From the NCBI GenBank assembly GCA_018692925.1, contig JABHLH010000002.1, positions 38,576 to 102,575 on the forward strand: a stretch of 64,000 nt of DNA, written 5' to 3'. This document shows, piece by piece, positions 1-64,000 of this stretch; positions within the stretch are counted from its first letter, which is position 1; every line of letters starts with the position of its first letter. Source of the DNA: an archaeon. Its GTDB lineage: Archaea; Nanobdellota; Nanobdellia; SCGC-AAA011-G17; GW2011-AR17. The translations under genes and the position numbers were made by a program. The notes under the pieces are model-generated. The model searched no databases, was not told where the DNA came from, and was given only the letters and a program-made list of their open reading frames with translations.

Positions 1-511
1 TTAATTTATAATAAATTAAATCATTTTCTTCACTATCAAAAACTTCAAAAGAATTAATATTTGTATCTTCAATTTCTTTATTATTAACTTTCAATGTAAT
101 ATCTACATAATGAATAACTTGGTCATCTAAGAGAGAAATTCCTCCTTGTTCAACAACCATTACCATTAGTTTTGCTTCATAGTTTCCATTTACTGTATTT
201 TTCGGTATTTTAATAACTACAGGAAAATTATATTCTTCTCCAGGTAATGCTTCAAAACTTTCTTCAACATAAATCCAATCTTCGATATCCCCAGTTACAT
301 ATATTTCTCCTTTAACTAAACCATCATCACTAAATTCCAAATTTAGATTTTCCATAATAATTGTTCCAGCGAGAGCATCATTTATGATTATTTCATTAAT
401 AGAACTTGCTTCTTTTATACTTGAGCCTGTAAAACTGGGGTTAACTGATAGAAATATAATTCCTATGAATGTAATAACTAAAAAAAATATATACCTCTTT
501 TCACCTTTCAT
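1..511 (-). CDS. Secreted protein, partial; the ORF runs off the window start
   Basis: Reverse-strand ORF starting with the ATG at 511..509. N-terminus MKGEKRYIFFLVITFIGIIFLSVNPS is a signal peptide or membrane anchor. No stop before position 1. Not listed in the supplied ORF track. Confidence 0.4.
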   Translation of the reverse strand, partial: MKGEKRYIFFLVITFIGIIFLSVNPSFTGSSIKEASSINEIIINDALAGTIIMENLNLEFSDDGLVKGEIYVTGDIEDWIYVEESFEALPGEEYNFPVVIKIPKNTVNGNYEAKLMVMVVEQGGISLLDDQVIHYVDITLKVNNKEIEDTNINSFEVFDSEENDLIYYKL

Positions 512-551
512 TATTTATTACTTAAGAAAATAATAATATAAAGCTTTCTAT

Positions 552-1739
552 TCATTCGTATCTCAAAGCTTCAACAGGACTTAAACCAGATGCCTTGTAG
601 GCTGGATACAAACCAGAAAGAATTCCTACAAGTAAAGCGAAACCTAAACTTAATCCAACAACATTCCATAATATTGATATTTTCAAATATGAAAAACCTA
701 ACAAAGCTGCAACACCTTGAACACTAAATGCAAAGACGTACCCTAATACAACACCCATTACTCCTCCAGTTACTCCAATTAAAGCTGCTTCCATAACAAA
801 AATTAATAATATCTTTTCTTTAGATGCACCAACTGCTTTCATCAATCCAATTTGTTTTGTTCTTTCTAAAACAGAAGTAAACATAGAATTCATAATTCCA
901 ATCCCCCCTACAACTAAAGAAATTCCTGCAATCCCTCCTAATATAAATTGAACAACTGATAGTATACTCCCTAACTGAGTTAACAAACTTTCTGGTGTAA
1001 TTAAAAGAAAATCATCATCATCTCTTGCATCTTCTAACTTAATTGCAACTCTTTCTGCAACTTCATTTATATCTTCTCCTTCTTCAACTGTTGCATAAAT
1101 AAAATTTATTCCATCATCTTTATCATATATATCTTTTGCATCTTCTAAGGGGATATATAATATTCCATCTGTAGCTTGATCTCCAGAAGTTTCTAGTATT
1201 CCTACAACTTTAAATTTTTCATCTTCTATGATAATGCTATTTTTCACTAAAATTTCTTTATTAAAATATTCTTTAGCAAAAGAATTTCCAATAATTACTA
1301 CTTTTCTTTCTCCTGAACTAAACCAATCTCCTTCTTCTAAATCTAAATTAACATCAATTTTTCCTTCTTCAACTAAATCATTATCAATTCCCTTTAGAAA
1401 GGCCATACCATCAACATTATTATATTCCACACTTGCCGTTTCAAAAATAACTCCCCCTGCATAATCAACTCCTCTTACATCCTCAACCACTTCGAGATCA
1501 TCTGTTGTTAAACCTTCAACTCCCGTTGGAGGTCCAGTTAAACCTGCAGGGGTGACTCTAATCTTATCTGCACCCAAAACATTAAATTGTTCAACAATTG
1601 CACTTTCAAATCCATCTCCTAAACTAATTAAAGAAACAATTGCTGCAATACCTATAATAACTCCAATAATTGTCAACCAACTTCTTAATTGTTTATGTTT
1701 CATATTATTCCAGCTAAACATAATAAATTCATCTATCAT
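552..1739 (-). CDS. ABC transporter permease, FtsX/MacB-like
   Basis: 395 aa with an N-terminal TM helix, a large extracytoplasmic domain and C-terminal FtsX-type TM helices (GGIGIMNSM motif). Paralogue of the adjacent gene. Confidence 0.8.
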   Translation of the reverse strand: MIDEFIMFSWNNMKHKQLRSWLTIIGVIIGIAAIVSLISLGDGFESAIVEQFNVLGADKIRVTPAGLTGPPTGVEGLTTDDLEVVEDVRGVDYAGGVIFETASVEYNNVDGMAFLKGIDNDLVEEGKIDVNLDLEEGDWFSSGERKVVIIGNSFAKEYFNKEILVKNSIIIEDEKFKVVGILETSGDQATDGILYIPLEDAKDIYDKDDGINFIYATVEEGEDINEVAERVAIKLEDARDDDDFLLITPESLLTQLGSILSVVQFILGGIAGISLVVGGIGIMNSMFTSVLERTKQIGLMKAVGASKEKILLIFVMEAALIGVTGGVMGVVLGYVFAFSVQGVAALLGFSYLKISILWNVVGLSLGFALLVGILSGLYPAYKASGLSPVEALRYE

Positions 1740-2929
1740 TCTCTTAATGCCTCCACTGGATATAATTTTGCAGCTTCTCTTGCTGGAAGATAACCTGCTA
1801 TCATTCCTACAATAAATGCAAATAAAATTCCACCAATAACTACAAAGTATTCAATTTGTATATCTAAATATAAGAAACCTGCAGCCATCGCTGCTTCACC
1901 AATAGCAAATGAAATTAATATTCCTACAATGGCTCCAATTACTCCACCTAATAAACCAATTATTCCTGCTTCAACTACAAACATATTTCTAATATCTTCT
2001 GGGGATGCACCTACTGCTTTAAAGATACCAATTTCTTTTTTTCTCTCTAAAACATTAGTATACATAGAATTCATAATTCCTACTCCACCAACTACTAAAG
2101 CAATTGCAGCAATTCCTCCTAGAACTACTTGTAAGATATCTAAAATAACACTTAACTGTTCCAAAACTTGTTCTAATTTTAAAACTGTAAAATCTTCATC
2201 TCCTCTTGCTCTTTCAAGTTGTCTTTCAACATCTAGAGCAATATTATTAATATCTATTCCCTCAATTGTAATCACTTCAATAAAGGTTAATCCATCTTCA
2301 TCATCATAAATTATTCTTGCATCTTCCATTGTAATATATGTACTAGTATCATCTTCTTCATTCCCTATTGGTTCTGCAATTCCAATAACTTCAAATTTTT
2401 TTCCATCAATTTCAACTTTATTATTTACAACAATTTCTTTTTCAAAATAATTATCAGGGTCATTCGCTAATTTATTACCTAAAATAATAGATCCTTTTTC
2501 ATTATTATTAAACCATCTTCCACTTTCTAAACTCACACCTAAACCTTCAAACATAGTTTCTGCATCAACTTCTGTTTCATACCCCATTACTCCAGCAAAA
2601 ACATCTTCATTGTTGAAAGTAATTGTTTTTTTATCATAAAGATATGACGTTACATAATCTACTCCCACAATATCATCAATTACATCAAGATCTGCAGTCG
2701 TTAATTCACCTGTTCCTCTTACTTGTGTAAATCCTCCTGCAGGCATAACATAAATTCTATTTGTACCTAGTTCTTCAAACTGAGAAGTAATAGCATTCTC
2801 TAAACCTTGTGAAGTTGAAACTAAAGCAACAATAGAAGCAATTCCAATTATTATTCCTAGGATAGTTAACCAACTTCTAACTTTCCTATGAGTAATACTT
2901 TGAATTGCGAATGTCAAGTAATCTTTCAT
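1736..2929 (-). CDS. ABC transporter permease, FtsX/MacB-like
   Basis: 397 aa with the same architecture and VGGVGIMNSMYTNVLERKKEIGIFKAVGA motif. Overlaps the neighbour by 4 nt, indicating an operon. Confidence 0.8.
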   Translation of the reverse strand: MKDYLTFAIQSITHRKVRSWLTILGIIIGIASIVALVSTSQGLENAITSQFEELGTNRIYVMPAGGFTQVRGTGELTTADLDVIDDIVGVDYVTSYLYDKKTITFNNEDVFAGVMGYETEVDAETMFEGLGVSLESGRWFNNNEKGSIILGNKLANDPDNYFEKEIVVNNKVEIDGKKFEVIGIAEPIGNEEDDTSTYITMEDARIIYDDEDGLTFIEVITIEGIDINNIALDVERQLERARGDEDFTVLKLEQVLEQLSVILDILQVVLGGIAAIALVVGGVGIMNSMYTNVLERKKEIGIFKAVGASPEDIRNMFVVEAGIIGLLGGVIGAIVGILISFAIGEAAMAAGFLYLDIQIEYFVVIGGILFAFIVGMIAGYLPAREAAKLYPVEALRE

Positions 2930-4326
2930 TATAAACTCTTAAAGAATTTCCCAATCTTATTTGGCCATAACTTAATTCTACTCGGTCTAAAAATTAGTAT
3001 AATTCTGAATGGTAATTTTATCAATTCAATTAAGCCTGATTTTACTGCAACATCAAATTTATTTTCTATTCTCCAAGATTTGAAACCAAAGTAGATGAAC
3101 AATACAATTAACAGATAACAAATATATTTTATTGTACTTTTAGTTCCATTTGAATCTAACTCATATTTAGAAACTTCTGCACTTGTATACACAGGTAAAT
3201 TAACACTAAATTCTTCTTCATATTCTTCATTATAAGAATCCTTGTAAGTAACTTTAAATTTTATTTCTGTATCATCTTCTGCATTAACAAAAATATCATA
3301 GCTTGAAGTTTCAAAATCATCACTATCTAAATTTCCTAAGTATTCTTTGTTTGCACCAATAACAACATAACTATCATCTTCTAATAATTCTATATTCATA
3401 AATTTTAATTCTGTAGGTCCTACATTACTAACAGAAACAACAATTTCTCCTTTTCCACCTTCTTGGAAAGTATCAAAATTTTCTAAATTAAATGACAAAT
3501 CTGCTTCAGCACCAATCATAATTCCAAATGTATCTTGTTTAATAAATTCTGTACCATTAGAATTTTGGTAACTAATATTCATAGGGATTTTATAAACACC
3601 TGCTTCTGCATCTTCTTCAACAATAATCTCAAAATTAAAAGTATAATCTTCTCCTGCTCCTAATAAACTTAAACTTTTTTCTTTACTTGATTTGTAAGGA
3701 ACTATTGGCACATCAATTGAATCAATTGCTAAAACAAGATCAATATTTTTAAATGCACTTGTAGCTCCATTAATTATTGTAATATCTAGATCTGCAATTT
3801 TACCCGGAACTAATGTCTCAGGTTCACTAACAATACTATCTACATTTAGTGTAGCTTCAATTTCTTGTACATTAATATCTAAATAAGGAGTATAAACTCC
3901 ATTAGGATCATCTTCACTTGTATAAGTAAATCTTAATTCATTATCTCCTGCTGGCGCATCATCTGCAACTCTAACAACAAACTTTTTTATTACTTGTTCA
4001 CCTGGACCTAAATCTCCAACATCCCAAACAGCATCTTCTCCTTCTTTTAATTCAAATGGATAAGCTTCTAAAAATTCTAGCTCTATATTATTAACATCAT
4101 CTTGACCGACAATAGAAGTTGAACTTGACTCTTCAGTTTCAACAGCCATCCACAAATCAAAATATTCTCCTGGTGCAACTGGTGCTGGTGTATATTTTAA
4201 TGTAATTAATTGAACATCAATTATATTTTGTTTACTTGTATCAATCGTAACCGAACTGGTACCTGCATTCACAATACTCATTGTTAACAATATGACCAAA
4301 AATATTAATATTATTCCTCTTTTCAT
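2929..4326 (-). CDS. Large secreted protein with C-terminal membrane anchor, cotranscribed with the ABC exporter
   Basis: 465 aa with an N-terminal signal peptide (ILIFLVILLTMSIVNAGTSS), an acidic beta-rich body and a C-terminal TM (YICYLLIVLFIYFGF). Shares start/stop overlaps with its neighbours. Confidence 0.55.
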   Translation of the reverse strand: MKRGIILIFLVILLTMSIVNAGTSSVTIDTSKQNIIDVQLITLKYTPAPVAPGEYFDLWMAVETEESSSTSIVGQDDVNNIELEFLEAYPFELKEGEDAVWDVGDLGPGEQVIKKFVVRVADDAPAGDNELRFTYTSEDDPNGVYTPYLDINVQEIEATLNVDSIVSEPETLVPGKIADLDITIINGATSAFKNIDLVLAIDSIDVPIVPYKSSKEKSLSLLGAGEDYTFNFEIIVEEDAEAGVYKIPMNISYQNSNGTEFIKQDTFGIMIGAEADLSFNLENFDTFQEGGKGEIVVSVSNVGPTELKFMNIELLEDDSYVVIGANKEYLGNLDSDDFETSSYDIFVNAEDDTEIKFKVTYKDSYNEEYEEEFSVNLPVYTSAEVSKYELDSNGTKSTIKYICYLLIVLFIYFGFKSWRIENKFDVAVKSGLIELIKLPFRIILIFRPSRIKLWPNKIGKFFKSL

Positions 4327-5003
4327 TTTACCACCAGTCCATCTTTTAATTCAATAATTCTTTCAGCTTTTTTAGCTATATAATCATCATGTGTTACGAT
4401 TATTAAAGTTTTCCCTTCTTTTTTGTGCAACTCTTGTAATAAAGCTAAAATCTGTTCTCCAGTTTTTGTATCTAAATTACCTGTTGGTTCATCAGCTAAA
4501 ATAACTTCTGGATCATTTGCTAAAGATCTTGCAATAGCAACTCTTTGTCTTTCTCCTCCACTTAACTCTGAAGGTTTATGATCTAATCTATGGTCTAAAC
4601 CAACTTTTCTTAAAAGTATTTCAGCTCTTTTTTTTCTCTCTTCAGGCTCATAACCTTGAAAGATCATTGGAACCATAACATTTTCAACAGTTGTTAAACT
4701 CGGAATCAAATTAAAAGTTTGAAAAATAAAACCAATTTTCTTTCCTCTTATTCTTGCAAGTTCACCTTCATCTAAATTTGCAATATTTTTCCCATCTAAA
4801 TAGATTTTACCTTTTGTTGGGACATCTAAACAACCAACCATATTCAAACATGTACTTTTACCACTTCCACTCTTACCAATAATAGAAACAAACTCTCTTT
4901 CTTTTATATCAATATTAATCCCTCTAATTGCTGGAACTTCAACTTCTCCTAACTTATATATTTTCCAAGCATCCTGAACTCTAATCACACTCTTCTTTGA
5001 CAT
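4323..5003 (-). CDS. ABC transporter ATP-binding protein, MacB/LolD-type
   Basis: Walker A GKSGSGKST, ABC signature LSGGERQRVAIAR and Walker B ILADEPTGNLD. Confidence 0.9.
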   Translation of the reverse strand: MSKKSVIRVQDAWKIYKLGEVEVPAIRGINIDIKEREFVSIIGKSGSGKSTCLNMVGCLDVPTKGKIYLDGKNIANLDEGELARIRGKKIGFIFQTFNLIPSLTTVENVMVPMIFQGYEPEERKKRAEILLRKVGLDHRLDHKPSELSGGERQRVAIARSLANDPEVILADEPTGNLDTKTGEQILALLQELHKKEGKTLIIVTHDDYIAKKAERIIELKDGLVVK

Positions 5004-5035
5004 AATTAATTAGAAATAAACTTAGATAATAAACT

Positions 5036-5644
5036 TTATGGTTTTTTCTTAATTTTCTTTCCATTTATTTTTTCTATTTTTTTAAATTTAGTAATATCAA
5101 AAGAAATACCTCTCATTAATACAGGTTTTTTATTTTTATAATAAGTCTTTCCTTCAACATGATGATATCTTATATTGTTCTTTCCTATTACTAATTTTAT
5201 ATCATGACTAAAACTACCTGTTTTTAATGATTTTTCAATGTCTTTTTTTACTCTATTTTTATCTTCAGGATGAACAATATCCAAATATGTTTCAAAATTT
5301 ATTTTCTTTCCTTTTTTCACCTTAAAAATTTTATACAATTCATCTGACCATTTAACTTTATTCTTTACTATATCCCACTCCCAAGCACCCATATTTGCTA
5401 TTCTAAATGCTTCAGATAAAGTCTCAGCAAGTTTTACAGCTTTTTTCTTTTCTTCTTCTAAATCTTCCAACATATTCAAAAGTGCTTCAGAGCTAATTTC
5501 TTTTTTTGAAGGAGTTTTCTTTTTCTTCTTGTTTATTTCTTTAGCAAGTTTTTCTCCTTTTGTTATTAATTTATTCTCTAAATAAGCTTCATCAATTATC
5601 TTTTGTGTTATTTTTTTTAAGATTTTTTTCATTCTTCTCACCAA
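5036..5644 (-). CDS. PAS-domain protein with a Lys/Glu-rich coiled-coil N-terminus
   Basis: C-terminal region WEWDIVKNKVKWSDELYKIF...DIVHPEDK...RYHHVEGK...MRGISFDIT matches a PAS fold. Confidence 0.55.
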   Translation of the reverse strand: MVRRMKKILKKITQKIIDEAYLENKLITKGEKLAKEINKKKKKTPSKKEISSEALLNMLEDLEEEKKKAVKLAETLSEAFRIANMGAWEWDIVKNKVKWSDELYKIFKVKKGKKINFETYLDIVHPEDKNRVKKDIEKSLKTGSFSHDIKLVIGKNNIRYHHVEGKTYYKNKKPVLMRGISFDITKFKKIEKINGKKIKKKP

Positions 5645-5646
5645 TA

Positions 5647-6849
5647 TTATTTTTTAATTTTTCTTTCAAGCACTTTTATTCTTTTCTTCAATTCAATCAT
5701 TTTTAATTCTCTATTTTCAGATAACTTTGAAAATCTCTCTAATTGTATTGTTCTTTTTTTACTTTTTTCTTTAGCCTTATTCATTTCGGATATAGCTTCT
5801 TCTGTACCAATCCCTAATTCGTGTTTAGAACTACCTGTTCTAAGTATTGCCAATTTCAAACTAGCTAATATTCTATCTAAAGAATCTATTAAATTATTAA
5901 TTTCAAAAATCTTACTTTCTTTTATTTGAATCTCAAAATTACCTTTACTAATCTCATCAACACTTTCTGTCAAATCTTTAATTGGTTTTGAAATATATCT
6001 TGAAACAAAAAAGCCCATAAAAGAAATTAAAAAGATAATAAGTAAAAGATTCTTAATGCTTGAATATATTACTCCTTTTTTAGTTTCTCCTAATGCTTCA
6101 GCTTCATCAATTTTAACAACTAGTCCTACATCTAATACTTCAATATACTTTGTAATTGCAATAACTTCTTCTCCTCTATAATCATTAATATCATATATAG
6201 TCTTTTCAACACCTGAAACTGCTTCCGCCATTGGGAGATGAGATGCTTCAATCATTTCATTAGCTTCAAATCTTCTTTGAGTAAAAAAAACTATATCTCC
6301 ATCACTATCTTGATAAGCTAATAAACTTTCTCCAGTTTCTCCAAGTCCTGTCTGGTCTAAAATAATACTATCAAAAACACCTAGTCTTGCTTCTGTAACA
6401 ACAAATCCTTCCTTAAATGGTGTAGCAAGTAATAGTGTCTCTTCTTCAAATATTTTAGAAGTATATGCTAGAATTATTGTTTCTTCTTCCTTTAAAAAAT
6501 CATTAATATTTATGATTTCATTAATAAATGTCTCATCAGATGAAGTAATGATCATACCTTCTGAATCAACTGTATATAAAATCTCAAAATCTTCTTGTAT
6601 CTTAATTATTTCTTTTAATTCATCATTACTAAGATTTTCGTGTGTTGCTGTTATTTGAATATTTTCAACATTCTGTTTTACAAAATCTTCTACAATATCT
6701 TCCATTAATTGCGATCTTGATTCTAAATGCATATTAATTTTCTGTTCAAGAAGGTTAGATGTGTCAAAATAATTATTTGACAACATTATAAAACCTGCTA
6801 ATATTCCAACTAGGATAAAACTAAAAATAATGATTTTAGATAATTTCAT
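5647..6849 (-). CDS. Membrane sensor protein: cache-like extracytoplasmic domain plus HAMP, no output domain
   Basis: TM1, a roughly 240-aa periplasmic domain, TM2, a HAMP-like segment (ISKPIKDLTESVDEISKGNFEIQI) and a coiled-coil tail. Confidence 0.6.
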   Translation of the reverse strand: MKLSKIIIFSFILVGILAGFIMLSNNYFDTSNLLEQKINMHLESRSQLMEDIVEDFVKQNVENIQITATHENLSNDELKEIIKIQEDFEILYTVDSEGMIITSSDETFINEIININDFLKEEETIILAYTSKIFEEETLLLATPFKEGFVVTEARLGVFDSIILDQTGLGETGESLLAYQDSDGDIVFFTQRRFEANEMIEASHLPMAEAVSGVEKTIYDINDYRGEEVIAITKYIEVLDVGLVVKIDEAEALGETKKGVIYSSIKNLLLIIFLISFMGFFVSRYISKPIKDLTESVDEISKGNFEIQIKESKIFEINNLIDSLDRILASLKLAILRTGSSKHELGIGTEEAISEMNKAKEKSKKRTIQLERFSKLSENRELKMIELKKRIKVLERKIKK

Positions 6850-6869
6850 TAGTTTTCCTCTTTTTTATT

Positions 6870-7271
6870 CTATTTAACATATTTCTCAAATAAAGGGAAT
6901 AATATTGTTTCTTCAGCACTAACTCTTTTTGATACAGCCTTAATTATTTCTTCTGTTTCATTAATAAATTTTTTATAATCAGTTAAAATTATATTCTTAT
7001 CCTGATATTTATCAAAGAATTTTAAAACCACTTTAGATACTTCATTCATTTCTTCTGAAAATTTATCCCCTGCTTCTTTTGCTTTATTATTTTCACAATC
7101 TTTTAAAGCCGGATATAACATTCGATCTTCTAACTTTAAATGTTCTATTAACAATTCTTTTAAACTAGATATTTCTTCAACTATTTTTTCATTAGATTTC
7201 AAAATTTTAATTTTTTCAAAATATCTCATAATTTCTACATGTTCTTCTTTTAATTCTTTAATTAAATCCAT
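6870..7271 (-). CDS. Hemerythrin-like (HHE cation-binding) protein
   Basis: 133 aa with repeated H/E-containing helices (EEHVEIMRYFE..., EHLKLEDRMLYPAL) typical of hemerythrin domains. Confidence 0.55.
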   Translation of the reverse strand: MDLIKELKEEHVEIMRYFEKIKILKSNEKIVEEISSLKELLIEHLKLEDRMLYPALKDCENNKAKEAGDKFSEEMNEVSKVVLKFFDKYQDKNIILTDYKKFINETEEIIKAVSKRVSAEETILFPLFEKYVK

Positions 7272-8058
7272 TTTTTTTCCTCTTAATTTTTTTCTTTGAT
7301 AAAAGCGAATAAGGGTTCATTAAACCTATTTGTATTATAGCCTTATAGATTAAATAAAATGATATAATCTTAAAAAAATGACCTACAAGATTTGATAATC
7401 CGAAAACGCTTACATAAAATGTAAATGCTAACTCTGCAAATATTGTAAAGATTATTGAGCTTATTATTAAATAAAAGATAATCTTATCAAATTTCTCTTT
7501 ATATTCCCATAAAAAAACAATAGATCCAATTAAAATAATAGAAATTATATATTCACTTATAATTTTAAATTGTGTTAATCCACTATCTACAATAAATGCA
7601 TCTGGAAATATTCTTAGATAAAATATGCTTACAAAAATAAAACTTGTAATAATAAAATAAATCAAAGAAGTCAACTTTGGTTTTAATTCCCTTATTATAA
7701 AAATAGGTGCTACTAAAAAAGAGAGAGCTTGTAGATAACGTGCAGCTATCCATAACTGGGTTGGTAAATTAGCATCAAATCCTGAAAATATATTTATCCC
7801 TTGATATGCTAATAAATGAACAAAATCTATACTTGCAATAAAAACTAAACTTATTCCTAAAAATAACAAATAATCATTATCAACAAAAAACCTTGAATTT
7901 CATGCAATCATAAATATTCCTACTGCAATAACAATACTAAATATTTCTGCTACACTATGGAATAATGCATAATTTTCATAAAAACTTGTTAACCAAATAC
8001 CTACTAAAGCTAAAATAAAAATAACTATTTCTAATTTGCTAAATATTTTTTCTTTCAT
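7258..8058 (-). pseudogene. Polytopic membrane sensor-domain protein interrupted by an in-frame TGA
   Basis: The ATG at 8058 opens a frame (MKEKIFSKLEIVIFILALVGIWLTSFYENYALFHSVAEIFSIVIAVGIFMIA) that hits TGA at 7902..7900. The same frame continues (NSRFFVDNDYLLFLGISLVF...) into the 203-aa ORF 7258..7869, which has no ATG start. Confidence 0.4.
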
Positions 8059-8070
8059 TATCAGACCTCT

Positions 8071-9978
8071 TTACTTTAATATTAACCTTAATTTATATTT
8101 AAATTCTTCGGATTTTTCTTTAGTTATTATTGATCTTGCAAATAGTAGATCTATTTGAGGGATCATAATTTTCAAATCCATATTACTTTTTACTTTATTA
8201 AAATAAAATTCTCCTTTTTTCTTTCCAATTATTTCAATATAAATATCTTTTATTTCTTTTTCAATTCCTTTTCTTATAACTCTTTTTTCAATTTTTTTAT
8301 GTGTTTCTCCACTTATTAAATATAAATTATCTACAAATTCTTCCGCTTGTTCTTGGTCTATAACTTTTTCTTTCTTAATTAAATTAATATAATTAATTAA
8401 CTCCTTTAAACCTAACTTATTTTGTGTATCTAATTCATTAAATTCTCTTTTTCCAATCGGACCTAAAAAAGATTTAAAAATATCTCTTATTTCCTCTTTT
8501 TTATCTGTTTTTTTAGAAAAAAGAAGTTTAATAGGTTCTATTTCTTTTACAGCTTTTAATGGGAAAGTAAAATTAAATGTAGTTCCAATATTTTCTTTAC
8601 TATTAAACCAAATTTTCCCTTTTTGAGATTTAACAATTCCTTTTGCAATTGCTAAACCTAATCCGGTTCCTAGGCTTTCTCTATACATAGTTTGTTTAGC
8701 TTGAAAGAAAGGTTCAAAAATTCTAGATTGTTGTTCTTTATTTATACCTCTTCCTTTATCTTGAACAGAAAACAATATTTCATTACTTTGTTTTTTTACT
8801 GATACATTTATACTTGTATTCTTTTTTGAAAACTTCACAGCGTTATTTAGTAGATTCCTTAAAACTTGCATTATTCTATCTGGATCAGATTCAATAATAG
8901 GTAGTTTTTCAATTTTTGTTTCTATTTTTATTTTCTTTTCTGGCATAAATAATGATGTCTCTTTTACTACTCTCTCAATATAGGGAGTAATATCTGTTTT
9001 TACAAATCTAAATTTTAACCTTGCAGCTTCAATTCTACTTATTTCTAAAAAATCTACAATAATATTATCTAACCTTTCTGTATTTCTAGCTACAATATCT
9101 AAAGATTCTTCTTGTTTTTTGTTTAACTTACCATAATATCCACCTATTAACATTTGTAATTGTGCTCTCATTGGAGTCATAGGGCTTCTTAATTCATGGC
9201 TTGTTATTGATATAAATTCTGTCTTGGATCTTTCTAATTGAGTGTGTTCTTTCTCTCTATATTCTAATATTTCTGCCGTTCTATTCAAAGAATTAGATAA
9301 TCTTTTTAATTCATCCTTTGTACTTATTTTTATTCTATATTTATAATTATTTTTTTCTAATTCATTAACCATCTCATTTAATCTTTTTATCGGTTTTGTA
9401 ATATTTTTTGAAAATAAATATCCTATAAACATTGTAAATATTAAGATTATTATTCCTATAATAAAGTAACTTAATTCTATATTTTTAACAGATTCAAGAG
9501 CTTGATCAGAATTGATTTCTCCAACAACAAGCCAATTTAAATTATTTATTAACTCTTTTGTATCTTCGTCTTTAATGTTAAGTGATCTTCCAAAAATTTC
9601 AATAACAGCAAAAGTTTTTTCTCCTTGATAATTTAAATGTTCTAATAATTGATCTTCTTTTGTTTCAAGTGCTAAATTTACACCTTCGGTATCTACTAAT
9701 AGATTTCCTGAAGAATTTTCAATAAATCTTGATTCTGTTAACATAATTCTATCTTCGTTTACAATATATATCTCTCCTGTTTCTCCTAGAATTCTTCTTT
9801 CACTTGTAATTTCATTTATTGCTCTAATATTTGTATCTCTAACTGCTATGGCTGTTATTGAAGATTTTGAAGAAGTTACAAGTGAAGAAGCTTTAACAGC
9901 AATCATAGATGCTGAATCTGAAATGAATGAAATGATTAATGATAATTTTTCAGTTAATGCTGTAAATGATACTATCAT
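8071..9978 (-). CDS. Sensor histidine kinase (cache-like sensor, TM, HAMP, HisKA, HATPase_c, about 150-aa C-terminal extension)
   Basis: H-box ITSHELRSPMTPM, N-box LLNNAVKFS, G-boxes DKGRGI and GTGLGLAIAKGIV, a TM (YFIIGIIILIFTMFIGYLF) and HAMP. N-terminal limit is uncertain (see findings). Confidence 0.85.
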   Translation of the reverse strand: MIVSFTALTEKLSLIISFISDSASMIAVKASSLVTSSKSSITAIAVRDTNIRAINEITSERRILGETGEIYIVNEDRIMLTESRFIENSSGNLLVDTEGVNLALETKEDQLLEHLNYQGEKTFAVIEIFGRSLNIKDEDTKELINNLNWLVVGEINSDQALESVKNIELSYFIIGIIILIFTMFIGYLFSKNITKPIKRLNEMVNELEKNNYKYRIKISTKDELKRLSNSLNRTAEILEYREKEHTQLERSKTEFISITSHELRSPMTPMRAQLQMLIGGYYGKLNKKQEESLDIVARNTERLDNIIVDFLEISRIEAARLKFRFVKTDITPYIERVVKETSLFMPEKKIKIETKIEKLPIIESDPDRIMQVLRNLLNNAVKFSKKNTSINVSVKKQSNEILFSVQDKGRGINKEQQSRIFEPFFQAKQTMYRESLGTGLGLAIAKGIVKSQKGKIWFNSKENIGTTFNFTFPLKAVKEIEPIKLLFSKKTDKKEEIRDIFKSFLGPIGKREFNELDTQNKLGLKELINYINLIKKEKVIDQEQAEEFVDNLYLISGETHKKIEKRVIRKGIEKEIKDIYIEIIGKKKGEFYFNKVKSNMDLKIMIPQIDLLFARSIITKEKSEEFKYKLRLILK

Positions 9979-10864
9979 TGCTGCTAAGAGTGCCTATGAT
10001 AGAGCTATGTTTGCCGAAATTTTAGCAAAAAATACTTCTGGAATTTTATTAGATGAAGCAAGTTCTTCTTTAGAAGGATTTAATTACGATGCATTTTCAT
10101 ATTCAGATGTTATTATCTATACAGATCAAGTAACAAAATTAAAAGCTGAAGCTTATGATGTTTTTGATCATCTAATTGCTTTAGAATTCAAAATTGAAGA
10201 ATATAAATTAGAATCAATTGAAATTGAAGAGGTTGAAATTTTACTTGAAGAAGCTTATTTAGAATTCTCATTTGAAAGATACATTTCAACAAAAGAAATT
10301 CTTTCTGAAGCAAATTTAATTTTAGAGGAAAATAGAGCTAGGTCTACTGCTTTAAGGGTTGTTTCTACTTCTGGGAAGAATTTCTTCAAAAAACATTGGG
10401 TCGTACTTTCAATAATATTTATCATACTAATATTCCTTTCATATTTTTCTTATTTTGCATTAAGAAGAATTCGTTTAGAGAGAAAGTTAAAAAAATTACA
10501 TTCTGAAAAAATTTCTATAAAACAATTATTAATAGATACTCAGAAAGAAAGATTTGAGAAATTAAAATTATCTTCTCATATTTATGGCATTCGAATGGAT
10601 TACTATTCAAGAAGGTTAAATGAAATTAGTTCTGAAATTCCTGTAATTCAAGAGATATTAAAAAAGATTGAAAAGAAAAAAATTAAGAAAATGACTAAAC
10701 CTAAAATAACAAAGGAGAAGTCAAAAATAATAAAACCTATAATCAGTTTCATAAAACCTTTACCAGAGAAAAAATCAAAGAAACAAAAAAAGCTAAAAAA
10801 GAAATCTCCTAAATTAAAAAAGCTAAAAAAGAAAACTTCTAATAAAAAAACTAAAAGGAAATAA
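9848..10864 (+). CDS. Hypothetical single-TM protein with an acidic N-domain and a poly-lysine C-terminal tail
   Basis: 338-aa ORF with a TM (HWVVLSIIFIILIFLSYFSYFAL) and a K-rich tail. The first roughly 130 nt overlap the kinase ORF on the opposite strand. Confidence 0.45.
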   Translation: MAVIEDFEEVTSEEALTAIIDAESEMNEMINDNFSVNAVNDTIIAAKSAYDRAMFAEILAKNTSGILLDEASSSLEGFNYDAFSYSDVIIYTDQVTKLKAEAYDVFDHLIALEFKIEEYKLESIEIEEVEILLEEAYLEFSFERYISTKEILSEANLILEENRARSTALRVVSTSGKNFFKKHWVVLSIIFIILIFLSYFSYFALRRIRLERKLKKLHSEKISIKQLLIDTQKERFEKLKLSSHIYGIRMDYYSRRLNEISSEIPVIQEILKKIEKKKIKKMTKPKITKEKSKIIKPIISFIKPLPEKKSKKQKKLKKKSPKLKKLKKKTSNKKTKRK

Positions 10865-10905
10865 GCAATTCTTATAAATACTAATTATTTCTCTTGGTCT
10901 ATTAT

Positions 10906-10989
10906 GCGCGAGTGCCGGAGTGGTCAAACGGGCTGGACTCAAAATCCAGTGGCTTAGTGCCTACGCAGGTTCGAAACCTGTCTCGTGCA
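10906..10989 (+). tRNA. tRNA-Leu (anticodon CAA), class II with long variable arm
   Basis: Acceptor GCGCGAG/CTCGTGC, anticodon stem CTGGA/TCCAG with loop CTCAAAA, long variable arm, T-arm GCAGG-TTCGAAA-CCTGT, discriminator A. CCA not encoded. Confidence 0.85.
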
Positions 10990-10998
10990 CTTTATTTT

Positions 10999-11766
10999 TT
11001 ATCTATACTCACTAAAACCTTGTTCACCATAGAATCTAGAAATAACTGTTTGTGGTATGAAATGAGGGTTACTTACACAACCTTCTAAAGAGCTTCCATC
11101 TTTATAATCTAGTTTTACATATCCATTACTATTTCCCAATATATTTTCTGGTCCTTCTTCAGGAATAATCTCTGCTTCAAATAATGTATCTGTAACCATT
11201 ACTTCTGCTTCTATTCTTCCTTCATAACTAAAATTCATAAATTCAAAAACTTTTTTTGTTTCTCCAACAATATAATCTATTCCACTTTCTTCTGAAGGTG
11301 TTAATACAGCTTCATGACCTTCTGCAATATTTGTATAACTTCCAATGTACCAACTTTCATCAAGATACATTTCTAATCCATAAATAATTCCCTCTTCTTC
11401 TCTAATAAATACTGGGCTTACATGATTAAGATAAATACTACAAGTTGAACAAAAATACATTTGTTTTGAGATATCTCCATCTGGCTGTAAGAATTTTAAT
11501 TCTTCTTCTACTTCACCTTCTTTAAATCTTCCTAAATGGTAAAGCATAGAATTTGTTTTTGGACCTGATTTTTCAAGGCCTTCTAATAAAACTTCTTCAC
11601 TATCAGCTTCTCTTCCATCTAATAATTCTTCACAACTTGTTTCTGGCCATAGTTCTTCACCCCAATCTTCACTATCCCAAAAATCTCCAGTATCATAAAT
11701 TGTATCAATTGGCTCTGTACAAGCATTTAAAATTCCAACTAAACTTAACATATTTACTAATTTCAT
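10999..11766 (-). CDS. Acidic secreted lipoprotein, hypothetical
   Basis: Signal peptide ending in the lipobox LNAC (MKLVNMLSLVGILNACTEP). 255 aa, very acidic. Confidence 0.55.
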   Translation of the reverse strand: MKLVNMLSLVGILNACTEPIDTIYDTGDFWDSEDWGEELWPETSCEELLDGREADSEEVLLEGLEKSGPKTNSMLYHLGRFKEGEVEEELKFLQPDGDISKQMYFCSTCSIYLNHVSPVFIREEEGIIYGLEMYLDESWYIGSYTNIAEGHEAVLTPSEESGIDYIVGETKKVFEFMNFSYEGRIEAEVMVTDTLFEAEIIPEEGPENILGNSNGYVKLDYKDGSSLEGCVSNPHFIPQTVISRFYGEQGFSEYR

Positions 11767-11846
11767 AAAAAAAAGAATATAACTTTTCTTTAAATAACTT
11801 CCTTTTTAACAAAAAATTTATAAATTCATTTAACTTAAAAAAATAA

Positions 11847-12428
11847 ATGGTCCATTTAAGTTTAGAAACTGCAATTTCAACAATAAAACCTTTATCTATT
11901 TTTGTAGCTGCTATGGTTGTTTATGCTATTTTCATTTTCAAATTTTATAGGTTTGTTGCAACAAGAGATATTTTTGAATTAAACTTACAACAATATTCTT
12001 CAAGATCTTCTTGGGCTTGGTTACAAAAATTACTTTCTGTCATTTTATACATTTTAGAATATTTAATATTCTTCCCTATTTTAGTAGCTATTTGGTCTGG
12101 AGTATTTTCTTTACTATTAATATTCCTTTCCAAACAAGATGTTTCTTTAGTTTTGCTAGTAGCAATTGCTATTGTAAGTTCTATTAGGGTTACTTCTTAT
12201 TACAATGAAGATTTAGCTAAAGATTTGGCAAAAATGTTGCCTTTTGCTCTATTAGGTGTTTTCCTAATTGACATCTCTTTTTTTACTTTTGAAACAATTC
12301 CAGCAACATTATTATCTATTCCTAGTTACTATAATGTCATTCTATACTACTTAATTTTTACAATTTTGGTAGAATTTGTTTTAAGAGTTGTCACCTTTAT
12401 TTTTGGACTACAAAACGATGTAGAATAA
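11847..12428 (+). CDS. Polytopic membrane protein, hypothetical
   Basis: 193 aa with about 5 predicted TM helices. Confidence 0.45.
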   Translation: MVHLSLETAISTIKPLSIFVAAMVVYAIFIFKFYRFVATRDIFELNLQQYSSRSSWAWLQKLLSVILYILEYLIFFPILVAIWSGVFSLLLIFLSKQDVSLVLLVAIAIVSSIRVTSYYNEDLAKDLAKMLPFALLGVFLIDISFFTFETIPATLLSIPSYYNVILYYLIFTILVEFVLRVVTFIFGLQNDVE

Positions 12429-12589
12429 TTCAACTTTTAGTTGAAAATTAGTCCTACAAAAGCTTTTTAAAGAGGAATTCTTCTTTTTATATTATATGGG
12501 AAACACCTTTTTTTCAGATACTATCAATGCTGTAAACGAAAAGAAACTTTGGGCATTAACTTATGCTAAAAGAAAGAAATAATTTATTT

Positions 12590-12934
12590 TCAATCTTTTC
12601 TTCTAATTAAGAAAGGCAGTAGTATAGAACTTTTTTCTACCACTTCATTTGTATAAGATAAACTTATTGCAACAACAACTACAATTGCAATTACAGAAAC
12701 AAATAGGATTCCTGCACTAAGAATTATTTTTTTATTTCCTAACAAATTTGCAAAACCTTTTTTTTCTTCAACAATAGCTTTTGTTTCTTTTACTTCTTGA
12801 GTAACTGTTCCTTGCTCTTGTATTGGAACTTGATGTGGTGCTCCTTGTGGTACTTGCACTCTTGGTGCCATTGGTCTAGAAATAATTTTCTTTCTACCAA
12901 ACAAAGGACCTCTTTTTGGGGTAAATACTTTCAT
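12590..12934 (-). CDS. Small membrane-anchored protein, hypothetical
   Basis: 114 aa with a Pro/Gln-rich N-terminus and one TM (ILSAGILFVSVIAIVVVVAISL). Confidence 0.35.
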   Translation of the reverse strand: MKVFTPKRGPLFGRKKIISRPMAPRVQVPQGAPHQVPIQEQGTVTQEVKETKAIVEEKKGFANLLGNKKIILSAGILFVSVIAIVVVVAISLSYTNEVVEKSSILLPFLIRRKD

Positions 12935-12957
12935 TAAAAAAAATAAGGGGAAAAGGA

Positions 12958-13578
12958 TTATTTAACCTTTTCTATTTCTTTTAGAATCTCTTCAACAATT
13001 TCTTGTATAGGTTTTTCTCCATTTACTTGTGTATAGATTCCCATCTCTTTGTAAAAGTCTACTAAAGGGGAAGTTTGTTCTTCGTAAACTTTTAACCTAT
13101 TTCTAATTGTTTCTAAATTATCATCTGGTCTTTGATACAATTCACTTGCACAACCATCACAAACATCATCTTCTTTTGGTGGCACATCTAATCCATAAAT
13201 TGCTCCACAACTTTTACACATTCTTCTTTTCACTGTTCTCTTTTCAATAATCTCATCAGAACAAAAAACATCAACAACAATATTCATAGTTTGAATTTCA
13301 TTTAATTTTTCTGCTTGCACAATAGTTCTTGGAAATCCATCTAAGATAAAATTATCTTCAGGTAATCCTTTTGCTAACAATCTAATAATTAGTTCATCCG
13401 GAACCAACAACCCCTTTTCCATGAACTCTTTTGCTTCTTTTCCTAAATCACTCTCATTCTTTACTTCATTTCTTAACAAATCTCCAGTAGAAATATGTTG
13501 ATAGTTTAATCTTTTTGTTAATAATTTAGCTTGCGTCCCTTTCCCTGACATTGGTTTTCCTAACAGTACGATTTTCAT
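12958..13578 (-). CDS. adk: Adenylate kinase, long bacterial type with Cys4 zinc lid
   Basis: P-loop GKPMSGKGTQA, GFPRT motif and lid CKSCG...CDGC. Confidence 0.9.
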   Translation of the reverse strand: MKIVLLGKPMSGKGTQAKLLTKRLNYQHISTGDLLRNEVKNESDLGKEAKEFMEKGLLVPDELIIRLLAKGLPEDNFILDGFPRTIVQAEKLNEIQTMNIVVDVFCSDEIIEKRTVKRRMCKSCGAIYGLDVPPKEDDVCDGCASELYQRPDDNLETIRNRLKVYEEQTSPLVDFYKEMGIYTQVNGEKPIQEIVEEILKEIEKVK

Positions 13579-13673
13579 AATCTTAAATTCTTTTCATATA
13601 TATAAAAAAGTTTCTATATTATTGTATATAAGAGCTTATAAATTCATTTGCTAGTAAATCTCTTGGTGAAACA

Positions 13674-14558
13674 GTGAGTATAATTGATAATTTCTCTTTT
13701 AATGCAAATTTAGGAGGGATGGCTGGAGGTAAAGGTTTAATTGGTCTTTATATTGCAGGAAAATTAAAATATGCTAGAATACCTTTCAAAGTTTTAAGGC
13801 CTGATAATTCAGTTAGAAATAATGAAAAACCTGGTCTAAGTTCAAGAATGTCTTCACATTTTTTTGAAGCTGAACTTTTTGATACAAAAAATGCTTCTTC
13901 AATTTTATCTTTATTAGAACCTCATATAGAATTATATCTTTTTGAAGAATTGCACATGGTTGAAGATACAGCTGGTTTATTTGGTGTTCTTGATGATATG
14001 ATTGATGCAAGATTAAGTTTGAATATTTTAGCTTTAACAAATGATACTGGTGCAAGAATTTTTCCAATTGCAGCTTATTGTTTATCTAGAGGAGCAAATA
14101 TAAAACAACATTATGGTGTTTGTCAACATTCAGATCTTTGTAGGGGGAAAGCTGTTTATTCTCAATTGATTGCAAAAGATGGAACTGTTGTAGAAGATTC
14201 TGGTCCAATTATTGCTTCAGGTGATGTTTTAGGTTCTGAAGAAAAAAAAATTGAAGGTGAAGTTGATTATCAACCAAGATGTAGAGGTCATTTTAATTTT
14301 GAAATGCCTAGGTCCTCAACTTATCAAGGTGGAATATTTATTCCTGATCCTAAAAGAATTCCTAGAGAACAATTACCTTCATGGTTACTAAACAGACAAA
14401 AATTAGTCAGAGAGAGATTAGATGAAAGAATTAAAAATTCTCATCATCATAAAGATTCATTTTTTGCTGAATATCCAAGTTCACATTTAATTGCAGAATT
14501 AAGACAAAGAGGAAGACATAAGGTCAAAACATATATTCAAGGTATAAGGAGGAGATAA
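13674..14558 (+). CDS. Hypothetical protein of unknown family, first gene of a two-gene module
   Basis: 294 aa. Contains a Gly-rich N-terminus (GGMAGGKGLIGLYIAGKL), a CQHSDLCRGK motif and an HHHKD run. No domain recognised. Its stop lies 1 nt before the next start. Confidence 0.5.
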   Translation: MSIIDNFSFNANLGGMAGGKGLIGLYIAGKLKYARIPFKVLRPDNSVRNNEKPGLSSRMSSHFFEAELFDTKNASSILSLLEPHIELYLFEELHMVEDTAGLFGVLDDMIDARLSLNILALTNDTGARIFPIAAYCLSRGANIKQHYGVCQHSDLCRGKAVYSQLIAKDGTVVEDSGPIIASGDVLGSEEKKIEGEVDYQPRCRGHFNFEMPRSSTYQGGIFIPDPKRIPREQLPSWLLNRQKLVRERLDERIKNSHHHKDSFFAEYPSSHLIAELRQRGRHKVKTYIQGIRRR

Positions 14559-14559
14559 A

Positions 14560-15153
14560 ATGAAAATAGCACTAATAGGAGCACACGGAACATTCAAAAC
14601 AACTTTAATTTATTTTTTAGCTGGGGTACTAAAAGCAAAAGGAAAAAGTGTTGGAATAATTAGAGAGGTTGTAAGATCTTGCCCCTACTTTAGAAGGGGT
14701 CATGGAAACATTCTTGCACAAAATTGGATTTTATTAACTCAATCTCAATTAGAAAGAGAATATCAAGACAAATTTGATTTTGTAATTTGTGACAGAAGTC
14801 TTATTGACAATTTTATTTATGCAAGAGAAGCTTACCAAAATGAAGATCAAGAATTACCTCAATGGATTGAACCTTTTGTAATGCATCATGCACAAACTTA
14901 TAATTTTTTATTCAAGACTCCTGTTTCTGAGCATGGTTTAATTGAAGATCAAATTAGGTCAACTGACAAAGAATGGCAACTAAATATTGATCAACAAATA
15001 AAAACTTATTTGAAAGAGAAAGAAATTAAATATGTAGAGTTACCTAAATCTCAAGCTGACAGTTTTGATGAAATTTTAGATTATGCAACTAGGCAAGCAA
15101 AATTCATGGCAAATAAAATAATTGATATGGATGTGCAAACAAAGATAATTTAA
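14560..15153 (+). CDS. P-loop nucleoside/nucleotide kinase, dNK/NadR-NRK-like
   Basis: Walker A GAHGTFKTT followed by a VICDRSLIDNFIY motif, comparable to ERS/IDTD motifs of deoxynucleoside or ribosylnicotinamide kinases. Confidence 0.55.
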   Translation: MKIALIGAHGTFKTTLIYFLAGVLKAKGKSVGIIREVVRSCPYFRRGHGNILAQNWILLTQSQLEREYQDKFDFVICDRSLIDNFIYAREAYQNEDQELPQWIEPFVMHHAQTYNFLFKTPVSEHGLIEDQIRSTDKEWQLNIDQQIKTYLKEKEIKYVELPKSQADSFDEILDYATRQAKFMANKIIDMDVQTKII

Positions 15154-15155
15154 TT

Positions 15156-15347
15156 TTATTTTATTGTTATTTTATAATATCCTTTTGATTTATAATTTCC
15201 TTCTTGTCTCTCATATGTACTTTCAACTGTCTTTGTTTCACCTGGTTTTAATGGCTCTTCTTGTATTCTTCGTGCTGCTTCATCTAATAATTTTTTACCT
15301 AAACCTTGATTTTTTCTCATTTGTTTTAATATTTCTCGATTTGACAT
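15156..15347 (-). CDS. Small basic hypothetical protein
   Basis: 63-aa ORF with normal composition. The antisense ORF 15164..15349 is hydrophobic low-complexity. Confidence 0.3.
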   Translation of the reverse strand: MSNREILKQMRKNQGLGKKLLDEAARRIQEEPLKPGETKTVESTYERQEGNYKSKGYYKITIK

Positions 15348-15418
15348 AATAATAGAATCTTCTTAGAATTTATAATCCTTTAGAAACTCTTATATAAACA
15401 TTTTTTATTCTTTATTTC

Positions 15419-16027
15419 ATGCAAAAAGCAATAGCTCTATTATCTGGTGGAATTGATTCTCCAGTAGCAATTTACAGAATGCAAGAACACTTTGACATAG
15501 TCGCTGTTCACTTTCACCAACTTCCTTTAACTGGTGAACATGAAATTGAAAAGGTAAAAGAATTAGCAAAAAAACTTAATGTGAAAAAATTATATTTAAT
15601 TCCTTTTGTTGATGTTTTCAAAGAACTTGTAGAAAAATGTAATCCTAGAGACTATTTTATTCTTTCAAAAATTGCAATGTTTAAAGCAGCTGAATTTATT
15701 GCAGAGAAAGAAAAAACTAACTTTCTAATCACAGGTGAAAATCTTGCACAAGTTTCTTCACAAACCTTATCTAATTTAAAATCTATAGAATCTCAATTAA
15801 AATTAAAAATATTAAGACCTTTACTAACTTTTGACAAACAAGAAATAATTAACATAGCAAGAGAAATTGAAACTTACGAAATTTCAAAAGGTCCAGAGAT
15901 TTGTTCTTTATTGGGTCCAAAAAATCCTTCAACAAAATCTTCAGTTTTCAAAATAAATCTTGAACTTCAAAAAATAGATTTGAATAAAATAATTCAAGAA
16001 AAAATAAAAGAAGCTAGTATCCTCTAA
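15419..16027 (+). CDS. thiI: Stand-alone PP-loop ATP pyrophosphatase domain of tRNA sulfurtransferase ThiI
   Basis: Exact PP-loop LLSGGIDSPVA. About 200 aa, matching the ThiI C-terminal domain. No THUMP domain in this ORF. Confidence 0.7.
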   Translation: MQKAIALLSGGIDSPVAIYRMQEHFDIVAVHFHQLPLTGEHEIEKVKELAKKLNVKKLYLIPFVDVFKELVEKCNPRDYFILSKIAMFKAAEFIAEKEKTNFLITGENLAQVSSQTLSNLKSIESQLKLKILRPLLTFDKQEIINIAREIETYEISKGPEICSLLGPKNPSTKSSVFKINLELQKIDLNKIIQEKIKEASIL

Positions 16028-16709
16028 TGTCAACTTCTTCAAAGGCTTCAGAACATATTATTTTAAAATTTTCCATTTCTTCTTTTGTATAAATTACTTC
16101 ACTTTTCAAATCTTCGTTAATAATTAAATTTCTTTTATCAAACTGTTGTAAAACGTATCTTTTACTTCCTTTCAACCAAGAACAAATCTTTTTGATATCT
16201 TCTTCTGTGGTTAAACTTCTAACTAATGTTGTTCTGAACTCATAATCCTTACCAGAATTTTTTATTAATTCTACACTTCTTTTTATTTTTTCTAAATCTA
16301 CTTTTACACCACAATTTCTCTCATAACTTTCTAAAGAACTTTTTATATCCATTGCAATAAAATCAACATATGGGATTAACTCTTCTAAAACTTCTGGTCT
16401 TGTTCCATTACTATCTAACTTTACTAAAAAACCTTTATCTTTTACTTTTTTTACAAACTCTAAAAGTCCTTCACTTAATGTTGGTTCTCCACCTGTAATT
16501 GTAATTGCATCTAATTTACCTTTTCTATCGTCTAAAAAACTTAAAATTAATTCTTCACTAATATCTTCTCCTTTTTCAGAAAATAGGCTTAACTCTGGAT
16601 TATGACAAAAGGGACATCTAAAATTACATTTAGGAAGAAAAAGAACGGCCGTAATCTGGCCAGGGTAGTCAATTAAAGAACTCCTAAGAATTCCTTTAAA
16701 ATTCAACAT
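16014..16709 (-). CDS. nrdG: Anaerobic ribonucleotide reductase activating protein (radical SAM)
   Basis: CNFRCPFCHN radical-SAM cluster motif. Lies immediately downstream of nrdD. Confidence 0.85.
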   Translation of the reverse strand: MLNFKGILRSSLIDYPGQITAVLFLPKCNFRCPFCHNPELSLFSEKGEDISEELILSFLDDRKGKLDAITITGGEPTLSEGLLEFVKKVKDKGFLVKLDSNGTRPEVLEELIPYVDFIAMDIKSSLESYERNCGVKVDLEKIKRSVELIKNSGKDYEFRTTLVRSLTTEEDIKKICSWLKGSKRYVLQQFDKRNLIINEDLKSEVIYTKEEMENFKIICSEAFEEVDIRGY

Positions 16710-16920
16710 TTTTTACAACTTCCAAAATCTCTTCTTCAGAGACTTTCTCTTTATTGAAAGCCTCTAAAGTTCTTCCGTATTTACTTTCTAAACTAGACTT
16801 CATACAAAAAGTTTTTCTATCAAAAAACTCAGCCTTTTTTCCTTTATTCCATTGTGTCACAGGTCTATGATATCCTACAACTCTACTATATACTTCACAT
16901 TGTTTTCCACATTTACTCAT
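16696..16920 (-). CDS. NrdD C-terminal glycyl-radical domain as a separate small ORF
   Basis: MSKCGKQCEVYSRVVGYHRPVTQWNKGKK carries the RVxGY glycyl-radical motif. The ATG at 16920 is preceded by the Shine-Dalgarno sequence AAAGGAGGTGA. Overlaps the nrdD stop by 8 nt. Confidence 0.65.
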   Translation of the reverse strand: MSKCGKQCEVYSRVVGYHRPVTQWNKGKKAEFFDRKTFCMKSSLESKYGRTLEAFNKEKVSEEEILEVVKNVEF

Positions 16921-18892
16921 TCTGCTCACCTCCTTTTGTGCTGACTACAGCTTCATATGGGCACTCATGATGTTCTCCTGCAATGTATCCATGCTCTGGA
17001 CAAATACTAAATGTTGGAGTTATTGTATAGTATGGTATTCTATATGTGTGTGCAATTCTTTTTACTAATTTTTTACACGCTTCAATACTATCTATTTTTT
17101 CTCCAATAAAACAGTGGAACACAGTTCCTCCTGTATACTTACATTGCAATTCTTCTTGGCTATCTAAAGCTTCAAAAATATCATCTGTTGCATTCACTGG
17201 TAACTGTGAACTATTTGTATAATATGGTTCTTCTGTTCCAGCTGTAATTATATTTGGATATTTCATCTTATCAATTCTTGCCAATCTATAACTAGTTCCT
17301 TCTCCAGGTGTAGCTTCTAAATTATAGATGTGTCCTGAATCTTCTTGGTATTGTTTTAATCTTGATCTCATAAAATCTAAAATCTCAATTGCAAAATCTC
17401 TTCCTTCATCATCAAGCATATCTTTCTTCAAGAAATTCAAACAACATTCATTCATTCCAATTAATCCAATTGTTGAAAAATGATGGTCTAAATTTTCTAG
17501 ATATCTTTTTGTGTAAGGCAACAATCCATATTCCATATATCTTGTAACAACCTTTCTTTTAATTTCTAAAGAATTTTGAGCCATATCCATTAAGATTTTT
17601 AATCTTCTAAAGAATTCGTCTCTATCTTTACTAACAAATCCTAATCTTGGTAGATTAATTGTAGCAACTCCAATAGAACCTGTATTTTCTCCAGAACCAA
17701 ACAATCCTCCAGTTTTACTTCTAAGTTCTCTTACATCAAGTTGTAATCTACAACACATACTTCTAACATCTGTTGGTTTCAACTCACTGTTAACAAAATT
17801 TTGGAAATAAGGGATACCATATTTTGAAGTCATTTCAAATAATATATTTGCATTATCACTATCCCAATCAAAATCTTTTGTAATGTTATAAGTTGGTATA
17901 GGGAAAGTAAATATTCTTCCATCAGCGTCTCCTTCCATCATACATTCCATGAAAGCTTTATTGATCATATCCATTTCCTTTTGATAATCTTTATACTTGT
18001 TTTCTTGTCTCTTTCCACCAATGATTACTTTTTCTTCTGCCAAATCTTCAGGTACTGTCCAATCAAATGTAAAATTTATGAAAGGTGTTTGTGTTCCCCA
18101 TCTGCTTGGTGTAGCAATATTAAATAGTAATCTTTGCATTTGTTGTTTAACTTCTTTGTAAGTCATATTATCTACTCTTACATATGGAGCTAGATAAGTA
18201 TCTACAGAGGACAAAGCTTGAGCTCCTGCCCATTCATTTTGCATTGTTCCTAAGAAATTAACCATTTGTCCAATTACAGTATCAAAATGCTTTGGTTGTT
18301 TTGTTTGTAACTTTCCATAAACTCCACCAAAACCTTCTTCTAACAATTGTCTAAGTGACCAACCTGCACAGTAACCTGAGAACATACTCAAATCATGTAA
18401 GTGGAAATCCCCATTTGAATGTGCATTTTTAATTTCTGCAGGATAAATATTATTCAACCAATAATTAGCAGTAATTTTTCCAGAGATGTACAAAATCAAA
18501 CCTCCAAGAGAAAATCCTACATTACTATTTTCATTTACTCTCCAATCAATTTGATCAAGGTATTCTTTCATTGTACCTTCAACATCTAATAATACTTTTT
18601 TACTCTCTCTTTCTCTCCTTCTATTCTCTCTATAAATGATAAAAGATTTTGCTGCTGCATGATCATTGTCTTTTATTAGAACTTCTTCTATTGAATCTTG
18701 AATTTCTTCTACTGAAGGAATTTGATAAGGATTTTTTTCTTCAACCATTCTAGCAACTTTTTGTGCTAGTTCTTGTGCTTTATCTTTACTACCAATTCCA
18801 GTTGCTTTCATTGCACTGAATATTGCTTCTGCTATTCTCTCTTTATTGAAAAGAATAATACTTCCATCTCTTTTTTTTACATGTGTTACCAT
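16913..18892 (-). CDS. nrdD: Anaerobic ribonucleoside-triphosphate reductase (class III) catalytic polypeptide, lacking the glycyl-radical motif
   Basis: 659 aa with an N-terminal ATP-cone and the class III core. Ends ...CPEHGYIAGEHHECPYEAVVSTKGGEQNE before the RVxGY motif. Confidence 0.9.
   Translation of the reverse strand: MVTHVKKRDGSIILFNKERIAEAIFSAMKATGIGSKDKAQELAQKVARMVEEKNPYQIPSVEEIQDSIEEVLIKDNDHAAAKSFIIYRENRRRERESKKVLLDVEGTMKEYLDQIDWRVNENSNVGFSLGGLILYISGKITANYWLNNIYPAEIKNAHSNGDFHLHDLSMFSGYCAGWSLRQLLEEGFGGVYGKLQTKQPKHFDTVIGQMVNFLGTMQNEWAGAQALSSVDTYLAPYVRVDNMTYKEVKQQMQRLLFNIATPSRWGTQTPFINFTFDWTVPEDLAEEKVIIGGKRQENKYKDYQKEMDMINKAFMECMMEGDADGRIFTFPIPTYNITKDFDWDSDNANILFEMTSKYGIPYFQNFVNSELKPTDVRSMCCRLQLDVRELRSKTGGLFGSGENTGSIGVATINLPRLGFVSKDRDEFFRRLKILMDMAQNSLEIKRKVVTRYMEYGLLPYTKRYLENLDHHFSTIGLIGMNECCLNFLKKDMLDDEGRDFAIEILDFMRSRLKQYQEDSGHIYNLEATPGEGTSYRLARIDKMKYPNIITAGTEEPYYTNSSQLPVNATDDIFEALDSQEELQCKYTGGTVFHCFIGEKIDSIEACKKLVKRIAHTYRIPYYTITPTFSICPEHGYIAGEHHECPYEAVVSTKGGEQNE
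16926..16933 (-). promoter_or_regulatory. Shine-Dalgarno sequence (GGAGGTGA) for the glycyl-radical small ORF
   Basis: Minus strand reads aaaaGGAGGTGAgcagaATG. A comparable AGAGGTGA precedes the GTG start of the class II RNR gene. Confidence 0.5.
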
Positions 18893-18902
18893 TTTTACTC
18901 CC

Positions 18903-19349
18903 CTAAATTATTTTTTGTATTTCGGCCTCAAGTTCTTGTATATCTCCAATATCTTTGTGTATTGAAGCATACCTGATATAGGCAATTTTATCAGTTTTTT
19001 TCAACAAACTCAAAACCCATTTCCCCAAAACTTTACTTTCAACTTCATTTGCTTTATAATTTCTAACTTTTCTCTGTAATCCATCAACCATATTATCAAT
19101 TGCTTCCATTGTCACTGGTCTTTTTTCAAAAGATCTTACGAATCCTTCTTTAATTTTTACTCTGCAAAAAGGTTCTTTTCTGCCATCTCTTTTTAAAACA
19201 TAAACTGGAAATTCTTCAATTCTTTCATATGTTGTAAACCTTTTATTACAGTCCAAACACTCTCTTCTCCTTCTTATTGATTTGTTTTCTTCAGTATTCC
19301 TTTTATCTAATACTTTCAGATCTGGACTTGCACAATATGGACATTTCAT
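18903..19349 (-). CDS. nrdR: Transcriptional repressor NrdR (zinc ribbon plus ATP-cone)
   Basis: MKCPYCASPDLKVLDKR...RRRECLDCNKRFTTYE. 148 aa. Confidence 0.85.
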   Translation of the reverse strand: MKCPYCASPDLKVLDKRNTEENKSIRRRRECLDCNKRFTTYERIEEFPVYVLKRDGRKEPFCRVKIKEGFVRSFEKRPVTMEAIDNMVDGLQRKVRNYKANEVESKVLGKWVLSLLKKTDKIAYIRYASIHKDIGDIQELEAEIQKII

Positions 19350-19503
19350 TTTTCAGTAACAACAAGATATAGTATATCTCCTCTCTTTGCTCTACTATAT
19401 CTCGTGTTAGACCATTTATAAAGATTTTTATATTTTAGAATATAATTCACATGTAATTCCAAAGAAGTAACTAAAAAAATTAAAAGTTTTAATAAGATAT
19501 GTT

Positions 19504-20142
19504 TTAATAAATAATTCCAGAACAATCACTAGTCGTATGTTCGTCTTCTCTACATTCCACTATAGCATAAAGTTGTTCACCATCATGATTTTCTTTAATA
19601 TATTCTTCTTTTTCAGAATTAATATTTGCTCCAGATTCTTCCATTACATCTTCTTCTTCTTTAGATAAAATCCAAATATCAAAATCAACATATGCATTTG
19701 CAACACTTTCTTCTTCACCATTTTCACGATTTTCACCATGAAAACAAAATTCAATATAACCTTTTTGATCATTACAAGTTCTCGGTATTGTAGCATAGCC
19801 AAATCCATCAAAAATTTCACTTTCATTCTTAAAAGCCTTAATAGTACCTAGTTCTTCAAAACATTCACTATAATTAATTAAAACACATAATTGAGAATCA
19901 TCATATCCTTCTTCTAAATGACTTTGTATAGCATAACAACTTGGTCTTTCTTCTCCATCAGGATTTCTACTCCATACTTCATCATATGGATCACATGGAT
20001 CATATTCTTCAAAATTATCTTCTCCTTGAAAACCTGTATCTAAAACATCTTCTAATCCATTTGCATCGTCATCAATTCTATTCAAACTATAGTCTGAACA
20101 GCCTGAGCTTAAAAGTCCTAATAATAATAGTTGATTCCTCAT
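19504..20142 (-). CDS. Acidic Cys-containing secreted lipoprotein, hypothetical
   Basis: Signal peptide with a lipobox-like LLSSGC. 212 aa, highly acidic. Confidence 0.5.
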   Translation of the reverse strand: MRNQLLLLGLLSSGCSDYSLNRIDDDANGLEDVLDTGFQGEDNFEEYDPCDPYDEVWSRNPDGEERPSCYAIQSHLEEGYDDSQLCVLINYSECFEELGTIKAFKNESEIFDGFGYATIPRTCNDQKGYIEFCFHGENRENGEEESVANAYVDFDIWILSKEEEDVMEESGANINSEKEEYIKENHDGEQLYAIVECREDEHTTSDCSGIIY

Positions 20143-20218
20143 TTTTCTTATTATTAGAGCTCATTTCATCATATATAAAACTATCTATTTTGTAACTACT
20201 GCTAAGAAATAACAAATA

Positions 20219-20292
20219 AGCCTCAGCCGTGATTTGAACACGGGACCTCTTGCTTACCAAGCAAGTGCTATACCGAGCTAAGCCACTGAGGC
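20219..20292 (-). tRNA. tRNA-Thr (anticodon GGU)
   Basis: Reverse complement folds as acceptor GCCTCAG/CTGAGGC, anticodon stem CTTGC/GCAAG with loop TTGGTAA, T-arm CCGTG-TTCAAAT-CACGG, discriminator U. Confidence 0.85.
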
Positions 20293-20506
20293 ATAGAACT
20301 TTATTTTCTTCTTTTGTTTATAAAATTTACCTAAATCTTTTTATACCATAAAAACTCAAAATCAGATATGGAACCAATAGATAACATAAAAGAAGACATA
20401 GCACAATTACAAAGTTCATGTGATGAGTTAATACAAGCAATTAATTCTTCCAATCAAGCATTAGCAACAAACAAGCTAAAAACATTAAAACAGAACTTGA
20501 AAAAAA

Positions 20507-20953
20507 TCAGTCTTTCTTTGGACAAAGAGTTTTCTTGGTTGATTCCTCAAGAACCTCAACAATAATTTCTTCTTTCAAATTTTCTTCTTTTACTTCATAA
20601 TCTAAAAGAACAACATCTAAGCCAATAGCTTTTTCTTTTGTATGTTTAAAATCTCCTTTGTAAACACCTTGTTTAACAAAAGCCATTGAAACCTCATCAC
20701 CTACTTTAATTTCCATTTGATCAATTGCTACTGCACCTTCACCTGGTTCTTCACCATTTACAAAAACAAGTATTCCCGAAAAATTAGAACTATCAACCTC
20801 TTTTATATCATTCAATATCAGTCCCTTTTCTAATTCATTTGTGTCAGTATTAAGAAATTCTTCTAAAACATATATTGGCTCTAAACCTTTTCGTTTTAGG
20901 ATTCCATCAATAACTGCCATTACTGTATTTCCTTTTATTTTCATTGTTTTCAT
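20507..20953 (-). CDS. Hypothetical protein
   Basis: 148-aa ORF with ordinary composition. Overlaps a 65-aa plus-strand ORF (20368..20565) that may also be real. Confidence 0.4.
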   Translation of the reverse strand: MKTMKIKGNTVMAVIDGILKRKGLEPIYVLEEFLNTDTNELEKGLILNDIKEVDSSNFSGILVFVNGEEPGEGAVAIDQMEIKVGDEVSMAFVKQGVYKGDFKHTKEKAIGLDVVLLDYEVKEENLKEEIIVEVLEESTKKTLCPKKD

Positions 20954-21005
20954 GAGTGTTAAAAAGAAAATTAACTCTTTTTAAGAGTTTTGAAAAAATA
21001 AAATA

Positions 21006-21174
21006 TGCGAGGGAAGGGATTTGAACCCTCGAACTCACTAAGAGACAGGATATCTTACGATTTGATTACATCCATATGTAATCTATCTCAAAGAGACTTT
21101 GGTCTTAAGTTTCGCAAACCTACAGTAACTTTCTGTAAGTTCCCTGCGCATTTGACCACTTTGCTACCCCCGCA
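21006..21174 (-). tRNA. Intron-containing tRNA with a roughly 95-100-nt intron; isotype unresolved, class II-like long variable arm
   Basis: 5' half GCGGGGG-TA-GCA-AAGTGGTCAAA-TGC-G-CAGGG. 3' half ...TCCTG-TCTCTTAGTGAGTTC-GAGGG-TTCAAAT-CCCTT-CCCTCGC-A. A 7-bp acceptor and a canonical T-arm are present. The intron contains a 7-bp hairpin (CTTACAG/CTGTAGG). Confidence 0.6.
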
Positions 21175-21199
21175 TTGTATTAGAATTTATTTGTTTTAT

Positions 21200-21931
21200 T
21201 TAAAAAACTTTTGTTTCATTTATAATTTGATATCTTTCTTTTAATTTTGTATTTGGTGGACAATAACCTTTTATTTTATAGATTTGCCATTTGGTAAGAT
21301 GTTTAGAACTTTTAAAACCAATTTCTTTTATGAATCTTTCAATATCTTTTTTTCTTTGAATCATTATTGAATGCACTGCATTTTTATCTTTTTTTCCTTT
21401 GTAAGAAGGTTTTTGATAAATATTATATCCTAATTCTTCAAGCATAAATCTCACTCCTTTTATTATTTTTTTGGAAGTCATTCCTAATTTTATTCTAGGA
21501 CGATTATGTTTTCTATTTTCTATTTTCACAGAATAATTTTTATTGAAATATATTGAACCATCAGTATCAAAAATACCTCTTAAAAAAAACTTCCATAATC
21601 TTTTATTTTTTAGGATACAATCAGGAATTTCATGATCTAATTTAACTCCTGATTTTATACCTAATTGCTCAAAAAAAGAAACAATTTTTTCATTAAAAAC
21701 ATATATCCCATATGTTCCATTTTTTTCATAATTTTTTGCAATAATTTCTTTTCCTAAAATGGGTTTAAAGATATTTGAATTATATATAGGTAAGACATGG
21801 TTATCATAATATTCTCTCTCTTCAGTTATATCTCCATTTATTGCATATTCCTGATATTTTGTAGTTTTACTAATACAACCATCACCTAAATGAATTCCAA
21901 TTATTTCGGCTAATTCTTCAGATATTTCCAT
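21200..21931 (-). CDS. LAGLIDADG homing endonuclease, double-motif single-chain type
   Basis: Motif 1 LAEIIGIHLGDGCIS and motif 2 WKFFLRGIFDTDGSIYF. 243 aa, free-standing, directly upstream of the intron-containing tRNA. Confidence 0.8.
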   Translation of the reverse strand: MEISEELAEIIGIHLGDGCISKTTKYQEYAINGDITEEREYYDNHVLPIYNSNIFKPILGKEIIAKNYEKNGTYGIYVFNEKIVSFFEQLGIKSGVKLDHEIPDCILKNKRLWKFFLRGIFDTDGSIYFNKNYSVKIENRKHNRPRIKLGMTSKKIIKGVRFMLEELGYNIYQKPSYKGKKDKNAVHSIMIQRKKDIERFIKEIGFKSSKHLTKWQIYKIKGYCPPNTKLKERYQIINETKVF

Positions 21932-22021
21932 ATCTAATAACTCATTTCAAACTTAATAACTGCTTGTTAAGAATTTCTGAAAATCTTTCAATTTTTCTGA
22001 AAACTTTCCATAAAATCCTCT

Positions 22022-22489
22022 CTAATAAAGAGTATTAAACAAAGAATCAATACTTGTAGGATATCTTGTAGAATTTAAAGAATTTTGATAAGAACCATAA
22101 CTTTGAACATCTTCAAAAAGTGAACCAACCATCTCTAAGTATAAAGGTCTTACTTCTGCTGGGAATGCTGAAGAAGATTTTAATAATCTTGTTATAATTT
22201 CTAAAGATTTGTGTGCTGCTATTCCTGCACTTATATCTTCTGGCTTATCTAATAAGTGCGAACTATAAACTTCGTATTGTTGTAATAAAGTCTCAATGTC
22301 TTCTACCAATTCTGTACCAAGGGCTTCATCAATTTTTATACACATGGGTTTTGTACTAGTTTCAAACCTTTCCCATCTTCTTCTTTTATATTCCAGAACT
22401 ATATCTTCCTCAGATGTATTTGCAGCTAAACCTAATTTTTCAGCATATATTTTTGTAACTTCATTAACTACCATAAAATAGATTTTCAA
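22022..22489 (-). CDS. Hypothetical protein
   Basis: 155-aa ORF with no recognisable motifs. Confidence 0.35.
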   Translation of the reverse strand: MKIYFMVVNEVTKIYAEKLGLAANTSEEDIVLEYKRRRWERFETSTKPMCIKIDEALGTELVEDIETLLQQYEVYSSHLLDKPEDISAGIAAHKSLEIITRLLKSSSAFPAEVRPLYLEMVGSLFEDVQSYGSYQNSLNSTRYPTSIDSLFNTLY

Positions 22490-22704
22490 CTCATCATATA
22501 TAAATTTAACTCAAAAAGAAAAATCAGTCCAAGCCAAGGGGAGATCGACTTGAACCTTCTTAAGCATAAAGGTAGGGAGGTGTTGCATCCTCTTTTTTCA
22601 CCTTAGAGAATATTAGCCCATTTTCATTTATAAAAGAACAGAACACTATATACATACAGTCTTTCCATAAAGCTTATAAATAATTAGTTTTAGTCGTCAT
22701 AGTA

Positions 22705-23376
22705 ATGAGTATCTTAGTTTTGAATGGGCCATCATGGTTCTGGGGGATTGATGTTATATTTGCACTTGTATTTTCTCTAGTGACAATTCTAATAACTTTA
22801 ATGAGTCATAAGGCTTACAAGATTACTGAAGAACCTAAATATAAATTTTTCAGTTTATCCTTTTTATTGATTTCATTATCTTCTTTAGTTTTTGCAATCT
22901 TTAATTCAATCTTAATATTCCATCTTTCAGATAAGGTTAACTTAATATTATCAGCATTTGATTTTGCATTTTTGATTCAAGTATTCCTATCTCTATTAGC
23001 TTACATGATTTTAATTATTATCGTATTTAAAATAAAGGACACTAAGGTTGTAACTTTATTATTATCTCTTTTACTTTTATTCATTGTATTTTCACATCAG
23101 TATACTTTAAAATATCATTTAACATCTTTAGTTTTGTTAGCTTTCTTAGCTTACCAGTTTTACTTAAACTTCCAAGAGAAGAAAAACAAAAATACAAGAT
23201 TAGTTTTCACATCCTTTTACTTATTAGCTTGTGCAGAAATATTTTACATAATTAACATTTTTACAACAGAGTATCTTTATGTTGTTGGACAACTAGTTCA
23301 GTTACTAGGTTTCCTAGTTTTATTTTACATGTTTATGAGGGTTTTACACTATGGTGGCGAGAAGAGAAAAGCTTGA
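22705..23376 (+). CDS. Polytopic membrane protein, hypothetical
   Basis: 223 aa with about 6-7 TM helices. Confidence 0.45.
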   Translation: MSILVLNGPSWFWGIDVIFALVFSLVTILITLMSHKAYKITEEPKYKFFSLSFLLISLSSLVFAIFNSILIFHLSDKVNLILSAFDFAFLIQVFLSLLAYMILIIIVFKIKDTKVVTLLLSLLLLFIVFSHQYTLKYHLTSLVLLAFLAYQFYLNFQEKKNKNTRLVFTSFYLLACAEIFYIINIFTTEYLYVVGQLVQLLGFLVLFYMFMRVLHYGGEKRKA

Positions 23377-23623
23377 TATTATTAAGGACATTTTGGAATC
23401 TATTCGTGATAAAGGTGGAACCATAAAGCCAACTCATTTATTATACAAATCTAATCTTTCTCATGATTCTATGAAGAGATATGTTGGAGATTTAATTGTA
23501 AAAGAGTTAGTTGAAGAGCTTGAAGAAAAAAGAGGAAAGAAATATACTATTACTGACAAAGGTTTAAAGTTCTTATCTGATTATCAACAAGTTAAGGAAT
23601 TTACAAATTCTTTTGGTTTCTAA
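23351..23623 (+). CDS. Winged-helix DNA-binding protein, archaeal HTH_45/DUF4364-like
   Basis: KPTHLLYKSNLSHDSMKRYVGDLIVKELV...KYTITDKGLKFL pattern. 90 aa. Confidence 0.55.
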   Translation: MVARREKLDIIKDILESIRDKGGTIKPTHLLYKSNLSHDSMKRYVGDLIVKELVEELEEKRGKKYTITDKGLKFLSDYQQVKEFTNSFGF

Positions 23624-23662
23624 TTAAAAAAATACTTAAATGAATATATCTACTAATTTACT

Positions 23663-24031
23663 ATGAAAGTACCAAAATCTCTAAAAACTTGGTTTTTAAT
23701 TCATTTCATTATAGATTATATTATTGCAATTCCTTTATTCTTTTTTCCAATTTACACTTTATCTTTACTAGGCTTAGAAACAATAGATCCAGTTACAGCA
23801 AGATTAGTAGCTGCTGCTTTATTTGCAGTTGGTGGTATTTCTATATTGGCTAAAGAAAAATCAAAAGAAACTTTCAACACTCTACTAACTTTAAAATTAA
23901 TTTGGTCAGGAACTGCAGTCTTAGGATTATTATTTTCAATTTACCAGGGTTATCCAAAAATTTTATGGGTCTTTGTAATAATATTTGGTCTTTTCTTTGA
24001 ATTATGGCACTATTATAAAAAGAAATTATAG
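23663..24031 (+). CDS. Small membrane protein, hypothetical
   Basis: 122 aa with 4 predicted TM helices. Confidence 0.4.
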   Translation: MKVPKSLKTWFLIHFIIDYIIAIPLFFFPIYTLSLLGLETIDPVTARLVAAALFAVGGISILAKEKSKETFNTLLTLKLIWSGTAVLGLLFSIYQGYPKILWVFVIIFGLFFELWHYYKKKL

Positions 24032-24241
24032 TTTCTCCTATGAATTTTAAAAAGGTCTATGAGGTAGACTATGGATAAGTTGGTTTTAGGAAATAAACTT
24101 TTTTAAGTTTTTTGACCCTATACGTATAAGTCATGCCTTTTCACACCTAATTAGGATTTATTTGTAAATTTTATTTTTATAAACTTTTCGGAAAGCTCTC
24201 GAAAGGATTAATTTTTTAAAGGTTAAAGAAATTATAGATTT

Positions 24242-24790
24242 ATGAAAAAAATATTAATATTATTCTTACTTATTTTCTTAGTTGGATGTACTACAGAAGT
24301 ACTAGAAGAAAATGAAGAAATAGGATCAGGCACAGGTTTTGGTGCTGCGGAGAACGAAAAAATGGATTATACTTACAAGGTAAAAGTTGAAACCAATAAA
24401 GGAGATTTTGTTATTGGTTTATATGAAGACACACCTTTATCTACAAATAATTTTCTTAAACTTGTAGAAGAAGGATTTTATAATAGCTTAACATTCCACA
24501 GATACGAACCTAATTTTGTAATTCAAGGTGGAGATCCTAGTGGAGATGGGACTGGTGGAAGCTCTGATACTGTAAATTTAGAAGTCATTGGTAAATCTCA
24601 TTCAAGAGGGACTGTAGGTATGGCAAGATCCAATGATCCAAATAGTGCAAGTTCTCAATTCTTTGTAAACTTAGCTGATAATACTTTCTTAGATGATGGT
24701 TACACTGTTTTTGGAGATGTACTTGAAGGTATGGATGTTGTTGATGAATTAAGAGCTGGGGACACAATGAATAAAGTGTCAATGCTTTAA
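24242..24790 (+). CDS. Cyclophilin-type peptidyl-prolyl cis-trans isomerase, lipoprotein
   Basis: Lipobox FLVGCTTE. Cyclophilin motifs FHRYEPNFVIQGGDP and GTVGMAR...SQFFVN. Confidence 0.9.
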   Translation: MKKILILFLLIFLVGCTTEVLEENEEIGSGTGFGAAENEKMDYTYKVKVETNKGDFVIGLYEDTPLSTNNFLKLVEEGFYNSLTFHRYEPNFVIQGGDPSGDGTGGSSDTVNLEVIGKSHSRGTVGMARSNDPNSASSQFFVNLADNTFLDDGYTVFGDVLEGMDVVDELRAGDTMNKVSML

Positions 24791-24795
24791 TTTTT

Positions 24796-24933
24796 TTATT
24801 CTACTAGTGCATCTACGCCTTTACCATGTTTTTTTTGACATGCACTACATACTGCTTTTTTCTTAACAAAAGTACCCATTATTTTTCCTAGAAAACTATT
24901 TTCTATTTTTCCTTTACATATTACGCATTTCAT
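24796..24933 (-). CDS. Small zinc-ribbon protein (45 aa)
   Basis: Manual translation gives MKCVICKGKIENSFLGKIMGTFVKKKAVCSACQKKHGKGVDALVE with CxxC...CxxC. Below the ORF-track length cutoff. Confidence 0.3.
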   Translation of the reverse strand: MKCVICKGKIENSFLGKIMGTFVKKKAVCSACQKKHGKGVDALVE

Positions 24934-25012
24934 ATTATTCTCATTCTTATTTTCCTTTAAATATTTTCCTCATATCACAACTCTTAAAAATCTTGATAAC
25001 TCTTTTTTAATA

Positions 25013-25468
25013 ATGGTATTTGATTTTTTTAATAAAACAAAACTCCCTAATAATATTCCTAATGAATTAAAAGAAATTATAAAACAAGTAAATCAATCTA
25101 AGAATCAAGAAGAGGCATTAAAAAAAGCTTATAATATTCTAACCAAAAGATTTTATGGGAAAAAATTTGTAACTTATTTATTATTTCATCGTTTATTTTA
25201 CAAGGATCCTCAGAGATTATGGGATAATAAAGGATTTTTACATTGTACTAATTTTAATTATTTAATAAGAATTATTTTAGTTAATTCTAAATTTTTTAAA
25301 GAGAAAGATATCCAATTAAAATGGACTTTTATTTTTATTTCTCCACACCAATATTTACTTGTTAATCTAAATAATAAAAAAATAACTCTTGATGCTTGGG
25401 CTGCTAATTATGATATTAAGTTTGGAGATATTATGTCTACTTCTAATTCTACTAAGAAAAAGACTTAA
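25013..25468 (+). CDS. Hypothetical protein
   Basis: 151-aa ORF. Confidence 0.35.
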   Translation: MVFDFFNKTKLPNNIPNELKEIIKQVNQSKNQEEALKKAYNILTKRFYGKKFVTYLLFHRLFYKDPQRLWDNKGFLHCTNFNYLIRIILVNSKFFKEKDIQLKWTFIFISPHQYLLVNLNNKKITLDAWAANYDIKFGDIMSTSNSTKKKT

Positions 25469-25493
25469 AAAGCTTTAATTTATCTTTCTAAGC

Positions 25494-27269
25494 ATGGTTA
25501 AAAGAATAGCTGTAGTTGAAAAAGAAAAATGTAATCCTCTGTCCTGTGGAGACTATCTCTGTATGAGGATGTGTCCTCTAAACAGAGAAGGGCAGGAAGC
25601 TATAACCAAAGGTCCAGATGGTAAAGCTCAGATTAATGAAGAGCTTTGTACTGGTGTTTGTAGCATTTGTGTAAACATATGTCCTTTTGGAGCTATTCAC
25701 ATGGTTAAGCTTCCAGATAATTTAACTCAAAAACCTATTCACAGATATGGAAAAGATTCTTTCATATTATACAACATACCTTTACCAACTTCAGGAAAAG
25801 TTTTAGGTATTTTAGGAAGAAATGGTATTGGGAAAAGTACAGCATTAAAAATATTATCAAATTCATTAACCCCCAATCTTGGAGATCCAGAAAATAAAGA
25901 TCCAAAAATTGATGAACTTATTAAGATGTACAGAGGATCTGAAATTCAAATTTTCTTAAAAAAATTAAAAGAAAAGAAAGTAAAAATTGCTTACAAACCT
26001 CAGTCTGTACATTTAATTCCTACACAAATTGAAGGAACTGTTAAGGAACTTTTAGATAAATCAAATGAAAATAACAAACTTGATGAAGTCTCAGAACAAT
26101 TAAATTTAAAAGAATTATATGATCGAGAAGTTTCCGCTCTTTCTGGTGGAGAGTTACAGAGGCTAGCAATTGCTGCAACTTTGCTAAGGGATGCAAACTT
26201 TTACTTCTTTGATGAGCCAGCATCTTTCTTAGATATTACTTACAGAATAAAGGTTGCAAAAATAATTAGATCTTTAGCAAAGGAAGGTGTCGCAGTTATG
26301 GTTGTTGAACATGACTTGGCAACTTTAGATTATATTTCTGATCAATTACAAATTTTATATGGTAATGCTGCAGTTTATGGTATTGTTTCTCAAATTAAAT
26401 CTGTTAGAAGGGGAATTAATGAATATTTAGATGGTTATCTTCCTGACGACAATGTTCGGTTTAGAGACTACAAAATTAAATTTAACAAAGGTATTGAAAG
26501 ATATGTAAATAGGCCTGTATTATACTCTTGGGGAGACTTAGAAAAAGAGTTTGAAACTTTCAAATTAAAAATCAGTGCTGGTGAGTTAAGAAAAGGTGAA
26601 ATTTTAACTATTACTGGTGGGAACGGTTTAGGAAAAACAACTTTCTTAAAAATGCTTGCTGGATTAATCAAACCTACAAAGGGAAAAATCGATTCTAGTA
26701 TAAAGATTGCTTACAAACCTCAAGATATTAAACCTGAAGCAGGGACTGTAAATGAATGGTTACATAAATTTGCAAAAAACAAAGAGAGTGGTTGGTTTGA
26801 AAAAAATATCTTAGATAAATTAAACTTAAGAAAAATAATTAATTCAAACATTGCAGATTTATCTGGTGGTGAATTACAAAAAGTTTTTGTTGCTATTACT
26901 TTATCTTTAGATGCTGATGTTTATGCTTTTGACGAGCCTTCAGCTTTTATTGATGTTGAGGATAGAATAAATGTAGCAGAAGTAATTAGAGATTTTATGA
27001 ACAAACAAGACACTTGTGCAATTGTTGTAGATCACGATATTCAATTTGTAGATTACATTGGTGATTCTATGTTAGTTTTCGAGGGTGAACCTGGTAAAGA
27101 AGGTCATGTTAAAGGTCCTTTAACTAAAGAAGAAGGTATGAATGAAGTATTAAAAATGCTTGACATAACTTTCAGAATTGATGCTGAATTTGGTAGACCA
27201 AGAATAAATCAGTTAGGTTCTCAGTTAGATAAAAAACAAAAAAAAGAAGGAAAATATTATTACACTTAA
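25494..27269 (+). CDS. ABCE1 (RNase L inhibitor homologue), the archaeal ribosome-recycling factor
   Basis: N-terminal Fe-S domain (CNPLSCGDYLCMRMCP...CTGVCSICVNICP) plus two ABC cassettes (GRNGIGKST, LSGGELQR; GGNGLGKTT). Confidence 0.95.
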   Translation: MVKRIAVVEKEKCNPLSCGDYLCMRMCPLNREGQEAITKGPDGKAQINEELCTGVCSICVNICPFGAIHMVKLPDNLTQKPIHRYGKDSFILYNIPLPTSGKVLGILGRNGIGKSTALKILSNSLTPNLGDPENKDPKIDELIKMYRGSEIQIFLKKLKEKKVKIAYKPQSVHLIPTQIEGTVKELLDKSNENNKLDEVSEQLNLKELYDREVSALSGGELQRLAIAATLLRDANFYFFDEPASFLDITYRIKVAKIIRSLAKEGVAVMVVEHDLATLDYISDQLQILYGNAAVYGIVSQIKSVRRGINEYLDGYLPDDNVRFRDYKIKFNKGIERYVNRPVLYSWGDLEKEFETFKLKISAGELRKGEILTITGGNGLGKTTFLKMLAGLIKPTKGKIDSSIKIAYKPQDIKPEAGTVNEWLHKFAKNKESGWFEKNILDKLNLRKIINSNIADLSGGELQKVFVAITLSLDADVYAFDEPSAFIDVEDRINVAEVIRDFMNKQDTCAIVVDHDIQFVDYIGDSMLVFEGEPGKEGHVKGPLTKEEGMNEVLKMLDITFRIDAEFGRPRINQLGSQLDKKQKKEGKYYYT

Positions 27270-27670
27270 CCAAGATTCCATTTCTCAATTTCATCAAGAT
27301 CTTTTTGTGCTTCTTTTCTCATATCTTCAAGAACATTTTCTTTGATATATTTTTCAACATCTTCAACAGTCTCAAATCTAAGAACATGGGTATCTCCTTC
27401 ACCATTATAAACACAAGTATCTAATGCATGTCCTCTACAAATATCAGGTCTTTTATCATAAACAGTACACTTACCAGTATCGTCTAGCTTTGCACATGGA
27501 GTTTTAAATTCTACTACCCAATCATCTTCATTATCTTTGTAAACTGAAACATTTTTATGGGAAACCATCCATCTGATTTCATCCCAATCTTCTACTGTAT
27601 CAGGTTCGTCTATTTCTACTGTTACATCTTTACAACATGATGAGTCTGGACATTGTTCACAATCTATCAT
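27266..27670 (-). CDS. YkgJ/UPF0153-like Cys-rich metal-binding protein
   Basis: CEQCPDSSCC N-terminal cluster plus further Cys residues. 134 aa. Confidence 0.5.
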   Translation of the reverse strand: MIDCEQCPDSSCCKDVTVEIDEPDTVEDWDEIRWMVSHKNVSVYKDNEDDWVVEFKTPCAKLDDTGKCTVYDKRPDICRGHALDTCVYNGEGDTHVLRFETVEDVEKYIKENVLEDMRKEAQKDLDEIEKWNLG

Positions 27671-27691
27671 AACTCACATTTTCAAATTTCA

Positions 27692-28453
27692 TCATTTAAA
27701 TAATTTTCTCATACTTATCTTATAATTTCTTACAAGAACAAACAAAGAAACAAGAATCATTACTAAAGACATCCATTGTCCTACACTCAAACCCCAATAT
27801 AAAATATCTTCTCTATAGAAATCCAAAACCAATCTACCTATTCCCATTAACAAAACTCCACACCAAAATATGAATCCTTCTTTAAACTTTATAGACGATA
27901 AACTCCACAATATTCCTCCAATTGCAAATCTTTTCAAAGCACTATAAATCACATAAGGATGTCTACATAAATTATCTCCAAAGTCTACACACCAAGAAAC
28001 ATCTGTAACTCTTCCAACTAATTCTCCATTTGTAAAATTTGCTAACCTTCCTAAACCTAAAGCAAGTATTCCTGGAACTGTTAAAATGTCTGCAACTTTC
28101 AAAAAACTTATTTTCTTATTTTTACAAAACCACCATGCTCCGACGATAATTCCTACTAAACCTCCATGGTAAGCCATACCTCCTTCCCAAAGATAAAATA
28201 TTTTCCAAGGTTCTAATAAGTAATAATCAAACTCCCAGAAAACTACATGGAACAATCTGGAGCCAATAATTACACCTAACATTAAATAAAAAACAAGGTC
28301 ATAAACATCATCTTTTTTCAAAGCTATTTCTCGACGATAATGCATCAACCAAACTATACTCAAAATAAATCCAATTACATAAACTAAACCATAATATCTT
28401 ATTTCTAATCCACCCAAGTTTAACAACACAGGATTCAAATTATGTACCCACAT
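27692..28453 (-). CDS. lgt: Prolipoprotein diacylglyceryl transferase (Lgt), bacterial type
   Basis: Three signature blocks align with E. coli Lgt: NPVLLNLGGLEIRYYGLVYVIGF, LWEGGMAYHGGLVGII and LGLGRLANFTNGELVGR. Confidence 0.85.
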   Translation of the reverse strand: MWVHNLNPVLLNLGGLEIRYYGLVYVIGFILSIVWLMHYRREIALKKDDVYDLVFYLMLGVIIGSRLFHVVFWEFDYYLLEPWKIFYLWEGGMAYHGGLVGIIVGAWWFCKNKKISFLKVADILTVPGILALGLGRLANFTNGELVGRVTDVSWCVDFGDNLCRHPYVIYSALKRFAIGGILWSLSSIKFKEGFIFWCGVLLMGIGRLVLDFYREDILYWGLSVGQWMSLVMILVSLFVLVRNYKISMRKLFK

Positions 28454-28575
28454 ATAGATTCAAATCTTTTTAAAATTTATAAGGTTTCCCTCGAGAAAAC
28501 ATAAAGTTTATATACTAATATAGACTATATAACATTACTAGTATTTATAACTAGATTATATGAGGTGAAAAAAAA

Positions 28576-29031
28576 ATGGGAAAAGTTCTTGTAAAGTGTG
28601 GGATTAAAAGAGAATCTGGCTTTTTATACTTCTTAAATAAGAAGGGTGATGTGGCTAGAGTAAAGATGAAAAGACCTGGAATGAAGGGATCATTCAAACA
28701 GCAAGTGGTAGTTAAGTGTGGAGTTTCTAGAGAACCTGGTATGCTATATTACATCGACAAAGCAGGAAATGTTGCATGTACAAAAATGGCTAGAGGCGGA
28801 AAGAAGAAAAAGAAAAAAGCTAAAAAGAAAAAAGTGAAGAAAAAAGCTGTTAAGAAAAAGGTTAAGAAAAAAGCTAAGAAAAAAAAGGTGAAGAAAAAAG
28901 CTAAAAAGAAAGCAGTAAAGAAAAAAGTGAAAAAGAAAGCTGCAAAGAAGAAAGTTAAGAAAAAAGCTGCAAAGAAAAAAGCTAAGAAAAAAGCACCTAA
29001 AAAGAAAGCTAAAAAGAAAAAGAGAAGATAA
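28576..29031 (+). CDS. Tandem-repeat small-domain protein with a poly-lysine (histone-H1-like) tail
   Basis: Two roughly 50-aa repeats (VLVKCGIKRESGFLYFLNKKGDVARVKM and VVVKCGVSREPGMLYYIDKAGNVACTKM) are followed by about 80 aa of KKKVKKKA-type repeats. Confidence 0.5.
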   Translation: MGKVLVKCGIKRESGFLYFLNKKGDVARVKMKRPGMKGSFKQQVVVKCGVSREPGMLYYIDKAGNVACTKMARGGKKKKKKAKKKKVKKKAVKKKVKKKAKKKKVKKKAKKKAVKKKVKKKAAKKKVKKKAAKKKAKKKAPKKKAKKKKRR

Positions 29032-29053
29032 ATTTCTTTTTTATTTTTTTATT

Positions 29054-30829
29054 TTAACATTTTTTACAATTATTATTACCAAGATATAAAACTTGTTTTT
29101 CTCTACTACCATATCTATATACAGTAATTCCTTTACATTTATTCTTCCATGCTAACATGTAAGCTCTTTTCACATCGCCTATACTTGCTTTCTTAGGAAG
29201 GTTTATTGTTTTTGACACTGCATTGTCAACATTCTTTTGAAAGGCTGCTTGCATCTCTATATGCCTCTCTAATGGGATCTCTAAAGAAGTCATAAATAAT
29301 TCCTTTATTTGTTTAGGTACACTTCTAACTCCTTTTAGGCTCCCTTTATTTGCAATACTTCTCATCATTCCTTTCTTATAGAATCCTGTATACCTTGCAA
29401 GTTCTTCAAATCTTTTATTTACTTCAAACAATTTCATTCCGTTTAATATTTCTCTCATATAAGCTACTGCAAAGATTGGTTCAATACCTGATGAACATCC
29501 TGCTATGATACTAATACTTCCTGTTGGTGCAATTGCTAACAAACTTGCATTCCTTCTTCTTTTCTTTAAGCTACTTCTTTTAAAATTTGGAAATGCTCCT
29601 TTTTCTCTAGCCAACTTTTCAGATTCTTCTCTAGCTTTTTTATTAATAAATTTCATAACACTGTCTGCAAGTTTAACAGCTTCTTTAGAATCATAAGGTA
29701 TTCCTAACTCAATTAACATGTCTGCCCAACCCATAACACCTAATCCTATTTTTCTATTACTCAAACACATTAATTCAATTTCTTTGCTTGGATATTTATT
29801 TACTGTTACAACATTATCTAAGAATCTAACTCCTATTTTCACAGCTTTTGCTAATTTAACCCAATTAACATCTCCTTTCCTTGTAAACTTTGATAAATTT
29901 ACAGAACCTAAACAACAAGATTCTCTTTCAAATAGTGGAACTTCTCCACAAGGATTACTTGCATAAATATGATTTAATTTTTTCAAATTATTTTTTCTAT
30001 TTATTTCATCAATGAATAAAATTCCTGGCTCCCCATTCTCCCAAGCATTTTTACAAATATAATCATAAACTTCTCTAGAATTAAACTTCTTAACATTTCT
30101 ACCTTTATCATCTTTCAACCAATAATTTTGTCCATGCAGAACTTTTCTCATAAAATCATCTGTTATAGCGACTGAGATATTAAAATTTTTCAAATCTCCA
30201 TTTTCTTTTGCTCCAATAAATTCAAAAATATCTAAATGTGTAATATCTAAAACACCCATCATTGCTGCTCTTCGAATTCCACCTTTCTTCATAATTTCTG
30301 CAGCTTTATCAAAAACATACATAAACGAAACAGGTCCTGAAGCTTCTCTATTACTTGTTTTTATCAAACTTCCTTCTGCTCTAATTTTTGAAAAAGAATA
30401 ACCTACTCCTGCTCCACTTTGGAATATCAAGGCAGATTCTTTTAAAGTTTCAAATATATCTTTTATTGAGTCTGGTAAATCTAAAACATAACATGCACTC
30501 AATTGTTTTCTTGTTGTTCCTGCATTTGTAAGGCAAGGTGTATTTGGCAAAAATTCTAAATTTTTCATAACTTCAAAGAATTCATTTTCCCATTTCTTTT
30601 TTTCTTTCTTTTCTACTTTTGCAACATACTTAGCAACTCTTCTAAACATCTGTTCTGGATTTTCTACAACATTTCCTTTACTATTTCTTATAAGATATCT
30701 TTCATTAAGAACTGTCATAGCATGTAAACTTAAATTTAATTTATTCTCTAATTTTAGAATTGTTTTCAAATCTTTAGAATTCTTTTTAATTCTATTAACT
30801 TTCACTTCCTCAATTTTCTTAGAAGTCAC
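29054..30829 (-). CDS. nrdJ: Class II (adenosylcobalamin-dependent) ribonucleotide reductase
   Basis: NTPCLTNAG, SNPCGEVPL and SCCLGS active-site motifs. GTG start preceded by the Shine-Dalgarno AGAGGTGA. Confidence 0.85.
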   Translation of the reverse strand: MTSKKIEEVKVNRIKKNSKDLKTILKLENKLNLSLHAMTVLNERYLIRNSKGNVVENPEQMFRRVAKYVAKVEKKEKKKWENEFFEVMKNLEFLPNTPCLTNAGTTRKQLSACYVLDLPDSIKDIFETLKESALIFQSGAGVGYSFSKIRAEGSLIKTSNREASGPVSFMYVFDKAAEIMKKGGIRRAAMMGVLDITHLDIFEFIGAKENGDLKNFNISVAITDDFMRKVLHGQNYWLKDDKGRNVKKFNSREVYDYICKNAWENGEPGILFIDEINRKNNLKKLNHIYASNPCGEVPLFERESCCLGSVNLSKFTRKGDVNWVKLAKAVKIGVRFLDNVVTVNKYPSKEIELMCLSNRKIGLGVMGWADMLIELGIPYDSKEAVKLADSVMKFINKKAREESEKLAREKGAFPNFKRSSLKKRRRNASLLAIAPTGSISIIAGCSSGIEPIFAVAYMREILNGMKLFEVNKRFEELARYTGFYKKGMMRSIANKGSLKGVRSVPKQIKELFMTSLEIPLERHIEMQAAFQKNVDNAVSKTINLPKKASIGDVKRAYMLAWKNKCKGITVYRYGSREKQVLYLGNNNCKKC

Positions 30830-30903
30830 TTCTTCACCTCTCTCTATATTATTTTATATAACTAACTTTAACATTTATAAAGTCTTTCACCTATCTAATA
30901 ATT

Positions 30904-31776
30904 ATGCACTGGGTAATACTTACATTAATTTCAGCAATATTAGTTTCCTTTGTAATATTGATTGAAAAATATGTTATTATTCATGATTTAAAAGATCCAG
31001 TAATTATGGCTGGGGTTCTAGGGCCTGGTTTCTTTTTAGTTTACACAATATATACTCTTATTTTTGGGACATTTATAATCTCTTTATCAGCAATGATTTT
31101 TGCATTTTTTGTTGGTGTCTTCCATGTGTTAGCTCTTTTCTTTTATTATAAATCAATAAAGAAAGAAGAAGTCTCAAGAATAATTCCTTTATTTTCAATT
31201 ACTGGGATTTTTATTTTAATTTTTGCTTTTTTCTTTTTTGGTGAAACTTTTTCATTAATTCAATATTTAGGAATTTTTGCAATAATTATAGGATCTTTTT
31301 TACTTTCTATAAAAAATTTTTCAGATTTAAGATTAAGCATAGCTTTTCTCTTTGCAATAATTTCTTCATTCCTTTTAGCAATGAGAGCCATTTTTGTAAA
31401 ATTTGCTTCAAATCTGATTCCTATTACTGGAATTTTCTTTTGGGTAGGTCTTGGGGTTTTAACTACTTCTTTAATTTTATTTATTACTCACTATCATAAA
31501 TTTTCTAAAAAAGAATTTGAAGGAATAGAAATCTTATTTTTTACAAGTTTACTTGCTGCACTAGGGATTCTATCCTTTTTTTCAGCAATTTCTCTAGCTC
31601 CTGTTACCTTAGTTTCAACATTATTTCAAACATATGTATTTTTTACTTTTATTGGAGCAACTATTTTAACTTTAGTTTATCCTAAATTTATTAGAGAAAA
31701 ATTGTCTAAAAAGATTTTTATTCAAAAATTAATTGCAATTATATTAATCTTTATAGGATCATATTTTATTTTATAG
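30904..31776 (+). CDS. EamA/DMT-superfamily transporter
   Basis: 290 aa with about 10 TM helices in two 5-TM halves. Confidence 0.65.
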   Translation: MHWVILTLISAILVSFVILIEKYVIIHDLKDPVIMAGVLGPGFFLVYTIYTLIFGTFIISLSAMIFAFFVGVFHVLALFFYYKSIKKEEVSRIIPLFSITGIFILIFAFFFFGETFSLIQYLGIFAIIIGSFLLSIKNFSDLRLSIAFLFAIISSFLLAMRAIFVKFASNLIPITGIFFWVGLGVLTTSLILFITHYHKFSKKEFEGIEILFFTSLLAALGILSFFSAISLAPVTLVSTLFQTYVFFTFIGATILTLVYPKFIREKLSKKIFIQKLIAIILIFIGSYFIL

Positions 31777-32794
31777 TTTCAACTTCAATCTTTTCTAAAT
31801 CACAAAATTCAGTAGAAAAATTATAAGCTCCTGCATTTAAGAAAACAATCTCATCTCCTTCTTTAAGATCTTTCAAATAAACTCTATACCTAAAAAGATC
31901 CATAGAACAAGGTGTAACTCCTTTTATTACATAAGCTTCTCCTTCTCCTTTTTTCAATTCTCCTTCTACTAATAATTTCACCGGAACAATCAAAGCATCC
32001 ATATCTGAGTTATATACAGAAGCATCAACAATAATATTATTATCATATATTCTCAAAACTTTTGTTACAAGTTTAACTGCTGGAGCTGCAATAAATCTTC
32101 CTGGCTCAACAATCATTTTTATTTCATAATTATTTAACCATTCTCTAAAATCTTTCAATTTCTTTTTAATCCCATCAACAACTTTCACATTTGTATTTGC
32201 ATATACAGAAGGTAATCCTCCACCAATATTCATATAATCTAAACTTTTCAAACATTCTTCATCTAAAACTAAAGAAATTTCTTCTTTAAGGTTCCATTCA
32301 CTCATATTTTGTGTTTTTCTATGGAAGTGTACGCCTAATTTATCAATCTTAGAATTTTCTTTTAATTCTATAACTCTGGAATTAATTATTTTTGAACTCA
32401 TTCCAAATACAAAGAATTTTTCTGTCCTCAAACTATGTTCTTTTAATTTTAATCTAAGCAACAAATTAACTTTGCCTTCATAATTTTCTAAAAACTTTAA
32501 TAAAATATCTAAATCTCTCTCATTATCGACTGCAAAATTGTCAATTTTTTTAGAAATTAAATCCTTTATTTCTTCTTCATTCCAACCTTGTGCTAAAAAT
32601 ATAACTCTTGACAAATCTTTAATATTTTTTAATTCATTTACTAAATGTACACTAAACATACAATTTTCATTTTCTTCTAAAATCTCAGTAACTAAAGAAT
32701 TTGTTTTAGAACTATAAGAAACCAAATCACAAATCTCTTCAATCTCTTTATATTTCTCTAAAACAATTTTCTTATCTAAAATAAATTTAGGCAT
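31766..32794 (-). CDS. Fold-III PLP-dependent decarboxylase (ornithine/arginine/DAP or carboxy(nor)spermidine decarboxylase family)
   Basis: NIGGGLP, EPGRFIAAPA and a C-terminal CSMDLF motif. Overlaps the deoxyhypusine synthase gene by 8 nt, indicating an operon. Confidence 0.6.
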   Translation of the reverse strand: MPKFILDKKIVLEKYKEIEEICDLVSYSSKTNSLVTEILEENENCMFSVHLVNELKNIKDLSRVIFLAQGWNEEEIKDLISKKIDNFAVDNERDLDILLKFLENYEGKVNLLLRLKLKEHSLRTEKFFVFGMSSKIINSRVIELKENSKIDKLGVHFHRKTQNMSEWNLKEEISLVLDEECLKSLDYMNIGGGLPSVYANTNVKVVDGIKKKLKDFREWLNNYEIKMIVEPGRFIAAPAVKLVTKVLRIYDNNIIVDASVYNSDMDALIVPVKLLVEGELKKGEGEAYVIKGVTPCSMDLFRYRVYLKDLKEGDEIVFLNAGAYNFSTEFCDLEKIEVETIK

Positions 32795-33743
32795 TCAATA
32801 AATCCTCCTCATCTAAAACTTCTAAAGCCCTAATCATTGCCATTGGGAAAGTAAATGTAACATCTCCAATCACTGTAGCAATATCTGAATCATCTTTCAC
32901 TTTACCCCATGATTTTGCTTCATTAGTTGTAGCACCTGACATTGATCCTGAAGTCTTATGTGCTGTGGTCATATAAACTGCATACTCAGCTCCTCCATTC
33001 AATAATGTACAAAGTATAGCGTGATGTTTAGAAATGCTTCCACCAAGAGCTATAACACCTTTCTTCTCATCATGAGATGTACTCAATAAAATATTACCAA
33101 AATCTTTCACAACATCTACAACAAAATCTTCATGGTTCTGTTGAAACAAATACAAATGAAATCCAAAAGCACCATCAGTTATAGCAGGACAGAAAATTGG
33201 AACATTATTTTTTGCAGCTTGATACAAGATAGAATTTTCATCATTTAATGTTAAACCAATCTCTTTCAATAAATCAGACACAGCCCATCTTTTCTTCTTT
33301 TCATACAATTGTTGTAAAATTCTAGACATCTTGTCTTCAAAATTCATATAACTCTCATTATTGATTGTCAAGTTTCCAACTCTATTAATTCCTTGCTCAT
33401 GTAACTCAACATCATCACTGTTAAAAGTTCCAATATTAAATTCTTCACCAGTAGCTTTCATAAAATCTTCTTCTAAACCACCAACAGTTGTTACAATAAT
33501 ATCAGCCATTCCTAACTTTATTAATTGTGCAAAGAATCCTCTCAATCCTGAAGTTACCATATTTGAAGTAAATGTTAAAAAAATCTTAGCATTATTTTTC
33601 TTCATCTTCACAAAAACTTCTGAAGCTTTATTCAATTCTATACTTTGAAACCCAACATGACCTAGCTCATTCACTAAATCTTTAACCGTAATATTCTTTT
33701 TCCATTTAAAATCTCGAACTTTTTTCATAATATAAACCTCCAA
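32787..33743 (-). CDS. Deoxyhypusine synthase
   Basis: TSNMVTSGLR, CPAITDGAFG and GGSISKHH blocks. 318 aa. Confidence 0.85.
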   Translation of the reverse strand: MEVYIMKKVRDFKWKKNITVKDLVNELGHVGFQSIELNKASEVFVKMKKNNAKIFLTFTSNMVTSGLRGFFAQLIKLGMADIIVTTVGGLEEDFMKATGEEFNIGTFNSDDVELHEQGINRVGNLTINNESYMNFEDKMSRILQQLYEKKKRWAVSDLLKEIGLTLNDENSILYQAAKNNVPIFCPAITDGAFGFHLYLFQQNHEDFVVDVVKDFGNILLSTSHDEKKGVIALGGSISKHHAILCTLLNGGAEYAVYMTTAHKTSGSMSGATTNEAKSWGKVKDDSDIATVIGDVTFTFPMAMIRALEVLDEEDLLNA

Positions 33744-33883
33744 AAATAAATTATTAATAGAATTCTAACTACCTGATCTTCTTACTGAGTCTGTAGTTAA
33801 GTATTTCATAAGTTTAGGGAAATTTTAACCTTTTATAAATCTTACCATCAAACTTAAATACCACTAAATTTCTCTTCAAGCCT

Positions 33884-34621
33884 ATGATCATAGTAAAATA
33901 TGCCGAAATTGCAATCAAAGGTAAGAATAGAGTAGATTTTGAGAGAAAGTTGAGAGAAAATATTAAAGATTGTATAAAAATAAATCGAATTCCTTTTGAA
34001 AAAGTTCGAAGAATGAGGGGAAGAATTTTAATTTACACTGATCAAGAATGTCCTCAGTTAAAAAATGTTTTCGGAATAGCTTCATTTTCATATGCTAAAA
34101 GATACTCACAAGATTTACAAACAATCAAAGAAGAAGCATTAAAACTTTACAAGAAAGGAACTTTCAAGGTGTTTGTAAAAAGATCAGATAAGGTTCTAAA
34201 AAATTCTATGGAACTAGCTGCAGAGATTGGCGCATATATTGTAGAGAAAACAAATGCTCCTGTTGATGTAAAAAATCCAGAAACAAAAATTAATGTTGAA
34301 TTATTTAATCACTTTGCTTATTTATACACTGAAACTAATCAAGGTCCTGGTGGTTTACCAATTGGTTCAGATTCGAATGTTATCTTATTACTTCAAAACA
34401 AAGATTCTATTGAAGCTGGATTAAGAATTTTAAAGAGAGGTTGTTCTTTAGATGTTTACAAAGAAAAAGATATTGACTATTCTAAATTAAAAGAATACGA
34501 ATATGGTTTTAGAATTAAAGAATTGGAAGAGATGCCTGAAGAACCAGAAGCTGTAATTGTATCAGATAAAGTAGATTCAATAAAAGATTATCCTTACTTT
34601 GTTTTAAGACCTTTAATATAA
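33884..34621 (+). CDS. ThiI-like THUMP-domain protein with a degenerate, truncated PP-loop
   Basis: N-terminus MIIVKYAEIAIKGKNRVDFERKL matches the ThiI ferredoxin-like and THUMP region. GGLPIGSDSNVILLLQNKDSIEAG sits where SGGIDS would be. Confidence 0.65.
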   Translation: MIIVKYAEIAIKGKNRVDFERKLRENIKDCIKINRIPFEKVRRMRGRILIYTDQECPQLKNVFGIASFSYAKRYSQDLQTIKEEALKLYKKGTFKVFVKRSDKVLKNSMELAAEIGAYIVEKTNAPVDVKNPETKINVELFNHFAYLYTETNQGPGGLPIGSDSNVILLLQNKDSIEAGLRILKRGCSLDVYKEKDIDYSKLKEYEYGFRIKELEEMPEEPEAVIVSDKVDSIKDYPYFVLRPLI

Positions 34622-34657
34622 GAAAACTTTATTAACACTCTAAACTCATATCAACTT

Positions 34658-35272
34658 ATGCAATATAAAATTCTTGGGAATGGAAACTTTGATAATATCT
34701 GTGATTCTCAAGCTTACAAAGATGTAAAAGAATATTTGAATTATTTAATCTCTCACCAAGGTCTTGATATTTTAGACATTAAAGTAACTCTTTATGGAAC
34801 TGTTAGAAATCCAGAATTTAATTTTTTTAGAAAAAAAGGATTATTTGGTTTCCTTGGAAAATCCAAAGTAAATTCAAAAGCACCTAATGGATATGAACAA
34901 GCACCTTATGTTACTATACCCCTAGGATCAACAAGAATAGATTCCTTAGATTACACAACTCACCTTAATGCTGCAAAATCTGCAAACTCTTCTTTTGGAG
35001 ATTGTCATGAAGTTTATTTTGCAATTACATTCAAAGAAACTAATAGGACAAATGAAGAAATTAGATCTTATTTTAAAAGGTACAGAAGAAAGAACAGTAT
35101 TAGGATTTACATTACTTCCTCAATTGCTGGTCAAGATATATCTAATTTATCTAATTACAAAGATTTAGAAGGGAATAAAATAACAAATAAAGATATTGCA
35201 GTTTACATCAGTATTGACGATCCAACTTCCAACTTATTATCATTTCCTTTAATAGAAGAGCAGGCTGCTTAA
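34658..35272 (+). CDS. Hypothetical protein, member of a tandem paralogue pair with an FG[DE]CH motif
   Basis: 204 aa containing SSFGDCHEVYFAI. Alignable to the next ORF. Confidence 0.45.
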   Translation: MQYKILGNGNFDNICDSQAYKDVKEYLNYLISHQGLDILDIKVTLYGTVRNPEFNFFRKKGLFGFLGKSKVNSKAPNGYEQAPYVTIPLGSTRIDSLDYTTHLNAAKSANSSFGDCHEVYFAITFKETNRTNEEIRSYFKRYRRKNSIRIYITSSIAGQDISNLSNYKDLEGNKITNKDIAVYISIDDPTSNLLSFPLIEEQAA

Positions 35273-35309
35273 CAGAAACTTTTTAAACTAATTCTTCCTA
35301 TAAACAATT

Positions 35310-35882
35310 ATGCCAAGGCTAAAGCAAGTAGATACTATTGTATACAAGAATGTTAACTTTGATACAATTGCTGAAAGAGTTTATTTATTTATCTTACAAC
35401 TAAAGGAAGAAAAACAATTAAAATCTTTAAGATTTGTTTTCTCCGGTACAATTATTCATAATCTTCCAAAAAAGAAAGCTTTTTTTTCTAGATTATTTTC
35501 AAGAAAAGAAGAGATTATTGAAGATTATACTCCTTATGAAACTGTAAATTTATATTTTGAAAATTTAGATAATATTCCTTATTTATATTCAGATTTACTT
35601 GGAGCAATTCGTCAACAAAATCCTCATTTTGGAGAATGTCATTCTTTTATGATTAACTTATATCCTTCAAAAAAAGCTCATAAATCAAATCTTTTAAATG
35701 ATATTCATATTTATACAGATCTTGTTGGAGAGAATGCTATGGAACTTGAAAAGTTAAAGGCTTTAAGATATCTAAAGGGAACAAATTTAGAAACTACTGT
35801 TAATGTTACTTTCCCTGCAGGCTATGAAAAAGAGTTCTTTAGACTTGAACAAAACCTTTTTAAACCATCTATAAAACCTTGA
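35310..35882 (+). CDS. Hypothetical protein, paralogue of the preceding ORF
   Basis: 190 aa containing NPHFGECHSFMINLY, with shared upstream blocks (F.GT....P......F). Confidence 0.45.
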   Translation: MPRLKQVDTIVYKNVNFDTIAERVYLFILQLKEEKQLKSLRFVFSGTIIHNLPKKKAFFSRLFSRKEEIIEDYTPYETVNLYFENLDNIPYLYSDLLGAIRQQNPHFGECHSFMINLYPSKKAHKSNLLNDIHIYTDLVGENAMELEKLKALRYLKGTNLETTVNVTFPAGYEKEFFRLEQNLFKPSIKP

Positions 35883-36928
35883 TTTCTATGAAAATATTTG
35901 TAAAAACCTTTGGCTGCACTTTTAACAAAAGAGACTCTGAAATTATTAAAGGGGTTTTATCTACTAATCAATTTGAAATTGTAGATTCCGAGGAGAAAGC
36001 AGACATTATTGTAGTTAATTCTTGTGGTGTTAAAGATCAAACTCAAAGCAAAATTATCTTTTACATTGAATCCTTAAACAAACCTGTTTATCTTGGTGGT
36101 TGCTTACCTAAAATTTTAGATCTAAAAAATATAAAAAATGTTAAAGGTGTTTTTGATACAAATACAATTAATAATTTACCTAATCAAATTAATGGAGAAA
36201 TTAAAGAACTTTTTTCTTCAAAGAAACTTAACAAATTAGAACTTCCTGTTCAGCAAGATAGTGAAGATACTTTAATCATTCAAATCTCAGAAGGCTGTTT
36301 AGGGGATTGTAATTATTGTGCTACTAAATTTGCTAGAGGGAAATTAAAATCTTATTCTATATCTGATATTGTAAACGCAATAAAAGGTTTCAAGGGTACA
36401 AGGGTAAATTTAACTTCTCAAGATACTGGTTGTTATGGTTATGATATTGATACAAATCTTGCAAATTTATTAAAAGAGATGGTAAAACTTGAAGGAGATT
36501 TTATAGTTAGAGTTGGAATGATGAATCCTGAACACATTTTAAAATTTTTACCTGACTTTGTTGAAATTTTCAAAGATAAAAGGTTCATGAGGTTCTTACA
36601 CATACCTATTCAATCCGGATCTAATAAAATTTTAAAAGAAATGAACAGAAAATATACTCTTGAACAATTCAAAGAATTAGTAAATGCTTTAAGAAAAGAT
36701 ATTCCTGACATTCACATAGCTACAGATATTATTATTGGTTATCCTACAGAAACTGAAGAAGATTTTTTAGAGACTAAAAAGTTTTTAGAAGAAATGAATT
36801 TTGAAGTATTAAACTTGTCTAAGTACACTGCAAGACCTGGAACTTATTCTAAAAAGAATTTAAAACCTTTAAAATCAGAAATTGTTAAAGAAAGAAGTAT
36901 TATTTTTGATAAATTTATAAAAAAATAA
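35879..36928 (+). CDS. Radical-SAM methylthiotransferase (MiaB/MtaB-like) lacking a TRAM domain
   Basis: MTTase N-terminal domain VKTFGCTFNKRDSE and radical-SAM CLGDCNYCATKFARG. Confidence 0.8.
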   Translation: MISMKIFVKTFGCTFNKRDSEIIKGVLSTNQFEIVDSEEKADIIVVNSCGVKDQTQSKIIFYIESLNKPVYLGGCLPKILDLKNIKNVKGVFDTNTINNLPNQINGEIKELFSSKKLNKLELPVQQDSEDTLIIQISEGCLGDCNYCATKFARGKLKSYSISDIVNAIKGFKGTRVNLTSQDTGCYGYDIDTNLANLLKEMVKLEGDFIVRVGMMNPEHILKFLPDFVEIFKDKRFMRFLHIPIQSGSNKILKEMNRKYTLEQFKELVNALRKDIPDIHIATDIIIGYPTETEEDFLETKKFLEEMNFEVLNLSKYTARPGTYSKKNLKPLKSEIVKERSIIFDKFIKK

Positions 36929-36932
36929 AAAA

Positions 36933-37760
36933 TTATTTTAGTGCCTTTAATGCAGCACTTCCATCTTTCATGTTCTTCCATGCCATATTATACATGCCAC
37001 TTAATGCAGAAGCGAAGTATGGTGTATTAGCCCAGATACCTACATCATAACTTGGATGTACTTCTTTATCGTCCATAACCATAAACATTACTTCTTTATC
37101 ATCAACAACACAGAATCTAGCATTAATTTTATCTACTGCTCTAACTTTAGCAAAACTCATAAGGTCTTTTGCAACAGCTGCACTTTCTTTTGTCATAGGT
37201 GCTGCTACTCTTACATCTACTCCTCTCTTTGCTAAACTTTGTAAAGTACTTTTTAGAGCTTCAGATTTTCTTGCCAGTCCTTCAGCAGAAGTCATTAAGA
37301 TTACACTTTTTTTTGCACTCTTAATCATTGTATCCATATGTGTATAAACATTATGTCTACCTCTTAGTGCTCCAGAAAGATCAGAAGGTTCAATAAATTC
37401 TACACCTTGTTTAAACAATGTATCTAATTCTCTAAGTAACTCTCCACCTTTCAAGTTATCTAACTTTTTCACATGGTATTTAGCTTCTTTTTGAACAATT
37501 TTTTTTGACCTGTCAACAACTTCTTGTGGTTCAACAGCAATATAGTTCAAAGGTTTTCCTAACTTCATTACAATAAAACCTTTTTTTTCCAAGCTTTCTA
37601 AAACATCATATGTTCTACTTCTTGGTACGTCTGCAATTTCAGAAAGCTCTCCTGCAGTTGATACACCTCTTGATAATAGTGCGGTCCAAATTCTTACTTC
37701 ATATAAATTTAGGCTAAAAAGTTGTCTCAACTTATTTAAAAAATCTTCTTTAACGATCAT
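36933..37760 (-). CDS. trmB: TrmB-family transcriptional regulator
   Basis: N-terminal wHTH LYEVRIWTALLSRGVSTAGELSEIADVPRSRTYDVLESLEKKGFI plus a C-terminal effector domain. Confidence 0.8.
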   Translation of the reverse strand: MIVKEDFLNKLRQLFSLNLYEVRIWTALLSRGVSTAGELSEIADVPRSRTYDVLESLEKKGFIVMKLGKPLNYIAVEPQEVVDRSKKIVQKEAKYHVKKLDNLKGGELLRELDTLFKQGVEFIEPSDLSGALRGRHNVYTHMDTMIKSAKKSVILMTSAEGLARKSEALKSTLQSLAKRGVDVRVAAPMTKESAAVAKDLMSFAKVRAVDKINARFCVVDDKEVMFMVMDDKEVHPSYDVGIWANTPYFASALSGMYNMAWKNMKDGSAALKALK

Positions 37761-37917
37761 GTTTTTTTCCCTCCAAGGGTAATCCCCTTTTTACAATTCC
37801 CCAATGATGTTACGTATTGTTACTGTAACAGACAACAATAATGGACACTGATATATAAACTTATCTGTCACAAGTAGTAAAAACAGAAAGTTTTCACCAA
37901 AGTCTTGAATGAAAATT

Positions 37918-39648
37918 TCATTTTTTTTGATCTTTATAGAACTTTTTCACTTCTTCTAAACTCGAAATTTCGTCGACACCTTTGTCTTCTCTTAACATAT
38001 GTACTCTTGGGAATCTTAAAGCAAAACCTGAAGAATAACTTGGTGATGCTTGTATTTCTTCATAAAGAATTTCTAAAACTACTTCCTTTTTTACCTTTAC
38101 AGCTCTTCCTTTTTCTGATATGATTAATTTTTTTAACTGATTAGTTAATTCTTCATAACTAACTCCTTCTTCACTTTTTTCTTTTATTCCTGTACCAACT
38201 TTTCCTATTTCTAAAAATTTATTTCCATCTCTACATGCAACTGTAAAACTACTCAACCACTTTGCTCTTTTACCTTCACCCCATTCTGCTTCAACAATTA
38301 CTAAATCTAAGGGTTCCATTACAGGTTTTATTTTTACACCTTGTCCAACTCTCTTTCCAGGCTTATACATTCCTTCAACACTTTTCATCATCACTCCTTC
38401 AAACCCTTTATCTAAACAATCTAAATAATACTTCTCAGCTTTTTTCAAATCATCACAAAGAATATGTTCTAAAATTTCAATTTCATTTTCTTTATTTCTT
38501 ACAACTGCTTTCAATCTTTTCTTTCTTTCTTCTAATGGAAATTTAATTAAATTTTCTCCATTCAGTTCAATAACATCAAATACATTAATCATTACTGGTA
38601 ATTCTTTTGCAACTTTTTCAATATCATATTTCCTTCTAATTCTTTGAGAAATTTTTTGAAATGGGACTGGCCTTTTTGTATCTTTATCAATTCCCACAAC
38701 TTCTGTATCTAAAATTACATTCTTTGATCTTACATTTTCCTTTACAGCTTTTATTACATCTGGAAATTGTTTACTTACATTTTCTAATCTTCTTGTAAAT
38801 AATTTTACTTCATCTTTATTTCTATGAATTTGAACTCTGAATCCATCAATTTTTGCTTCAATCATTGCAGGTTTTCCAACCATTTCAAAACCTTCTTCAA
38901 TATCTTTTGCCTTAGGATATAGCATAACTTTTATTGGCTTTCCTACTTTCAATGTTAATTCTTCTAAACCTTTTCTTCCTTTTTCATTCAAGAAAATTGC
39001 AATTTCTCCAAAATCACTTGTAACATCAAATGATTCTTGTACTTCTTTTGCATAAATTTTATATTCTTCTCTATCCTTATCTTCTAAAATTATTTCTTTT
39101 GCACCTTCGTAATAAGTCCATACTAATGCATCTCTTACTAAACTATCTCCTATTCCACTTCTCAAAGTTTCAGCAACAGTTCTCACAATATACTTTGCTT
39201 CTAATGCACTTGCAGAACTTAACAACTCAGCTACCAAACCAACTTTTCTATTAACTGTACCTTCACCTTCCATTTCAGTTAACTTAGAAATATTATCTAC
39301 AACCTTCTTTAAACTTAAACTTTTACTAAACAATGTATTTTGTTTTTTATTCACCATTAACTTTTCAGCAACTAAACCTAAATCACCTTCTGTGTTCCAT
39401 AAATTTTCAATTTTATTTGTACTCTCACCACTTGCTTTTTCAATAACTTTCAATAATGATCTTGAACTCATTCCAATTTTTTTTTCATCCCATTGAGGAA
39501 AAACTCTTCCTTGCAACAAATAGATTACACTTTTCAAATCTTCTTTTTTAATATTTTTTAAAAATCCAGACAAAATTTTAGTCTTTTCTATTCTCTTAGA
39601 ATTATTTTCAATTTCTTCATATAGCTTTGCTAATATTAAATATTTCAT
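37918..39648 (-). CDS. lig: ATP-dependent DNA ligase
   Basis: Adenylation motif I KIDGFRVQIH and the downstream motifs. 576 aa. Confidence 0.9.
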   Translation of the reverse strand: MKYLILAKLYEEIENNSKRIEKTKILSGFLKNIKKEDLKSVIYLLQGRVFPQWDEKKIGMSSRSLLKVIEKASGESTNKIENLWNTEGDLGLVAEKLMVNKKQNTLFSKSLSLKKVVDNISKLTEMEGEGTVNRKVGLVAELLSSASALEAKYIVRTVAETLRSGIGDSLVRDALVWTYYEGAKEIILEDKDREEYKIYAKEVQESFDVTSDFGEIAIFLNEKGRKGLEELTLKVGKPIKVMLYPKAKDIEEGFEMVGKPAMIEAKIDGFRVQIHRNKDEVKLFTRRLENVSKQFPDVIKAVKENVRSKNVILDTEVVGIDKDTKRPVPFQKISQRIRRKYDIEKVAKELPVMINVFDVIELNGENLIKFPLEERKKRLKAVVRNKENEIEILEHILCDDLKKAEKYYLDCLDKGFEGVMMKSVEGMYKPGKRVGQGVKIKPVMEPLDLVIVEAEWGEGKRAKWLSSFTVACRDGNKFLEIGKVGTGIKEKSEEGVSYEELTNQLKKLIISEKGRAVKVKKEVVLEILYEEIQASPSYSSGFALRFPRVHMLREDKGVDEISSLEEVKKFYKDQKK

Positions 39649-39684
39649 TAGAAACTATTATAAATTCATAAATATATAAGAGTT

Positions 39685-40743
39685 TTGATGGCTTTATACG
39701 ATCTTATTCCTACTACTCTTATTATGCCTATAATGGTTGGGGTAATTATTGCAATTATAGTAATTTCTTACAAACTTGGTATCATTCAAATTTTATTCAA
39801 AATTATTTTTTTCCCTATTACATTAATCTGGGAATTATTAGGTTTATCTAAAGATGCATCTTCTGTTTCAAGCTATAGTGAAAAGTCTTCTAAAAGTTTA
39901 TTGAGTTCATTAGTAGAAGCTTTTGAAAGAGATAAAGTAGAAGAGGATTTAGAAAACTTAGAAGGTCCTCAAGATCAAAAAATTGGAAAAGAAACTGGTG
40001 AAGCTGAACAACTCTCTTCTGATTTAGAACAAGAACTTGCTAAAGATACTGCAGCTGATCCCGATAAAATAAACAATTTTAAAGAAAGCTTAAGAACAAC
40101 TCTTGATAGTTTAACTTCTGAAATCAAACAAGAAGATCAGAATTTCACTTTATTAAAAAAACAATATCTTTATGATTTAAAACTTTCTAGAAAATCCATT
40201 AAAGTTACAAGGAAACAATTAAGTGGTGAAAAAATTGAAGAAAAATTTATTGGTGAATCTCTAGAAACTTTAAAGGGTTCAGAATATGAAAATACTAATA
40301 TGTTAGGTGATTTAAATCAAATTATAGGAAAAATAAAAAAATCAGAGGAAGAGATTTCTGCACAGAGTAATAAAATTAGTGCAATTTCAAAAGTTTTAAT
40401 ACAAAATTCTTCACAAAGACAAACTTTAAGTCATGATATTTTAAAACTTTCTGAAAAAGCAAATAAATTAATTAATGATGAAATCACTGAAGAAAATGTT
40501 GGTACTGTTCGTTCTATACTTGAAGAAATTAGAAATAAAAGAAAAGCTTTATCATCATTTAGAAAAAATATTCAAAAATTTGATGTTGAAAAAGAATTAG
40601 TTTTGAAAAATTTAATAACTATTAGTTCAAATGCTGTAGGATTTATACAAAATCAAAAAGATATAGTTGGAAAATTATCTTCTTTAGTTCAAAGTGTAAA
40701 AGCTGCAAAAGAAAAAATGGAAAAAGCAAAATCAGCAGCGTAA
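39685..40743 (+). CDS. Membrane-anchored coiled-coil protein, hypothetical
   Basis: N-terminal TMs followed by about 280 aa of heptad-like acidic/lysine sequence. Confidence 0.4.
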   Translation: MMALYDLIPTTLIMPIMVGVIIAIIVISYKLGIIQILFKIIFFPITLIWELLGLSKDASSVSSYSEKSSKSLLSSLVEAFERDKVEEDLENLEGPQDQKIGKETGEAEQLSSDLEQELAKDTAADPDKINNFKESLRTTLDSLTSEIKQEDQNFTLLKKQYLYDLKLSRKSIKVTRKQLSGEKIEEKFIGESLETLKGSEYENTNMLGDLNQIIGKIKKSEEEISAQSNKISAISKVLIQNSSQRQTLSHDILKLSEKANKLINDEITEENVGTVRSILEEIRNKRKALSSFRKNIQKFDVEKELVLKNLITISSNAVGFIQNQKDIVGKLSSLVQSVKAAKEKMEKAKSAA

Positions 40744-40775
40744 CTTTTATATATCCCCTTTTCCATTAAAATCAT

Positions 40776-41384
40776 ATGCAATTCAAAAAAGTCTTTTTAG
40801 GTAGAAGATCTATTCGAAAATATAAGGATAAAAAAATACCTTTATCTGTTATTGGTGAAATCTTAGACTTAGCAAGATTTTCTCCTTCTGCAGGAAACTT
40901 ACAAAATTGGAAATTTTTAGTTGTTACTGATGTTAACAAAAAAAACTCAATAGCTGAATCTTGTTTTCAACAATATTGGATGACTTCAGCTCCTGTAATA
41001 ATAATAATTTGTAATGATTACAGTGATGTAAAAAAACATTATGGGAAACTAGGTCAAATGTTTAGTATTCAAAATTGTGCAAATATTGCTTTTGCAATTG
41101 AATTAATTGCTTATGATTTAGGTCTATCTTCTTCTTGGGTTGGTGCTTTTGATAATGAAGCTTTACATAGAGACTTTGATATTCCTGAGAACATGGATCC
41201 AGAAATAATCTTAACTCTAGGTTATGCAGACGAAGTAAAAAAACCTTCAAATAGAAATGATTTAAAATATATTACTTTCTTTGAAAAATGGGGGGAAAAA
41301 TTTGCACAAGTTCCTTCACATTTAGATCAATTTAAAGAATTTACAAACATTAAGAAACATATTAAAAAATTAAAGAAAAAATAA
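40776..41384 (+). CDS. Nitroreductase-family protein
   Basis: RRSIRKYKDKKIPLSVIGEILDLARFSPSAGNLQNWKFLVV. Confidence 0.8.
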   Translation: MQFKKVFLGRRSIRKYKDKKIPLSVIGEILDLARFSPSAGNLQNWKFLVVTDVNKKNSIAESCFQQYWMTSAPVIIIICNDYSDVKKHYGKLGQMFSIQNCANIAFAIELIAYDLGLSSSWVGAFDNEALHRDFDIPENMDPEIILTLGYADEVKKPSNRNDLKYITFFEKWGEKFAQVPSHLDQFKEFTNIKKHIKKLKKK

Positions 41385-41389
41385 AAAAA

Positions 41390-41599
41390 TTATTTTGCTT
41401 TTGGTGCGTGTTTTTTGATACTCAAAGGAATCACACCTTTTTCAAGCTCTCTTTTTGCAATAATAATTGGATTATATTTTATATTTTCCAATTCCTTTTT
41501 TGATAACTTTACCAAAACAGGTGCACCCATTGCAAGTTGCAAAGCTCTAGCTCCAATAATTCGTGCTCTTTCATATTTAGTCATACTATCTATGTTCAT
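41390..41599 (-). CDS. rpoK: DNA-directed RNA polymerase subunit K (Rpo6)
   Basis: TKYERARIIGARALQLAMGAPVLV. Confidence 0.8.
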   Translation of the reverse strand: MNIDSMTKYERARIIGARALQLAMGAPVLVKLSKKELENIKYNPIIIAKRELEKGVIPLSIKKHAPKAK

Positions 41600-42369
41600 T
41601 TTTTGAAATGCCCTCTTATATCCTTGGTTGTTTTAAATGCAAGTTCAACAGCTTTTTCAATTTCATCAGCCAGCAAAGGTTCATCTTTTCCTTTTTGCAT
41701 TGCACAGATTTTATCATCTTCTGTGAATACTACTGTGATTCTTGAATTAGAAGCAGACTCTTCTTCAACACTTGGATCAACTAATAGTTCATTACCAACT
41801 TTCCAAACAGTACAACTGATTGGTAATTTTTGTAAAGGTAATGGTGTTTTAGTTTTTGTTGAATAATCTACTTTACCATTTTCTATACTTGGGAAAACTG
41901 CATCTCTTATTGCTGCCATAGCTGCAATAGTACAAGCATCAAATAAATTTCCTGCTGAATTTATTGGATATATATCAATAAAGACTAACCAAACTTTTCC
42001 ACTTGCTTTATCATACAATCTTTTGAAGTCAATAGCGCCACATTCTCTAATTCCTCTATCTGTAACTCTTGACAATTCGATTGCATTTATATTTGGTGGA
42101 CCAGATTCATATTTTGCAGATGATAAAGGTGTTAATTCTACATTTACCATAATACTTCCTTGATCTGGTTTATCTGGATAAGGTTCACCTAAGTCTAATT
42201 TAACTCCAGCAATTACTTCTGTCTCTCCAATTTTTACTCTTGCAGAACCTTCAGCTGATTTTTTAGAAATTCCATATTCAATTGATAAATTTCTATACTC
42301 ATCGAACTTTCTTCCATCCATTCTTTTTCCAAGTTTACTTAAAGATTGTACATATTCTTCTGTTATCAT
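41596..42369 (-). CDS. rrp42: Exosome complex component Rrp42
   Basis: RNase PH-like inactive subunit. 4-nt overlaps with both neighbours. Confidence 0.85.
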   Translation of the reverse strand: MITEEYVQSLSKLGKRMDGRKFDEYRNLSIEYGISKKSAEGSARVKIGETEVIAGVKLDLGEPYPDKPDQGSIMVNVELTPLSSAKYESGPPNINAIELSRVTDRGIRECGAIDFKRLYDKASGKVWLVFIDIYPINSAGNLFDACTIAAMAAIRDAVFPSIENGKVDYSTKTKTPLPLQKLPISCTVWKVGNELLVDPSVEEESASNSRITVVFTEDDKICAMQKGKDEPLLADEIEKAVELAFKTTKDIRGHFKK

Positions 42370-43073
42370 TTTTTTGCCTCCGTATATTTAGCTTTCAAGG
42401 CATTTTTTTGTACCTCAAGAATTTGGTCACATCCTTTGATAGCAAAGTCAACACATTTTTTCAAATCTTCTTTACTAATTTCTCCATCAAGTTGTAACAA
42501 AGTAACTTCTCCAGTTCTAGGAATAATAGCCATTGGAATGTCTACTGCTCCACCTTCAAAGTCTTCTTCTTGCTTATCTAAATCTAAAACAACTTTATCT
42601 CCAATTAGTCCAGCTGAAATTGCACAAACTAAGTCTTTCATTTCAAAACCTGCATCTGCTAATGCTAATGAAGCTGCACAAATTGCTGCACATCTTGTTC
42701 CTGCATCAGTTTGAATTAATTCCACATGAACATCTACTACGCTCTTTGGGAAATCTTGCAAATCTAAAACAGGTAATAAAGATTTTTCCATAACCATACT
42801 AATTTCTTTACTTCTTCTACTTGTTCCTGGTCTTACTCTATCTCCAGCTCCTGAAAAAGCCATCATATTATAATGACATCTTAATACTCCAGATTTTGGA
42901 TTTTGTAAAAACTTTGGAAACAAATCTTTAGGTCCATAAACTGCTGCAATAGCGATTGTTTTTCCAATTGTAAAACTTGCAGATCCTACAGCATTTTTAA
43001 CAACACCTACTTCAGCACTCATTGGTCTCATTTCTTCAAACTTTCTACCGTCATATCTTTTTTCGTATTTCAT
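42366..43073 (-). CDS. rrp41: Exosome complex exonuclease Rrp41
   Basis: RNase PH domain (RYDGRKFEEMRP...GSASF). Confidence 0.9.
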   Translation of the reverse strand: MKYEKRYDGRKFEEMRPMSAEVGVVKNAVGSASFTIGKTIAIAAVYGPKDLFPKFLQNPKSGVLRCHYNMMAFSGAGDRVRPGTSRRSKEISMVMEKSLLPVLDLQDFPKSVVDVHVELIQTDAGTRCAAICAASLALADAGFEMKDLVCAISAGLIGDKVVLDLDKQEEDFEGGAVDIPMAIIPRTGEVTLLQLDGEISKEDLKKCVDFAIKGCDQILEVQKNALKAKYTEAKK

Positions 43074-43807
43074 TTTTTAGTCTCCTCATTGTTACTCACT
43101 TTCTTTTCGACCTTCAAATCTTTACATTTACCTTCTAAGAATTTTTTCATATAATCTGTTAATCCTCTTATATGAGCTTTTTCTTCTACTAAGTTAACTG
43201 CTTCTGTTGCAATTCTTTCTGCTTCAGATGTTTTTCCTTTGATCCAGATTCTTCCATTTTGTCCTGCAAAAACTGAACATCCTGTCATATCTTTAATCAT
43301 AGAAATCATACTTCCTTGCTTTCCAACTAATCTTGGAACTTTCGCAGGTGTAATCTCAACAATCTTACCGCCTCTTAACTTTCTTAAACCTGGACCTACC
43401 ATTGTCAAATCGATATTATTATCTTTTGTAACATTTGTAATCCTTGTTAAGATAGCATCTGAAACTGCATAAAAATCGCTTAAGCTTGCTCCTCTTTCAA
43501 TGTAACTTGAACTCGCATCTTTTAATGAAAGACTTGCATCGTATGCATATCCAATATTAATGAACCAACTACTGTATGTCATATCTCTAACATAACCAAT
43601 AACTGTGTCATCTTTTTTCGGAATATATCTTCCACTTAACGGAACTATGTTAATAATACTTCCATTTACATACACGAGACCAACTCGTGATGCTATAACT
43701 TTCTCACCTTCTCTAAAGGCACCTTTTCCAGGTAAATGATCCATTCCCTCAGCTAAAATTTCACCTGGGATAACCACTGCCTTTGCTTCTACTAATAATT
43801 TACTCAT
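43070..43807 (-). CDS. rrp4: Exosome RNA-binding subunit Rrp4 (S1 plus KH)
   Basis: N-terminal domain, S1 and a KH-like C-terminus (MIKDMTGCSVFAGQNGRIWIKG). Confidence 0.85.
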   Translation of the reverse strand: MSKLLVEAKAVVIPGEILAEGMDHLPGKGAFREGEKVIASRVGLVYVNGSIINIVPLSGRYIPKKDDTVIGYVRDMTYSSWFINIGYAYDASLSLKDASSSYIERGASLSDFYAVSDAILTRITNVTKDNNIDLTMVGPGLRKLRGGKIVEITPAKVPRLVGKQGSMISMIKDMTGCSVFAGQNGRIWIKGKTSEAERIATEAVNLVEEKAHIRGLTDYMKKFLEGKCKDLKVEKKVSNNEETKK

Positions 43808-43820
43808 TTTTTATTTTCTC

Positions 43821-44522
43821 CTATATTTTTTTCAATATCTTTAAATCAAAATCACCTTTTGTCAATTTGCTAACTTCATTTTCTAATTCTTCTTGTATTC
43901 CTGCTGGAATTCCAAGTACAACTTTCAAACTTCCATCATCTAACCAATCATCTTTTAACATTTTGCCTAGTCTTTTTAAGATTCCATATGAGGAACCTGC
44001 ATATTGTCCAGGTATAACTATTTCAATTTCTCTTGTTTCAACCTTTAATGGAATTAAAGATCTTATTTGATCCATCACTTCTTGCATTTGATCTTCAGCA
44101 GATTTGAACTCATCAATTCTAACTTTTGCTTCTTGTATTGCATTCTCTATTCTATCTCTAGGATGAGGTGCTCCACTTTGCGGATTAATTGCATTTCTAT
44201 GAATCATTTCAACAATTTTTTTCTTTTTATTTTCTCTTAACTTATTTTTATGTTCAGTTGTTAATTGTACTTCACCTTTCTTAATTATCTGTGCAGCAAT
44301 TTCGTCAACATTGTCTGTATGAAAAGCTTTTTTGATATCAATATCTGTAGCTCTTTCACTTTGTTTAACATCACTAAAGATTTCTTTAGTTGCAAGAACA
44401 TCTTCTAAGCTTTCAATTTTACCTTCTCTAAATTCAATTGCTTTATCACAATCTACCATAACTTCGAAAGTCTTTCCTTCTTTTTTTATTCTTGCAATTA
44501 CTGCTTCATCGACTCTTACCAT
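43821..44522 (-). CDS. Ribosome maturation protein SBDS/Sdo1
   Basis: MVRVDEAVIARIKKEGKTFEVMVD N-terminus. 233 aa. Confidence 0.85.
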   Translation of the reverse strand: MVRVDEAVIARIKKEGKTFEVMVDCDKAIEFREGKIESLEDVLATKEIFSDVKQSERATDIDIKKAFHTDNVDEIAAQIIKKGEVQLTTEHKNKLRENKKKKIVEMIHRNAINPQSGAPHPRDRIENAIQEAKVRIDEFKSAEDQMQEVMDQIRSLIPLKVETREIEIVIPGQYAGSSYGILKRLGKMLKDDWLDDGSLKVVLGIPAGIQEELENEVSKLTKGDFDLKILKKI

Positions 44523-44523
44523 T

Positions 44524-45228
44524 TTATCCCTTCAATTTTCTCCTATCCATTTTTTTATACTTCTTATCACTTAGTCCAATGTATGCTCCATCTAATCTTT
44601 TCAAATCAAATTCTTTTCCAAGAACTTTTTTCAATGCTTTAACAGACAATTTAATTGCTTCATCCATTGTAATATCTTCTCTATAATCTTTTCTTAAAAC
44701 ATTTTTTACACTATCTGCTCCTTCTCCAACTGCTGTTGCTCTATACTCAAAGAAAATTCCTGTTGGTTCTGTTACAAACAATCTTGGTTTTTCATCAACA
44801 CCAGCAAATAAGATAGAAACTCCAAAAGGTCTTGCTCCACCATATTGTGTAAATGATTGTTTTATGTCTGATAGTTCTTTAACTAACATTGATGTTTCAA
44901 TTTGTGTATTGTATGTTACTTGATTTTGTTGTGCAATTACTTGCGCTCTTCTAATTAAAATTCTTCCATCCATTACATATCCTGTTGCTGTAGCAGCTAT
45001 GTGTCCATCTACTTGAAATATTTTTTCGATAGATTCTGCAACAACTAAATTATCTGCAACTCTTTTGTCTGTAATTAAGATTACTCCATCGCAACATACA
45101 ACCCCTATTGCGGTTGAACCTTGTCTTACTGCTTCTTTAGCATATTCTACTTGTAATAATCTCCCATCAGGACTAAACATTGTGCTTGCCCTGTCATATC
45201 CCATCATTTGATGTGTTCCTTCTTGCAT
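44524..45228 (-). CDS. psmA: Proteasome subunit alpha
   Basis: YDRASTMFSPDGRLLQVEYA alpha-type signature. Confidence 0.9.
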   Translation of the reverse strand: MQEGTHQMMGYDRASTMFSPDGRLLQVEYAKEAVRQGSTAIGVVCCDGVILITDKRVADNLVVAESIEKIFQVDGHIAATATGYVMDGRILIRRAQVIAQQNQVTYNTQIETSMLVKELSDIKQSFTQYGGARPFGVSILFAGVDEKPRLFVTEPTGIFFEYRATAVGEGADSVKNVLRKDYREDITMDEAIKLSVKALKKVLGKEFDLKRLDGAYIGLSDKKYKKMDRRKLKG

Positions 45229-45232
45229 TTTT

Positions 45233-45577
45233 TTATCCCTCCATATAACATAATTTTCTTACTTTATCAACGACTCCTGAAACTCCCAGGCTTTTGATTA
45301 TGATTTTTTTACCATTGATCTCTTTGATTAAAGCTAGACTTGCTTTTAGATGATCAACATTTTTAGTACTAACACGTACTATTCCTTTATTATCTTTCCA
45401 GTCTTTTAGAAATAATAAACCTGCATTTGCCATACCTAAACTACCTACTAATTCTTTCATACTTGTTTCTATTGACTCCTTTACTTGTTTTAGATCTAAA
45501 CTTTCTTTAGATTCCACAACAAAGCCTACATATCTTTTCTTTTCCCTTAAACTGGGTAAAAGTGCTTTTAATTTCAT
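45233..45577 (-). CDS. RNase P protein component Pop5 (Rpp14)
   Basis: LPSLREKKRYVGFVVES block. The ORF extends to 45709, but Met45 (45577) matches the usual Pop5 start. Confidence 0.6.
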   Translation of the reverse strand: MKLKALLPSLREKKRYVGFVVESKESLDLKQVKESIETSMKELVGSLGMANAGLLFLKDWKDNKGIVRVSTKNVDHLKASLALIKEINGKKIIIKSLGVSGVVDKVRKLCYMEG

Positions 45578-45732
45578 CTTATTGAGAATTGTTTTCAACT
45601 CCTTATCTTCTCTCGTACTCCCTCTATAAAATAACTCTACTATAAAAAGCTTTTGATTGTCCAATAAACTAGTATAATACTCATATTCTACAACAGTAAG
45701 CTTTTTCAAACTAAACCTTCTCTAAACATCAA

Positions 45733-46497
45733 ATGAAGGAAAAGGGTGATAACATTTATGTAGTATTTTCTGGCCATATGTGTACTGGTAAGGATACAAT
45801 TATTGAAATTTTAGAAAAGCGAGGAAACCTTCCCAAAATTGCTGGTCCAAATGCTAAAGTTCACATTCTTTCAGAGGCTGTAAATCATGACCAAGATGTT
45901 TTGGCTTCTTTCTATAAAAATATGGAAGATACAACAGAATTCTTTGAACTAGGAACTTTATGTTTTCGTTCTGTATTAAGTAGTATCATTTCAAAAGTTA
46001 GAGGGATTGTAGTTGGTAATCGACATGTTATTGAAGCAAGACAAACTTTTGTTGAACATTCAAGATCTTTAAAAAATGAAGATAAAAGATTTTTTGATGA
46101 AACTGCAACTGGTGTTTATGACATGCTTCTCAGAAGAGCAATTGAGAAAGGAATTATTCCAATTCCTGAGATTGTATTCTTTTTATTTGTTGACGATGAT
46201 AACATTTTAATTGAAAGAAATAAGAAAAGAAATGATCCTGGTGAAAAATCTATTGATCCTGAATACATCAAAAATCTTTCAGTATATTTTGAAAATTATA
46301 GGAAAAATTTTGCTGACATTTACAATTTCTTTGGAGTTCCTGTACCTAAACTTGTAGAAATAAATACTTCTGTAGACTTATTCCAAGATGAACAAGCTTT
46401 ACAACAAATTGCGGAGCGTTGTGAAGATGAGATTAGAAAGGCTTATGCTAAGAAAAGAAGAAGTTTATTTGATTTTGACGAACAAAAACTTATATAA
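45733..46497 (+). CDS. P-loop kinase-like protein with an atypical Walker A, function unknown
   Basis: VVFSGHMCTGKDTI P-loop variant. 254 aa. Confidence 0.45.
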   Translation: MKEKGDNIYVVFSGHMCTGKDTIIEILEKRGNLPKIAGPNAKVHILSEAVNHDQDVLASFYKNMEDTTEFFELGTLCFRSVLSSIISKVRGIVVGNRHVIEARQTFVEHSRSLKNEDKRFFDETATGVYDMLLRRAIEKGIIPIPEIVFFLFVDDDNILIERNKKRNDPGEKSIDPEYIKNLSVYFENYRKNFADIYNFFGVPVPKLVEINTSVDLFQDEQALQQIAERCEDEIRKAYAKKRRSLFDFDEQKLI

Positions 46498-46520
46498 ATG
46501 ACTTATTTCCTCAAAACTCT

Positions 46521-47228
46521 ATGTTAAATATAATTGGTATAGGTCTAAATGATGAAAAAGATGTTTCAGTAAAAGGATTAGAATTAATTCAATCTTCAGA
46601 CTTCATTTACTTAGAAAATTATACTTCCAGATTACAATGTTCTTTAGAAGATTTAGAAAAATTTTATGGTAAGAAAGTTATTCTTGTCGAGAGAGAATTT
46701 GTTGAAAATGGTAAAGAAATGATTGAAAAATCAAAAACTCAAAATGTTTCTTTGTTAATCATTGGAGATGTATTCTCGGCTACAACTCACATTTCTTTAT
46801 ACCAAGATGGAATTAATGCAAAACTTGAAATAAACATTATCAACAATGCTTCAGTTTTGAATGCTGTAGGGATCACTGGTTTATCTTTATACAAATTTGG
46901 AAAAACAACTTCCATTTCTTTTCATGATTCAGAAGTACCAACAAAAGTTATCAAAGATAATTTTCCTTTACACACTCTTTGTTTACTAGATTTAACCCCA
47001 AAAGAAAATAAATTCATGGAATCTTCTACAGCAATTGAAAGATTAATTTCTCAAGGTTTAGATCCTGAGAAAAAAGTTATTGTTTGTGTTCAATTAGGTT
47101 CAAAAAATACTCAAATAATTTATTCTTCAGCTAAAGATGTAAAACCTTTAAACAAATATCCTCAATGTTTAATTATTCCTGGAGAGCTACATTTCATGGA
47201 AGAAGAATTCTTGGAAAACTTTAAATAA
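46521..47228 (+). CDS. dph5: Diphthine synthase
   Basis: Tetrapyrrole-methylase fold N-terminus MLNIIGIGLND...FIYLENYTS. Confidence 0.85.
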   Translation: MLNIIGIGLNDEKDVSVKGLELIQSSDFIYLENYTSRLQCSLEDLEKFYGKKVILVEREFVENGKEMIEKSKTQNVSLLIIGDVFSATTHISLYQDGINAKLEINIINNASVLNAVGITGLSLYKFGKTTSISFHDSEVPTKVIKDNFPLHTLCLLDLTPKENKFMESSTAIERLISQGLDPEKKVIVCVQLGSKNTQIIYSSAKDVKPLNKYPQCLIIPGELHFMEEEFLENFK

Positions 47229-47249
47229 ACTATTTACTCTAATTATTTT

Positions 47250-47675
47250 ATGAGGTGGCAAACTTGGACCAGATTTACTGCAATAATTCTTTTTGTAATA
47301 ACAGTTTTAACTTTTGCATTTACTTATTCAGATAACTTTGTTGAAGGTTCTTCAAATATAGAATTTCAAAACTTTCCTACAGCTACTGACTTAGATTCTT
47401 TAGACTTAAATGAAGATATTGAGTTTTCATTTTTCTTATACAACAATGGTGGAGAAGCTGCCTTTGTAAAAAAAATATTATTAAGCTCTGATTTAGATTA
47501 TTTTATAACTCCTGAAGAAGATTTTAGTGTTCTTGCTGGAGAAGCTCAAGAAATTATAGTTATTTTAGAATCTCCTGGAATAGAATTAGAATCAGAATTA
47601 TATTTCCAAGTTTTCTATGACGACTTTTCAATAGAATCTGAAGAACTTCCTGTTGTTTGGGGAACTATACTTTAA
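47250..47675 (+). CDS. Secreted or membrane-anchored hypothetical protein
   Basis: 141 aa with an N-terminal TM/signal. Confidence 0.35.
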   Translation: MRWQTWTRFTAIILFVITVLTFAFTYSDNFVEGSSNIEFQNFPTATDLDSLDLNEDIEFSFFLYNNGGEAAFVKKILLSSDLDYFITPEEDFSVLAGEAQEIIVILESPGIELESELYFQVFYDDFSIESEELPVVWGTIL

Positions 47676-48274
47676 AGTAAAGATTCTAATAAATCGCTAG
47701 CATCTCTTTCAGAATGTTCTTGAATTGACCATTTATTCACATCTTCAAATTTATCTGAAAAGTACCATTCTAAATTTTTTAATTGGTTAAGTGTAATATC
47801 TGGTACATATCTTCTAAAGACTGAAAATCCAGCATATCTTTTATCATCTAATTTTCTTCTTTTAATTTCTCTATTTTGTTCTCTTGTAAATTCTCTAGAC
47901 TGAATAAATCTAAACCAATTAGGGATAGTATCCCATTTGACTTCAATTAATTCATCTGTACTTAAGTTATTAAATTCATAATCTTGATCAATTTCTGCAC
48001 TAAATGCATAAACTCTATACATATTTGAAAATAATTTTAACTTTTTGATTTCACTTGTATAATTTGTTTCTTCTTTAAATTCTCTAATTGCTGTTTCTTT
48101 TGGACTTTCTCTAGCTTCTCTATATCCACCAATCAGCATCCACTCACCTGGAAATCTCATAGGAGTATTATATTCTGGATTCCAAAAAGATCTTTTTCCT
48201 AATAGGACTTCTTTCTCTTTTGTTCCTGCTTTTATCCTAAATGGGCATAAAACTCCAGCTCCTCTATATACCAT
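47672..48274 (-). CDS. NUDIX hydrolase
   Basis: Nudix box GGYREARESPKETAIREFKEETNY. Confidence 0.7.
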   Translation of the reverse strand: MVYRGAGVLCPFRIKAGTKEKEVLLGKRSFWNPEYNTPMRFPGEWMLIGGYREARESPKETAIREFKEETNYTSEIKKLKLFSNMYRVYAFSAEIDQDYEFNNLSTDELIEVKWDTIPNWFRFIQSREFTREQNREIKRRKLDDKRYAGFSVFRRYVPDITLNQLKNLEWYFSDKFEDVNKWSIQEHSERDASDLLESLL

Positions 48275-48360
48275 AAATTTCGGAGTAAATTCTCTCTTTA
48301 TAACTCTATCTTTTTCTATATTTTAACTGCATAACTTTTATAAATCGAATTTCATGAATA

Positions 48361-49023
48361 TTATCTAGAGACTTCAACACCTCTCCTTTTACATTTTTTC
48401 TTTATTAGACATTTAGAACAGTATGGTGAAATAGGTCTACAAATATGTTGTCCATATGCAACTAGAAGAAAACTTAATTCTCTCCAATATTTTTTATCAA
48501 CTCTTTTTCTCACTTCATATTCTGTCTCTTCAGGATTCTTTGTTTTCAAAAAACCAAACCTATTCAAAATTCTATGATTATGTACATCAATACAAACTCC
48601 ATCTCCATCAAAACCTACACTAATTACTAAGTTTGCAGTTTTTCTTCCAACATTTGGCAACTCTAACAATTTCTCCATTGAGTTTGGAACTTTACCTTTA
48701 TACTTCTCAATTAAAATTTCACAAATCTTTCTAATATTCTTTCCTTTGGTTTTATAGAATCCTGCAGGATAAATTAACTCTGCAATTTCTTCTTCTTTCA
48801 ATTTCAACATTTCTTTAGGGCTTTTAGCTTTACTAAACAATTTATTAAAAGATTTCAAAGTAACTTCATCTTTTGTTCTCAAACTTATCACTGTAGAAAT
48901 CAAAATACTAAACGGATCTTTATGAGCTTTAGAAACCAAACTAACAACTGGCACATCCCATTTCTTAATTTCCTTTCTCAGTATTTTAATTATATCAATT
49001 AAATCTTTTTCATTCATCTTCAT
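48361..49023 (-). CDS. nth: Endonuclease III (HhH-GPD with 4Fe-4S loop)
   Basis: LPNVGRKTANLV helix-hairpin-helix and CRPISPYCSKCLIKKKC cluster loop. Confidence 0.85.
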   Translation of the reverse strand: MKMNEKDLIDIIKILRKEIKKWDVPVVSLVSKAHKDPFSILISTVISLRTKDEVTLKSFNKLFSKAKSPKEMLKLKEEEIAELIYPAGFYKTKGKNIRKICEILIEKYKGKVPNSMEKLLELPNVGRKTANLVISVGFDGDGVCIDVHNHRILNRFGFLKTKNPEETEYEVRKRVDKKYWRELSFLLVAYGQHICRPISPYCSKCLIKKKCKRRGVEVSR

Positions 49024-49092
49024 TACAATAATTTCAAAATATTAAAAACTATCTCCATTATCTTTATAATCTCTAAATTTATTTAGCCTTCT

Positions 49093-49923
49093 ATGGATAA
49101 AAATCAAAGAAAGAAATTACTTCTTATTATTGCAATCCTTGGAATTGTAGCTTTAATGACTTCTGTTTACTTATTAAAAAATCATTATTATCCTGATCTA
49201 GGTTCTTTTTGCGATTTCGACGAATCTATTTCTTGTTCTTATGTAAACTCTAGTTCCTTTTCAGAAATATTAAATGTTCCAGCTGCTTTACTTGGAATAT
49301 TTTGGTCTTGCTTTTTAACTTTTTTTGCAATTAAATCAATAAAAAAAAGAACTTACTTAGTTCCATTATTTTTGTGGTCTTTATTCGGAGTACTATCTTC
49401 AATCTTTTTTATAATCGCTGAGTTTATTTTGAAAGCAATTTGTCCTCTGTGTACTGTGGTTCACATAATCTCTTTCATTGTAATTATTTTATCTATTTTA
49501 TTACTAAACTCTCAAAAAACTAATATTAGAATTTTAGATTTAAAACAATTAAAAACTATTTTGACAATTATAATCATAATCAATCTTTTACCTTTCTTAT
49601 TTTTCAACACTGTTCAAGCTGAACAAAATTATGATGATTTTGCTCAATGTTTGACAGATTCTGGTTTAGTAATTTATTCTTCTTCTCAATGTGGTGCTTG
49701 TGCTTACCAAGAAGAATTATTTGGAGAATCTTTTGGATTAATTAATCTTGTAGAATGTAATCCTTCAGCTGAAGATTATAATCAAGAGCTTTGTGATGCA
49801 AGATTTATTTCTGCTACGCCTACTTGGATATTAGAAATTGAAGGTGAAGAGTTTGAAAGAGAGATTGGTTACCAAAATTTTGAACAATTATCTTCTTGGA
49901 CTTCTTGTGTGCTAAATAGTTAA
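49093..49923 (+). CDS. VKOR-family membrane protein fused to a thioredoxin-like domain
   Basis: Loop cysteines (CDFDESISC), membrane CPLC and a C-terminal soluble domain with CGAC. Confidence 0.65.
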   Translation: MDKNQRKKLLLIIAILGIVALMTSVYLLKNHYYPDLGSFCDFDESISCSYVNSSSFSEILNVPAALLGIFWSCFLTFFAIKSIKKRTYLVPLFLWSLFGVLSSIFFIIAEFILKAICPLCTVVHIISFIVIILSILLLNSQKTNIRILDLKQLKTILTIIIIINLLPFLFFNTVQAEQNYDDFAQCLTDSGLVIYSSSQCGACAYQEELFGESFGLINLVECNPSAEDYNQELCDARFISATPTWILEIEGEEFEREIGYQNFEQLSSWTSCVLNS

Positions 49924-49958
49924 TCTTAAATATAATTTATTTTTAGGAAAATATTAAG

Positions 49959-50426
49959 ATGACATTAATATCTAAAAAATCACTTCCTATTGCTGCAATA
50001 ATAATAGGGTCTGCCTTTGCTGTTAGTGCTGGTATAATTGGTCAAACTAATAAAGAAAATAAAAAAGATATTTTGGCAGAATGTGCTCAAGAACCTAATT
50101 TAAGATTTGGTTATATTACTTGTTACAATCCTTCTATTGATAGATTAGAATTAAAATCTGCTAAAGACAATGCTTTAGATTTAATTGTTTATACTCATGG
50201 TAATGAACAAATTTCTTATTTGCTTACAAGGGGACCAAATAAAAATGATTTGCTTCATAATCCTGATTATACTCATACTAATTTTGATACTATTACTCAT
50301 GATCATCCTCTTCCTCACAAAATTTCTGCAATGGTTACTGGAGATATTAATGGTGATGGTTTAACTGATTTAATTATTGGTACTTATTCTGGTGATGTTA
50401 TTGCTTATCAAGGTATTTCTGAATAG
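49959..50426 (+). CDS. Secreted protein with an FG-GAP-like repeat
   Basis: Signal or TM at the N-terminus. GDINGDGLTDLIIG. Confidence 0.4.
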   Translation: MTLISKKSLPIAAIIIGSAFAVSAGIIGQTNKENKKDILAECAQEPNLRFGYITCYNPSIDRLELKSAKDNALDLIVYTHGNEQISYLLTRGPNKNDLLHNPDYTHTNFDTITHDHPLPHKISAMVTGDINGDGLTDLIIGTYSGDVIAYQGISE

Positions 50427-50513
50427 TTTTCACCTCAAAAACACAAGCTTTATATAGAAGTTCTTCTTATTCGAACACAACCTTGTTGAGCTTAAGTCAA
50501 CAGGAAAGACAAA

Positions 50514-50978
50514 ATGAAAAAAGAAGAAAATCCAAAAGAAGCTCAAAATGAAGAGGAAACTCAAAAAGAAGAGCAAAGTCTTTTAGAACAACTACAGAGA
50601 TTACAAGCAGAGTTCATAAATTACAGAACTAGAGTTGAGAAAGAAAAAGTTCAGATAAAAGAACAAACAAAAGAAATCACTATCTTAAGATTTTTAGACA
50701 TAAAAGACAACTTCGATAGAGCACCAAAACTTGACGAAGGTATGGAATTAATTTACAAACAATTTCAAAAAATATTCAAAGATGAATCTGTTCAAGAGAT
50801 TGAAAATCTAGTTTTTGATCCTCAATTTCATGAGGCGATTGCAACAGATCCAAATACAAAGAAAGACAAAATAGTTGAAGTAATCCAAAAAGGTTACAAA
50901 CGAAATGAAATTCTAATGAGACCTTCAAAGGTTGTAGTTGGAAGTAATGATAATATAGGAGAAAAGAAAAATGAGTAA
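50514..50978 (+). CDS. grpE: Nucleotide exchange factor GrpE
   Basis: Coiled-coil N-terminus and GrpE C-terminal block. Stop overlaps the dnaK start. Confidence 0.85.
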
Positions 50979-52812
50979 AATTATAGGTATAGATTTAGGT
51001 ACAACAAATTCAGCAGTCGCAGTTTTAGAAGGAGGAAAACCATCCATTATTTCCTCAGCAGAAGGTGGAAGAACAATTCCAAGTGTAATTTCTGTTAAAG
51101 GAGATGAAATCATCGTCGGTGAAATTGCTAAAAGACAAGCAGTTGCAAATCCTTTACATACAATCAGAAGTATCAAAAGATTAATTGGTACAAATGAAAA
51201 TGTAAAAATTGACGATAAAGAATACACACCTCAAGAAGTTTCTGCAATGATTTTAAGAAAAATCAAAAAAGATGCTGAGTCATATTTAGGACAAAAAGTT
51301 ACAAAAGCTGTTATCACAGTTCCTGCTTACTTTAATGATGCACAAAGACAAGCAACAAAAGATGCAGGTAAAATTGCAGGTTTCGAAGTTGAAAGAATTA
51401 TTAACGAACCAACTGCTGCAGCTTTAGCTTATGGTTTAGATAAAGGTGAAGCACACACTGTTTTAGTTTTCGACTTAGGTGGTGGAACTTTTGATGTTTC
51501 TATCTTAGAATTAGGAGATGGAGTTTTAGAAGTAAAATCAACATCTGGAGATAACAAATTAGGTGGAGATGATTTCGACGACAAAATTATAGATTATTTA
51601 GCTGAAACTTTCAAAAATAAAAATGGTATTAATTTGAAAGATGATTTAACAGCTTTACAAAGACTAAAAGAATCTGCAGAAAAAGCAAAGATTGAATTAT
51701 CAACTTCAATGCAAACTACTATTAGCCTACCATACGTCACCGCAAATGCTTCAGGGCCGTTGCATTTAGAGGAAGAGTTAACAAGAACTAAGTTCAATGA
51801 ACTTACAAGAGACTTGGTAGAAAGAACAATTAATCCTGTAAAACAAGCATTGAAAGATGCAGAATTAAATCCTACAGAGATCCATAATGTTCTTTTAGTT
51901 GGTGGTTCAACAAGAATGCCTGCAGTTCAAGAACAAGTGAAAATTTTATTGAACAAAGAAGGAGAAAAAACTTTGAATCCTGATGAGGCTGTTGCTTTAG
52001 GTGCTTCTTTACAAGGAGGAATTCTAGGTGGGGAAGTAAAAGACATTTTACTTCTGGATGTGACTCCTCTAAGTTTAGGAATTGAAACTTTAGGTTCTGT
52101 TTCAACAAAATTAATTGAGAGAAATACAACTATTCCTGTAAAAAAGTCTCAAATATTTAGTACAGCTTCAGACAACCAACCTGCTGTAACAATTAATGTT
52201 CTGCAAGGTGAAAGAGCTATGGCATCTGACAATAAATCTTTAGGTAGATTTGATCTTGTTGGTATTCCACCTGCTCCAAGAGGAGTTCCTCAGGTTGAAG
52301 TTAGTTTTGATATTGATGCAAATGGAATTGTACATGTTTCTGCAAAAGATTTAGGTACTGGTAAAGAACAAAAAATTACTGTTACTGGTGGATCTGGAAT
52401 GAACGATGCTGATATTGAAAAAGCTGTAAAAGAAGCTGAGAAATTTGCTGAAGCTGATTCTAAAAAGAAAGAATCTATTGAAGTAAAAAATCAAGCTGAT
52501 ACAACTATTTACTCTTCAGAGAAAATGTTAAATGAACATAAAGACAAAATAGACAAAGCAACAACAGAAAAAATTGAGAAAGAAATTAGTGAATTAAAAG
52601 AAGCTGCAAAAACTGATGATGTTGAAAAGATTAAAGCTCAAATCGAATCTATCAACAAAGCTTTACAAGAAATTGGTACAAAAATTTACCAAGATGCAGC
52701 TCAAGCACAAGAACAAACTCAAGAAAAACCTGAAGAAAAAAAGGAAGAGAATGTTGTAGACGCTGAGTTTGAAAAAGAAGAGAAAACAGAAAAAGAAGAA
52801 AAGAGTGAATAA
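50971..52812 (+). CDS. dnaK: Chaperone DnaK (Hsp70)
   Basis: [18 protein letters not shown] and the full Hsp70 architecture. 613 aa. Confidence 0.97.
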
Positions 52813-52957
52813 CTCTTTTTTTATTTTATTATTAAAATGGGATTAGAAGATTTAACAGGATATGGGACAATTGATTCCTTTGTATATTCTCCTAGGTCGA
52901 ATAATCTTTATCGTCAATCTAATGAACCTTATCAAAGAATAAATTCAGATATGCTTT

Positions 52958-53293
52958 ATGATTTTTCTAGCTCTGGATATGGTGGAGGTTCAGTTTATGG
53001 ATAAATCTTACAAAAATATTGGAGATTTACTTAGAGAAGATTCAATAAAAGAAACTCCAAGAAGAATGATGGATTATCAACATGCTGCTACAAAAGTATT
53101 AGATTCCTATTTTCAAGAAAGAGATTTTGAAAAAATTCAAGTAAAACAAGAATATAAAAGACATGAAGACTTAAGTCAATATGCTCATGGATTGAATGAG
53201 AGAATGAAAGAGTTTCAAGATTTTCACACTAGAAGGTATTTCGAATATTTTGCTAAGCAAGCATTAGAGGGATTACTAAATGTACCAAAATAA
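52958..53293 (+). CDS. Hypothetical protein inserted between dnaK and dnaJ
   Basis: 111-aa ORF with no recognisable motifs. Confidence 0.35.
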   Translation: MIFLALDMVEVQFMDKSYKNIGDLLREDSIKETPRRMMDYQHAATKVLDSYFQERDFEKIQVKQEYKRHEDLSQYAHGLNERMKEFQDFHTRRYFEYFAKQALEGLLNVPK

Positions 53294-53377
53294 AACAACA
53301 TCTTATAAAACAGAAACAACCTTTTGTTGTGGTAGAGAGTGTCCTACTTGTAAAAAAAGAAAGGGAAGAACATATCA

Positions 53378-54481
53378 ATGACTGACTATTATGAAACTTT
53401 AGGTATTAAAAAAACTGCAACTAAAGAAGAGATTAAAAAAGCTTACAAAAAACTTGCAAAAAAGCATCACCCTGATCTAAATAAAAATAATCCTAAATCT
53501 GCAGAAAAATTTAAAGAAATTAATGAAGCTTATTCTGCTTTAAGTGACGAGTCAAAAAGATCTAATTATGATCGTTTTGGTTCTGCTGGTGCACAACAAC
53601 ATTCTCATGGTTATGAAGGTTTCCAGTCGAGAGACTTTGGAGATATCTCAGATATTTTCGATTCTTTTTTTGGCTTTGGTGGTCAAAGGTCAGGAAATGT
53701 TAGAAGGAAAGGTCAAAGTCTAAAAGTTGAATTAGAATTATCTTTCAAAGAAGCAGTTTTTGGTACTGAGAAAAAAATTAAAGTTACTAGATATGAAACC
53801 TGTGATACTTGTGAAGGTTTAGGTGGAAAAGGCGAAGTAAAATGTGCAACTTGTAAAGGTGCTGGTCATGTAAGAAAAAATTTCAGAACTCCTTTTGGTG
53901 TATTTGCACAAACTGCTGCATGTAATACTTGTGGTGGGACTGGTAATGTTTTAAAACATACTTGTAAAGATTGTAAAGGTAATGGTAAGGTAAAAAATAC
54001 TTCTTCAATAACTGTAAAAGTTCCTCCTGGTATTAGTGATGGTCAAACTTTAAGATTAACTGGTGAAGGTGAAGCTGGAAATCATGGTGGTCCTGCTGGA
54101 GATTTATTTGTTGAGGTTTATGTAACTCCTGACGAAATGTTTGAGAGGAAAGGTGATAATATTCATTTAGACTATCCTATTTCTTTTTCACAAGCAGCTT
54201 TAGGCGATACTGTTCAAGTTCCTACAATCAGGGGAAAAGTAAAAATGAAAATTCCTTCTGGAACTCAATCTGGAACTTTAATGAAATTAAAAGAAGAAGG
54301 TGTTGACAATGTTAATGGTTATGGTGTTGGTGATCAATATGTAAGAATTTGTGTTAAGACTCCAACTAAATTAAATTCTAAAATGAAAAAACTTTTGAAA
54401 GATTTTGCAAAAGAAAATAAAGAAAAATTAAAAATTGAAAAAGGTTTTTTTGAAAAATTAAAAGATGGTTTTGAGCTTTAA
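53378..54481 (+). CDS. dnaJ: Chaperone DnaJ
   Basis: J-domain with HPD, a Gly/Phe region and four CxxCxGxG zinc-finger repeats. Confidence 0.95.
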   Translation: MTDYYETLGIKKTATKEEIKKAYKKLAKKHHPDLNKNNPKSAEKFKEINEAYSALSDESKRSNYDRFGSAGAQQHSHGYEGFQSRDFGDISDIFDSFFGFGGQRSGNVRRKGQSLKVELELSFKEAVFGTEKKIKVTRYETCDTCEGLGGKGEVKCATCKGAGHVRKNFRTPFGVFAQTAACNTCGGTGNVLKHTCKDCKGNGKVKNTSSITVKVPPGISDGQTLRLTGEGEAGNHGGPAGDLFVEVYVTPDEMFERKGDNIHLDYPISFSQAALGDTVQVPTIRGKVKMKIPSGTQSGTLMKLKEEGVDNVNGYGVGDQYVRICVKTPTKLNSKMKKLLKDFAKENKEKLKIEKGFFEKLKDGFEL

Positions 54482-54744
54482 ACTTTTTCTTCTAATCTTG
54501 TTGAAGCACCCCAAATGCTTCCACCAATACCAACAAGTGTTGCTGCTGTTGCCACTAAAAATGATTCTGCACTAGCATTTTCATAAAATTGCATATATCC
54601 TAGTCCTGCTATTGCTGTAGGGACACTTAATGCTAAAACTGTTTTTGAAATATAATATTCTGTTTTTCCTACCAAACCTTTAGAATTATATCTCTCTTTT
54701 CTTTTTTCACGTCTTTTTAAAATTACTCTATATTCTTCTCTCAT
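54478..54744 (-). CDS. Small membrane protein, hypothetical
   Basis: 88 aa with 2 TM helices. Confidence 0.3.
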   Translation of the reverse strand: MREEYRVILKRREKRKERYNSKGLVGKTEYYISKTVLALSVPTAIAGLGYMQFYENASAESFLVATAATLVGIGGSIWGASTRLEEKV

Positions 54745-54834
54745 CTTTCGTTCACCAAATAAAGAATTAAAAATTTACTATAAAAATGCTCTGAAGGATT
54801 AATCTTTATTAGAAATAAAAAAAATAAAAAAAAT

Positions 54835-55182
54835 TTAGTCTTTTGCTAATGCAAACACAGACTTAAGTGCTACTACAATTGTTGCTGGAACAAACAGTGC
54901 TAACAAATTGTTAAATATAGTGCTCAAGTACATAACTGAACCTAAACTTTGTCCACCTAAGTAACCCATTAAAGCTAAAACAGTTCCTGCCATTAAAAAA
55001 GCACTAACTTCTTTTTCTTCAATATTAAGTAGCCCTATAACTAAACCTAGCACAACTAAAACCCAAGCAACCCAAGCGTATGCAGTAATGAAACCAAAGA
55101 TTAAAGCTAACAGTACACCTGCTAAAAATGCCCACCTTCCAAGTTTTGCTTTACCACTTTTCTTTTTTGCCATAAGTATCAA
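54835..55182 (-). CDS. Small membrane protein, hypothetical
   Basis: 115 aa with 3 TM helices. Confidence 0.35.
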   Translation of the reverse strand: MILMAKKKSGKAKLGRWAFLAGVLLALIFGFITAYAWVAWVLVVLGLVIGLLNIEEKEVSAFLMAGTVLALMGYLGGQSLGSVMYLSTIFNNLLALFVPATIVVALKSVFALAKD

Positions 55183-55291
55183 CCTCCTTTTTATTAAGCT
55201 TCTATAAGCTATGATCCTTTATATGTTTTTTCAAAATAGATATTCTAACAATAAGATACTTTTATATAATACTTTTTTATTTTATTACATA

Positions 55292-57004
55292 ATGATACGT
55301 CAACCTTTAGTAGTTGTAATGGGGAATGTAGATTCTGGAAAAACCCAAACTTTAGATACTATTAGAAGGACTGCTGTTATAAAATCTGAAGCTGGTGCTA
55401 TCACTCAAATGATTTCTTCTTCTTCCATTTCTCTAAATACTATACAAAAGATTTGTGGAGATTTATTAAAAGGAAAAAATATCAATCTTCCTGGTTTAGT
55501 TTTTATTGACACTCCGGGGCATGCAGCTTTTTCAAACATGAGAAAGCGAGGCGGAAATCTTGCTGACATTGCAATTTTAGTTGTAGATATTAATGAGGGT
55601 ATAAAACCTCAAACTATTGAATGTATTCAAATTTTAAAAAAATACAAAACTCCATTTTTAATTGCTTTAAACAAATTAGATTTAACTCCTGGTTGGCAAA
55701 AAACAAATGAAAAAATGGTTCTTAATATGATTGCAAAACAATCTCCAAAGGTTCAACAACATATTGAAACTAAACTTTACGAAATTGTTGGTAAATTACA
55801 TGAAGAAGGTTTTCAAACTGAAAGGTTTGACAGAGTTGACGATTACACAAATACTATTGCAATGGTTCCTTGTTCTGCAAAAGTTGGTTTAGGTGTTCCA
55901 GAACTTTTAATGGTCTTAATGGGTCTTGCACAAAAATTCTTAGAAAAAAATCTAGTTACAGATTTATCTGGTCCTGCAAAGGGAACAGTTTTAGAAGTTA
56001 AAGAGGAGAAAGGTTTAGGAACAACAATTAATGCAATTATTTATGAGGGTACAATCAAAGTTAACGATCCTATTATTATTGGTGGGGTTATTGAACCAAT
56101 TGTTACAAAAGTAAAAGGTTTATTCGAACCCGACGAAAAAAATAAATTCAAACCTGTAAAAGAAATTGTTGCTGCTGCTGGTGTAAAACTTTCTGCAGTT
56201 GGAATTAAAGATGTTGTATCTGGTATGCCTTTATTTGTTATTAATGATAATGAAGAAGAATTAACACAAAAGATTCAAGAAGAGGTTGATGAAGTTTTAA
56301 TTGAAACAGAAAAATCAGGTATTGTAATCAAAGCAGATTCTCTTGGTTCTTTAGAAGCTGTTATTGGTATGTTACAAGATAAAGAAATTCCAATCAAAAA
56401 AGCTTCTGTAGGTTTTGTTACCAAAAAAGATATTACATCTGCAGTTTCTGATGAAGAACCAACTAACAGAGTAATTCTTTGTTTCAATGTAAAAACTGAT
56501 ACTGACGAAGTAAAAGTAATTTCTCATAATATTATTTATCAACTTATTGACGACTTAGAAGCTTGGAGAGAAGAATTAAGGAAGAAAGAGGAAGAAAAAG
56601 AACTTGATGTTTTAATCAAACCTGCAAAGATGAAATATTTACAAGGTTGTACTTTCCGACAAAATAATCCTTGTGTTGTTGGTGTAGAAATTTTAGCTGG
56701 AAAATTAAGACCTGGTGTTGATTTAATTAAAGACAATGGTGATCATGTTGGAAATGTAAAAACTATACAACTTGAAAAAGATACTCTTAAAGAAGTTGAG
56801 AAAGGAAAACAAGTTGCAGTTTCAATTATTGGTCCTACTGCTGGTCGACAAATTCAAGAAGGCGAAACTTTTTTTGTTGATATGAATGAAAATAATTTTA
56901 GAAGTTTGAAAAGATTAAAAAGATTCTTAAAACCTGATGATATTTTAGTTCTAAAAGAATTAGCTGAACTTAAAAGAAAAGAAAATCATTTATGGGGAGT
57001 TTAG
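55292..57004 (+). CDS. infB: Translation initiation factor aIF5B (IF2 homologue) with a variant G1 motif
   Basis: PLVVVMGNVDSGKTQTLD, DTPGHAAF and NKLD. The ORF opens at 55211, but Met28 (55292) matches the canonical start. Confidence 0.85.
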   Translation: MIRQPLVVVMGNVDSGKTQTLDTIRRTAVIKSEAGAITQMISSSSISLNTIQKICGDLLKGKNINLPGLVFIDTPGHAAFSNMRKRGGNLADIAILVVDINEGIKPQTIECIQILKKYKTPFLIALNKLDLTPGWQKTNEKMVLNMIAKQSPKVQQHIETKLYEIVGKLHEEGFQTERFDRVDDYTNTIAMVPCSAKVGLGVPELLMVLMGLAQKFLEKNLVTDLSGPAKGTVLEVKEEKGLGTTINAIIYEGTIKVNDPIIIGGVIEPIVTKVKGLFEPDEKNKFKPVKEIVAAAGVKLSAVGIKDVVSGMPLFVINDNEEELTQKIQEEVDEVLIETEKSGIVIKADSLGSLEAVIGMLQDKEIPIKKASVGFVTKKDITSAVSDEEPTNRVILCFNVKTDTDEVKVISHNIIYQLIDDLEAWREELRKKEEEKELDVLIKPAKMKYLQGCTFRQNNPCVVGVEILAGKLRPGVDLIKDNGDHVGNVKTIQLEKDTLKEVEKGKQVAVSIIGPTAGRQIQEGETFFVDMNENNFRSLKRLKRFLKPDDILVLKELAELKRKENHLWGV

Positions 57005-57046
57005 TCTTCCAAAAACCTTATTAATAACTTCTTTAAAAAAATTATT

Positions 57047-57652
57047 ATGTCAACACTAAAAGATGTATTAAAATCAATTAATCACAATAAATATTCCAGT
57101 GCTTCAGTTTTAGCATTAACTTCATTACTAGTCTTTCGTTCAACTCTAGCTTACTTAGATTACAAGGGTTATGGGATAGAAAGTTCTACATTTAATGAAG
57201 CTTTTGAAAATTTAGCTATTCTTGGTTCATTTCTTGTAGCATCTGTTTCAACAGCGAGCACATTTTATGCTACAAAATATTCTAAAGAAAGATTTCATGA
57301 AAATATGGGAATTCCTTTTGATTTGTTATATAATTACCATAATGGGATGGGTCATTGTCCAAGAGCAGGTTTTGAAATAGCAGCAAAAGATCTAGGTTTT
57401 GAAATTCCTAAAAATGATCCAGAATCAATGTTAAGATTATTATACTCTAATGTAAAAACACCTGGAGATATTACAGGATATATTAGAGAGACAACTCCTT
57501 TATTAATACAAGAATTAGGTGTGGAAAAATCTCTAGAAGTTTTTGTTGAAACTACTGGTTTAGACTTTGATTTAGCCTATGGTTCCCTTGGTCAAATAGT
57601 AGGATTTACACCTAAAACTCTCTCGCCTTACAATGAACTTGAAGTTAATTAA
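57047..57652 (+). CDS. Hypothetical protein
   Basis: 201-aa ORF. Confidence 0.35.
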   Translation: MSTLKDVLKSINHNKYSSASVLALTSLLVFRSTLAYLDYKGYGIESSTFNEAFENLAILGSFLVASVSTASTFYATKYSKERFHENMGIPFDLLYNYHNGMGHCPRAGFEIAAKDLGFEIPKNDPESMLRLLYSNVKTPGDITGYIRETTPLLIQELGVEKSLEVFVETTGLDFDLAYGSLGQIVGFTPKTLSPYNELEVN

Positions 57653-57734
57653 CCTTCTAGTTGTATAACTACTCTCGAGTATTACCTACAAGCATTCCAA
57701 AAACTTTATAAACCATTGAAAAACAAATTACAAT

Positions 57735-58130
57735 ATGGCAGAATTCAAATTTGTAATAAATGATGTAAAAACTGGAAAGACTTTTCAAAAGGCTTTAGAA
57801 GATGAATCAGTTATTGGTAAAAAGATTGGGGAAAAGCTTAATGGTGGCTTCTTAGGTCTAGAAGGATATGAATTAGAGATCAAAGGTGGATCAGATTCTG
57901 CTGGATTTCCAATGAAAAGTAATATTAATAGTTCTCAGAGAAGAAAGCTTTTATTGTCTCGTGGTACAGCTATGAGAAAAAATAGAGCAGGTTTGAAGAT
58001 AAGAAAAACAGTTTGTGGAAACACTATATCTTCAAATATTACTCAAATCAATCTTAAAGTTATCAAGTATGGTGCTAAATCTTTAGAAGACATTTTTGCT
58101 CCTAAAGAAGAAGCTCCAAAAGCTGAGTAA
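57735..58130 (+). CDS. rps6e: 30S ribosomal protein S6e
   Basis: MAEFKFVINDVKTGKTFQK...GGSDSAGFPM. Confidence 0.85.
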   Translation: MAEFKFVINDVKTGKTFQKALEDESVIGKKIGEKLNGGFLGLEGYELEIKGGSDSAGFPMKSNINSSQRRKLLLSRGTAMRKNRAGLKIRKTVCGNTISSNITQINLKVIKYGAKSLEDIFAPKEEAPKAE

Positions 58131-58149
58131 TTCGAGTTAGAGGTTTAAG

Positions 58150-58437
58150 ATGAAACATAAAACTAAGAGTGTATTGATTGCAAGAAAGAAAAGGTTAGAT
58201 CCTGAAGACTACAATCATAGACCTTGCTTTATTAGTTTTTTTGAAACAAATGACCCTCATTTGAGTGTAGAAGGTCCAACAAAAGTTATTGAATTTGATA
58301 GGAAACACAAAGTTAAGATCGAAGGTCTTAATGTTAATTATTTACTTCCTGGAAATGATATTATTATCAATGACTTAGAAGAGATCGAAATACTTGAAAA
58401 AGATGACATTATTACAGTGACTGGGAAACATTGTTAA
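58150..58437 (+). CDS. Hypothetical small protein
   Basis: 95-aa ORF between rps6e and the aIF2-gamma gene. Confidence 0.35.
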   Translation: MKHKTKSVLIARKKRLDPEDYNHRPCFISFFETNDPHLSVEGPTKVIEFDRKHKVKIEGLNVNYLLPGNDIIINDLEEIEILEKDDIITVTGKHC

Positions 58438-58527
58438 AGCAAGCTAAAAAAGATTCTTCATTTTATTAGATAGTATGCATTAATTCTCCTTTAGGTTAAT
58501 TTTATAAACAACCAAAATTTTGTTAAT

Positions 58528-59763
58528 ATGATGGTAAATAAGAAAGTAGTACAACCTGAAATCAGTATTGGCTTAGTCGGTCATGTTGATCATGGTAAAA
58601 CTACTATTACTCAAAGACTTTCTGGTCAATGGACAGATACTCATTCTGAAGAAGTTAAGAAAGGGATTACTATCCGTTTGGGTTATGCAAACACTTCAAT
58701 TTATCATTTTCCAAAAGCAAAAACATATTCTACTACTGAAACTTTAGAAGATTCCAAAGAGAAAGGTAAATTTCTAAGAGCAATTTCTTTTGTTGATGCT
58801 CCTGGTCACGAAACTTTAATGGCAACAATGCTTTCAGGTAGTGCAATTATGGATGCAGCTCTCCTATTGGTTGCTGCAGATGAAAAATGTCCTCAACCTC
58901 AAACTAAAGAGCACTTAATGGCTTTAGAGATTGCTGGAATTAAAGATATTATTATTGTTCAAAACAAAGTTGATTTAGTTTCTGAAGAAGGAGCTACTAA
59001 AAATTACAATGAGATCAAAGCATTTGTAAAGGGAACTATTGCAGAAAATGCACCTGTTGTTCCAATCTCAGCAAAATTAAATGTAAATATTGATTTATTA
59101 TTAGAAAATATTCAAGAAAAGTTCAAAACTCCAAAAAGAGATTCTAAGAAAGACCCTATTATGTTTACTGCTAGAACTTTTGACATTAACAAACCTGGTG
59201 CTTCTGCTAACAAAATTCTTGGTGGAGTTTTAGGTGGTTCAATTAAACAAGGTGTATTAAAAGTTGGAGATAAGGTAGAAATTAGACCTGGTAGAAAAGT
59301 TGAGAAAGAGGGTAGAGTTAAATGGATTCCAGTTACTACAAAAATCACAAGTATCAAAAGTGGTTCTGACGATTTAACTGAAGCTCATCCTGGTGGTTCT
59401 ATTGCTTTACTAACTTCCTTAGATCCTTCCTTAGTAAAATCAGATTCACTTTCTGGAAATGTAATTGGTTATCCAAACAAATTACCTCCCGTTTATTACG
59501 AACTTAAATTAAAACCAAATCTTTTGAAAAGAGTTGTTGGTTCTGAGAAAGAATTAAAAGTTAATCCTATTAAGAAGGGTGAAATGTTAATGCTTAATGT
59601 AAATTCTTCAGCTACTGTTGGTATGGTTACTGAAATTAAAAAAAGTTTTTTCAAAGCAAAATTAAAATTACCTGTTTGCGCTTCTAAAGATGACAAGATT
59701 ACAATTTCTAGATTACTAGGTCACAGATTTAGATTAATTGGTTATGGTAGTTTATTAGAATAA
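58528..59763 (+). CDS. Translation initiation factor aIF2 gamma subunit
   Basis: GHVDHGKTT, DAPGHE, NKVD and a zinc knuckle. 411 aa. Confidence 0.95.
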   Translation: MMVNKKVVQPEISIGLVGHVDHGKTTITQRLSGQWTDTHSEEVKKGITIRLGYANTSIYHFPKAKTYSTTETLEDSKEKGKFLRAISFVDAPGHETLMATMLSGSAIMDAALLLVAADEKCPQPQTKEHLMALEIAGIKDIIIVQNKVDLVSEEGATKNYNEIKAFVKGTIAENAPVVPISAKLNVNIDLLLENIQEKFKTPKRDSKKDPIMFTARTFDINKPGASANKILGGVLGGSIKQGVLKVGDKVEIRPGRKVEKEGRVKWIPVTTKITSIKSGSDDLTEAHPGGSIALLTSLDPSLVKSDSLSGNVIGYPNKLPPVYYELKLKPNLLKRVVGSEKELKVNPIKKGEMLMLNVNSSATVGMVTEIKKSFFKAKLKLPVCASKDDKITISRLLGHRFRLIGYGSLLE

Positions 59764-61410
59764 TTATTCTAAAATACTTTCTTCATCTGGTTTTCTTATC
59801 CAAATAATTGTCTTCTTTTTTGAATTTCCATTTTTATCAAAAATTTCAGAATACCATTCTTGTTTTCCTTCTAGAGTATGATCTGGCAATTTCATAATCT
59901 CATCACTACCATCTTTTAATATAGATAATAATCTCAGGTTTTTAGGTATATAATTTACTGCTGTATTATAATGGTGATTTCCCATTACTAAACCTTCAAA
60001 TCCATTTTCAATTCCTAATTGGTCTACATATCCTAAACAATGTCTTGTTAATTTTTCCAAAGATTTATTTGATAATGGATTCATTGCACTTGATAATTCT
60101 AATGAATTAACTGCTTGAACAGCTTTATTTTCTAAATCAATTCCAGCATGAACTAATAACATTCCCACTCTTCTTTTTTTTCTATTCAATTCTTTTTTAC
60201 TTTTTGATAAAACAGCTTTTTGATAAATTCCTACAACTATTGTTCCTTCATCTAATTGATAAAATGGGATATAATCTTCATTTTCTATTTGGTCTTGATT
60301 ATTTGGATTTAAAATACTTGCAGCAATACAACATCCTCCATCATTTCCAAAACTAACATCTCTTGGCAACAAAGCTTCAACTTGACAACTATATTCTACT
60401 TCTGCAACATTCTTAACTCTTGAAGATATTAAATCTGGGTCTTCAATATTATCAATATGCTCTTGTAAATTACTAACTTTTGAATCCTCAAAATCAAAAA
60501 CTTTAACATAAGAATAATCTTTCAAAACAATCTCATTTTCTCCATTTATAAAAAATCTTAAAAAAGAATTTTTAAACCCTTTAGTATTTGTATAAGGATT
60601 ATCTGTAACAAAATCTCTTAAAGATTTTAATGTCTCTTTTAATTCTACTTCATTTTCAATTACTCTAGTTCTTTGCCAAGTTTCATAACAGGATGATAAT
60701 TTGGAATCTTCTAATCTTTTATTTAATCTCAATTCAAATTCATTTTCAAATATTTCTTTATCACTTTCTACTAGTTTAGGAAGTATTTGATCAATTATTC
60801 CTTGTCTTTCATTCTTATTCATATGAAAATAATCATCATCAAGATCAATTGTCCCTTCTAATTCTTCTAAAATTTCTATATATCTTTCCTCAGATTCCTC
60901 TGTAAGAGTATAACCAAATAAATTATTTAAAAGTTCAGGATAGTTTCCTTCCTTAAAATTATCAACTAATAATTCATAATCTACATGCGAAAATTCTTCT
61001 GGAAAATATTCAAATGACATAGAACTTTTTTCTCTATATTCTTCAACAATACTAAATGCTTCTCCAAGATATGAATAAATCTTATCTCCTTCTAATATTG
61101 CTTGTTTTTCTAATTTTAATCTTAAATGATTTGAATCTTCAATTCCTTCATGCCATTTATCTAAATCAATCCCGTATTCTTGAGCATCTTTTCTTAATAT
61201 TACATTATGTTCTAATCTCTTTTTTATACTTGGATCTAAAATTGATGCAGCATAAACTTGTCCATATGAAGAATATCTTACCAAAGTTTCCATTCTTAGA
61301 GCATTTGTTTCATTTATTTCGCCTACACTTTGCATTCTAAGAATTTCTTCTAGAGATCTCTCTAATAACTCTCCTTCTGAAAATTTTTGCTCTAAATCTC
61401 CTTCATACAT
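59764..61410 (-). CDS. Large acidic cytoplasmic protein of unknown function
   Basis: 548 aa with no TM and no recognisable catalytic motif. Contains DGGCCIAASIL. Confidence 0.45.
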   Translation of the reverse strand: MYEGDLEQKFSEGELLERSLEEILRMQSVGEINETNALRMETLVRYSSYGQVYAASILDPSIKKRLEHNVILRKDAQEYGIDLDKWHEGIEDSNHLRLKLEKQAILEGDKIYSYLGEAFSIVEEYREKSSMSFEYFPEEFSHVDYELLVDNFKEGNYPELLNNLFGYTLTEESEERYIEILEELEGTIDLDDDYFHMNKNERQGIIDQILPKLVESDKEIFENEFELRLNKRLEDSKLSSCYETWQRTRVIENEVELKETLKSLRDFVTDNPYTNTKGFKNSFLRFFINGENEIVLKDYSYVKVFDFEDSKVSNLQEHIDNIEDPDLISSRVKNVAEVEYSCQVEALLPRDVSFGNDGGCCIAASILNPNNQDQIENEDYIPFYQLDEGTIVVGIYQKAVLSKSKKELNRKKRRVGMLLVHAGIDLENKAVQAVNSLELSSAMNPLSNKSLEKLTRHCLGYVDQLGIENGFEGLVMGNHHYNTAVNYIPKNLRLLSILKDGSDEIMKLPDHTLEGKQEWYSEIFDKNGNSKKKTIIWIRKPDEESILE

Positions 61411-61526
61411 AATATTTTTTTTAAAGAAATCCTTTATAAAATTAACTAAAAAAATAAAAAAAGATCTAGGACACTCAAACCCTGAATATCCTAGATTTTA
61501 CCTTATATTCTTTTTTGGGGAAAGAT

Positions 61527-62120
61527 CTAAGGGAACATGAATCTAAATTTTTGTTTGATCTTTGGAAATAGCCAGTGATTTTCTTCTCTCCATTCTGACA
61601 TTGCTTCTTTAACTTCATCCTTACCTGCCTCTTCTTCTAATCCAAGTAATTCTGTCACTTTTTCATGTCTAGCTTCTTTAGCAATTTCAAGAACTTCTTT
61701 ATCACTTAGATCTTCATCTAAACCTAAAACATCTCTTAACTTCTCAATTTTTTGAGTTTTCAAAGCTTCTTCAAGTTCTTCTTCAGAGTCCACACCTAAT
61801 AGTTCCATAAGCTCATCTTTTCTTTCATCTATTTCATTTTCAATAGCATCTATCAGATCTCCAATACTATCATCTACACTAAGGTCATACTTGTCCATTA
61901 CTTGTTCAATAGCCCATTTTACTGGTTGTAGTGGAAAATTATGTTCTCTTGTTTCTTCTACTACTGCTATTTCTATTTCATCTGTTGTAGTTTCTTCTGC
62001 AGCCATTACACTTGTTGTGCTCAGCACCACAAGAGCCAGCAACAATATTGCCCATATTTTTTTCATTTTTTCATACCTCCTCAGATCCACAAACCTTAAA
62101 AGCTGCGGATCTAAACTCAA
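61527..62120 (-). CDS. Secreted acidic protein, hypothetical
   Basis: Signal peptide (ILLLALVVLSTTSVMAAEE) followed by an E/D-rich body. Confidence 0.4.
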   Translation of the reverse strand: MSLDPQLLRFVDLRRYEKMKKIWAILLLALVVLSTTSVMAAEETTTDEIEIAVVEETREHNFPLQPVKWAIEQVMDKYDLSVDDSIGDLIDAIENEIDERKDELMELLGVDSEEELEEALKTQKIEKLRDVLGLDEDLSDKEVLEIAKEARHEKVTELLGLEEEAGKDEVKEAMSEWREENHWLFPKIKQKFRFMFP

Positions 62121-62179
62121 TTAAATCAGAAACACCATTTAAATTGTCCTTGTAAAATGGCGTAATAAGGCGTAAAACG

Positions 62180-62722
62180 ATGAAACAACTTGAAACCACA
62201 TTCAAAAACATTGTAATGATACTTTGTTTTATTTACTTTGGAATTTCTGTTTTACTCTTTGTATTTTTCTTAATTACTTTCCTAAATGGTGGCCAAATTT
62301 TCATATTGAAAAGAGTAATGCCTCAAGATGGAGCTATTGCAATCTTCAAATGGTTCTCAGGTTTCATGTCAATCATAACTATATTTGGAAGCATCACAAG
62401 TCTTTTATCTGGTATTGCTTTGATGAGATCTAACCAGAAAGTTATAGTAACTGAAGCTGTAAAAGAGACTGAAAAAAAGGTTGAAGAGAAGCACGAAAAC
62501 AAAGTTGATTCTGATGTTTTACTTCCAGATGAAAAGAAGATTATTGGGATCTTAGAAAACCACAATGGCTATATGACTCAAAGGGATTTGGTTATTGAAT
62601 CTAAATTATCTAAGGTTAAAATCCACAGATTGTTAAAAACTTTGGAAGCAAAAAAGGTAATCTCCAAATATGCTTTTGGAATGACTAATCGGATTCGGCT
62701 TGAAAAGAAGATAAAAGAATAA
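62180..62722 (+). CDS. Membrane-anchored winged-helix regulator
   Basis: Two N-terminal TMs and a C-terminal wHTH (GYMTQRDLVIESKLSKVKIHRLLKTLEAKKVI). Confidence 0.45.
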   Translation: MKQLETTFKNIVMILCFIYFGISVLLFVFFLITFLNGGQIFILKRVMPQDGAIAIFKWFSGFMSIITIFGSITSLLSGIALMRSNQKVIVTEAVKETEKKVEEKHENKVDSDVLLPDEKKIIGILENHNGYMTQRDLVIESKLSKVKIHRLLKTLEAKKVISKYAFGMTNRIRLEKKIKE

Positions 62723-62754
62723 TCCTTTTATATTATTATTAATTAATTATACTT

Positions 62755-63306
62755 ATGAAAATAACATTATGTGGTAGAATTGGTTCAGGAAAATCTGTTA
62801 TTGCAAAGGCTTTAGCTAAAGACTTAAATTTAAAGCATTATTCTACTGGGGACTTAATGCGTGAGATTGCTAAAGAAAAAGGTTACACAATTGAAGATTT
62901 CATGAAAATCAGATCTGATGACATTGACCATCAAGTTGATTCAAGAACAAAAAAGATTGGTGAAGAGGAAGACAATTTTATATTTGATAGTAAACTAGCA
63001 TTCAATTTTATTGAAGATGCAATTAAGATATTTTTAGATGTTACTTATGAAGAAGCTGCAAAAAGAATATTTGAAAATCAAAGAAACTCTGAAGCTCCAG
63101 CATCTTCACCAGAAGAATTAGCTATTAGAAACAAAGAAAGGTGGGAAGTAGACAGAAAAAAGTACCAAAAATTATACAGTGTTGACATTGATGATAAGAA
63201 AAACTATGATGTTTACATTAAAACCACAGGAAAACCTTTAGATGAAGTCATCCAAGAAGTTAAACGAGCTATACTCTCATTTTCAGAAAAACAAGAAGAT
63301 AATTGA
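62755..63306 (+). CDS. cmk: Cytidylate kinase, archaeal type
   Basis: MKITLCGRIGSGKSVIAKALAKDL. 183 aa. Uses a TGA stop. Confidence 0.7.
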   Translation: MKITLCGRIGSGKSVIAKALAKDLNLKHYSTGDLMREIAKEKGYTIEDFMKIRSDDIDHQVDSRTKKIGEEEDNFIFDSKLAFNFIEDAIKIFLDVTYEEAAKRIFENQRNSEAPASSPEELAIRNKERWEVDRKKYQKLYSVDIDDKKNYDVYIKTTGKPLDEVIQEVKRAILSFSEKQEDN

Positions 63307-63832
63307 TGAGAGGCTTTCTGAATTTAAAACAAAGAAAGATGATAGAGAGATCTTTTTTGAACTTTGCTTTTGTATTTTAGCTGCAAACACTTCTTCAAAA
63401 ATGGCTTCAAGAGTTGTTGAAGGATCTAAAGATATTCTAATTGATTCTACTTATGAAGAATTAAACAAGAAATTAAAAGAATTAAGTTGTCGTTTTTATA
63501 ATCGAAGAACTGAATACATATTTTATGCTAGAACTATTCCCATAAAATTTGACAGAGAATATTTGGTAAAAAATATCAAAGGTCTTGGTTACAAAGAATC
63601 TTCTCACTTTCTAAGAAATATAGGTTATTCTGATTATGCTATTTTGGACAAACATATTTTAAGATCTTTAGAAGAATTTGGAGTCATTAAAGAGATTCCT
63701 AAATCTTTGAATAAAAAGAAATATTTAGAGATTGAAGAAAAGATGAAACTTTGGTCCAAAGAGATTAAAATTCCTATGGACGAACTTGATTTAGTCCTTT
63801 GGTCTAGGAAAACTGGTGAAGTTTTGAAGTGA
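63242..63832 (+). CDS. N-glycosylase/DNA lyase, archaeal Ogg2-type HhH-GPD
   Basis: FELCFCILAANTSS...KGLGYKESSHFLRNIGY. Overlaps the cmk 3' end by 65 nt in another frame. Confidence 0.65.
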   Translation: MKSSKKLNELYSHFQKNKKIIDERLSEFKTKKDDREIFFELCFCILAANTSSKMASRVVEGSKDILIDSTYEELNKKLKELSCRFYNRRTEYIFYARTIPIKFDREYLVKNIKGLGYKESSHFLRNIGYSDYAILDKHILRSLEEFGVIKEIPKSLNKKKYLEIEEKMKLWSKEIKIPMDELDLVLWSRKTGEVLK

Positions 63833-64000
63833 TTTCTGAAAATTTTTCAAAAAATCTTAACTAACTTTTTTTAATTTGAATTTCTAAAAATCTTTATGGT
63901 AATAATAATTAGTGAAGAGGTGGTAAATATAGAAGAAATAGAATAGGAATAAAACAAAAGATTTATATATAAGTTTATACAACTATTTATATAATTTTAT

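Follow-up and report, generated by a model that had tools for sequence, protein, structure and literature searches.

Thymidine kinases (TKs) of the TK1 type (PF00265) are known from solved structures, among them those of B. anthracis/cereus (2J9R/2JA1), Ureaplasma (2B8T) and human TK1 (1XBT). Other P-loop kinases that act on nucleosides and nucleotides include the thymidylate kinases (TMPK, PF02223), the deoxynucleoside kinase (dNK) family with its deoxyadenosine and deoxyguanosine kinases (dAK/dGK; M. mycoides 2JAQ, Giardia 8PUU), which carries an Arg-rich LID motif (RxxxRxR), and the AAA_28 family (PF13521). To our knowledge, the only characterised AAA_28 member is the ribosylnicotinamide kinase (RNK) domain of NadR, which is a nucleoside kinase and not a nucleoside monophosphate (NMP) kinase. 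Phage proteins of PHROG 2107 (Streptomyces phage Daubenski gp91, Coruscant, Bacillus phage G gp293), whose genes sit in DNA-metabolism modules, are called 'thymidylate kinase', a name that is an annotation and not a tested function.

Here we analysed two adjacent genes, ORF1 and ORF2, in a 64,000-nucleotide stretch of archaeal DNA (the window). The host is one of the tiny DPANN archaea (Woesearchaeota/Nanoarchaeota type). For Woesearchaeota, a minimal ability to make nucleotides and a possible use of extracellular DNA have been reported (PMC8421398). A literature search on TK or Tmk in DPANN/Woesearchaeota and on the function of PF13521 found nothing relevant. We are highly confident that ORF1 derives from TK1, that ORF2 is an AAA_28 kinase and that the two form a conserved pair. 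Homology, gene order, coupling, conservation and the fold of ORF2 are the observations from which we infer all substrates and activities. The pair probably serves thymidine/deoxynucleotide salvage, in agreement with the nucleoside-salvage role that an earlier note on this DNA had suggested. We prefer to read the locus as a vertically inherited, translationally coupled operon for thymidine/DNA-precursor salvage with ORF2 as a dTMP/dNMP kinase, and we consider this reading about evenly poised between right and wrong.

Organization of the locus

As shown in Table 1, ORF1 and ORF2 lie one nucleotide apart next to a divergent adenylate kinase gene. The coordinates and the 1-nt spacing between the ORF1 stop and the ORF2 start agreed with the earlier note, and the motifs that it had listed (GGMAGGKGLIG, CQHSDLCRGK, HHHKD, GAHGTFKTT and CDRSLIDNFIY) were all present. 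The adk product matched Pfam ADK (E 1.5e-46) plus ADK_lid and the NCBIfam adenylate kinase model (E 3e-70).

Table 1. Features of the ORF1-ORF2 locus (positions in the window)
Feature	Position	Strand	Description
adk	12958..13578	-	Long bacterial-type adenylate kinase, CxxC..CxxC lid; divergent from the ORF1-ORF2 pair
adk/ORF1 divergent intergenic region	13579..13673	.	TTATAAA box and GGTG upstream of ORF1
ORF1	13674..14558	+	294 aa, GTG start; highly divergent TK1-type thymidine-kinase homologue
ORF1 P-loop	13713..13736	+	G14-G-M-A-G-G-K20-G21; aligns to TK1 GxMxxGK[ST], Gly for Ser/Thr
ORF1 Walker B/catalytic-base region	13935..13961	+	YLFE91E92LH94M95V; canonical TK1 hhhhDE[AG]QFF
ORF1 first zinc knuckle (putative)	14121..14141	+	C150-x5-C156 (CQHSDLC); aligns with CxxC of solved TKs (2j9r/2ja1; HMM alignment, hhalign)
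ORF1 second zinc knuckle (putative)	14280..14291	+	C203-R-G-H206 in YQPRCRGHF; aligns with YEPRCRHCH of Bacillus TK
ORF1 C-terminal extension	14292..14555	+	88 aa, basic, without known domain; contains motif AEYPSSHLIAELRQR
ORF1/ORF2 coupling junction	14547..14562	+	AGGAGG 14547-14552, TAA stop 14556-14558, 1 base, ATG of ORF2 at 14560
ORF2	14560..15153	+	197 aa, ATG start; Pfam AAA_28 (NadR/Ttd14-type) P-loop kinase, dNK/TMPK/RNK fold
ORF2 Walker A	14578..14604	+	G7-A-H9-G-T-F12-K13-T-T15; Phe for canonical Gly before Lys
ORF2 E36	14665..14667	+	Invariant; aligns with 'EP' motif Glu of M. mycoides deoxyadenosine kinase
ORF2 DRS block	14788..14820	+	C77-D78-R79-S80-LID83NFIY87; equivalent to dNK ERS/DRT, TMPK DRY
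ORF2 LID segment	14947..14967	+	D130-Q-I-R133-S-T-D136; family consensus DGxRSxD; D130, R133 invariant
T-rich tract	15154..15175	+	Directly 3' of ORF2 stop; from sequence
ThiI-like PP-loop ATPase	15419..16027	+	202 aa, without THUMP domain; PF02568 E 6e-54

Upstream of ORF1, TTATAAA lies at 13637-13643 (-38 to -32 from the start) and GGTG lies 6-9 nt 5' of the GTG; both recur at identical offsets in one related locus (L001) and with a 3-nt shift in another (L007). Judged from sequence, the former would be a TATA box of the archaeal type and the latter a Shine-Dalgarno site. A 70%-identical relative of ORF1 has ATG at the homologous codon, and codons 2-15 have a dN/dS of about 0.2; together with the conserved upstream elements, this supports the GTG start. 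The stop and start codons of the pair are joined in relatives either as TAAAATG, with the same 1-nt gap, or as an ATGA overlap, supporting that ORF1 and ORF2 are translationally coupled, as the earlier note had proposed, and that this predicted coupling is conserved. The T-rich tract behind ORF2 may be the archaeal terminator of the bicistron; a scan of 12500-16500 found no hairpin terminator, and an Rfam scan of the same region gave no match. The ThiI-like gene is often found downstream of the pair in relatives; in the present locus it probably forms a transcription unit of its own. A class III ribonucleotide reductase (RNR) is encoded nearby in the source genome.

We found the order adk(-)/TK-like(+)/AAA_28(+) in 12 Woesearchaeota-type lineages, with adk a conserved neighbour in 12/12, so that the pair does co-occur in other genomes. 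The synteny extends over the whole neighbourhood, from an ABC transporter through adk and the pair to the thiI-like gene and nrdG/D/R. The GC content of ORF1 (0.305) and ORF2 (0.296) did not differ meaningfully from the mean of 0.291 (sd 0.029) over 61 window genes. The earlier suggestions that the pair is locally GC-richer and was horizontally acquired are thus contradicted by an ordinary composition and a syntenic neighbourhood.

ORF1 is a divergent homologue of the TK1-type thymidine kinases

When ORF1 was compared directly with Pfam, no match was found at E<=1, and ORF1 alone gave only sub-threshold thymidine-kinase matches (PHROG 592, E 1.5e-4; NCBIfam NF003297, E 0.16). Word-indexed searches yielded just two clusters with ORF1 itself and, in a third such search with a 9-sequence profile, three proteins. 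An exhaustive profile search of 1.84e9 representatives also returned only 10 proteins, with P0055-P0062 at E 4e-21 to 9e-4, and 6 of the 10 pass the PF00265 gathering score. ORF1 matched one of them, P0055, in BLASTP at E 7e-31. By hhalign, ORF1 and its close relative P0002 aligned with five Pfam-positive TKs over 201 columns (99.9% probability, E 6e-33), and with the ORF1 family profile, solved TK structures reached E 1.4e-22. In five contigs (P0021, P0030, L012, L015 and L175), PF00265 is also matched by the gene that precedes the ORF2 homologue, and across the 12 lineages the Pfam TK signal of the positional counterparts of ORF1 ranges from strong to none. The AF2 model of ORF1, built on a 2-sequence alignment, had a pLDDT of 30 and was unusable, which leaves the TK1 fold of ORF1 putative.

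The earlier statement that ORF1 has no recognisable family therefore holds for a direct Pfam scan and fails for profile searches, in which the link to TK is unambiguous. As a larger claim, the earlier note proposed a protein of no known family next to a kinase as a candidate novel pair for nucleoside salvage or nucleotide modification, possibly acquired horizontally. The missing direct Pfam match and the two clusters of the word-indexed search were in its favour, but ORF1 resolves to a well-known family, GC is average, the synteny spans 12 lineages, PADLOC matched no defence system and nothing points to nucleotide modification. The novel family and the horizontal transfer are thereby refuted, and a new nucleotide-modifying module of this kind is hardly credible. 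ORF1 is already deposited as hypothetical protein MBT3731376.1 (NCBI) and can now be annotated as a thymidine-kinase homologue. Because the TK genes of these archaea are too diverged for standard models, metabolic reconstructions may wrongly call thymidine salvage absent.

ORF1 keeps some TK1 residues, lacks others and evolves faster than ORF2

To the TK1-type kinases ORF1 aligns over about 200 residues. It has in common with them the Met of the P-loop (GxM..GK), the Glu at the catalytic position behind strand 3, the hairpin region LxxD..G..F, both putative zinc knuckles and the end of the lasso, Y-x-P-R-C. It would thus consist of an N-terminal P-loop alpha/beta domain, with K20 and the candidate catalytic base E92, and a C-terminal zinc 'lasso' (C150, C156, C203, H206), the four putative ligand positions of which align with CxxC...CxxC of 2j9r/2ja1. 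ORF1 differs from these enzymes in reading GKG instead of GK[ST] in the P-loop, EE instead of DE in Walker B and E-x-H-M for DE[AG]QFF; in addition, its first knuckle is C-x5-C instead of CxxC, its fourth ligand is His, and Leu replaces the Arg of the R/K-T-Q-R segment. GKG was found only in ORF1 and P0002, every other family member having GKT. The clade alignments show little or no variation at E92, H94 and M95, and in the Walker B sequence LFE91-E92 the Glu is conserved while the Asp position is occupied by E, D, N, P or A. With Gly for the Walker A Thr and Glu for the Walker B Asp, ORF1 might handle Mg2+ in an unusual way.

The 88-aa basic extension, a further difference from TK1-type enzymes, gave no Pfam match. 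It is present in full only in ORF1 and P0002; P0059, P0061 and P0056 have tails that are related but shorter. A 650-aa repeat protein (P0054, E 1.5e-22) was set aside as a relative of the tail, its score being the sum of 12 weak repeats and probably due to chance.

The dN/dS of ORF1 was 0.35 overall (core 0.30, tail 0.48), about 4 times the 0.085 of ORF2. Constraint on ORF1 is thus relaxed, and its activity could have weakened or been turned to another use. Within the clade, TK partners are 22-33% identical and ORF2 partners 63-77%. ORF1 might accordingly be a dead or repurposed TK-derived pseudokinase that binds thymidine or dTTP and regulates or scaffolds ORF2, possibly through its basic tail. 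This would fit these rates, the loss of the Walker A Thr solely in the ORF1 lineage, the replaced Walker B Asp, the lineage-specific tail and the tight translational coupling, which would fix the stoichiometry of ORF1 and ORF2. We nevertheless regard it as unlikely. ORF1 keeps K20, R48, R58, E92, D124 and all four putative zinc ligands, and the core dN/dS indicates that purifying selection is still acting. A GKG P-loop is also present in the adk of the window (GKPMSGKGT), and adenylate kinases function with it. An ORF1-ORF2 complex, moreover, is purely putative.

ORF2 is an AAA_28 kinase with a deviant P-loop

ORF2 matched AAA_28 with E 4e-15 and 56.7 bits (cut-off 27), and its residues 2-164 cover positions 1-159 of the 164 in the PF13521 profile. 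The AF2 model had a pLDDT of 87, and Foldseek against the PDB placed M. tuberculosis TMPK on top (4unr_B, E 9.4e-7). TMPKs as a whole scored TM 0.55-0.66 at E 1e-6 to 1e-4, with those of Aquifex, Thermus and Thermotoga at 0.60-0.66; NadR (8x7f_A) followed with E 2.2e-6 and TMq 0.64, and dAKs had TM 0.60-0.68. When the ORF2 family profile was compared with the PDB, the best match, to M. mycoides dAK (2jaq, E 2.6e-4), covered residues 1-97 only, and region 102-173 aligned to NadR (1lw7, E 0.0065). In fold and sequence, ORF2 stands at roughly the same distance from thymidylate kinases, from deoxynucleoside kinases and from NadR, and the earlier description of a P-loop kinase reminiscent of dNK or ribosylnicotinamide kinase is borne out.

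The closest named relatives of ORF2 are the PHROG 2107 phage proteins (E 2.7e-21; 26-29% identity by tblastn), which also rank first among all structural matches (TM 0.75, E 6e-12); they differ from ORF2 in having the canonical P-loop Gly and in not being paired with a TK. No match to PF02223 was found at E<=1 and none to the NCBIfam Tmk equivalog; an NCBIfam dTMP kinase model matched only residues 67-105 (E 0.027; cut-off 193 bits).

The P-loop of ORF2 does not conform to the canonical Walker A GxxxxGK[ST]. Its TFK form is shared by 13 loci, all from the Woesearchaeota-type clade; elsewhere the position before Lys is G in most cases, or N or L. In the alignment with 2jaq, KEP.. and DRT stand opposite E36 and D78-R79-S80, both of which are invariant in 34 homologues. 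With TMPK, ORF2 shares the fold, the P-loop pattern GxxGxxKTT and D-R-x after strand 3 with a Tyr at +9, but it lacks the conserved helix 3 Arg and the Arg-rich LID. With 2JAQ, the segments MKIAI-G..G.GK(S/T)T, E-x-x-x-x-P-Y-F, the helix 2 Q and DR[ST]hh[DE] are aligned, while the shorter ORF2 has a C-terminal half and LID that are NadR-like rather than dNK-like. The model superposes on NadR 8X7F and the LID aligns to 1LW7; unlike NadR, ORF2 stands alone, without NMNAT or HTH domains, and has Phe for the Gly before the P-loop Lys.

These likenesses also allow ORF2 to be read as a second nucleoside kinase, dNK- or RNK-like, that would act in parallel with the TK on non-thymidine deoxy- or ribonucleosides, so that the two cover the salvage spectrum, like the combination of TK1 with dAK/dGK in Mycoplasma, Bacillus or Giardia. 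We consider this possible, with an appreciable minority chance. It is consistent with 2jaq as the best PDB profile match, in which the P-loop, E36, Q54 and DRS all align, with the Giardia dAK as the best TM-score among PDB matches (0.68), with the Pfam placement in the family of the NadR RNK and with a family that has just two invariant Arg. On the other hand, Pfam dNK (PF01712) gave no match to ORF2, and the dNK Arg-rich LID is absent, R133 being the sole conserved Arg of the LID segment. The class III RNR next door would also lessen the need for dA/dG/dC salvage.

Neighbourhoods of ORF2 relatives

The genes around ORF2 relatives bear on the same question. In one locus of the Phe clade (L017) no TK lies next to the kinase, which speaks against the salvage pair with a dTMP kinase that we prefer. 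A secreted SNase nuclease upstream in L017 could be expected for a second nucleoside kinase, as could homologues in bacteria that presumably have Tmk already. Large-genome Acidobacteriota, cultured Geothrix among them, commonly have such homologues, and we assume that they carry a canonical Tmk too. In one locus (L020) the relative overlaps a dUTPase gene with RNR nearby, and in five (L023, L037, L072, L098 and L121) it is flanked by MCM and an OB-fold RPA-like gene. An essential step of the dTTP pathway would suit these dUTPase and MCM/RPA contexts, and also the very strong conservation of ORF2, at least as well as a second nucleoside kinase would. The contexts link the family to the reaction that follows TK and dUTPase, where TMPK acts, and the neighbouring replication genes are reminiscent of the bacterial pairing of tmk with holB.

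A metagenome scan for ORF2 relatives gave mostly distant bacterial homologues among the matches listed, of which L095 and L156 were informative; in L156, from a high-GC bacterium, the relative is tail-to-tail with a canonical TK. Among about 70 bacterial loci, neighbour clustering found no conserved nucleotide-related neighbour, and the most frequent one was a family III CoA-transferase-like ORF amid many spurious high-GC ORFs.

Five homologues (P0014, P0021, P0030, P0031 and P0053) are named 'nicotinamide riboside kinase' by JGI. Such an activity, with an incidental TK pairing, would also agree with the NadR RNK membership of AAA_28 and with the NadR structures matched. However, ORF2 resembles NadR no more closely than it resembles TMPK or dAK, and none of the ORF2-family contexts examined contained NAD genes (NMN adenylyltransferase, pnuC or others); ORF2 relatives have TK, adk, dUTPase, RNR, MCM and RPA-like neighbours, that is, DNA-precursor and replication genes. 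We therefore hold a nicotinamide riboside kinase to be very improbable. Taken by their gene content, the neighbourhoods of the family repeatedly point to dNTP supply.

A proposed salvage pathway

In the reading that we prefer, ORF1 would convert thymidine or deoxyuridine to the 5'-monophosphate. ORF2, produced in step with it through the AGGAGG-TAA-n-ATG junction, would take the next step from dTMP (or dNMP) to the diphosphate, as an analogue or supplement of thymidylate kinase, and the adk product encoded next door would restore the balance of adenine nucleotides. That ORF2 phosphorylates dTMP specifically is plausible, though the chances are somewhat against it. No canonical tmk, thyA or thyX was found by P-loop regex in the window or in the Pfam listings, which span roughly the outermost 10 kb of the window at both ends and the adjoining 10 kb outside it; this search covered the window and 20 kb of flanks only and says little for a genome of unknown size.

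More speculatively, in Woesearchaeota-type DPANN the Phe-P-loop (GxHGTFKTT) AAA_28 kinase may be a non-orthologous kinase for thymidylate, or broadly for dNMPs, the wider family a so far unrecognised class of DNA-precursor kinases, and the pair a fixed-stoichiometry module with a fast-evolving TK1 derivative that has lost the Walker A Ser/Thr; we offer this combination tentatively. The gene pair is mostly ordinary, and its more interesting part is ORF2, which represents a well-conserved, uncharacterised AAA_28 subfamily with a deviant P-loop. If ORF2 is an analogue of a thymidylate/dNMP kinase, it would fill a step in the building of DNA by host-dependent archaea, and many phage and bacterial homologues would gain a function.

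Two minor observations may be added. The wider ORF2 family was met in DPANN archaea, with TK, dUTPase/RNR or MCM/RPA-like neighbours, at one bacterial locus beside a canonical TK, and in phages. Where ORF1 has the HHHKD run, its closest relative reads NNFQNNS, so that the run is not conserved between the two.

Conservation and inheritance of the kinase pair

Both ORFs of the kinase pair lie exactly where the earlier note had placed them. The stop codon of ORF1 (TAA, 14556-14558), which is preceded by AGGAGG at 14547-14552, is followed by a single base and then by the ATG of ORF2. The GTG of ORF1 is a real start: P0002, its 70%-identical relative at locus L001, carries ATG at the homologous codon, codons 1-15 are constrained (dN/dS ~0.2, window versus L001), and upstream elements are kept, with a GGTG and a TTATAAA box whose offsets are identical in the window and in L001, while in L007 both are shifted upstream by 3 nt.

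Features of the window and of loci carrying homologues
Locus	Feature	Position	Strand	Remarks
Window	tRNA-Leu(CAA)	10906-10990	+	
Window	adk	12958-13578	-	divergent, upstream of the pair
Window	ORF1	13674-14558	+	294 aa, GTG start
Window	ORF2	14560-15153	+	197 aa, ATG start
Window	ORF2-thiI gap	15154-15418		265 bp; 47 bp in L001
Window	antisense ORF in the gap	15156-15347	-	63 aa
Window	ThiI-like PP-loop ATPase	15419-16027	+	202 aa, stand-alone, NCBIfam PRK08349-type
Window	NrdD, shorter ORF	16696-16929	-	77 aa; PF13597 positions 526-562, C-terminal glycyl-radical end
Window	NrdD, longer ORF	16913-18892	-	659 aa; ATP-cone and PF13597 positions 1-525
Window	tRNA-Thr(GGT)	20219-20292	-	
Window	cytidylate-kinase-like P-loop kinase	62755-63306	+	183 aa
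Window	Ogg-HhH gene	63242-63832	+	8-oxoguanine glycosylase-like
L001	NrdD	11008-14268		1086 aa; intein with LAGLIDADG domain
L017	staphylococcal-nuclease homologue	3192-3605		upstream of the kinase
L020	kinase overlapping start of dUTPase gene	4001-4962		
L020	RNR large-subunit gene	6802-8493		~2 kb downstream of kinase/dUTPase
L156	ORF2 homologue and canonical TK	4938-6263		tail-to-tail, 3' ends overlapping

The pair is conserved in other genomes, as the earlier note's proposal required: the order adk(-), TK-like gene(+), AAA_28 gene(+) was found in 12 lineages, namely the window, P0002 (L001-L006), L007, L012 with L013, L014, L015, L095, L175, L176 and the contigs of P0021, P0023 and P0030. 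At the junction the two genes are separated by 1 nt or overlap through ATGA. Across these lineages the TK partners, 214-307 aa long, have a precomputed Pfam TK signal that runs from clear through "weak" and "faint" to none; they share only 22-33% identity with ORF1, against 63-77% identity for the ORF2 partners. The window and its relatives also have in common a MacB-type ABC transporter, adk, the thiI-like gene and nrdG/nrdD/nrdR, and this shared synteny indicates that the pair is inherited vertically, without recent acquisition. The suggested horizontal transfer was thus refuted, since the GC content is ordinary as well: the pair had been described as slightly GC-richer than its surroundings, yet ORF1 (0.305) and ORF2 (0.296) are close to the mean of the 61 window genes (0.291, sd 0.029). 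No signs of an integration site were seen around the pair, including at the two flanking tRNA genes, neither of which adjoins it. The window as a whole, with 29% GC, encodes translation factors of archaeal type and a class III RNR accompanied by NrdG and NrdR; many of its genes belong to no family. Its source is a DPANN archaeon of the Woesearchaeota type.

ORF1 as a divergent TK1 derivative

The NCBI record identical to ORF1 (MBT3731376.1) is named "hypothetical protein [archaeon]", a Pfam scan of ORF1 itself gave no match, and a word-indexed search returned two proteins, ORF1 itself and one relative of 70% identity. With ORF1 alone, weak thymidine kinase matches were obtained (PHROG 592, E 1.5e-4, aa 13-210; NCBIfam TK, E 0.16). 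When a two-sequence profile was run exhaustively with HMMER against 1.84 billion representatives, it retrieved 10 proteins in total, six of which reached the gathering score of Pfam PF00265 (TK). ORF1 matched the homologue P0055 by BLASTP at E 7e-31, hhalign aligned ORF1 and P0002 with five Pfam-positive TKs over 201 columns (99.9% probability, E 6e-33), and the clade profile matched solved TK1-type structures (2J9R, 2JA1, 1XX6, 2B8T and human 1XBT) with E values down to 1.4e-22. The motifs singled out in the earlier note are present, but they are TK1 landmarks rather than marks of a new family: the P-loop, including the Met specific to TK1, corresponds to GGMAGGKGLIG and the first zinc knuckle to CQHSDLC, and YQPRCRGHF forms the second knuckle, where the lasso ends. 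These profile searches and motifs show that ORF1 is a TK1 derivative, so that the proposed novel family resolved to a well-known one, the outcome which that note had itself named as counting against it. As the AF2 model from the two-sequence alignment reached a pLDDT of only 30, the predicted TK1 fold is argued from homology. Because ORF1 gave no direct model match and lacks the Walker A Ser/Thr, we describe it as a divergent variant of TK1 and not as an ordinary member.

Even inside its own divergent TK clade, ORF1 stands apart. The P-loop reads GKG in ORF1 and P0002 but GKT in all the other members. The Walker B Asp of TK1 is Glu in ORF1 and varies among D, E, N, P and A across the clade. 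The Glu that follows, at the catalytic-base position, is found in 11 of the 12 members aligned, L015 having Asp; the next two residues are mostly His-Met, with Q-F or H-L in canonical-like members. Beyond the last zinc ligand ORF1 has a basic tail of 88 residues in which no known domain was found. The full-length tail is confined to ORF1 and P0002; the tails of P0059 and P0061 are shorter and contain a related motif, Y-x-[FS]-x-x-L-[IVM]-x-[EQ]-[LV], and that of P0056 is just 38 residues. P0054, a 650-aa protein from the HMMER search, consists of 12 tandem copies of a ~55-aa unit, each a weak match; its segment AEYTSSRLITEVKQRRARL resembles AEYPSSHLIAELRQRGRHK of the ORF1 tail, a likeness that is probably due to chance, and the shared motif is found again at the C-terminus of both P0059 and P0061.

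In the comparison of the window with L001, dN/dS was 0.35 for ORF1 (core 0.30, tail 0.48) and 0.085 for ORF2. ORF1 is therefore under purifying selection, approximately fourfold more relaxed than that on ORF2. Set beside these values and the altered P-loop, a conversion of ORF1 into a regulatory pseudokinase is conceivable, and we consider it unlikely.

ORF2 as an AAA_28 kinase with a deviant P-loop

ORF2 matched Pfam AAA_28 (PF13521, the NadR ribosylnicotinamide-kinase family) over its full length with 56.7 bits, and its AF2 model had a pLDDT of 87. Foldseek against the PDB matched this model to TMPKs of M. tuberculosis, Aquifex, Thermus and Thermotoga, to dAKs of Giardia and M. mycoides, and to NadR, all at E ~1e-6 and TM 0.55-0.68. 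The family profile placed the dAK 2JAQ first among PDB sequences (E 2.6e-4), followed by NadR (6.5e-3) and the M. tuberculosis TMPK (0.02). The description of ORF2 as dNK/NRK-like was therefore correct, and by sequence and model it is about equidistant from thymidylate kinases, deoxyadenosine kinases and NadR. Its Walker A, G-A-H-G-T-F-K-T-T, has Phe where Gly usually precedes the Lys, a feature the earlier note had not flagged. By model score ORF2 is an AAA_28 member, with a deviant Walker A. The Phe is kept at 13 loci of the Woesearchaeota-type clade; elsewhere in the family most members have Gly, six bacterial loci have Asn and P0048 has Leu, an unusual tolerance for a P-loop. ORF2 homologues carry the labels Nanoarchaeota or Candidatus Woesearchaeota, and the family is common in Acidobacteriota and other bacteria, where no informative conserved neighbour was found. 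On the bacterial contig of L156 (63% GC), however, an ORF2 homologue adjoins a canonical TK (GTMFSGKSTE, VDEVQFF), an independent association of the TK and ORF2 families.

Proposed roles of the two kinases

Taking the homology of both proteins, the gene order, the coupling junction, the selection and the ORF2 fold as established, ORF1 would phosphorylate thymidine or deoxyuridine with K20, E92 and a zinc-stabilised lasso. It may handle Mg2+ without a Walker A hydroxyl, as adenylate kinases do, whose P-loop is also GKG (GKPMSGKGT in the window adk). ORF2 would be made in step with ORF1 and then phosphorylate dTMP, a sequential step that we tentatively prefer. In favour of this are the coupling of ORF2 to a TK, its TMPK-like P-loop pattern and its very strong conservation, as for an essential step. 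Its closest named relatives are phage proteins called "thymidylate kinase" (PHROG 2107, E 2.7e-21; tblastn matches in Streptomyces phages and Bacillus phage G), one of which is the best structural match (TM 0.75), although the name is an annotation only. At the Woesearchaeota locus L020, where ABCE1 lies upstream and the P-loop has the canonical Gly, the overlap of kinase and dUTPase genes favours the dTMP step because TK and dUTPase both feed dTMP. At six loci (L023, L037, L072, L098, L111 and L121; assumed to be Pacearchaeota-type, two of them so labelled) a kinase with the canonical Gly is encoded between the genes of the MCM helicase and of an OB-fold RPA-like protein, and the coding regions often overlap or abut; this linkage to replication genes recalls tmk-holB of bacteria.

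Only a little less probably, in our view, ORF2 would be a second nucleoside kinase acting in parallel to ORF1. In the profile alignment with 2JAQ, the P-loop, invariant E36, Q54 and D78-R79-S80 coincide with dNK landmarks, conserved Arg residues are few, and the only AAA_28 member characterised to our knowledge is a nucleoside kinase. The family also occurs in bacteria that presumably have Tmk already. In addition, at L017, the one locus of the Phe clade where no TK adjoins the kinase, the upstream neighbour is a nuclease homologue with an apparent signal/lipobox sequence at its N-terminus (MKRIFLILLLLLSAC). No canonical tmk was found in the window or within 10 kb beyond each end.

A salvage module fits the minimal nucleotide-synthesis capacity reported for Woesearchaeota, which may use extracellular DNA (PMC8421398). 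No paper was found on TK or Tmk in Woesearchaeota or on the function of this AAA_28 subfamily. The operon is genuine, conserved and for the most part ordinary, with a probable role in salvage, and the remaining interest lies in ORF2 and in the deviant P-loops of both kinases.

Other genes of the window

The thiI-like gene follows the pair in the window, in L001-L007 and on the P0021, P0023 and P0030 contigs; the window protein has no THUMP or rhodanese domain, and its substrate may be tRNA or a free nucleotide. The antisense ORF in front of it, possibly the remnant of a gene or an insertion, gave a weak match (E 0.004) to GNAT acetyltransferases in their C-terminal part. NrdD, the anaerobic RNR, is encoded by two ORFs overlapping by 17 nt. 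The same split in relatives (pieces of 74-82 aa) shows that this is no assembly error; the gene is either naturally split or read by programmed frameshifting. The window NrdD lacks the intein seen in L001. Near the end of the window, the cytidylate-kinase-like gene overlaps the Ogg-HhH gene by ~65 nt.

Follow-up and report, generated by a model that had tools for sequence, protein, structure and literature searches.

Our analysis of a 64-kb stretch of DNA from a DPANN archaeon (64,000 nucleotides, hereafter the window) indicated that the work of the tRNA 4-thiouridine synthetase ThiI is probably shared there between two proteins. ORF A is a stand-alone ThiI-type PP-loop ATP-pyrophosphatase (PPase), and ORF B is a pseudo-ThiI of the PH1313 type, consisting of a ferredoxin-like domain at the N terminus (NFLD), a THUMP domain, and a vestigial PPase domain. 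We favor, with some reserve, the interpretation that A pairs with B to form a heterodimeric tRNA U8 4-thiouridine (s4U8) synthetase that arose from ThiI by duplication and complementary degeneration. The ThiI enzyme family and its chemistry are already well known; the pairing of A with the pseudoenzyme B is the new part, and it is coherent and testable. ThiI has been described as a single chain (reviewed in PMC9957541 and PMC5372739), and for a long time fusion to THUMP was considered a constant feature of its PP-loop domain (PMC4075521). In the portion of the literature covered by our search, the pairing of a stand-alone PPase with a PH1313-type pseudoenzyme was nowhere described. The features discussed below are listed in Table 1.

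Table 1. Positions of ORF A, ORF B, their functional elements, and candidate tRNA substrates in the window
Feature	Coordinates (nt)	Strand	Remarks
ORF A, stand-alone ThiI-type PP-loop ATP-pyrophosphatase	15419..16027	+	202 aa, ATG start; proposed catalytic subunit
PP-loop SGGIDSPVA, A residues 9-17	15443..15469	+	ATP binding; read from sequence
Cys74 of A	15638..15640	+	Invariant, 116/116 A-family members
A residues 106-117, GENLAQVSSQTL	15734..15769	+	ATP-phosphate/dimer-interface loop (T. maritima 286-297); alignment, role from PMC4041423
Cys162 of A	15902..15904	+	Equivalent of catalytic Cys344 of T. maritima/E. coli ThiI; alignment; invariant, 116/116
ORF B, PH1313-type pseudo-ThiI (NFLD + THUMP + vestigial PPase)	33884..34621	+	245 aa; proposed tRNA-presenting subunit
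NFLD, B residues 1-69	33884..34090	+	Pfam ThiI_fer PF22025, E = 1.7e-18
K12 loop in NFLD of B	33917-33919	+	Equivalent of T. maritima Lys17; alignment, role from PMC4041423
THUMP domain, B residues 87-149	34142..34330	+	Pfam PF02926, E = 8.7e-14; tRNA binding at acceptor stem and 3'-CCA end
Vestigial PPase domain, B residues 151-245	34334..34618	+	phmmer alignment to ThiI structures; hhalign
QNKDSIEA in place of PP-loop SGGIDSPVA, B	34394-34417	+	Sequence alignment
tRNA-Leu(CAA)	10906..10990	+	U at position 8; candidate substrate
tRNA-Thr(GGU)	20219..20292	-	U at position 8; candidate substrate

ORF A, whose N-terminal sequence is MQKAIALLSGGIDSPVA, is a genuine ThiI-family PPase. Residues 3-187 matched the Pfam ThiI family PF02568 with an E-value of 6e-54, whereas other PP-loop families of Pfam were much weaker (QueC, 2.5e-9; MnmA-type, 1e-4). 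On the ThiI model TIGR00342 (373 positions), A covered positions 173-368, corresponding to the PPase domain only, and scored 173.6 bits, below the curated whole-protein cut-off of 264.5; B likewise stayed below this cut-off. NFLD and THUMP are missing from the chain, the N terminus of which lies about 6 residues before the PP-loop. In a Foldseek search with the AlphaFold2 model of A (pLDDT, 91.4), the best match was the PPase domain of T. maritima ThiI (4kr6_A; 36% identity; TM-score, 0.94; RMSD, 1.6 Å; E = 8.6e-19), compared with TM-scores of about 0.5 for QueC (E = 2.6e-7), MnmA (1e-6), and TtuA (1.4e-6). The earlier note had described A as the ThiI PPase domain only, with a perfect SGGIDSPVA, and had located the THUMP half 18 kb away; our domain searches agreed with both statements, with PF22025 and PF02926 found on B, and the grouping of A with MnmA, QueC, or TtuA, named in the note as the result that would speak against a ThiI assignment, was obtained neither in Pfam nor in Foldseek. 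A six-frame HMM scan of the window recovered one A-like gene and one B-like gene and no others, and both ORFs were free of frameshifts and internal stops. A also aligned over nearly the whole of NCBIfam NF006222 (PRK08349; ThiI-like PPases of about 198 aa) with an E-value of 5.6e-44. Membership in this subfamily was rejected at 150.4 bits against a curated cut-off of 251, and ten stand-alone representatives likewise all fell below that cut-off (best, 234 bits).

The active-site elements of ThiI are retained in A, which is predicted from its residues to be catalytically competent. The SGGxDS signature was kept by 118 of the 120 best A-type database relatives. Among 116 relatives, the PP-loop was invariant along with G106, E107, N108, Q111, and Q115 of the GENxxQVxSQT loop and the equivalent of the catalytic cysteine. 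The similarly invariant Cys74 could possibly serve as a second sulfur-relay residue or as a cluster ligand; 35 of 85 full-length ThiI representatives have it too, and it is therefore not peculiar to stand-alone proteins. No rhodanese domain was found in A by Pfam, and the CXXC+C [4Fe-4S] motif is absent, its CXXC positions being occupied by F80 and S83. ThiI enzymes have been divided into those with a rhodanese domain (class 1), those with the CXXC+C [4Fe-4S] motif (class 2), and those with neither, which are the least understood mechanistically (PMC9825150). With neither feature, A falls into the last of these classes, which we count against the heterodimer model as far as sulfur chemistry is concerned.

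ORF B is a conserved pseudoenzyme rather than a decaying fragment, as indicated by the conservation of its PPase remnant and by its high-confidence AlphaFold2 model (pLDDT, 95.4; pTM, 0.89; tail pLDDT, 92-97). The protein spans positions 1-201 of TIGR00342. Its remnant comprises the GGLP linker, β1-α1-β2, a collapsed middle, and the β4/DI-loop/β5 region up to the LRPLI strand, at which the chain stops, and the loop carrying Cys344 is absent. Where ThiI has LLSGGIDSPVA, B has LLLQNKDSIEA in the phmmer alignment, and the SGGxDS signature occurred in none of the 119 short B-type proteins recovered among the 120 best database relatives. B is accordingly predicted from its residues to be catalytically incompetent. 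All B-type proteins nevertheless conserve the GGLP and MKRGC motifs and the C-terminal (V/I)LRPLI. BLASTP of A against B returned nothing significant, and the homology of the B tail was seen only by profile methods: hhalign against the A family paired B residues 221-245 with A residues 108-136 (the NLAQVSSQT...LRPL segment; E = 1.1e-5). Mean pairwise identity in the B family was 0.48 for residues 151-192 and 0.42 for residues 221-245, compared with 0.40 for THUMP and 0.52 for NFLD, while the collapsed middle (residues 193-220) was relaxed at 0.29. Being homologous to the PPase domain, confidently folded, and as conserved as THUMP, the tail of B appears to have retained a structural role. Longer B-type relatives (275-285 aa) still give a faint Pfam ThiI match, so that decay forms a graded series.

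The catalytic and THUMP halves of ThiI are thus encoded on separate genes, and to this extent the earlier note was right to speak of a split ThiI; a simple split does not describe the locus, since B keeps a vestigial PPase that overlaps A. Clean gene fission, as in the split genes of Nanoarchaeum, was excluded because B (1-201) and A (173-368) overlap on TIGR00342, and the homology between the B tail and residues 108-136 of A extends this overlap. Given this overlap in ThiI coordinates, duplication with complementary loss fits better than fission, and duplication of an ancestral full-length archaeal ThiI followed by complementary degeneration would be the simplest origin of the pair. An apparent split produced by recent gene disruption, assembly error, or pseudogene formation is scarcely conceivable: no point supporting it was found, the two genes lie 18 kb apart in different conserved neighborhoods, the same architecture recurred in 72 GTDB species and many metagenomes, and both proteins fold with high confidence.

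The structure of T. maritima ThiI offers a framework for how two such proteins might cooperate (PMC4041423). [quoted passage not shown] Because canonical ThiI thus already works in trans, joint action of two separate chains, one of the two options raised in the earlier note, is mechanistically plausible. We mapped the T. maritima residues onto A and B through alignments to ThiI structures. On B, Lys17 corresponds to K12 (invariant in the B family), Arg21 to R16 (invariant or nearly so), Arg46 to R47 (invariant), and Gly168 to G157 (invariant). On A, Asp319 corresponds to D139 (at least 97%), loop 289-297 to residues 109-117 (invariant), and Lys350, which contacts the RNA bulge, to K168 (family consensus). 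The trans-acting residues of ThiI were all conserved on whichever partner the heterodimer model requires.

In the proposed mechanism, NFLD and THUMP of B would clamp the acceptor stem and CCA end of the tRNA, and the ATP-blind PPase remnant of B would provide a docking surface for A resembling the PPase-PPase interface of the ThiI homodimer. A would contribute the sole working active site, with its PP-loop adenylating U8 and Cys162 taking part in sulfur transfer, and the K12 loop in the NFLD of B would complete this site in trans. Such a pair would represent one functional half of the canonical symmetric ThiI dimer, with one active site per dimer. A physical interaction between A and B, s4U8 as the product, and the source of sulfur are all presumed in this scheme. 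The sole support for s4U8 formation by A and B is the presence of U8 in both tRNAs of the window. Since the remnant of B is devoid of the C-terminal third of the PPase domain, the interface between A and B would be smaller than that of ThiI, and since the two genes are never adjacent, the pairing receives no support from operon structure.

Both families are large and conserved in length, and their annotated members come from Woesearchaeota, Nanoarchaeota, and DPANN metagenome-assembled genomes. When one genome was scanned for each GTDB species with a fused B+A alignment, the search patterns of which were drawn from the more conserved A half only, A loci were recovered together with a small number of full-length bacterial ThiIs. 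The stand-alone A-type loci numbered 72, from 72 assemblies, and the check for split ThiI elsewhere in the lineage that the earlier note had proposed therefore placed the stand-alone state across the lineage rather than in this genome alone. A B-type gene lay within 10 kb of A at none of these 72 loci; conversely, no A-type gene was found near B at the loci of B-type relatives that were examined. Co-occurrence on one contig was firm in two instances, the contig of the window and a JGI contig of 396,457 bp (A-type P0005, B-type P0124), and two further pairs, judged by the matching lengths of their longest contigs, appear to share contigs of 147,824 bp and 77,692 bp. An exhaustive HMM search of 1.8 billion cluster representatives returned 3,926 relatives, and among the best 150 of these, 55 were stand-alone (240 aa or less). 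A metagenome scan with the B-family alignment recovered mostly canonical ThiIs through the shared EIxLKGKN motif, and B-type genes only at loci L087-L091. In a neighbor-joining tree (no bootstrap), A of the window belonged to a clade of 23 representatives without CXXC, of which 22 were stand-alone. An adjoining group contained CXXC-bearing stand-alone PPases mixed with the few archaeal full-length enzymes carrying CXXC, and this group extended to Methanomassiliicoccales, Methanobacteriota, Halobacteriota, Hydrothermarchaeota, and Aenigmarchaeota. In view of these clades and their spread among archaea, the stand-alone PPase state is old and diversified.

The neighborhoods of the two genes differ from each other. 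In Woesearchaeota, cysS lay directly downstream of A on the same strand at 44 of the 58 loci with enough downstream sequence, and the gap was 71 bp or less in 16 of these 44. That A directly precedes cysS in most Woesearchaeota connects it with the biology of tRNA and cysteine, which we count in favor of the A:B synthetase. CysRS is able to produce cysteine persulfide (PMC5660078), and this ability, together with the conserved A-cysS pair, allows the speculation that CysRS-made cysteine persulfide supplies sulfur to an A protein that has neither rhodanese domain nor CXXC. No cysS was present in the 64-kb window, where the neighbors of A are Nrd, AAA_28, ADK, and TK genes. The role of a free-nucleotide enzyme that these neighbors might suggest for A was set aside, as such synteny was seen at only 1 of the 72 loci. 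Upstream of B, genes for deoxyhypusine synthase and an ornithine/arginine decarboxylase were conserved in relatives; downstream in relatives were unknown ORFs, a TRAM-less UPF0004/radical-SAM protein, and a TrmB regulator. As a separate observation, the methanogen-related CXXC stand-alone PPase genes are followed by an overlapping, conserved ORF of 84-96 aa that has no Pfam match, an overlap that suggests translational coupling, and genes for ThiF, ThiS, or cysteine desulfurase lie close to these PPases.

These distinct surroundings, and the fact that the two genes are never linked, would also suit proteins with separate jobs. A could be a repurposed stand-alone PP-loop sulfurtransferase or adenylyltransferase that forms homodimers or joins some other partner, and whose substrate is a different one, be it another RNA position, a free nucleotide, or a small molecule; B could be an independent non-catalytic tRNA binder, for example a chaperone or an adaptor for another enzyme. 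Repurposing of A was the alternative raised in the earlier note. The small ORF and the ThiF and ThiS genes beside the CXXC-type PPases indicate that partners other than B are usable by stand-alone ThiI PPases. THUMP replacement moreover has a precedent in the bacterial ThiI + NFACT-R (DUF814) proteins, THUMP-less fusions predicted to make s4U (Burroughs & Aravind 2014; PMC4075521). However, all catalytic and interface elements specific to ThiI are retained in A, among them D139 and the 109-117 loop, whose equivalents in ThiI contact the linker and NFLD of the other subunit, and both K12 and the conserved PPase remnant of B would be needless in a free-standing RNA binder. The nucleotide-metabolism context is confined to close relatives of A, and no alternative RNA-binding partner recurred beside the A family to which the window protein belongs. 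We therefore regard separate functions as a minority possibility, though one to be taken seriously, and retain the A:B synthetase as the preferred interpretation.

Structural comparison placed B with a protein of known fold. The best Foldseek match of the B model was PH1313 of Pyrococcus horikoshii (1vbk_A), aligned over its full length (TM-score, 0.85; E = 1.6e-24; 294 aligned columns), whereas canonical ThiIs aligned over only about 205 columns (TM-score, 0.65). Like B, PH1313 combines NFLD and THUMP with a reduced PPase domain and a degenerate PP-loop (ILHDELSALA compared with LLLQNKDSIEA in B); it has 307 aa against 245 aa in B, the remnant of B being shorter still, and the two proteins share only 27% identity. 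A 2023 review of THUMP proteins described PH1313 as missing conserved ThiI residues and as having a smaller PP-loop domain and an unconfirmed activity. According to a figure legend, the crystal contains a dimer of PH1313 with itself. B-type proteins may therefore homodimerise, which counts against the heterodimer model.

Pyrococcus has been reported to possess several ThiI homologs, among them an active full-length TtuI alongside PH1313. By analogy, a canonical full-length ThiI encoded elsewhere in the present genome, of which 64 kb is visible, might make s4U8, leaving A and B as accessory or decaying paralogs. We consider this improbable. Purifying selection on both families is clear, their lengths are conserved over hundreds of sequences, the two ORFs are intact, and just 1 of the 120 best relatives of B was a full-length ThiI. 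In addition, redundant paralogs are seldom retained in DPANN genomes, which are small. Extending the A:B synthetase beyond the window, one might propose that PH1313-type pseudo-ThiIs in general are non-catalytic tRNA-presenting subunits and that the s4U8 synthase of much of Archaea is an obligate heterodimer with a stand-alone PPase; we put this forward only tentatively and think it rather unlikely to hold in that generality.

If true, a conserved two-gene ThiI, with an enzyme on one gene and a pseudoenzyme on the other, would constitute a natural dissection of the trans mechanism of T. maritima ThiI. It would also offer a testable function for PH1313-type proteins, including 1VBK, a structure that has been an orphan for 20 years, and would extend the design of a catalytic subunit plus an inactive paralog from eukaryotic tRNA enzymes to Archaea. 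The results bear on how sulfur is supplied to ThiI enzymes in which both a rhodanese domain and an Fe-S motif are missing. Database labels would then need correction as well: A-type proteins currently go under QueC, ThiI, or hypothetical, and the label "tRNA 4-thiouridine synthase" is given to B-type proteins, which are predicted to be unable to bind ATP.

Compared with known systems, A and B together correspond most directly to canonical ThiI/TtuI (T. maritima 4KR6/4KR7; B. anthracis 2C5S). The PPase domain of the canonical enzyme is equivalent to A (36% identity, with all catalytic residues present) and its NFLD and THUMP domains to B (about 35% identity), the difference being that ThiI/TtuI is one chain whereas A and B are two polypeptides from unlinked genes. 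The eukaryotic tRNA deaminase ADAT2/ADAT3 and the tRNA methyltransferase Trm61/Trm6 are heteromers of a catalytic subunit and an inactive paralog. They follow the same logic as that proposed for A and B, in which a homo-oligomer is duplicated and one copy remains catalytic while the other becomes a non-catalytic tRNA-binding copy; however, their subunits keep the full domain set, whereas A and B have each lost a different domain. The proteins of NF006222, annotated as a "hypothetical protein" subfamily, are stand-alone ThiI-type PPases of the same length as A. As in A, the ThiI PP-loop domain is uncoupled from THUMP in the ThiI + NFACT-R proteins (PMC4075521). There, CXXC is retained and the fused replacement RNA-binding domain is unrelated to THUMP, whereas here THUMP resides on a separate pseudoenzyme paralog.

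The gene neighbourhood of the pseudo-ThiI ORF of PH1313 type (B) places it in a translation-factor and polyamine gene context, as defined by its upstream neighbours, deoxyhypusine synthase and a decarboxylase, an arrangement kept in two relatives' loci (L005 and L174) and in the 396-kb contig that carries both A-type and B-type genes. The two ORFs that follow B, neither with a Pfam match, look like paralogs on the basis of a common ...NFD...G(D/E)CH... pattern, and in relatives B is likewise followed by one or two ORFs of this type. A UPF0004/radical-SAM gene, in whose product no TRAM RNA-binding domain was detectable, lies two to three genes further along from B, on its downstream side, at a position kept in relatives; its product is a second enzyme of the RNA-modification type, one that seems to be missing its RNA-binding module. 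At L004, where the 280-aa protein P0197 is a B-type relative at greater distance, cysteine desulfurase and NifU are encoded 1-2 kb upstream of the B-type gene and a 282-aa TtcA/TtuA-like PP-loop protein 1 kb downstream, a sulfur-mobilisation context that the window did not show.

In the neighbourhood of the stand-alone ThiI-type PP-loop ATP-pyrophosphatase (PPase) gene of the window (A), the anaerobic ribonucleotide reductase NrdD is encoded by a large and a small ORF, a layout repeated in relatives, with small ORFs of 61-82 aa matching Pfam NRDD. Either the glycyl-radical domain is split off in a conserved manner, or it is reached by a programmed frameshift. Many GTDB loci with Woesearchaeota-type A genes (L009, L014, L015 and many others) bear the record title "uncultured Methanosarcinales archaeon", and these records are probably mislabelled.

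Coordinates of neighbouring features in the window and in loci of relatives (L numbers; positions within each locus)
Feature	Location	Strand	Remark
Deoxyhypusine synthase and PLP-dependent ornithine/arginine decarboxylase	window 31766-33743	-	divergent, upstream of B
ORFs of 204 and 190 aa	window 34658-35272 and 35310-35882	+, both	adjacent, directly downstream of B
UPF0004 and radical-SAM protein, 349 aa	window 35879-36928	+	MiaB/MtaB/RimO-type methylthiotransferase
NrdD, 659 aa	window 16913-18892	-	
77-aa ORF	window 16696-16929	-	overlaps and follows NrdD ORF; RVVGY glycyl-radical-like motif
Sulfur-mobilisation genes	L004:7427-9382 and 11781-12629		around P0197
PPase and CysRS pair	L031:2294-4277	same strand	example locus
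Small ORF 3' of CXXC-type PPase	L169:8621-8911, L170:8621-8890, L171:8617-8871		
Same, further loci	L071:9244-9474, L073:3938-4168, L076:9769-9996		

Stand-alone PPases with a CXXC motif, found in Methanomassiliicoccales, Methanobacteriota and one Methanosarcinales lineage, are directly followed by a conserved ORF of 84-96 aa (overlap, 4-14 bp) with the pattern FYLLKPC...CEISIY..GKLLIK, for which Pfam gave no match and the window held no homolog. ThiF lies immediately 5' at L170, and cysteine desulfurase/NifU and ThiS/ThiF are close by at L171. The small ORF may encode a distinct partner protein. Among the Woesearchaeota loci with sufficient downstream sequence (GTDB loci, L007-L086 set), cysteinyl-tRNA synthetase (CysRS) was encoded directly 3' of the stand-alone PPase on the same strand in 44 of 58, with a gap of at most 71 bp in 16 loci; the pair was not present in the window. 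This adjacency may mean that the PPase is co-regulated with the metabolism of cysteine and tRNA, or that CysRS provides sulfur via its persulfide synthase activity.

Follow-up and report, generated by a model that had tools for sequence, protein, structure and literature searches.

Reviews of the ribonucleotide reductases (RNRs) up to 2026 list split class I and class II enzymes; they describe neither a split class III RNR nor a spare-part protein outside pyruvate formate-lyase. Oxygen destroys glycyl-radical enzymes by cleaving the chain at the radical glycine, and the only remedy for this cleavage, to our knowledge, is GrcA/YfiD, the spare part of pyruvate formate-lyase. Among the spare parts of that enzyme, Y06I of phage T4 is functional in this role (PMC13450708). 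For the class III enzyme of Thermotoga maritima (TmNrdD), the finger-loop motif SMCCR and a zinc motif of the form CxxxHx6CxxC have been described (PMC4493059).

The locus presented here, part of a 64,000-nt window (the whole stretch of archaeal DNA that was analysed), very probably encodes a class III RNR whose catalytic chain is made naturally as two proteins, each translated on its own, with the radical subunit acting in trans.

Two open reading frames that jointly form one NrdD

On the minus strand, the window carries a compact gene cluster in which the NrdD chain is distributed over two open reading frames (ORFs). Its features are as follows:

18903..19349, minus strand: nrdR, 148 aa, with Pfam Zn_ribbon_NrdR and ATP-cone; first of the closely spaced genes nrdR-nrdD(large)-nrdD(small)-nrdG
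16913..18892, minus strand: NrdD large subunit, 659 aa, with ATP-cone and catalytic barrel and without the glycyl-radical domain; C-terminus ...HECPYEAVVSTKGGEQNE*
17759..17773, minus strand: SMCCR motif, residues 378-382, conserved finger-loop cysteine region of the barrel, a motif described for TmNrdD
16961..17002, minus strand: C631, H634 and C644 (CPEH-x9-CP), three of four predicted zinc ligands, by alignment to TmNrdD
16926..16936, minus strand: Shine-Dalgarno sequence AAAGGAGGTGA for the small ORF, with a GGAGG core 8 nt from the ATG, lying within the last large-ORF codons (read K-G-G-E)
16913..16920, minus strand: stop/start overlap ATGAGTAA, 8 nt, formed by the small-ORF ATG (16918..16920) and the large-ORF TAA (16913..16915)
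16696..16920, minus strand: NrdD small subunit, 74 aa, Pfam NRDD 526-562, carrying KCGKQCEVYSRVVGYHRPV; stop codon 16696..16698
16909..16911, minus strand: Cys4 codon, predicted fourth zinc ligand, aligned with C608 of the TmNrdD CPVC knuckle
16873..16875, minus strand: Gly16 codon, predicted radical-bearing glycine, an invariant column in alignment A1, aligned with Gly621 of TmNrdD
16014..16709, minus strand: nrdG activase, 231 aa, with Pfam Radical_SAM and Fer4_12

The nrdD ATG follows the nrdR stop at a distance of 10 nt, the small ORF lies in the +1 frame relative to the large one, and the nrdG ATG overlaps the small-ORF end by 14 nt; the gene order is identical across all close relatives. 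The initial annotation had described nrdG and nrdR as intact flanking genes, a 659-aa NrdD ORF stopping (TAA, 16913..16915) before the RVxGY motif, and a separate 74-aa ORF in another frame, overlapping by 8 nt, that carries this motif. These observations are borne out by Pfam matches and tight packing of both flanking genes, by coverage of Pfam NRDD from position 1 to 525 of 562 in the large ORF, and by the location of the motif in the small ORF on the minus strand.

The large ORF matches PF13597 (NRDD) over positions 1-525 with E = 1.7e-178, together with an ATP-cone, scores 1075 bits (cut-off 548) over positions 2-646 of the 684 of NF006126, and aligns through residues 153-645 with TmNrdD 101-606. 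By PF13597 and NF006126/TIGR02487 it is a class III RNR catalytic barrel, finger-loop cysteine motif included, and it is accompanied by an adjacent, dedicated radical-SAM activase, NrdG; the radical loop (RVxGY) is absent from the barrel polypeptide, which ends at profile column 525. Within the columns of alignment A2 that match SMCCR, C429 and R430 do not vary, and conservation is 90% or more at S426, M427 and C428. C631, H634 and C644 of the large subunit are predicted to bind zinc; querying the PDB with only the final 72 large-ORF residues returned no match, and the alignment was obtained with the full-length query.

From its N- to its C-terminus, the small subunit comprises Cys4 (the fourth zinc-knuckle cysteine), the glycyl-radical loop RVVG16Y, a conserved WNKGKKAEF helix and a 35-residue C-terminal extension. 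It covers positions 646-683 of NF006126 and aligns with TmNrdD 605-643, and against Pfam NRDD, NF006126 and TmNrdD alike the two ORFs abut on the reference without gap or loss, an exactness far beyond chance. The Pfam and NCBIfam matches of the small protein are confined to NRDD (PF13597) and NrdD models. Among 1.84 billion representative proteins, 149 of its best 150 matches are 49-194 aa long; its homologues span 41-194 aa, and many begin at the same M-x-K-C-G. A profile HMM found one radical-domain match in the whole window, which makes the small ORF the sole radical domain available there to its own barrel.

The chain is broken inside the last zinc knuckle (C-P/x-C), between the third and fourth zinc ligands, a position that the first reading of the sequence had not anticipated. 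Judged by alignment, Cys4 is a candidate fourth zinc ligand contributed by the small subunit; in the sister clade, the large subunit retains a complete CPKC knuckle, yet the small one still begins MKCNKKC, which makes the role of Cys4 tentative. The AlphaFold model of the isolated small protein is of low confidence (pLDDT 61.5), which is compatible with a partner-dependent fold without proving it. In the model of an unsplit relative, P0033 (pLDDT 82.9), the break point maps to residues 691-699, which are neither helical nor strand, and confidence there has a block mean of 91, compared with 68-74 over the radical domain.

Distribution, phage-borne copies and a possible detachable subunit

The radical domain is absent from 68 of the 120 closest NrdD homologues, and the tree of these homologues requires at least seven transitions between split and unsplit states. 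In a census limited to relatives of this NrdD subfamily and to at most 80 loci per scan, it is a separate downstream gene at 102 of 149 classifiable loci, the pooled totals (102/149 and 70/89) including the first 12 loci, obtained via small-ORF matches. From locus L013 onward (genome and metagenome scans and follow-up look-ups), all 96 split loci have their radical-domain ORF downstream of the large ORF and co-oriented with it, with relative frames 0, 1 and 2 represented 24, 30 and 42 times. In other parts of the family, as much as 358 nt lies between the two genes, and the interval contains in-frame stops; small-ORF starts were assigned by a first-ATG rule that creates spurious long negative 'gaps' in high-GC genomes (e.g. 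L089), and the negative extremes are untrustworthy. Wherever the downstream sequence extended for about 1 kb or more, a radical domain was present, with L158 as the one exception.

A search of related genomes for the two-ORF arrangement, suggested at the outset, thus recovered it as a widespread feature of both bacteria and archaea, including cultured Treponema lecithinolyticum ATCC 700332, Ralstonia solanacearum, Cupriavidus metallidurans CH34 and Paracoccus. Without oxygen, growth of C. eutrophus H16 reportedly requires NrdDG (PMC2864759). The wide spread of the split had not been foreseen from the window.

The small gene also occurs on its own in viruses: at 62 of the 80 best viral loci, both large NrdD and NrdG are absent within 10 kb. 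One viral copy lies inside a phage replication module and another beside tail genes, and in the viral copies the radical glycine is conserved together with the motif around it (YSRVxGY.RP, WN.GK). Closer affinity to cellular small subunits than to the radical domains of unsplit NrdDs was observed for 38 of 52 viral copies. The GenBank phage MT835493.1 was rejected as a standalone case, as it encodes a full-length unsplit NrdD plus NrdG. The standalone copies are difficult to account for if the small protein can pair only with a barrel that was co-translated with it.

In the proposed mechanism, the large subunit would provide the ATP-cone, the ten-stranded barrel with its finger-loop cysteines and three of the four zinc ligands, and the small subunit, translated from its own Shine-Dalgarno sequence and ATG in coupling with large-ORF termination, would contribute the fourth zinc-knuckle cysteine and the entire glycyl-radical loop. 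NrdG, whose gene is translationally coupled downstream, would take a hydrogen atom from Gly16 of the small subunit, which would dock with its glycine loop in the large-subunit barrel, be clamped with the help of the shared zinc site, and generate the thiyl radical that starts nucleotide reduction. We infer that the two subunits assemble, that a putative zinc bridge, suggested by the aligned ligands, links them, and that activation takes place on the free or loosely bound small subunit; since the large subunit is without a radical glycine, both polypeptides are presumably needed for activity.

More speculatively, and with support from the phage data, a detachable radical subunit would enable the cell to replace an 8.6-kDa piece, not the 75-kDa barrel, after oxygen damage, which would suffice because oxygen cuts the chain at the radical glycine. 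The small protein would then be a replaceable radical cofactor subunit, activated by NrdG off the barrel and exchanged for a fresh copy once cleaved by oxygen, and phages carrying only a gene of about 50 residues would re-arm or boost the class III RNR of their host. This proposal is put forward tentatively, as a serious possibility.

A functional but selectively neutral fission is somewhat unlikely. It would have arisen at a breakage-tolerant linker between zinc knuckle and glycine loop and left an obligate, permanent pair with no gain in exchange, repair or regulation. It is favoured by the repeated changes of state on the tree (at least seven), by the variation between clades in break points and in apparent means of association (the knuckle is shared here, Spirochaetota have paired coiled-coil-like tails and Proteobacteria short basic ones) and by the long variable linkers found at the same place in the unsplit L087, L161 and L163. 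However, a permanent pair is hard to reconcile with the 62 viral loci that have neither large subunit nor NrdG; 38 viral copies resemble cellular small subunits more than unsplit radical domains, and the split is the majority state among the sampled loci, which suggests at the least that it is not disfavoured.

Phages commonly employ small mimics, and phage-borne, possibly also some cellular, small proteins might instead be decoys or inhibitors that titrate NrdG or block the barrel, as the lack of a nearby NrdG or barrel gene on viral contigs would allow. This is improbable: the viral copies keep the radical glycine and its motif, which an inhibitor would not need, the barrel encoded in the window has no other radical domain at its disposal there, and the precedent of T4 Y06I is a functional spare part (PMC13450708).

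Initiation signals and close relatives

The Shine-Dalgarno sequence noted in the initial annotation ahead of the small-ORF ATG (16920) was recovered with its GGAGG core at 8 nt, and so was the similar signal attributed to the second, class II-type RNR gene in the window (29054..30829), where GAGGTGA precedes the GTG start at 30829. The sequence GGAGGTGA occurs a single time in the window, both strands counted, and this one copy is the signal ahead of the small ORF. Six further long ORFs in the window carry GGAGG followed after 7-10 nt by ATG, which argues that GGAGG is a real initiation signal in this genome; an alternative small-ORF GTG at 16929 falls within the Shine-Dalgarno sequence.

The close clade was reached through exact-protein look-ups, the large-ORF scans giving at most 63% identity among the matches listed. 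Large-subunit identity to the window is 92% in L176, 79% in P0018, 76% in L010 and 69% in L178. L176, L010 and L178 are all split and conserve the Shine-Dalgarno sequence and the start codon, with AAGGAGG(TGA) placed 6-8 nt ahead of ATG, ATG and TTG in L176, L010 and L178, respectively. In P0018, gene calls place a large ORF, an 82-aa NRDD ORF and nrdG in the same order; in P0020, no small ORF is called in the 114-nt gap plus overlap, probably owing to overlap with an extended large-ORF tail. Uniformly unsplit close relatives had been named beforehand as a finding that would overturn a divided gene, and the opposite was found, the relatives being uniformly split. An intein or homing-endonuclease scar was considered as the origin of the split and rejected: the inteins in the large ORF of relatives lie at other sites, and the junction bears no endonuclease remnant.

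In comparison with L176, dN/dS is 0.082 for the small ORF (19 synonymous and 11 non-synonymous differences), 0.092 for the large ORF and 0.198 for nrdG; purifying selection thus acts equally on the small and the large ORF. Both ORFs exist, are conserved under purifying selection, possess their own initiation signals and jointly make up exactly one complete NrdD. The independently translated glycyl-radical subunit proposed in the initial annotation gains support from the conserved Shine-Dalgarno sequence and start codon and from the dN/dS of 0.082.

A programmed +1 ribosomal frameshift or transcriptional slippage would instead fuse the two ORFs, with the Shine-Dalgarno sequence as a prfB-like stimulator. 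The small ORF is indeed always in the +1 frame in the window's clade, the stop of the large ORF is closely preceded by a Shine-Dalgarno-like sequence, and A6-A7 runs occur within the overlaps of L176 and L178. However, the four junctions of the window and its close relatives, which differ in sequence and overlap (-8, -14, -26 and +1 nt), share no slippery codon or motif, that of the window reading GAG CAG AAT GAG TAA without an A-run; the Shine-Dalgarno sequence stands 6-8 nt from the start codon, optimal for initiation, whereas in prfB it stands 3 nt from a shift site; and every relative keeps a start codon at the right place, dozens of distant small ORFs with the N-terminus M-x-K-C-G among them. 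The junction RNA is less structured than shuffled controls (z = +1.35), so a frameshift-stimulating structure is absent, and an Rfam scan of the window returned two tRNAs only, with no RNA element at the junction. Of the two hallmarks of prfB-type recoding, neither a shift motif common to the four junctions nor a fixed frame and contiguity across the family was found. Because the radical-domain gene occurs family-wide in all three frames and at variable distances up to 358 nt, with in-frame stops between, frameshifting is ruled out as the general mechanism; in the window's clade, all of whose members are +1, the frame data alone are compatible with recoding, and with the junction evidence added it is very unlikely there.

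An indel that recently turned the gene into a pseudogene, or an error of sequencing or assembly, in an organism relying on its other RNR (29054..30829), might be entertained in view of that second gene and of the similar appearance that a single-base frame change would have in an isolated sequence, but it is effectively refuted, in line with the initial preference against a random frameshift, by a junction identical in three independent assemblies from different samples, by a split common to relatives down to 69% identity, by the small-ORF dN/dS of 0.08 and invariant radical motif, by the intact, overlapping neighbours nrdG and nrdR, and by the approximately 43 nt with stop, Shine-Dalgarno sequence and start that intervene, relative to unsplit P0033, between the third and fourth zinc ligands, so that gain or loss of one base restores no normal NrdD.

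Significance and comparison with described systems

The locus and its relatives present a class III RNR with the radical domain as a separate gene product, together with phages that carry that gene alone. If the small protein is indeed a detachable cofactor, it would extend the spare-part principle for the first time to a glycyl-radical enzyme other than pyruvate formate-lyase, and the viral genes would be phage auxiliary metabolic genes of a new and very small type. The occurrence of the split in cultured Ralstonia, Cupriavidus, Paracoccus and Treponema opens off-barrel activation, recognition by NrdG and exchange after oxygen damage to study. For annotation, thousands of small ORFs are mis-described, as 'hypothetical protein' or under the full enzyme name, and large ORFs are labelled as complete NrdD without the residue essential for function.

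With canonical single-chain NrdD and NrdG (phage T4, E. coli, T. maritima; PDB 1H78, 4COI, 4U3E), the divided enzyme shares the barrel, finger-loop motif, ATP-cone, RVxGY loop, adjacent NrdG gene and the CxxH...CxxC-type zinc motif seen in T. maritima; it differs in that the third and fourth zinc ligands lie on either side of a chain break and the loop resides on a separate 74-residue protein with a 35-residue C-terminal extension. The resemblance to class I RNR (alpha plus beta) is conceptual only: in both, the radical is stored off the active-site polypeptide, whereas the radical subunits are non-homologous, and class I transfers a metal/tyrosyl radical over a long distance with no glycine loop in the barrel.

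As in split class II NrdJa/NrdJb of Pseudomonas aeruginosa and split class I NrdA of phage Aeh1, two adjacent, co-oriented genes in conserved order together make up one canonical chain, with a C-terminal module on the second polypeptide. Those enzymes belong to other RNR classes, and the piece detached in them is the reducing cysteine tail, whereas here it carries the radical cofactor itself. In phage Aeh1, nrdA is split by a mobile endonuclease gene; no such gene lies between the halves here.

GrcA/YfiD of E. coli and Y06I of phage T4, the pyruvate formate-lyase spare parts, resemble the small NrdD in being small free-standing proteins consisting essentially of one glycyl-radical domain. Like them, the small NrdD is presumably activated by the radical-SAM activase of the parent enzyme and inserted into a barrel without a working radical loop, and phages carry homologues without that enzyme. 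The likeness to autonomous glycyl-radical modules drawn in the initial annotation stands as an analogy and not as family membership, the sole Pfam match of the small protein being NRDD. In contrast to GrcA/YfiD, the small NrdD belongs to the NrdD family (PF13597 columns 526-562) and not to the PFL-type Gly_radical family, is encoded directly downstream of its barrel gene and translationally coupled to it, and probably contributes a predicted zinc ligand; and since its partner barrel never had a radical domain of its own, the small NrdD would be an obligatory subunit and not a backup.

Division of NrdD and integrity of the two genes

In the nrd cluster of the window, NrdD is divided and its glycyl-radical motif lies on a separate 74-aa ORF, as had been read from the sequence initially and as is now confirmed by ORF positions and complementary profile matches. 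The features concerned are:

18903..19349, minus strand: nrdR, head-to-tail with the next three nrd genes
16913..18892, minus strand: NrdD large ORF, 659 aa; Pfam NRDD positions 1-525 of 562, plus an ATP-cone
16926..16936, minus strand: Shine-Dalgarno sequence of the small ORF, AAAGGAGGTGA; GGAGG core 8 nt from the ATG at 16920
16696..16920, minus strand: NrdD small ORF, 74 aa; Pfam NRDD positions 526-562
16014..16709, minus strand: nrdG, last of the four tightly packed genes

The two ORFs together make exactly one NrdD, since their coverage is complementary in Pfam, in NCBIfam NF006126 (684 positions; large ORF 2-646, small ORF 646-683) and in an alignment to the solved Thermotoga maritima enzyme, in which NrdD residues 101-606 correspond to large-ORF residues 153-645 and residues 605-643 to the small ORF. 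Around this core, nrdG and a convergent ThiI/QueC-like ORF (15419..16027, plus strand) overlap by 14 nt at their 3' ends (16014..16027), an overlap conserved in the related loci L001, L002 and L176. The window's nrdR is a separate gene directly upstream of nrdD, whereas an NrdR-type zinc ribbon (PF22811) is fused N-terminally, before the ATP-cone, in the unsplit relatives P0032, P0033, P0035 and P0037-P0041.

By sequence alignment, the break point falls within the last zinc knuckle; T. maritima NrdD binds zinc through CxxxHx6CxxC and has its radical site at Gly621 (PMC4493059). The large ORF ends in C631-P-E-H634...C644-P-Y-E-, followed by 12 residues and the TAA, and the small ORF begins M-S-K-C4-G-K-Q-C8-E-V-Y-S-R-V-V-G16-Y. 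Between the third and fourth ligands the window is approximately 43 nt longer than the unsplit relative P0033 (...DCTYENCKNKCEVYSRVVGY...), and these extra nucleotides contain the stop, the Shine-Dalgarno sequence and the start codon, which rules out a one-base indel as the origin of the split. The 'GGE' conserved in large-ORF tails is the Shine-Dalgarno sequence in protein reading. Modelling of an unsplit relative places the break point in a high-confidence segment to which neither helix nor strand is assigned. A further type of small subunit (P0014, P0015; L012 209-556), 112-115 aa long, carries an additional CxxC...CxxC segment ahead of the radical loop, and the large subunit paired with it retains a complete CPNC knuckle.

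The split is neither an artefact nor gene decay. The junction DNA is identical across three assemblies from different samples. Comparison with the close relative L176 gives dN/dS values of 0.082 (small ORF; 19 changes synonymous, 11 non-synonymous), 0.092 (large ORF) and 0.198 (nrdG). Together with the extra nucleotides, the identical junctions and the small-ORF ratio contradict the recent pseudogenising indel that the initial annotation had named as an alternative. Across 15 small proteins, Y11-S-R-V-V-G16-Y17, R19-P20, W24, G27-K28, E31 and R35 are invariant. The same two-ORF arrangement is present in the closest relatives, with the order nrdR, large ORF, small ORF, nrdG retained; the stop/start geometry varies among them (8-, 14- and 26-nt overlaps or a 1-nt gap) and the small ORF starts with ATG or TTG, with AAGGAGG(TGA) always 6-8 nt upstream.

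A programmed frameshift joining the two ORFs is highly improbable. Frame alone cannot decide against recoding within the window's clade, where every small ORF is in frame +1, but the four clade junctions have no slippery motif in common and always place the start codon at initiation distance from the Shine-Dalgarno sequence. In the wider family, moreover, the gap between the two genes reaches 358 nt and the radical-domain gene occupies frames 0, 1 and 2 in 24, 30 and 42 cases, always downstream of the large gene and on the same strand. The conserved initiation signal, the lack of a shared slippery motif and the variable frames support independent translation of the small ORF as a glycyl-radical subunit. 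GGAGGTGA occurs once within the 64-kb window, where six further long ORFs likewise have GGAGG and a 7-10 nt spacer ahead of an ATG; junction RNA folds with less structure than shuffled controls (z = +1.35). The window encodes the archaeal markers aIF2-gamma, aIF5B, ABCE1 and ATP-dependent DNA ligase, the NCBI source label of the identical protein is '[archaeon]', and adjacent entries in the hit list come from Woesearchaeota and Nanoarchaeota.

Distribution and variants of the two-gene form

The locus belongs to a large and apparently undescribed two-gene form of class III ribonucleotide reductase (RNR). The small-ORF search matched 15 proteins, all of 41-115 aa; an exhaustive search of 1.84 billion representatives returned 3091 matches, with 149 of the best 150 measuring 49-194 aa; and a proteobacterial small ORF as query retrieved 4225 clusters, the best 120 of which are all 52-91 aa and are named 'hypothetical protein' or carry the full enzyme's name. 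From the large-ORF side, the radical motif is absent from 68 of the 120 best homologues, whose neighbour-joining tree requires at least seven split/unsplit changes. Fetched loci were scored for the radical domain with a hidden Markov model. Wherever the sequence continued downstream for about 1 kb or more, L158 excepted, the domain was detected, in some loci as part of the NrdD ORF and in the others on an ORF of its own further downstream. Loci L001-L092 comprise 70 split and 19 unsplit cases and all loci 102 and 47, totals that take in the first 12 loci, obtained via small-ORF matches; the unbiased scans alone give 55 split and 17 unsplit in genomes, and 38 and 30 in metagenomes. The exception, metagenome contig Ga0256405_10001837 (L158), has a split-type large subunit with the tail ...CPKCDEELLKKKVLEMGILGDKCCN and no radical-domain ORF in 2.4 kb downstream, the sole such case among loci with about 1 kb or more of downstream DNA.

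Break points and tails vary by clade. The shared zinc knuckle is found in the window and several DPANN-type archaea, and Proteobacteria combine short basic tails with a small protein of about 60-70 aa. In Spirochaetota, the large subunit has a tail that reads by eye as heptad-like, and the small subunit, about 180 aa long, starts with a similar stretch and continues with the radical domain and an apparently thioredoxin-like domain containing CPNCPP. These features suggest that the two subunits associate by helical pairing and that the radical subunit brings its own reductant. The ~180-aa architecture (CPNCPP...APTV C-terminus) recurs in L030, L049, L057, L067 and about 30 other Treponema/Spirochaetota loci.

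Cultured organisms with the split include Treponema lecithinolyticum ATCC 700332, Treponema sp. OMZ 840 and JC4, Aquabacterium humicola and Pararhodospirillum oryzae, and the plasmid/chromid collection adds Ralstonia solanacearum (133 records), Cupriavidus metallidurans CH34 and Paracoccus species. Some small ORFs already receive the name 'nrdD' from annotation pipelines, as does the 63-aa ORF of Aquabacterium olei in RefSeq; those of Ralstonia and Paracoccus are 'hypothetical protein' in GenBank. In the CH34 genome paper NrdDG appears as Rmet_5137 and Rmet_5139, with the intervening gene omitted, and NrdDG is reported to be indispensable when C. eutrophus H16 grows anaerobically (PMC2864759). 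As tblastn places the CH34 radical-domain ORF where the omitted Rmet_5138 lies, gene numbering and position suggest that the small gene was overlooked in this model organism.

The large subunit of the closest relative (P0017, 1086 aa, ~90% identical to that of the window; L176/L177 2501-5761) contains, after ...SMFSGY, an intein some 430 residues long that matches LAGLIDADG faintly; the window gene lacks this intein. In P0026, P0042 and P0044 an intein lies at a second site, after ...SRWGTQ. In the window, some 2 kb upstream of the nrd genes, a LAGLIDADG_3 domain occurs on a 243-aa ORF (21200..21931, minus strand) that stands free and is not within any obvious host gene.

Free-standing small genes on viral contigs

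The small-subunit profile matched 470 stretches in IMG/VR. In 62 of the best 80 loci the ORF stands alone and is mostly 43-60 aa long (e.g. MAKCGAKCEIYSRVCGYFRPVSNWNKGKKEEFKDRK), with neither a large NrdD nor NrdG within 10 kb of it, and another 17 hold an ordinary full-length NrdD; L191 is also one of the 62. In L004 the small gene (6001-6207) follows a patatin gene beside tail genes, with an 8-nt stop-start overlap, ATGAGTAA, identical to that of the window, and in L257 it (10001-10162) directly follows a Sak4-like annealase, with exonuclease, helicase and primase adjoining. Cellular small subunits are closer than unsplit NrdD radical domains to 38 of 52 viral copies, and 31 viral copies begin, as cellular small subunits do, with M-x-[KR]-C-x. 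The large ORF matched 44 viral contigs, in a scan limited by its peptide patterns, and these share no member with the 62; they include 37 unsplit and 2 split forms. A phage-borne free-standing small gene makes testable the idea of a spare part, that is, a replaceable radical domain in the style of GrcA/YfiD.

Proposed mechanism and comparison with known systems

One transcript would yield both subunits, the small one by coupled re-initiation; NrdG would form the radical on Gly16, the glycine loop would enter the barrel, and Cys4 would complete the zinc site, helping to hold the small subunit. Subunit assembly, the zinc bridge and exchange are inferred. AlphaFold predicts, for the small protein alone, a hairpin around Gly16 with helices after it, at low confidence (pLDDT 61.5). 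According to structural work, the glycine is buried and must move out for activation together with the entire C-terminal domain, zinc domain included, and NrdG is probably contacted by the zinc domain (PMC4493059). A detached radical domain would make this step trivial.

The window also encodes a second RNR (29054..30829, minus strand; 591 aa, Ribonuc_red_lgN and lgC domains, GTG start, GAGGTGA Shine-Dalgarno sequence), so the organism has an oxygen-independent or aerobic-type RNR beside the split class III enzyme. The full-text literature searched, with subscription journals mostly outside it and earlier notice therefore possible, describes neither a split class III RNR nor an NrdD-type spare part, and a 2026 review of glycyl-radical enzymes gives spare parts as known for formate lyases only. 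Architecturally, the closest analogues of the split NrdD are NrdJa/NrdJb and Aeh1 NrdA. Functionally, GrcA/YfiD and T4 Y06I come closest to the small subunit, which, unlike them, is NrdD-family sequence and serves a partner barrel without a radical domain of its own.
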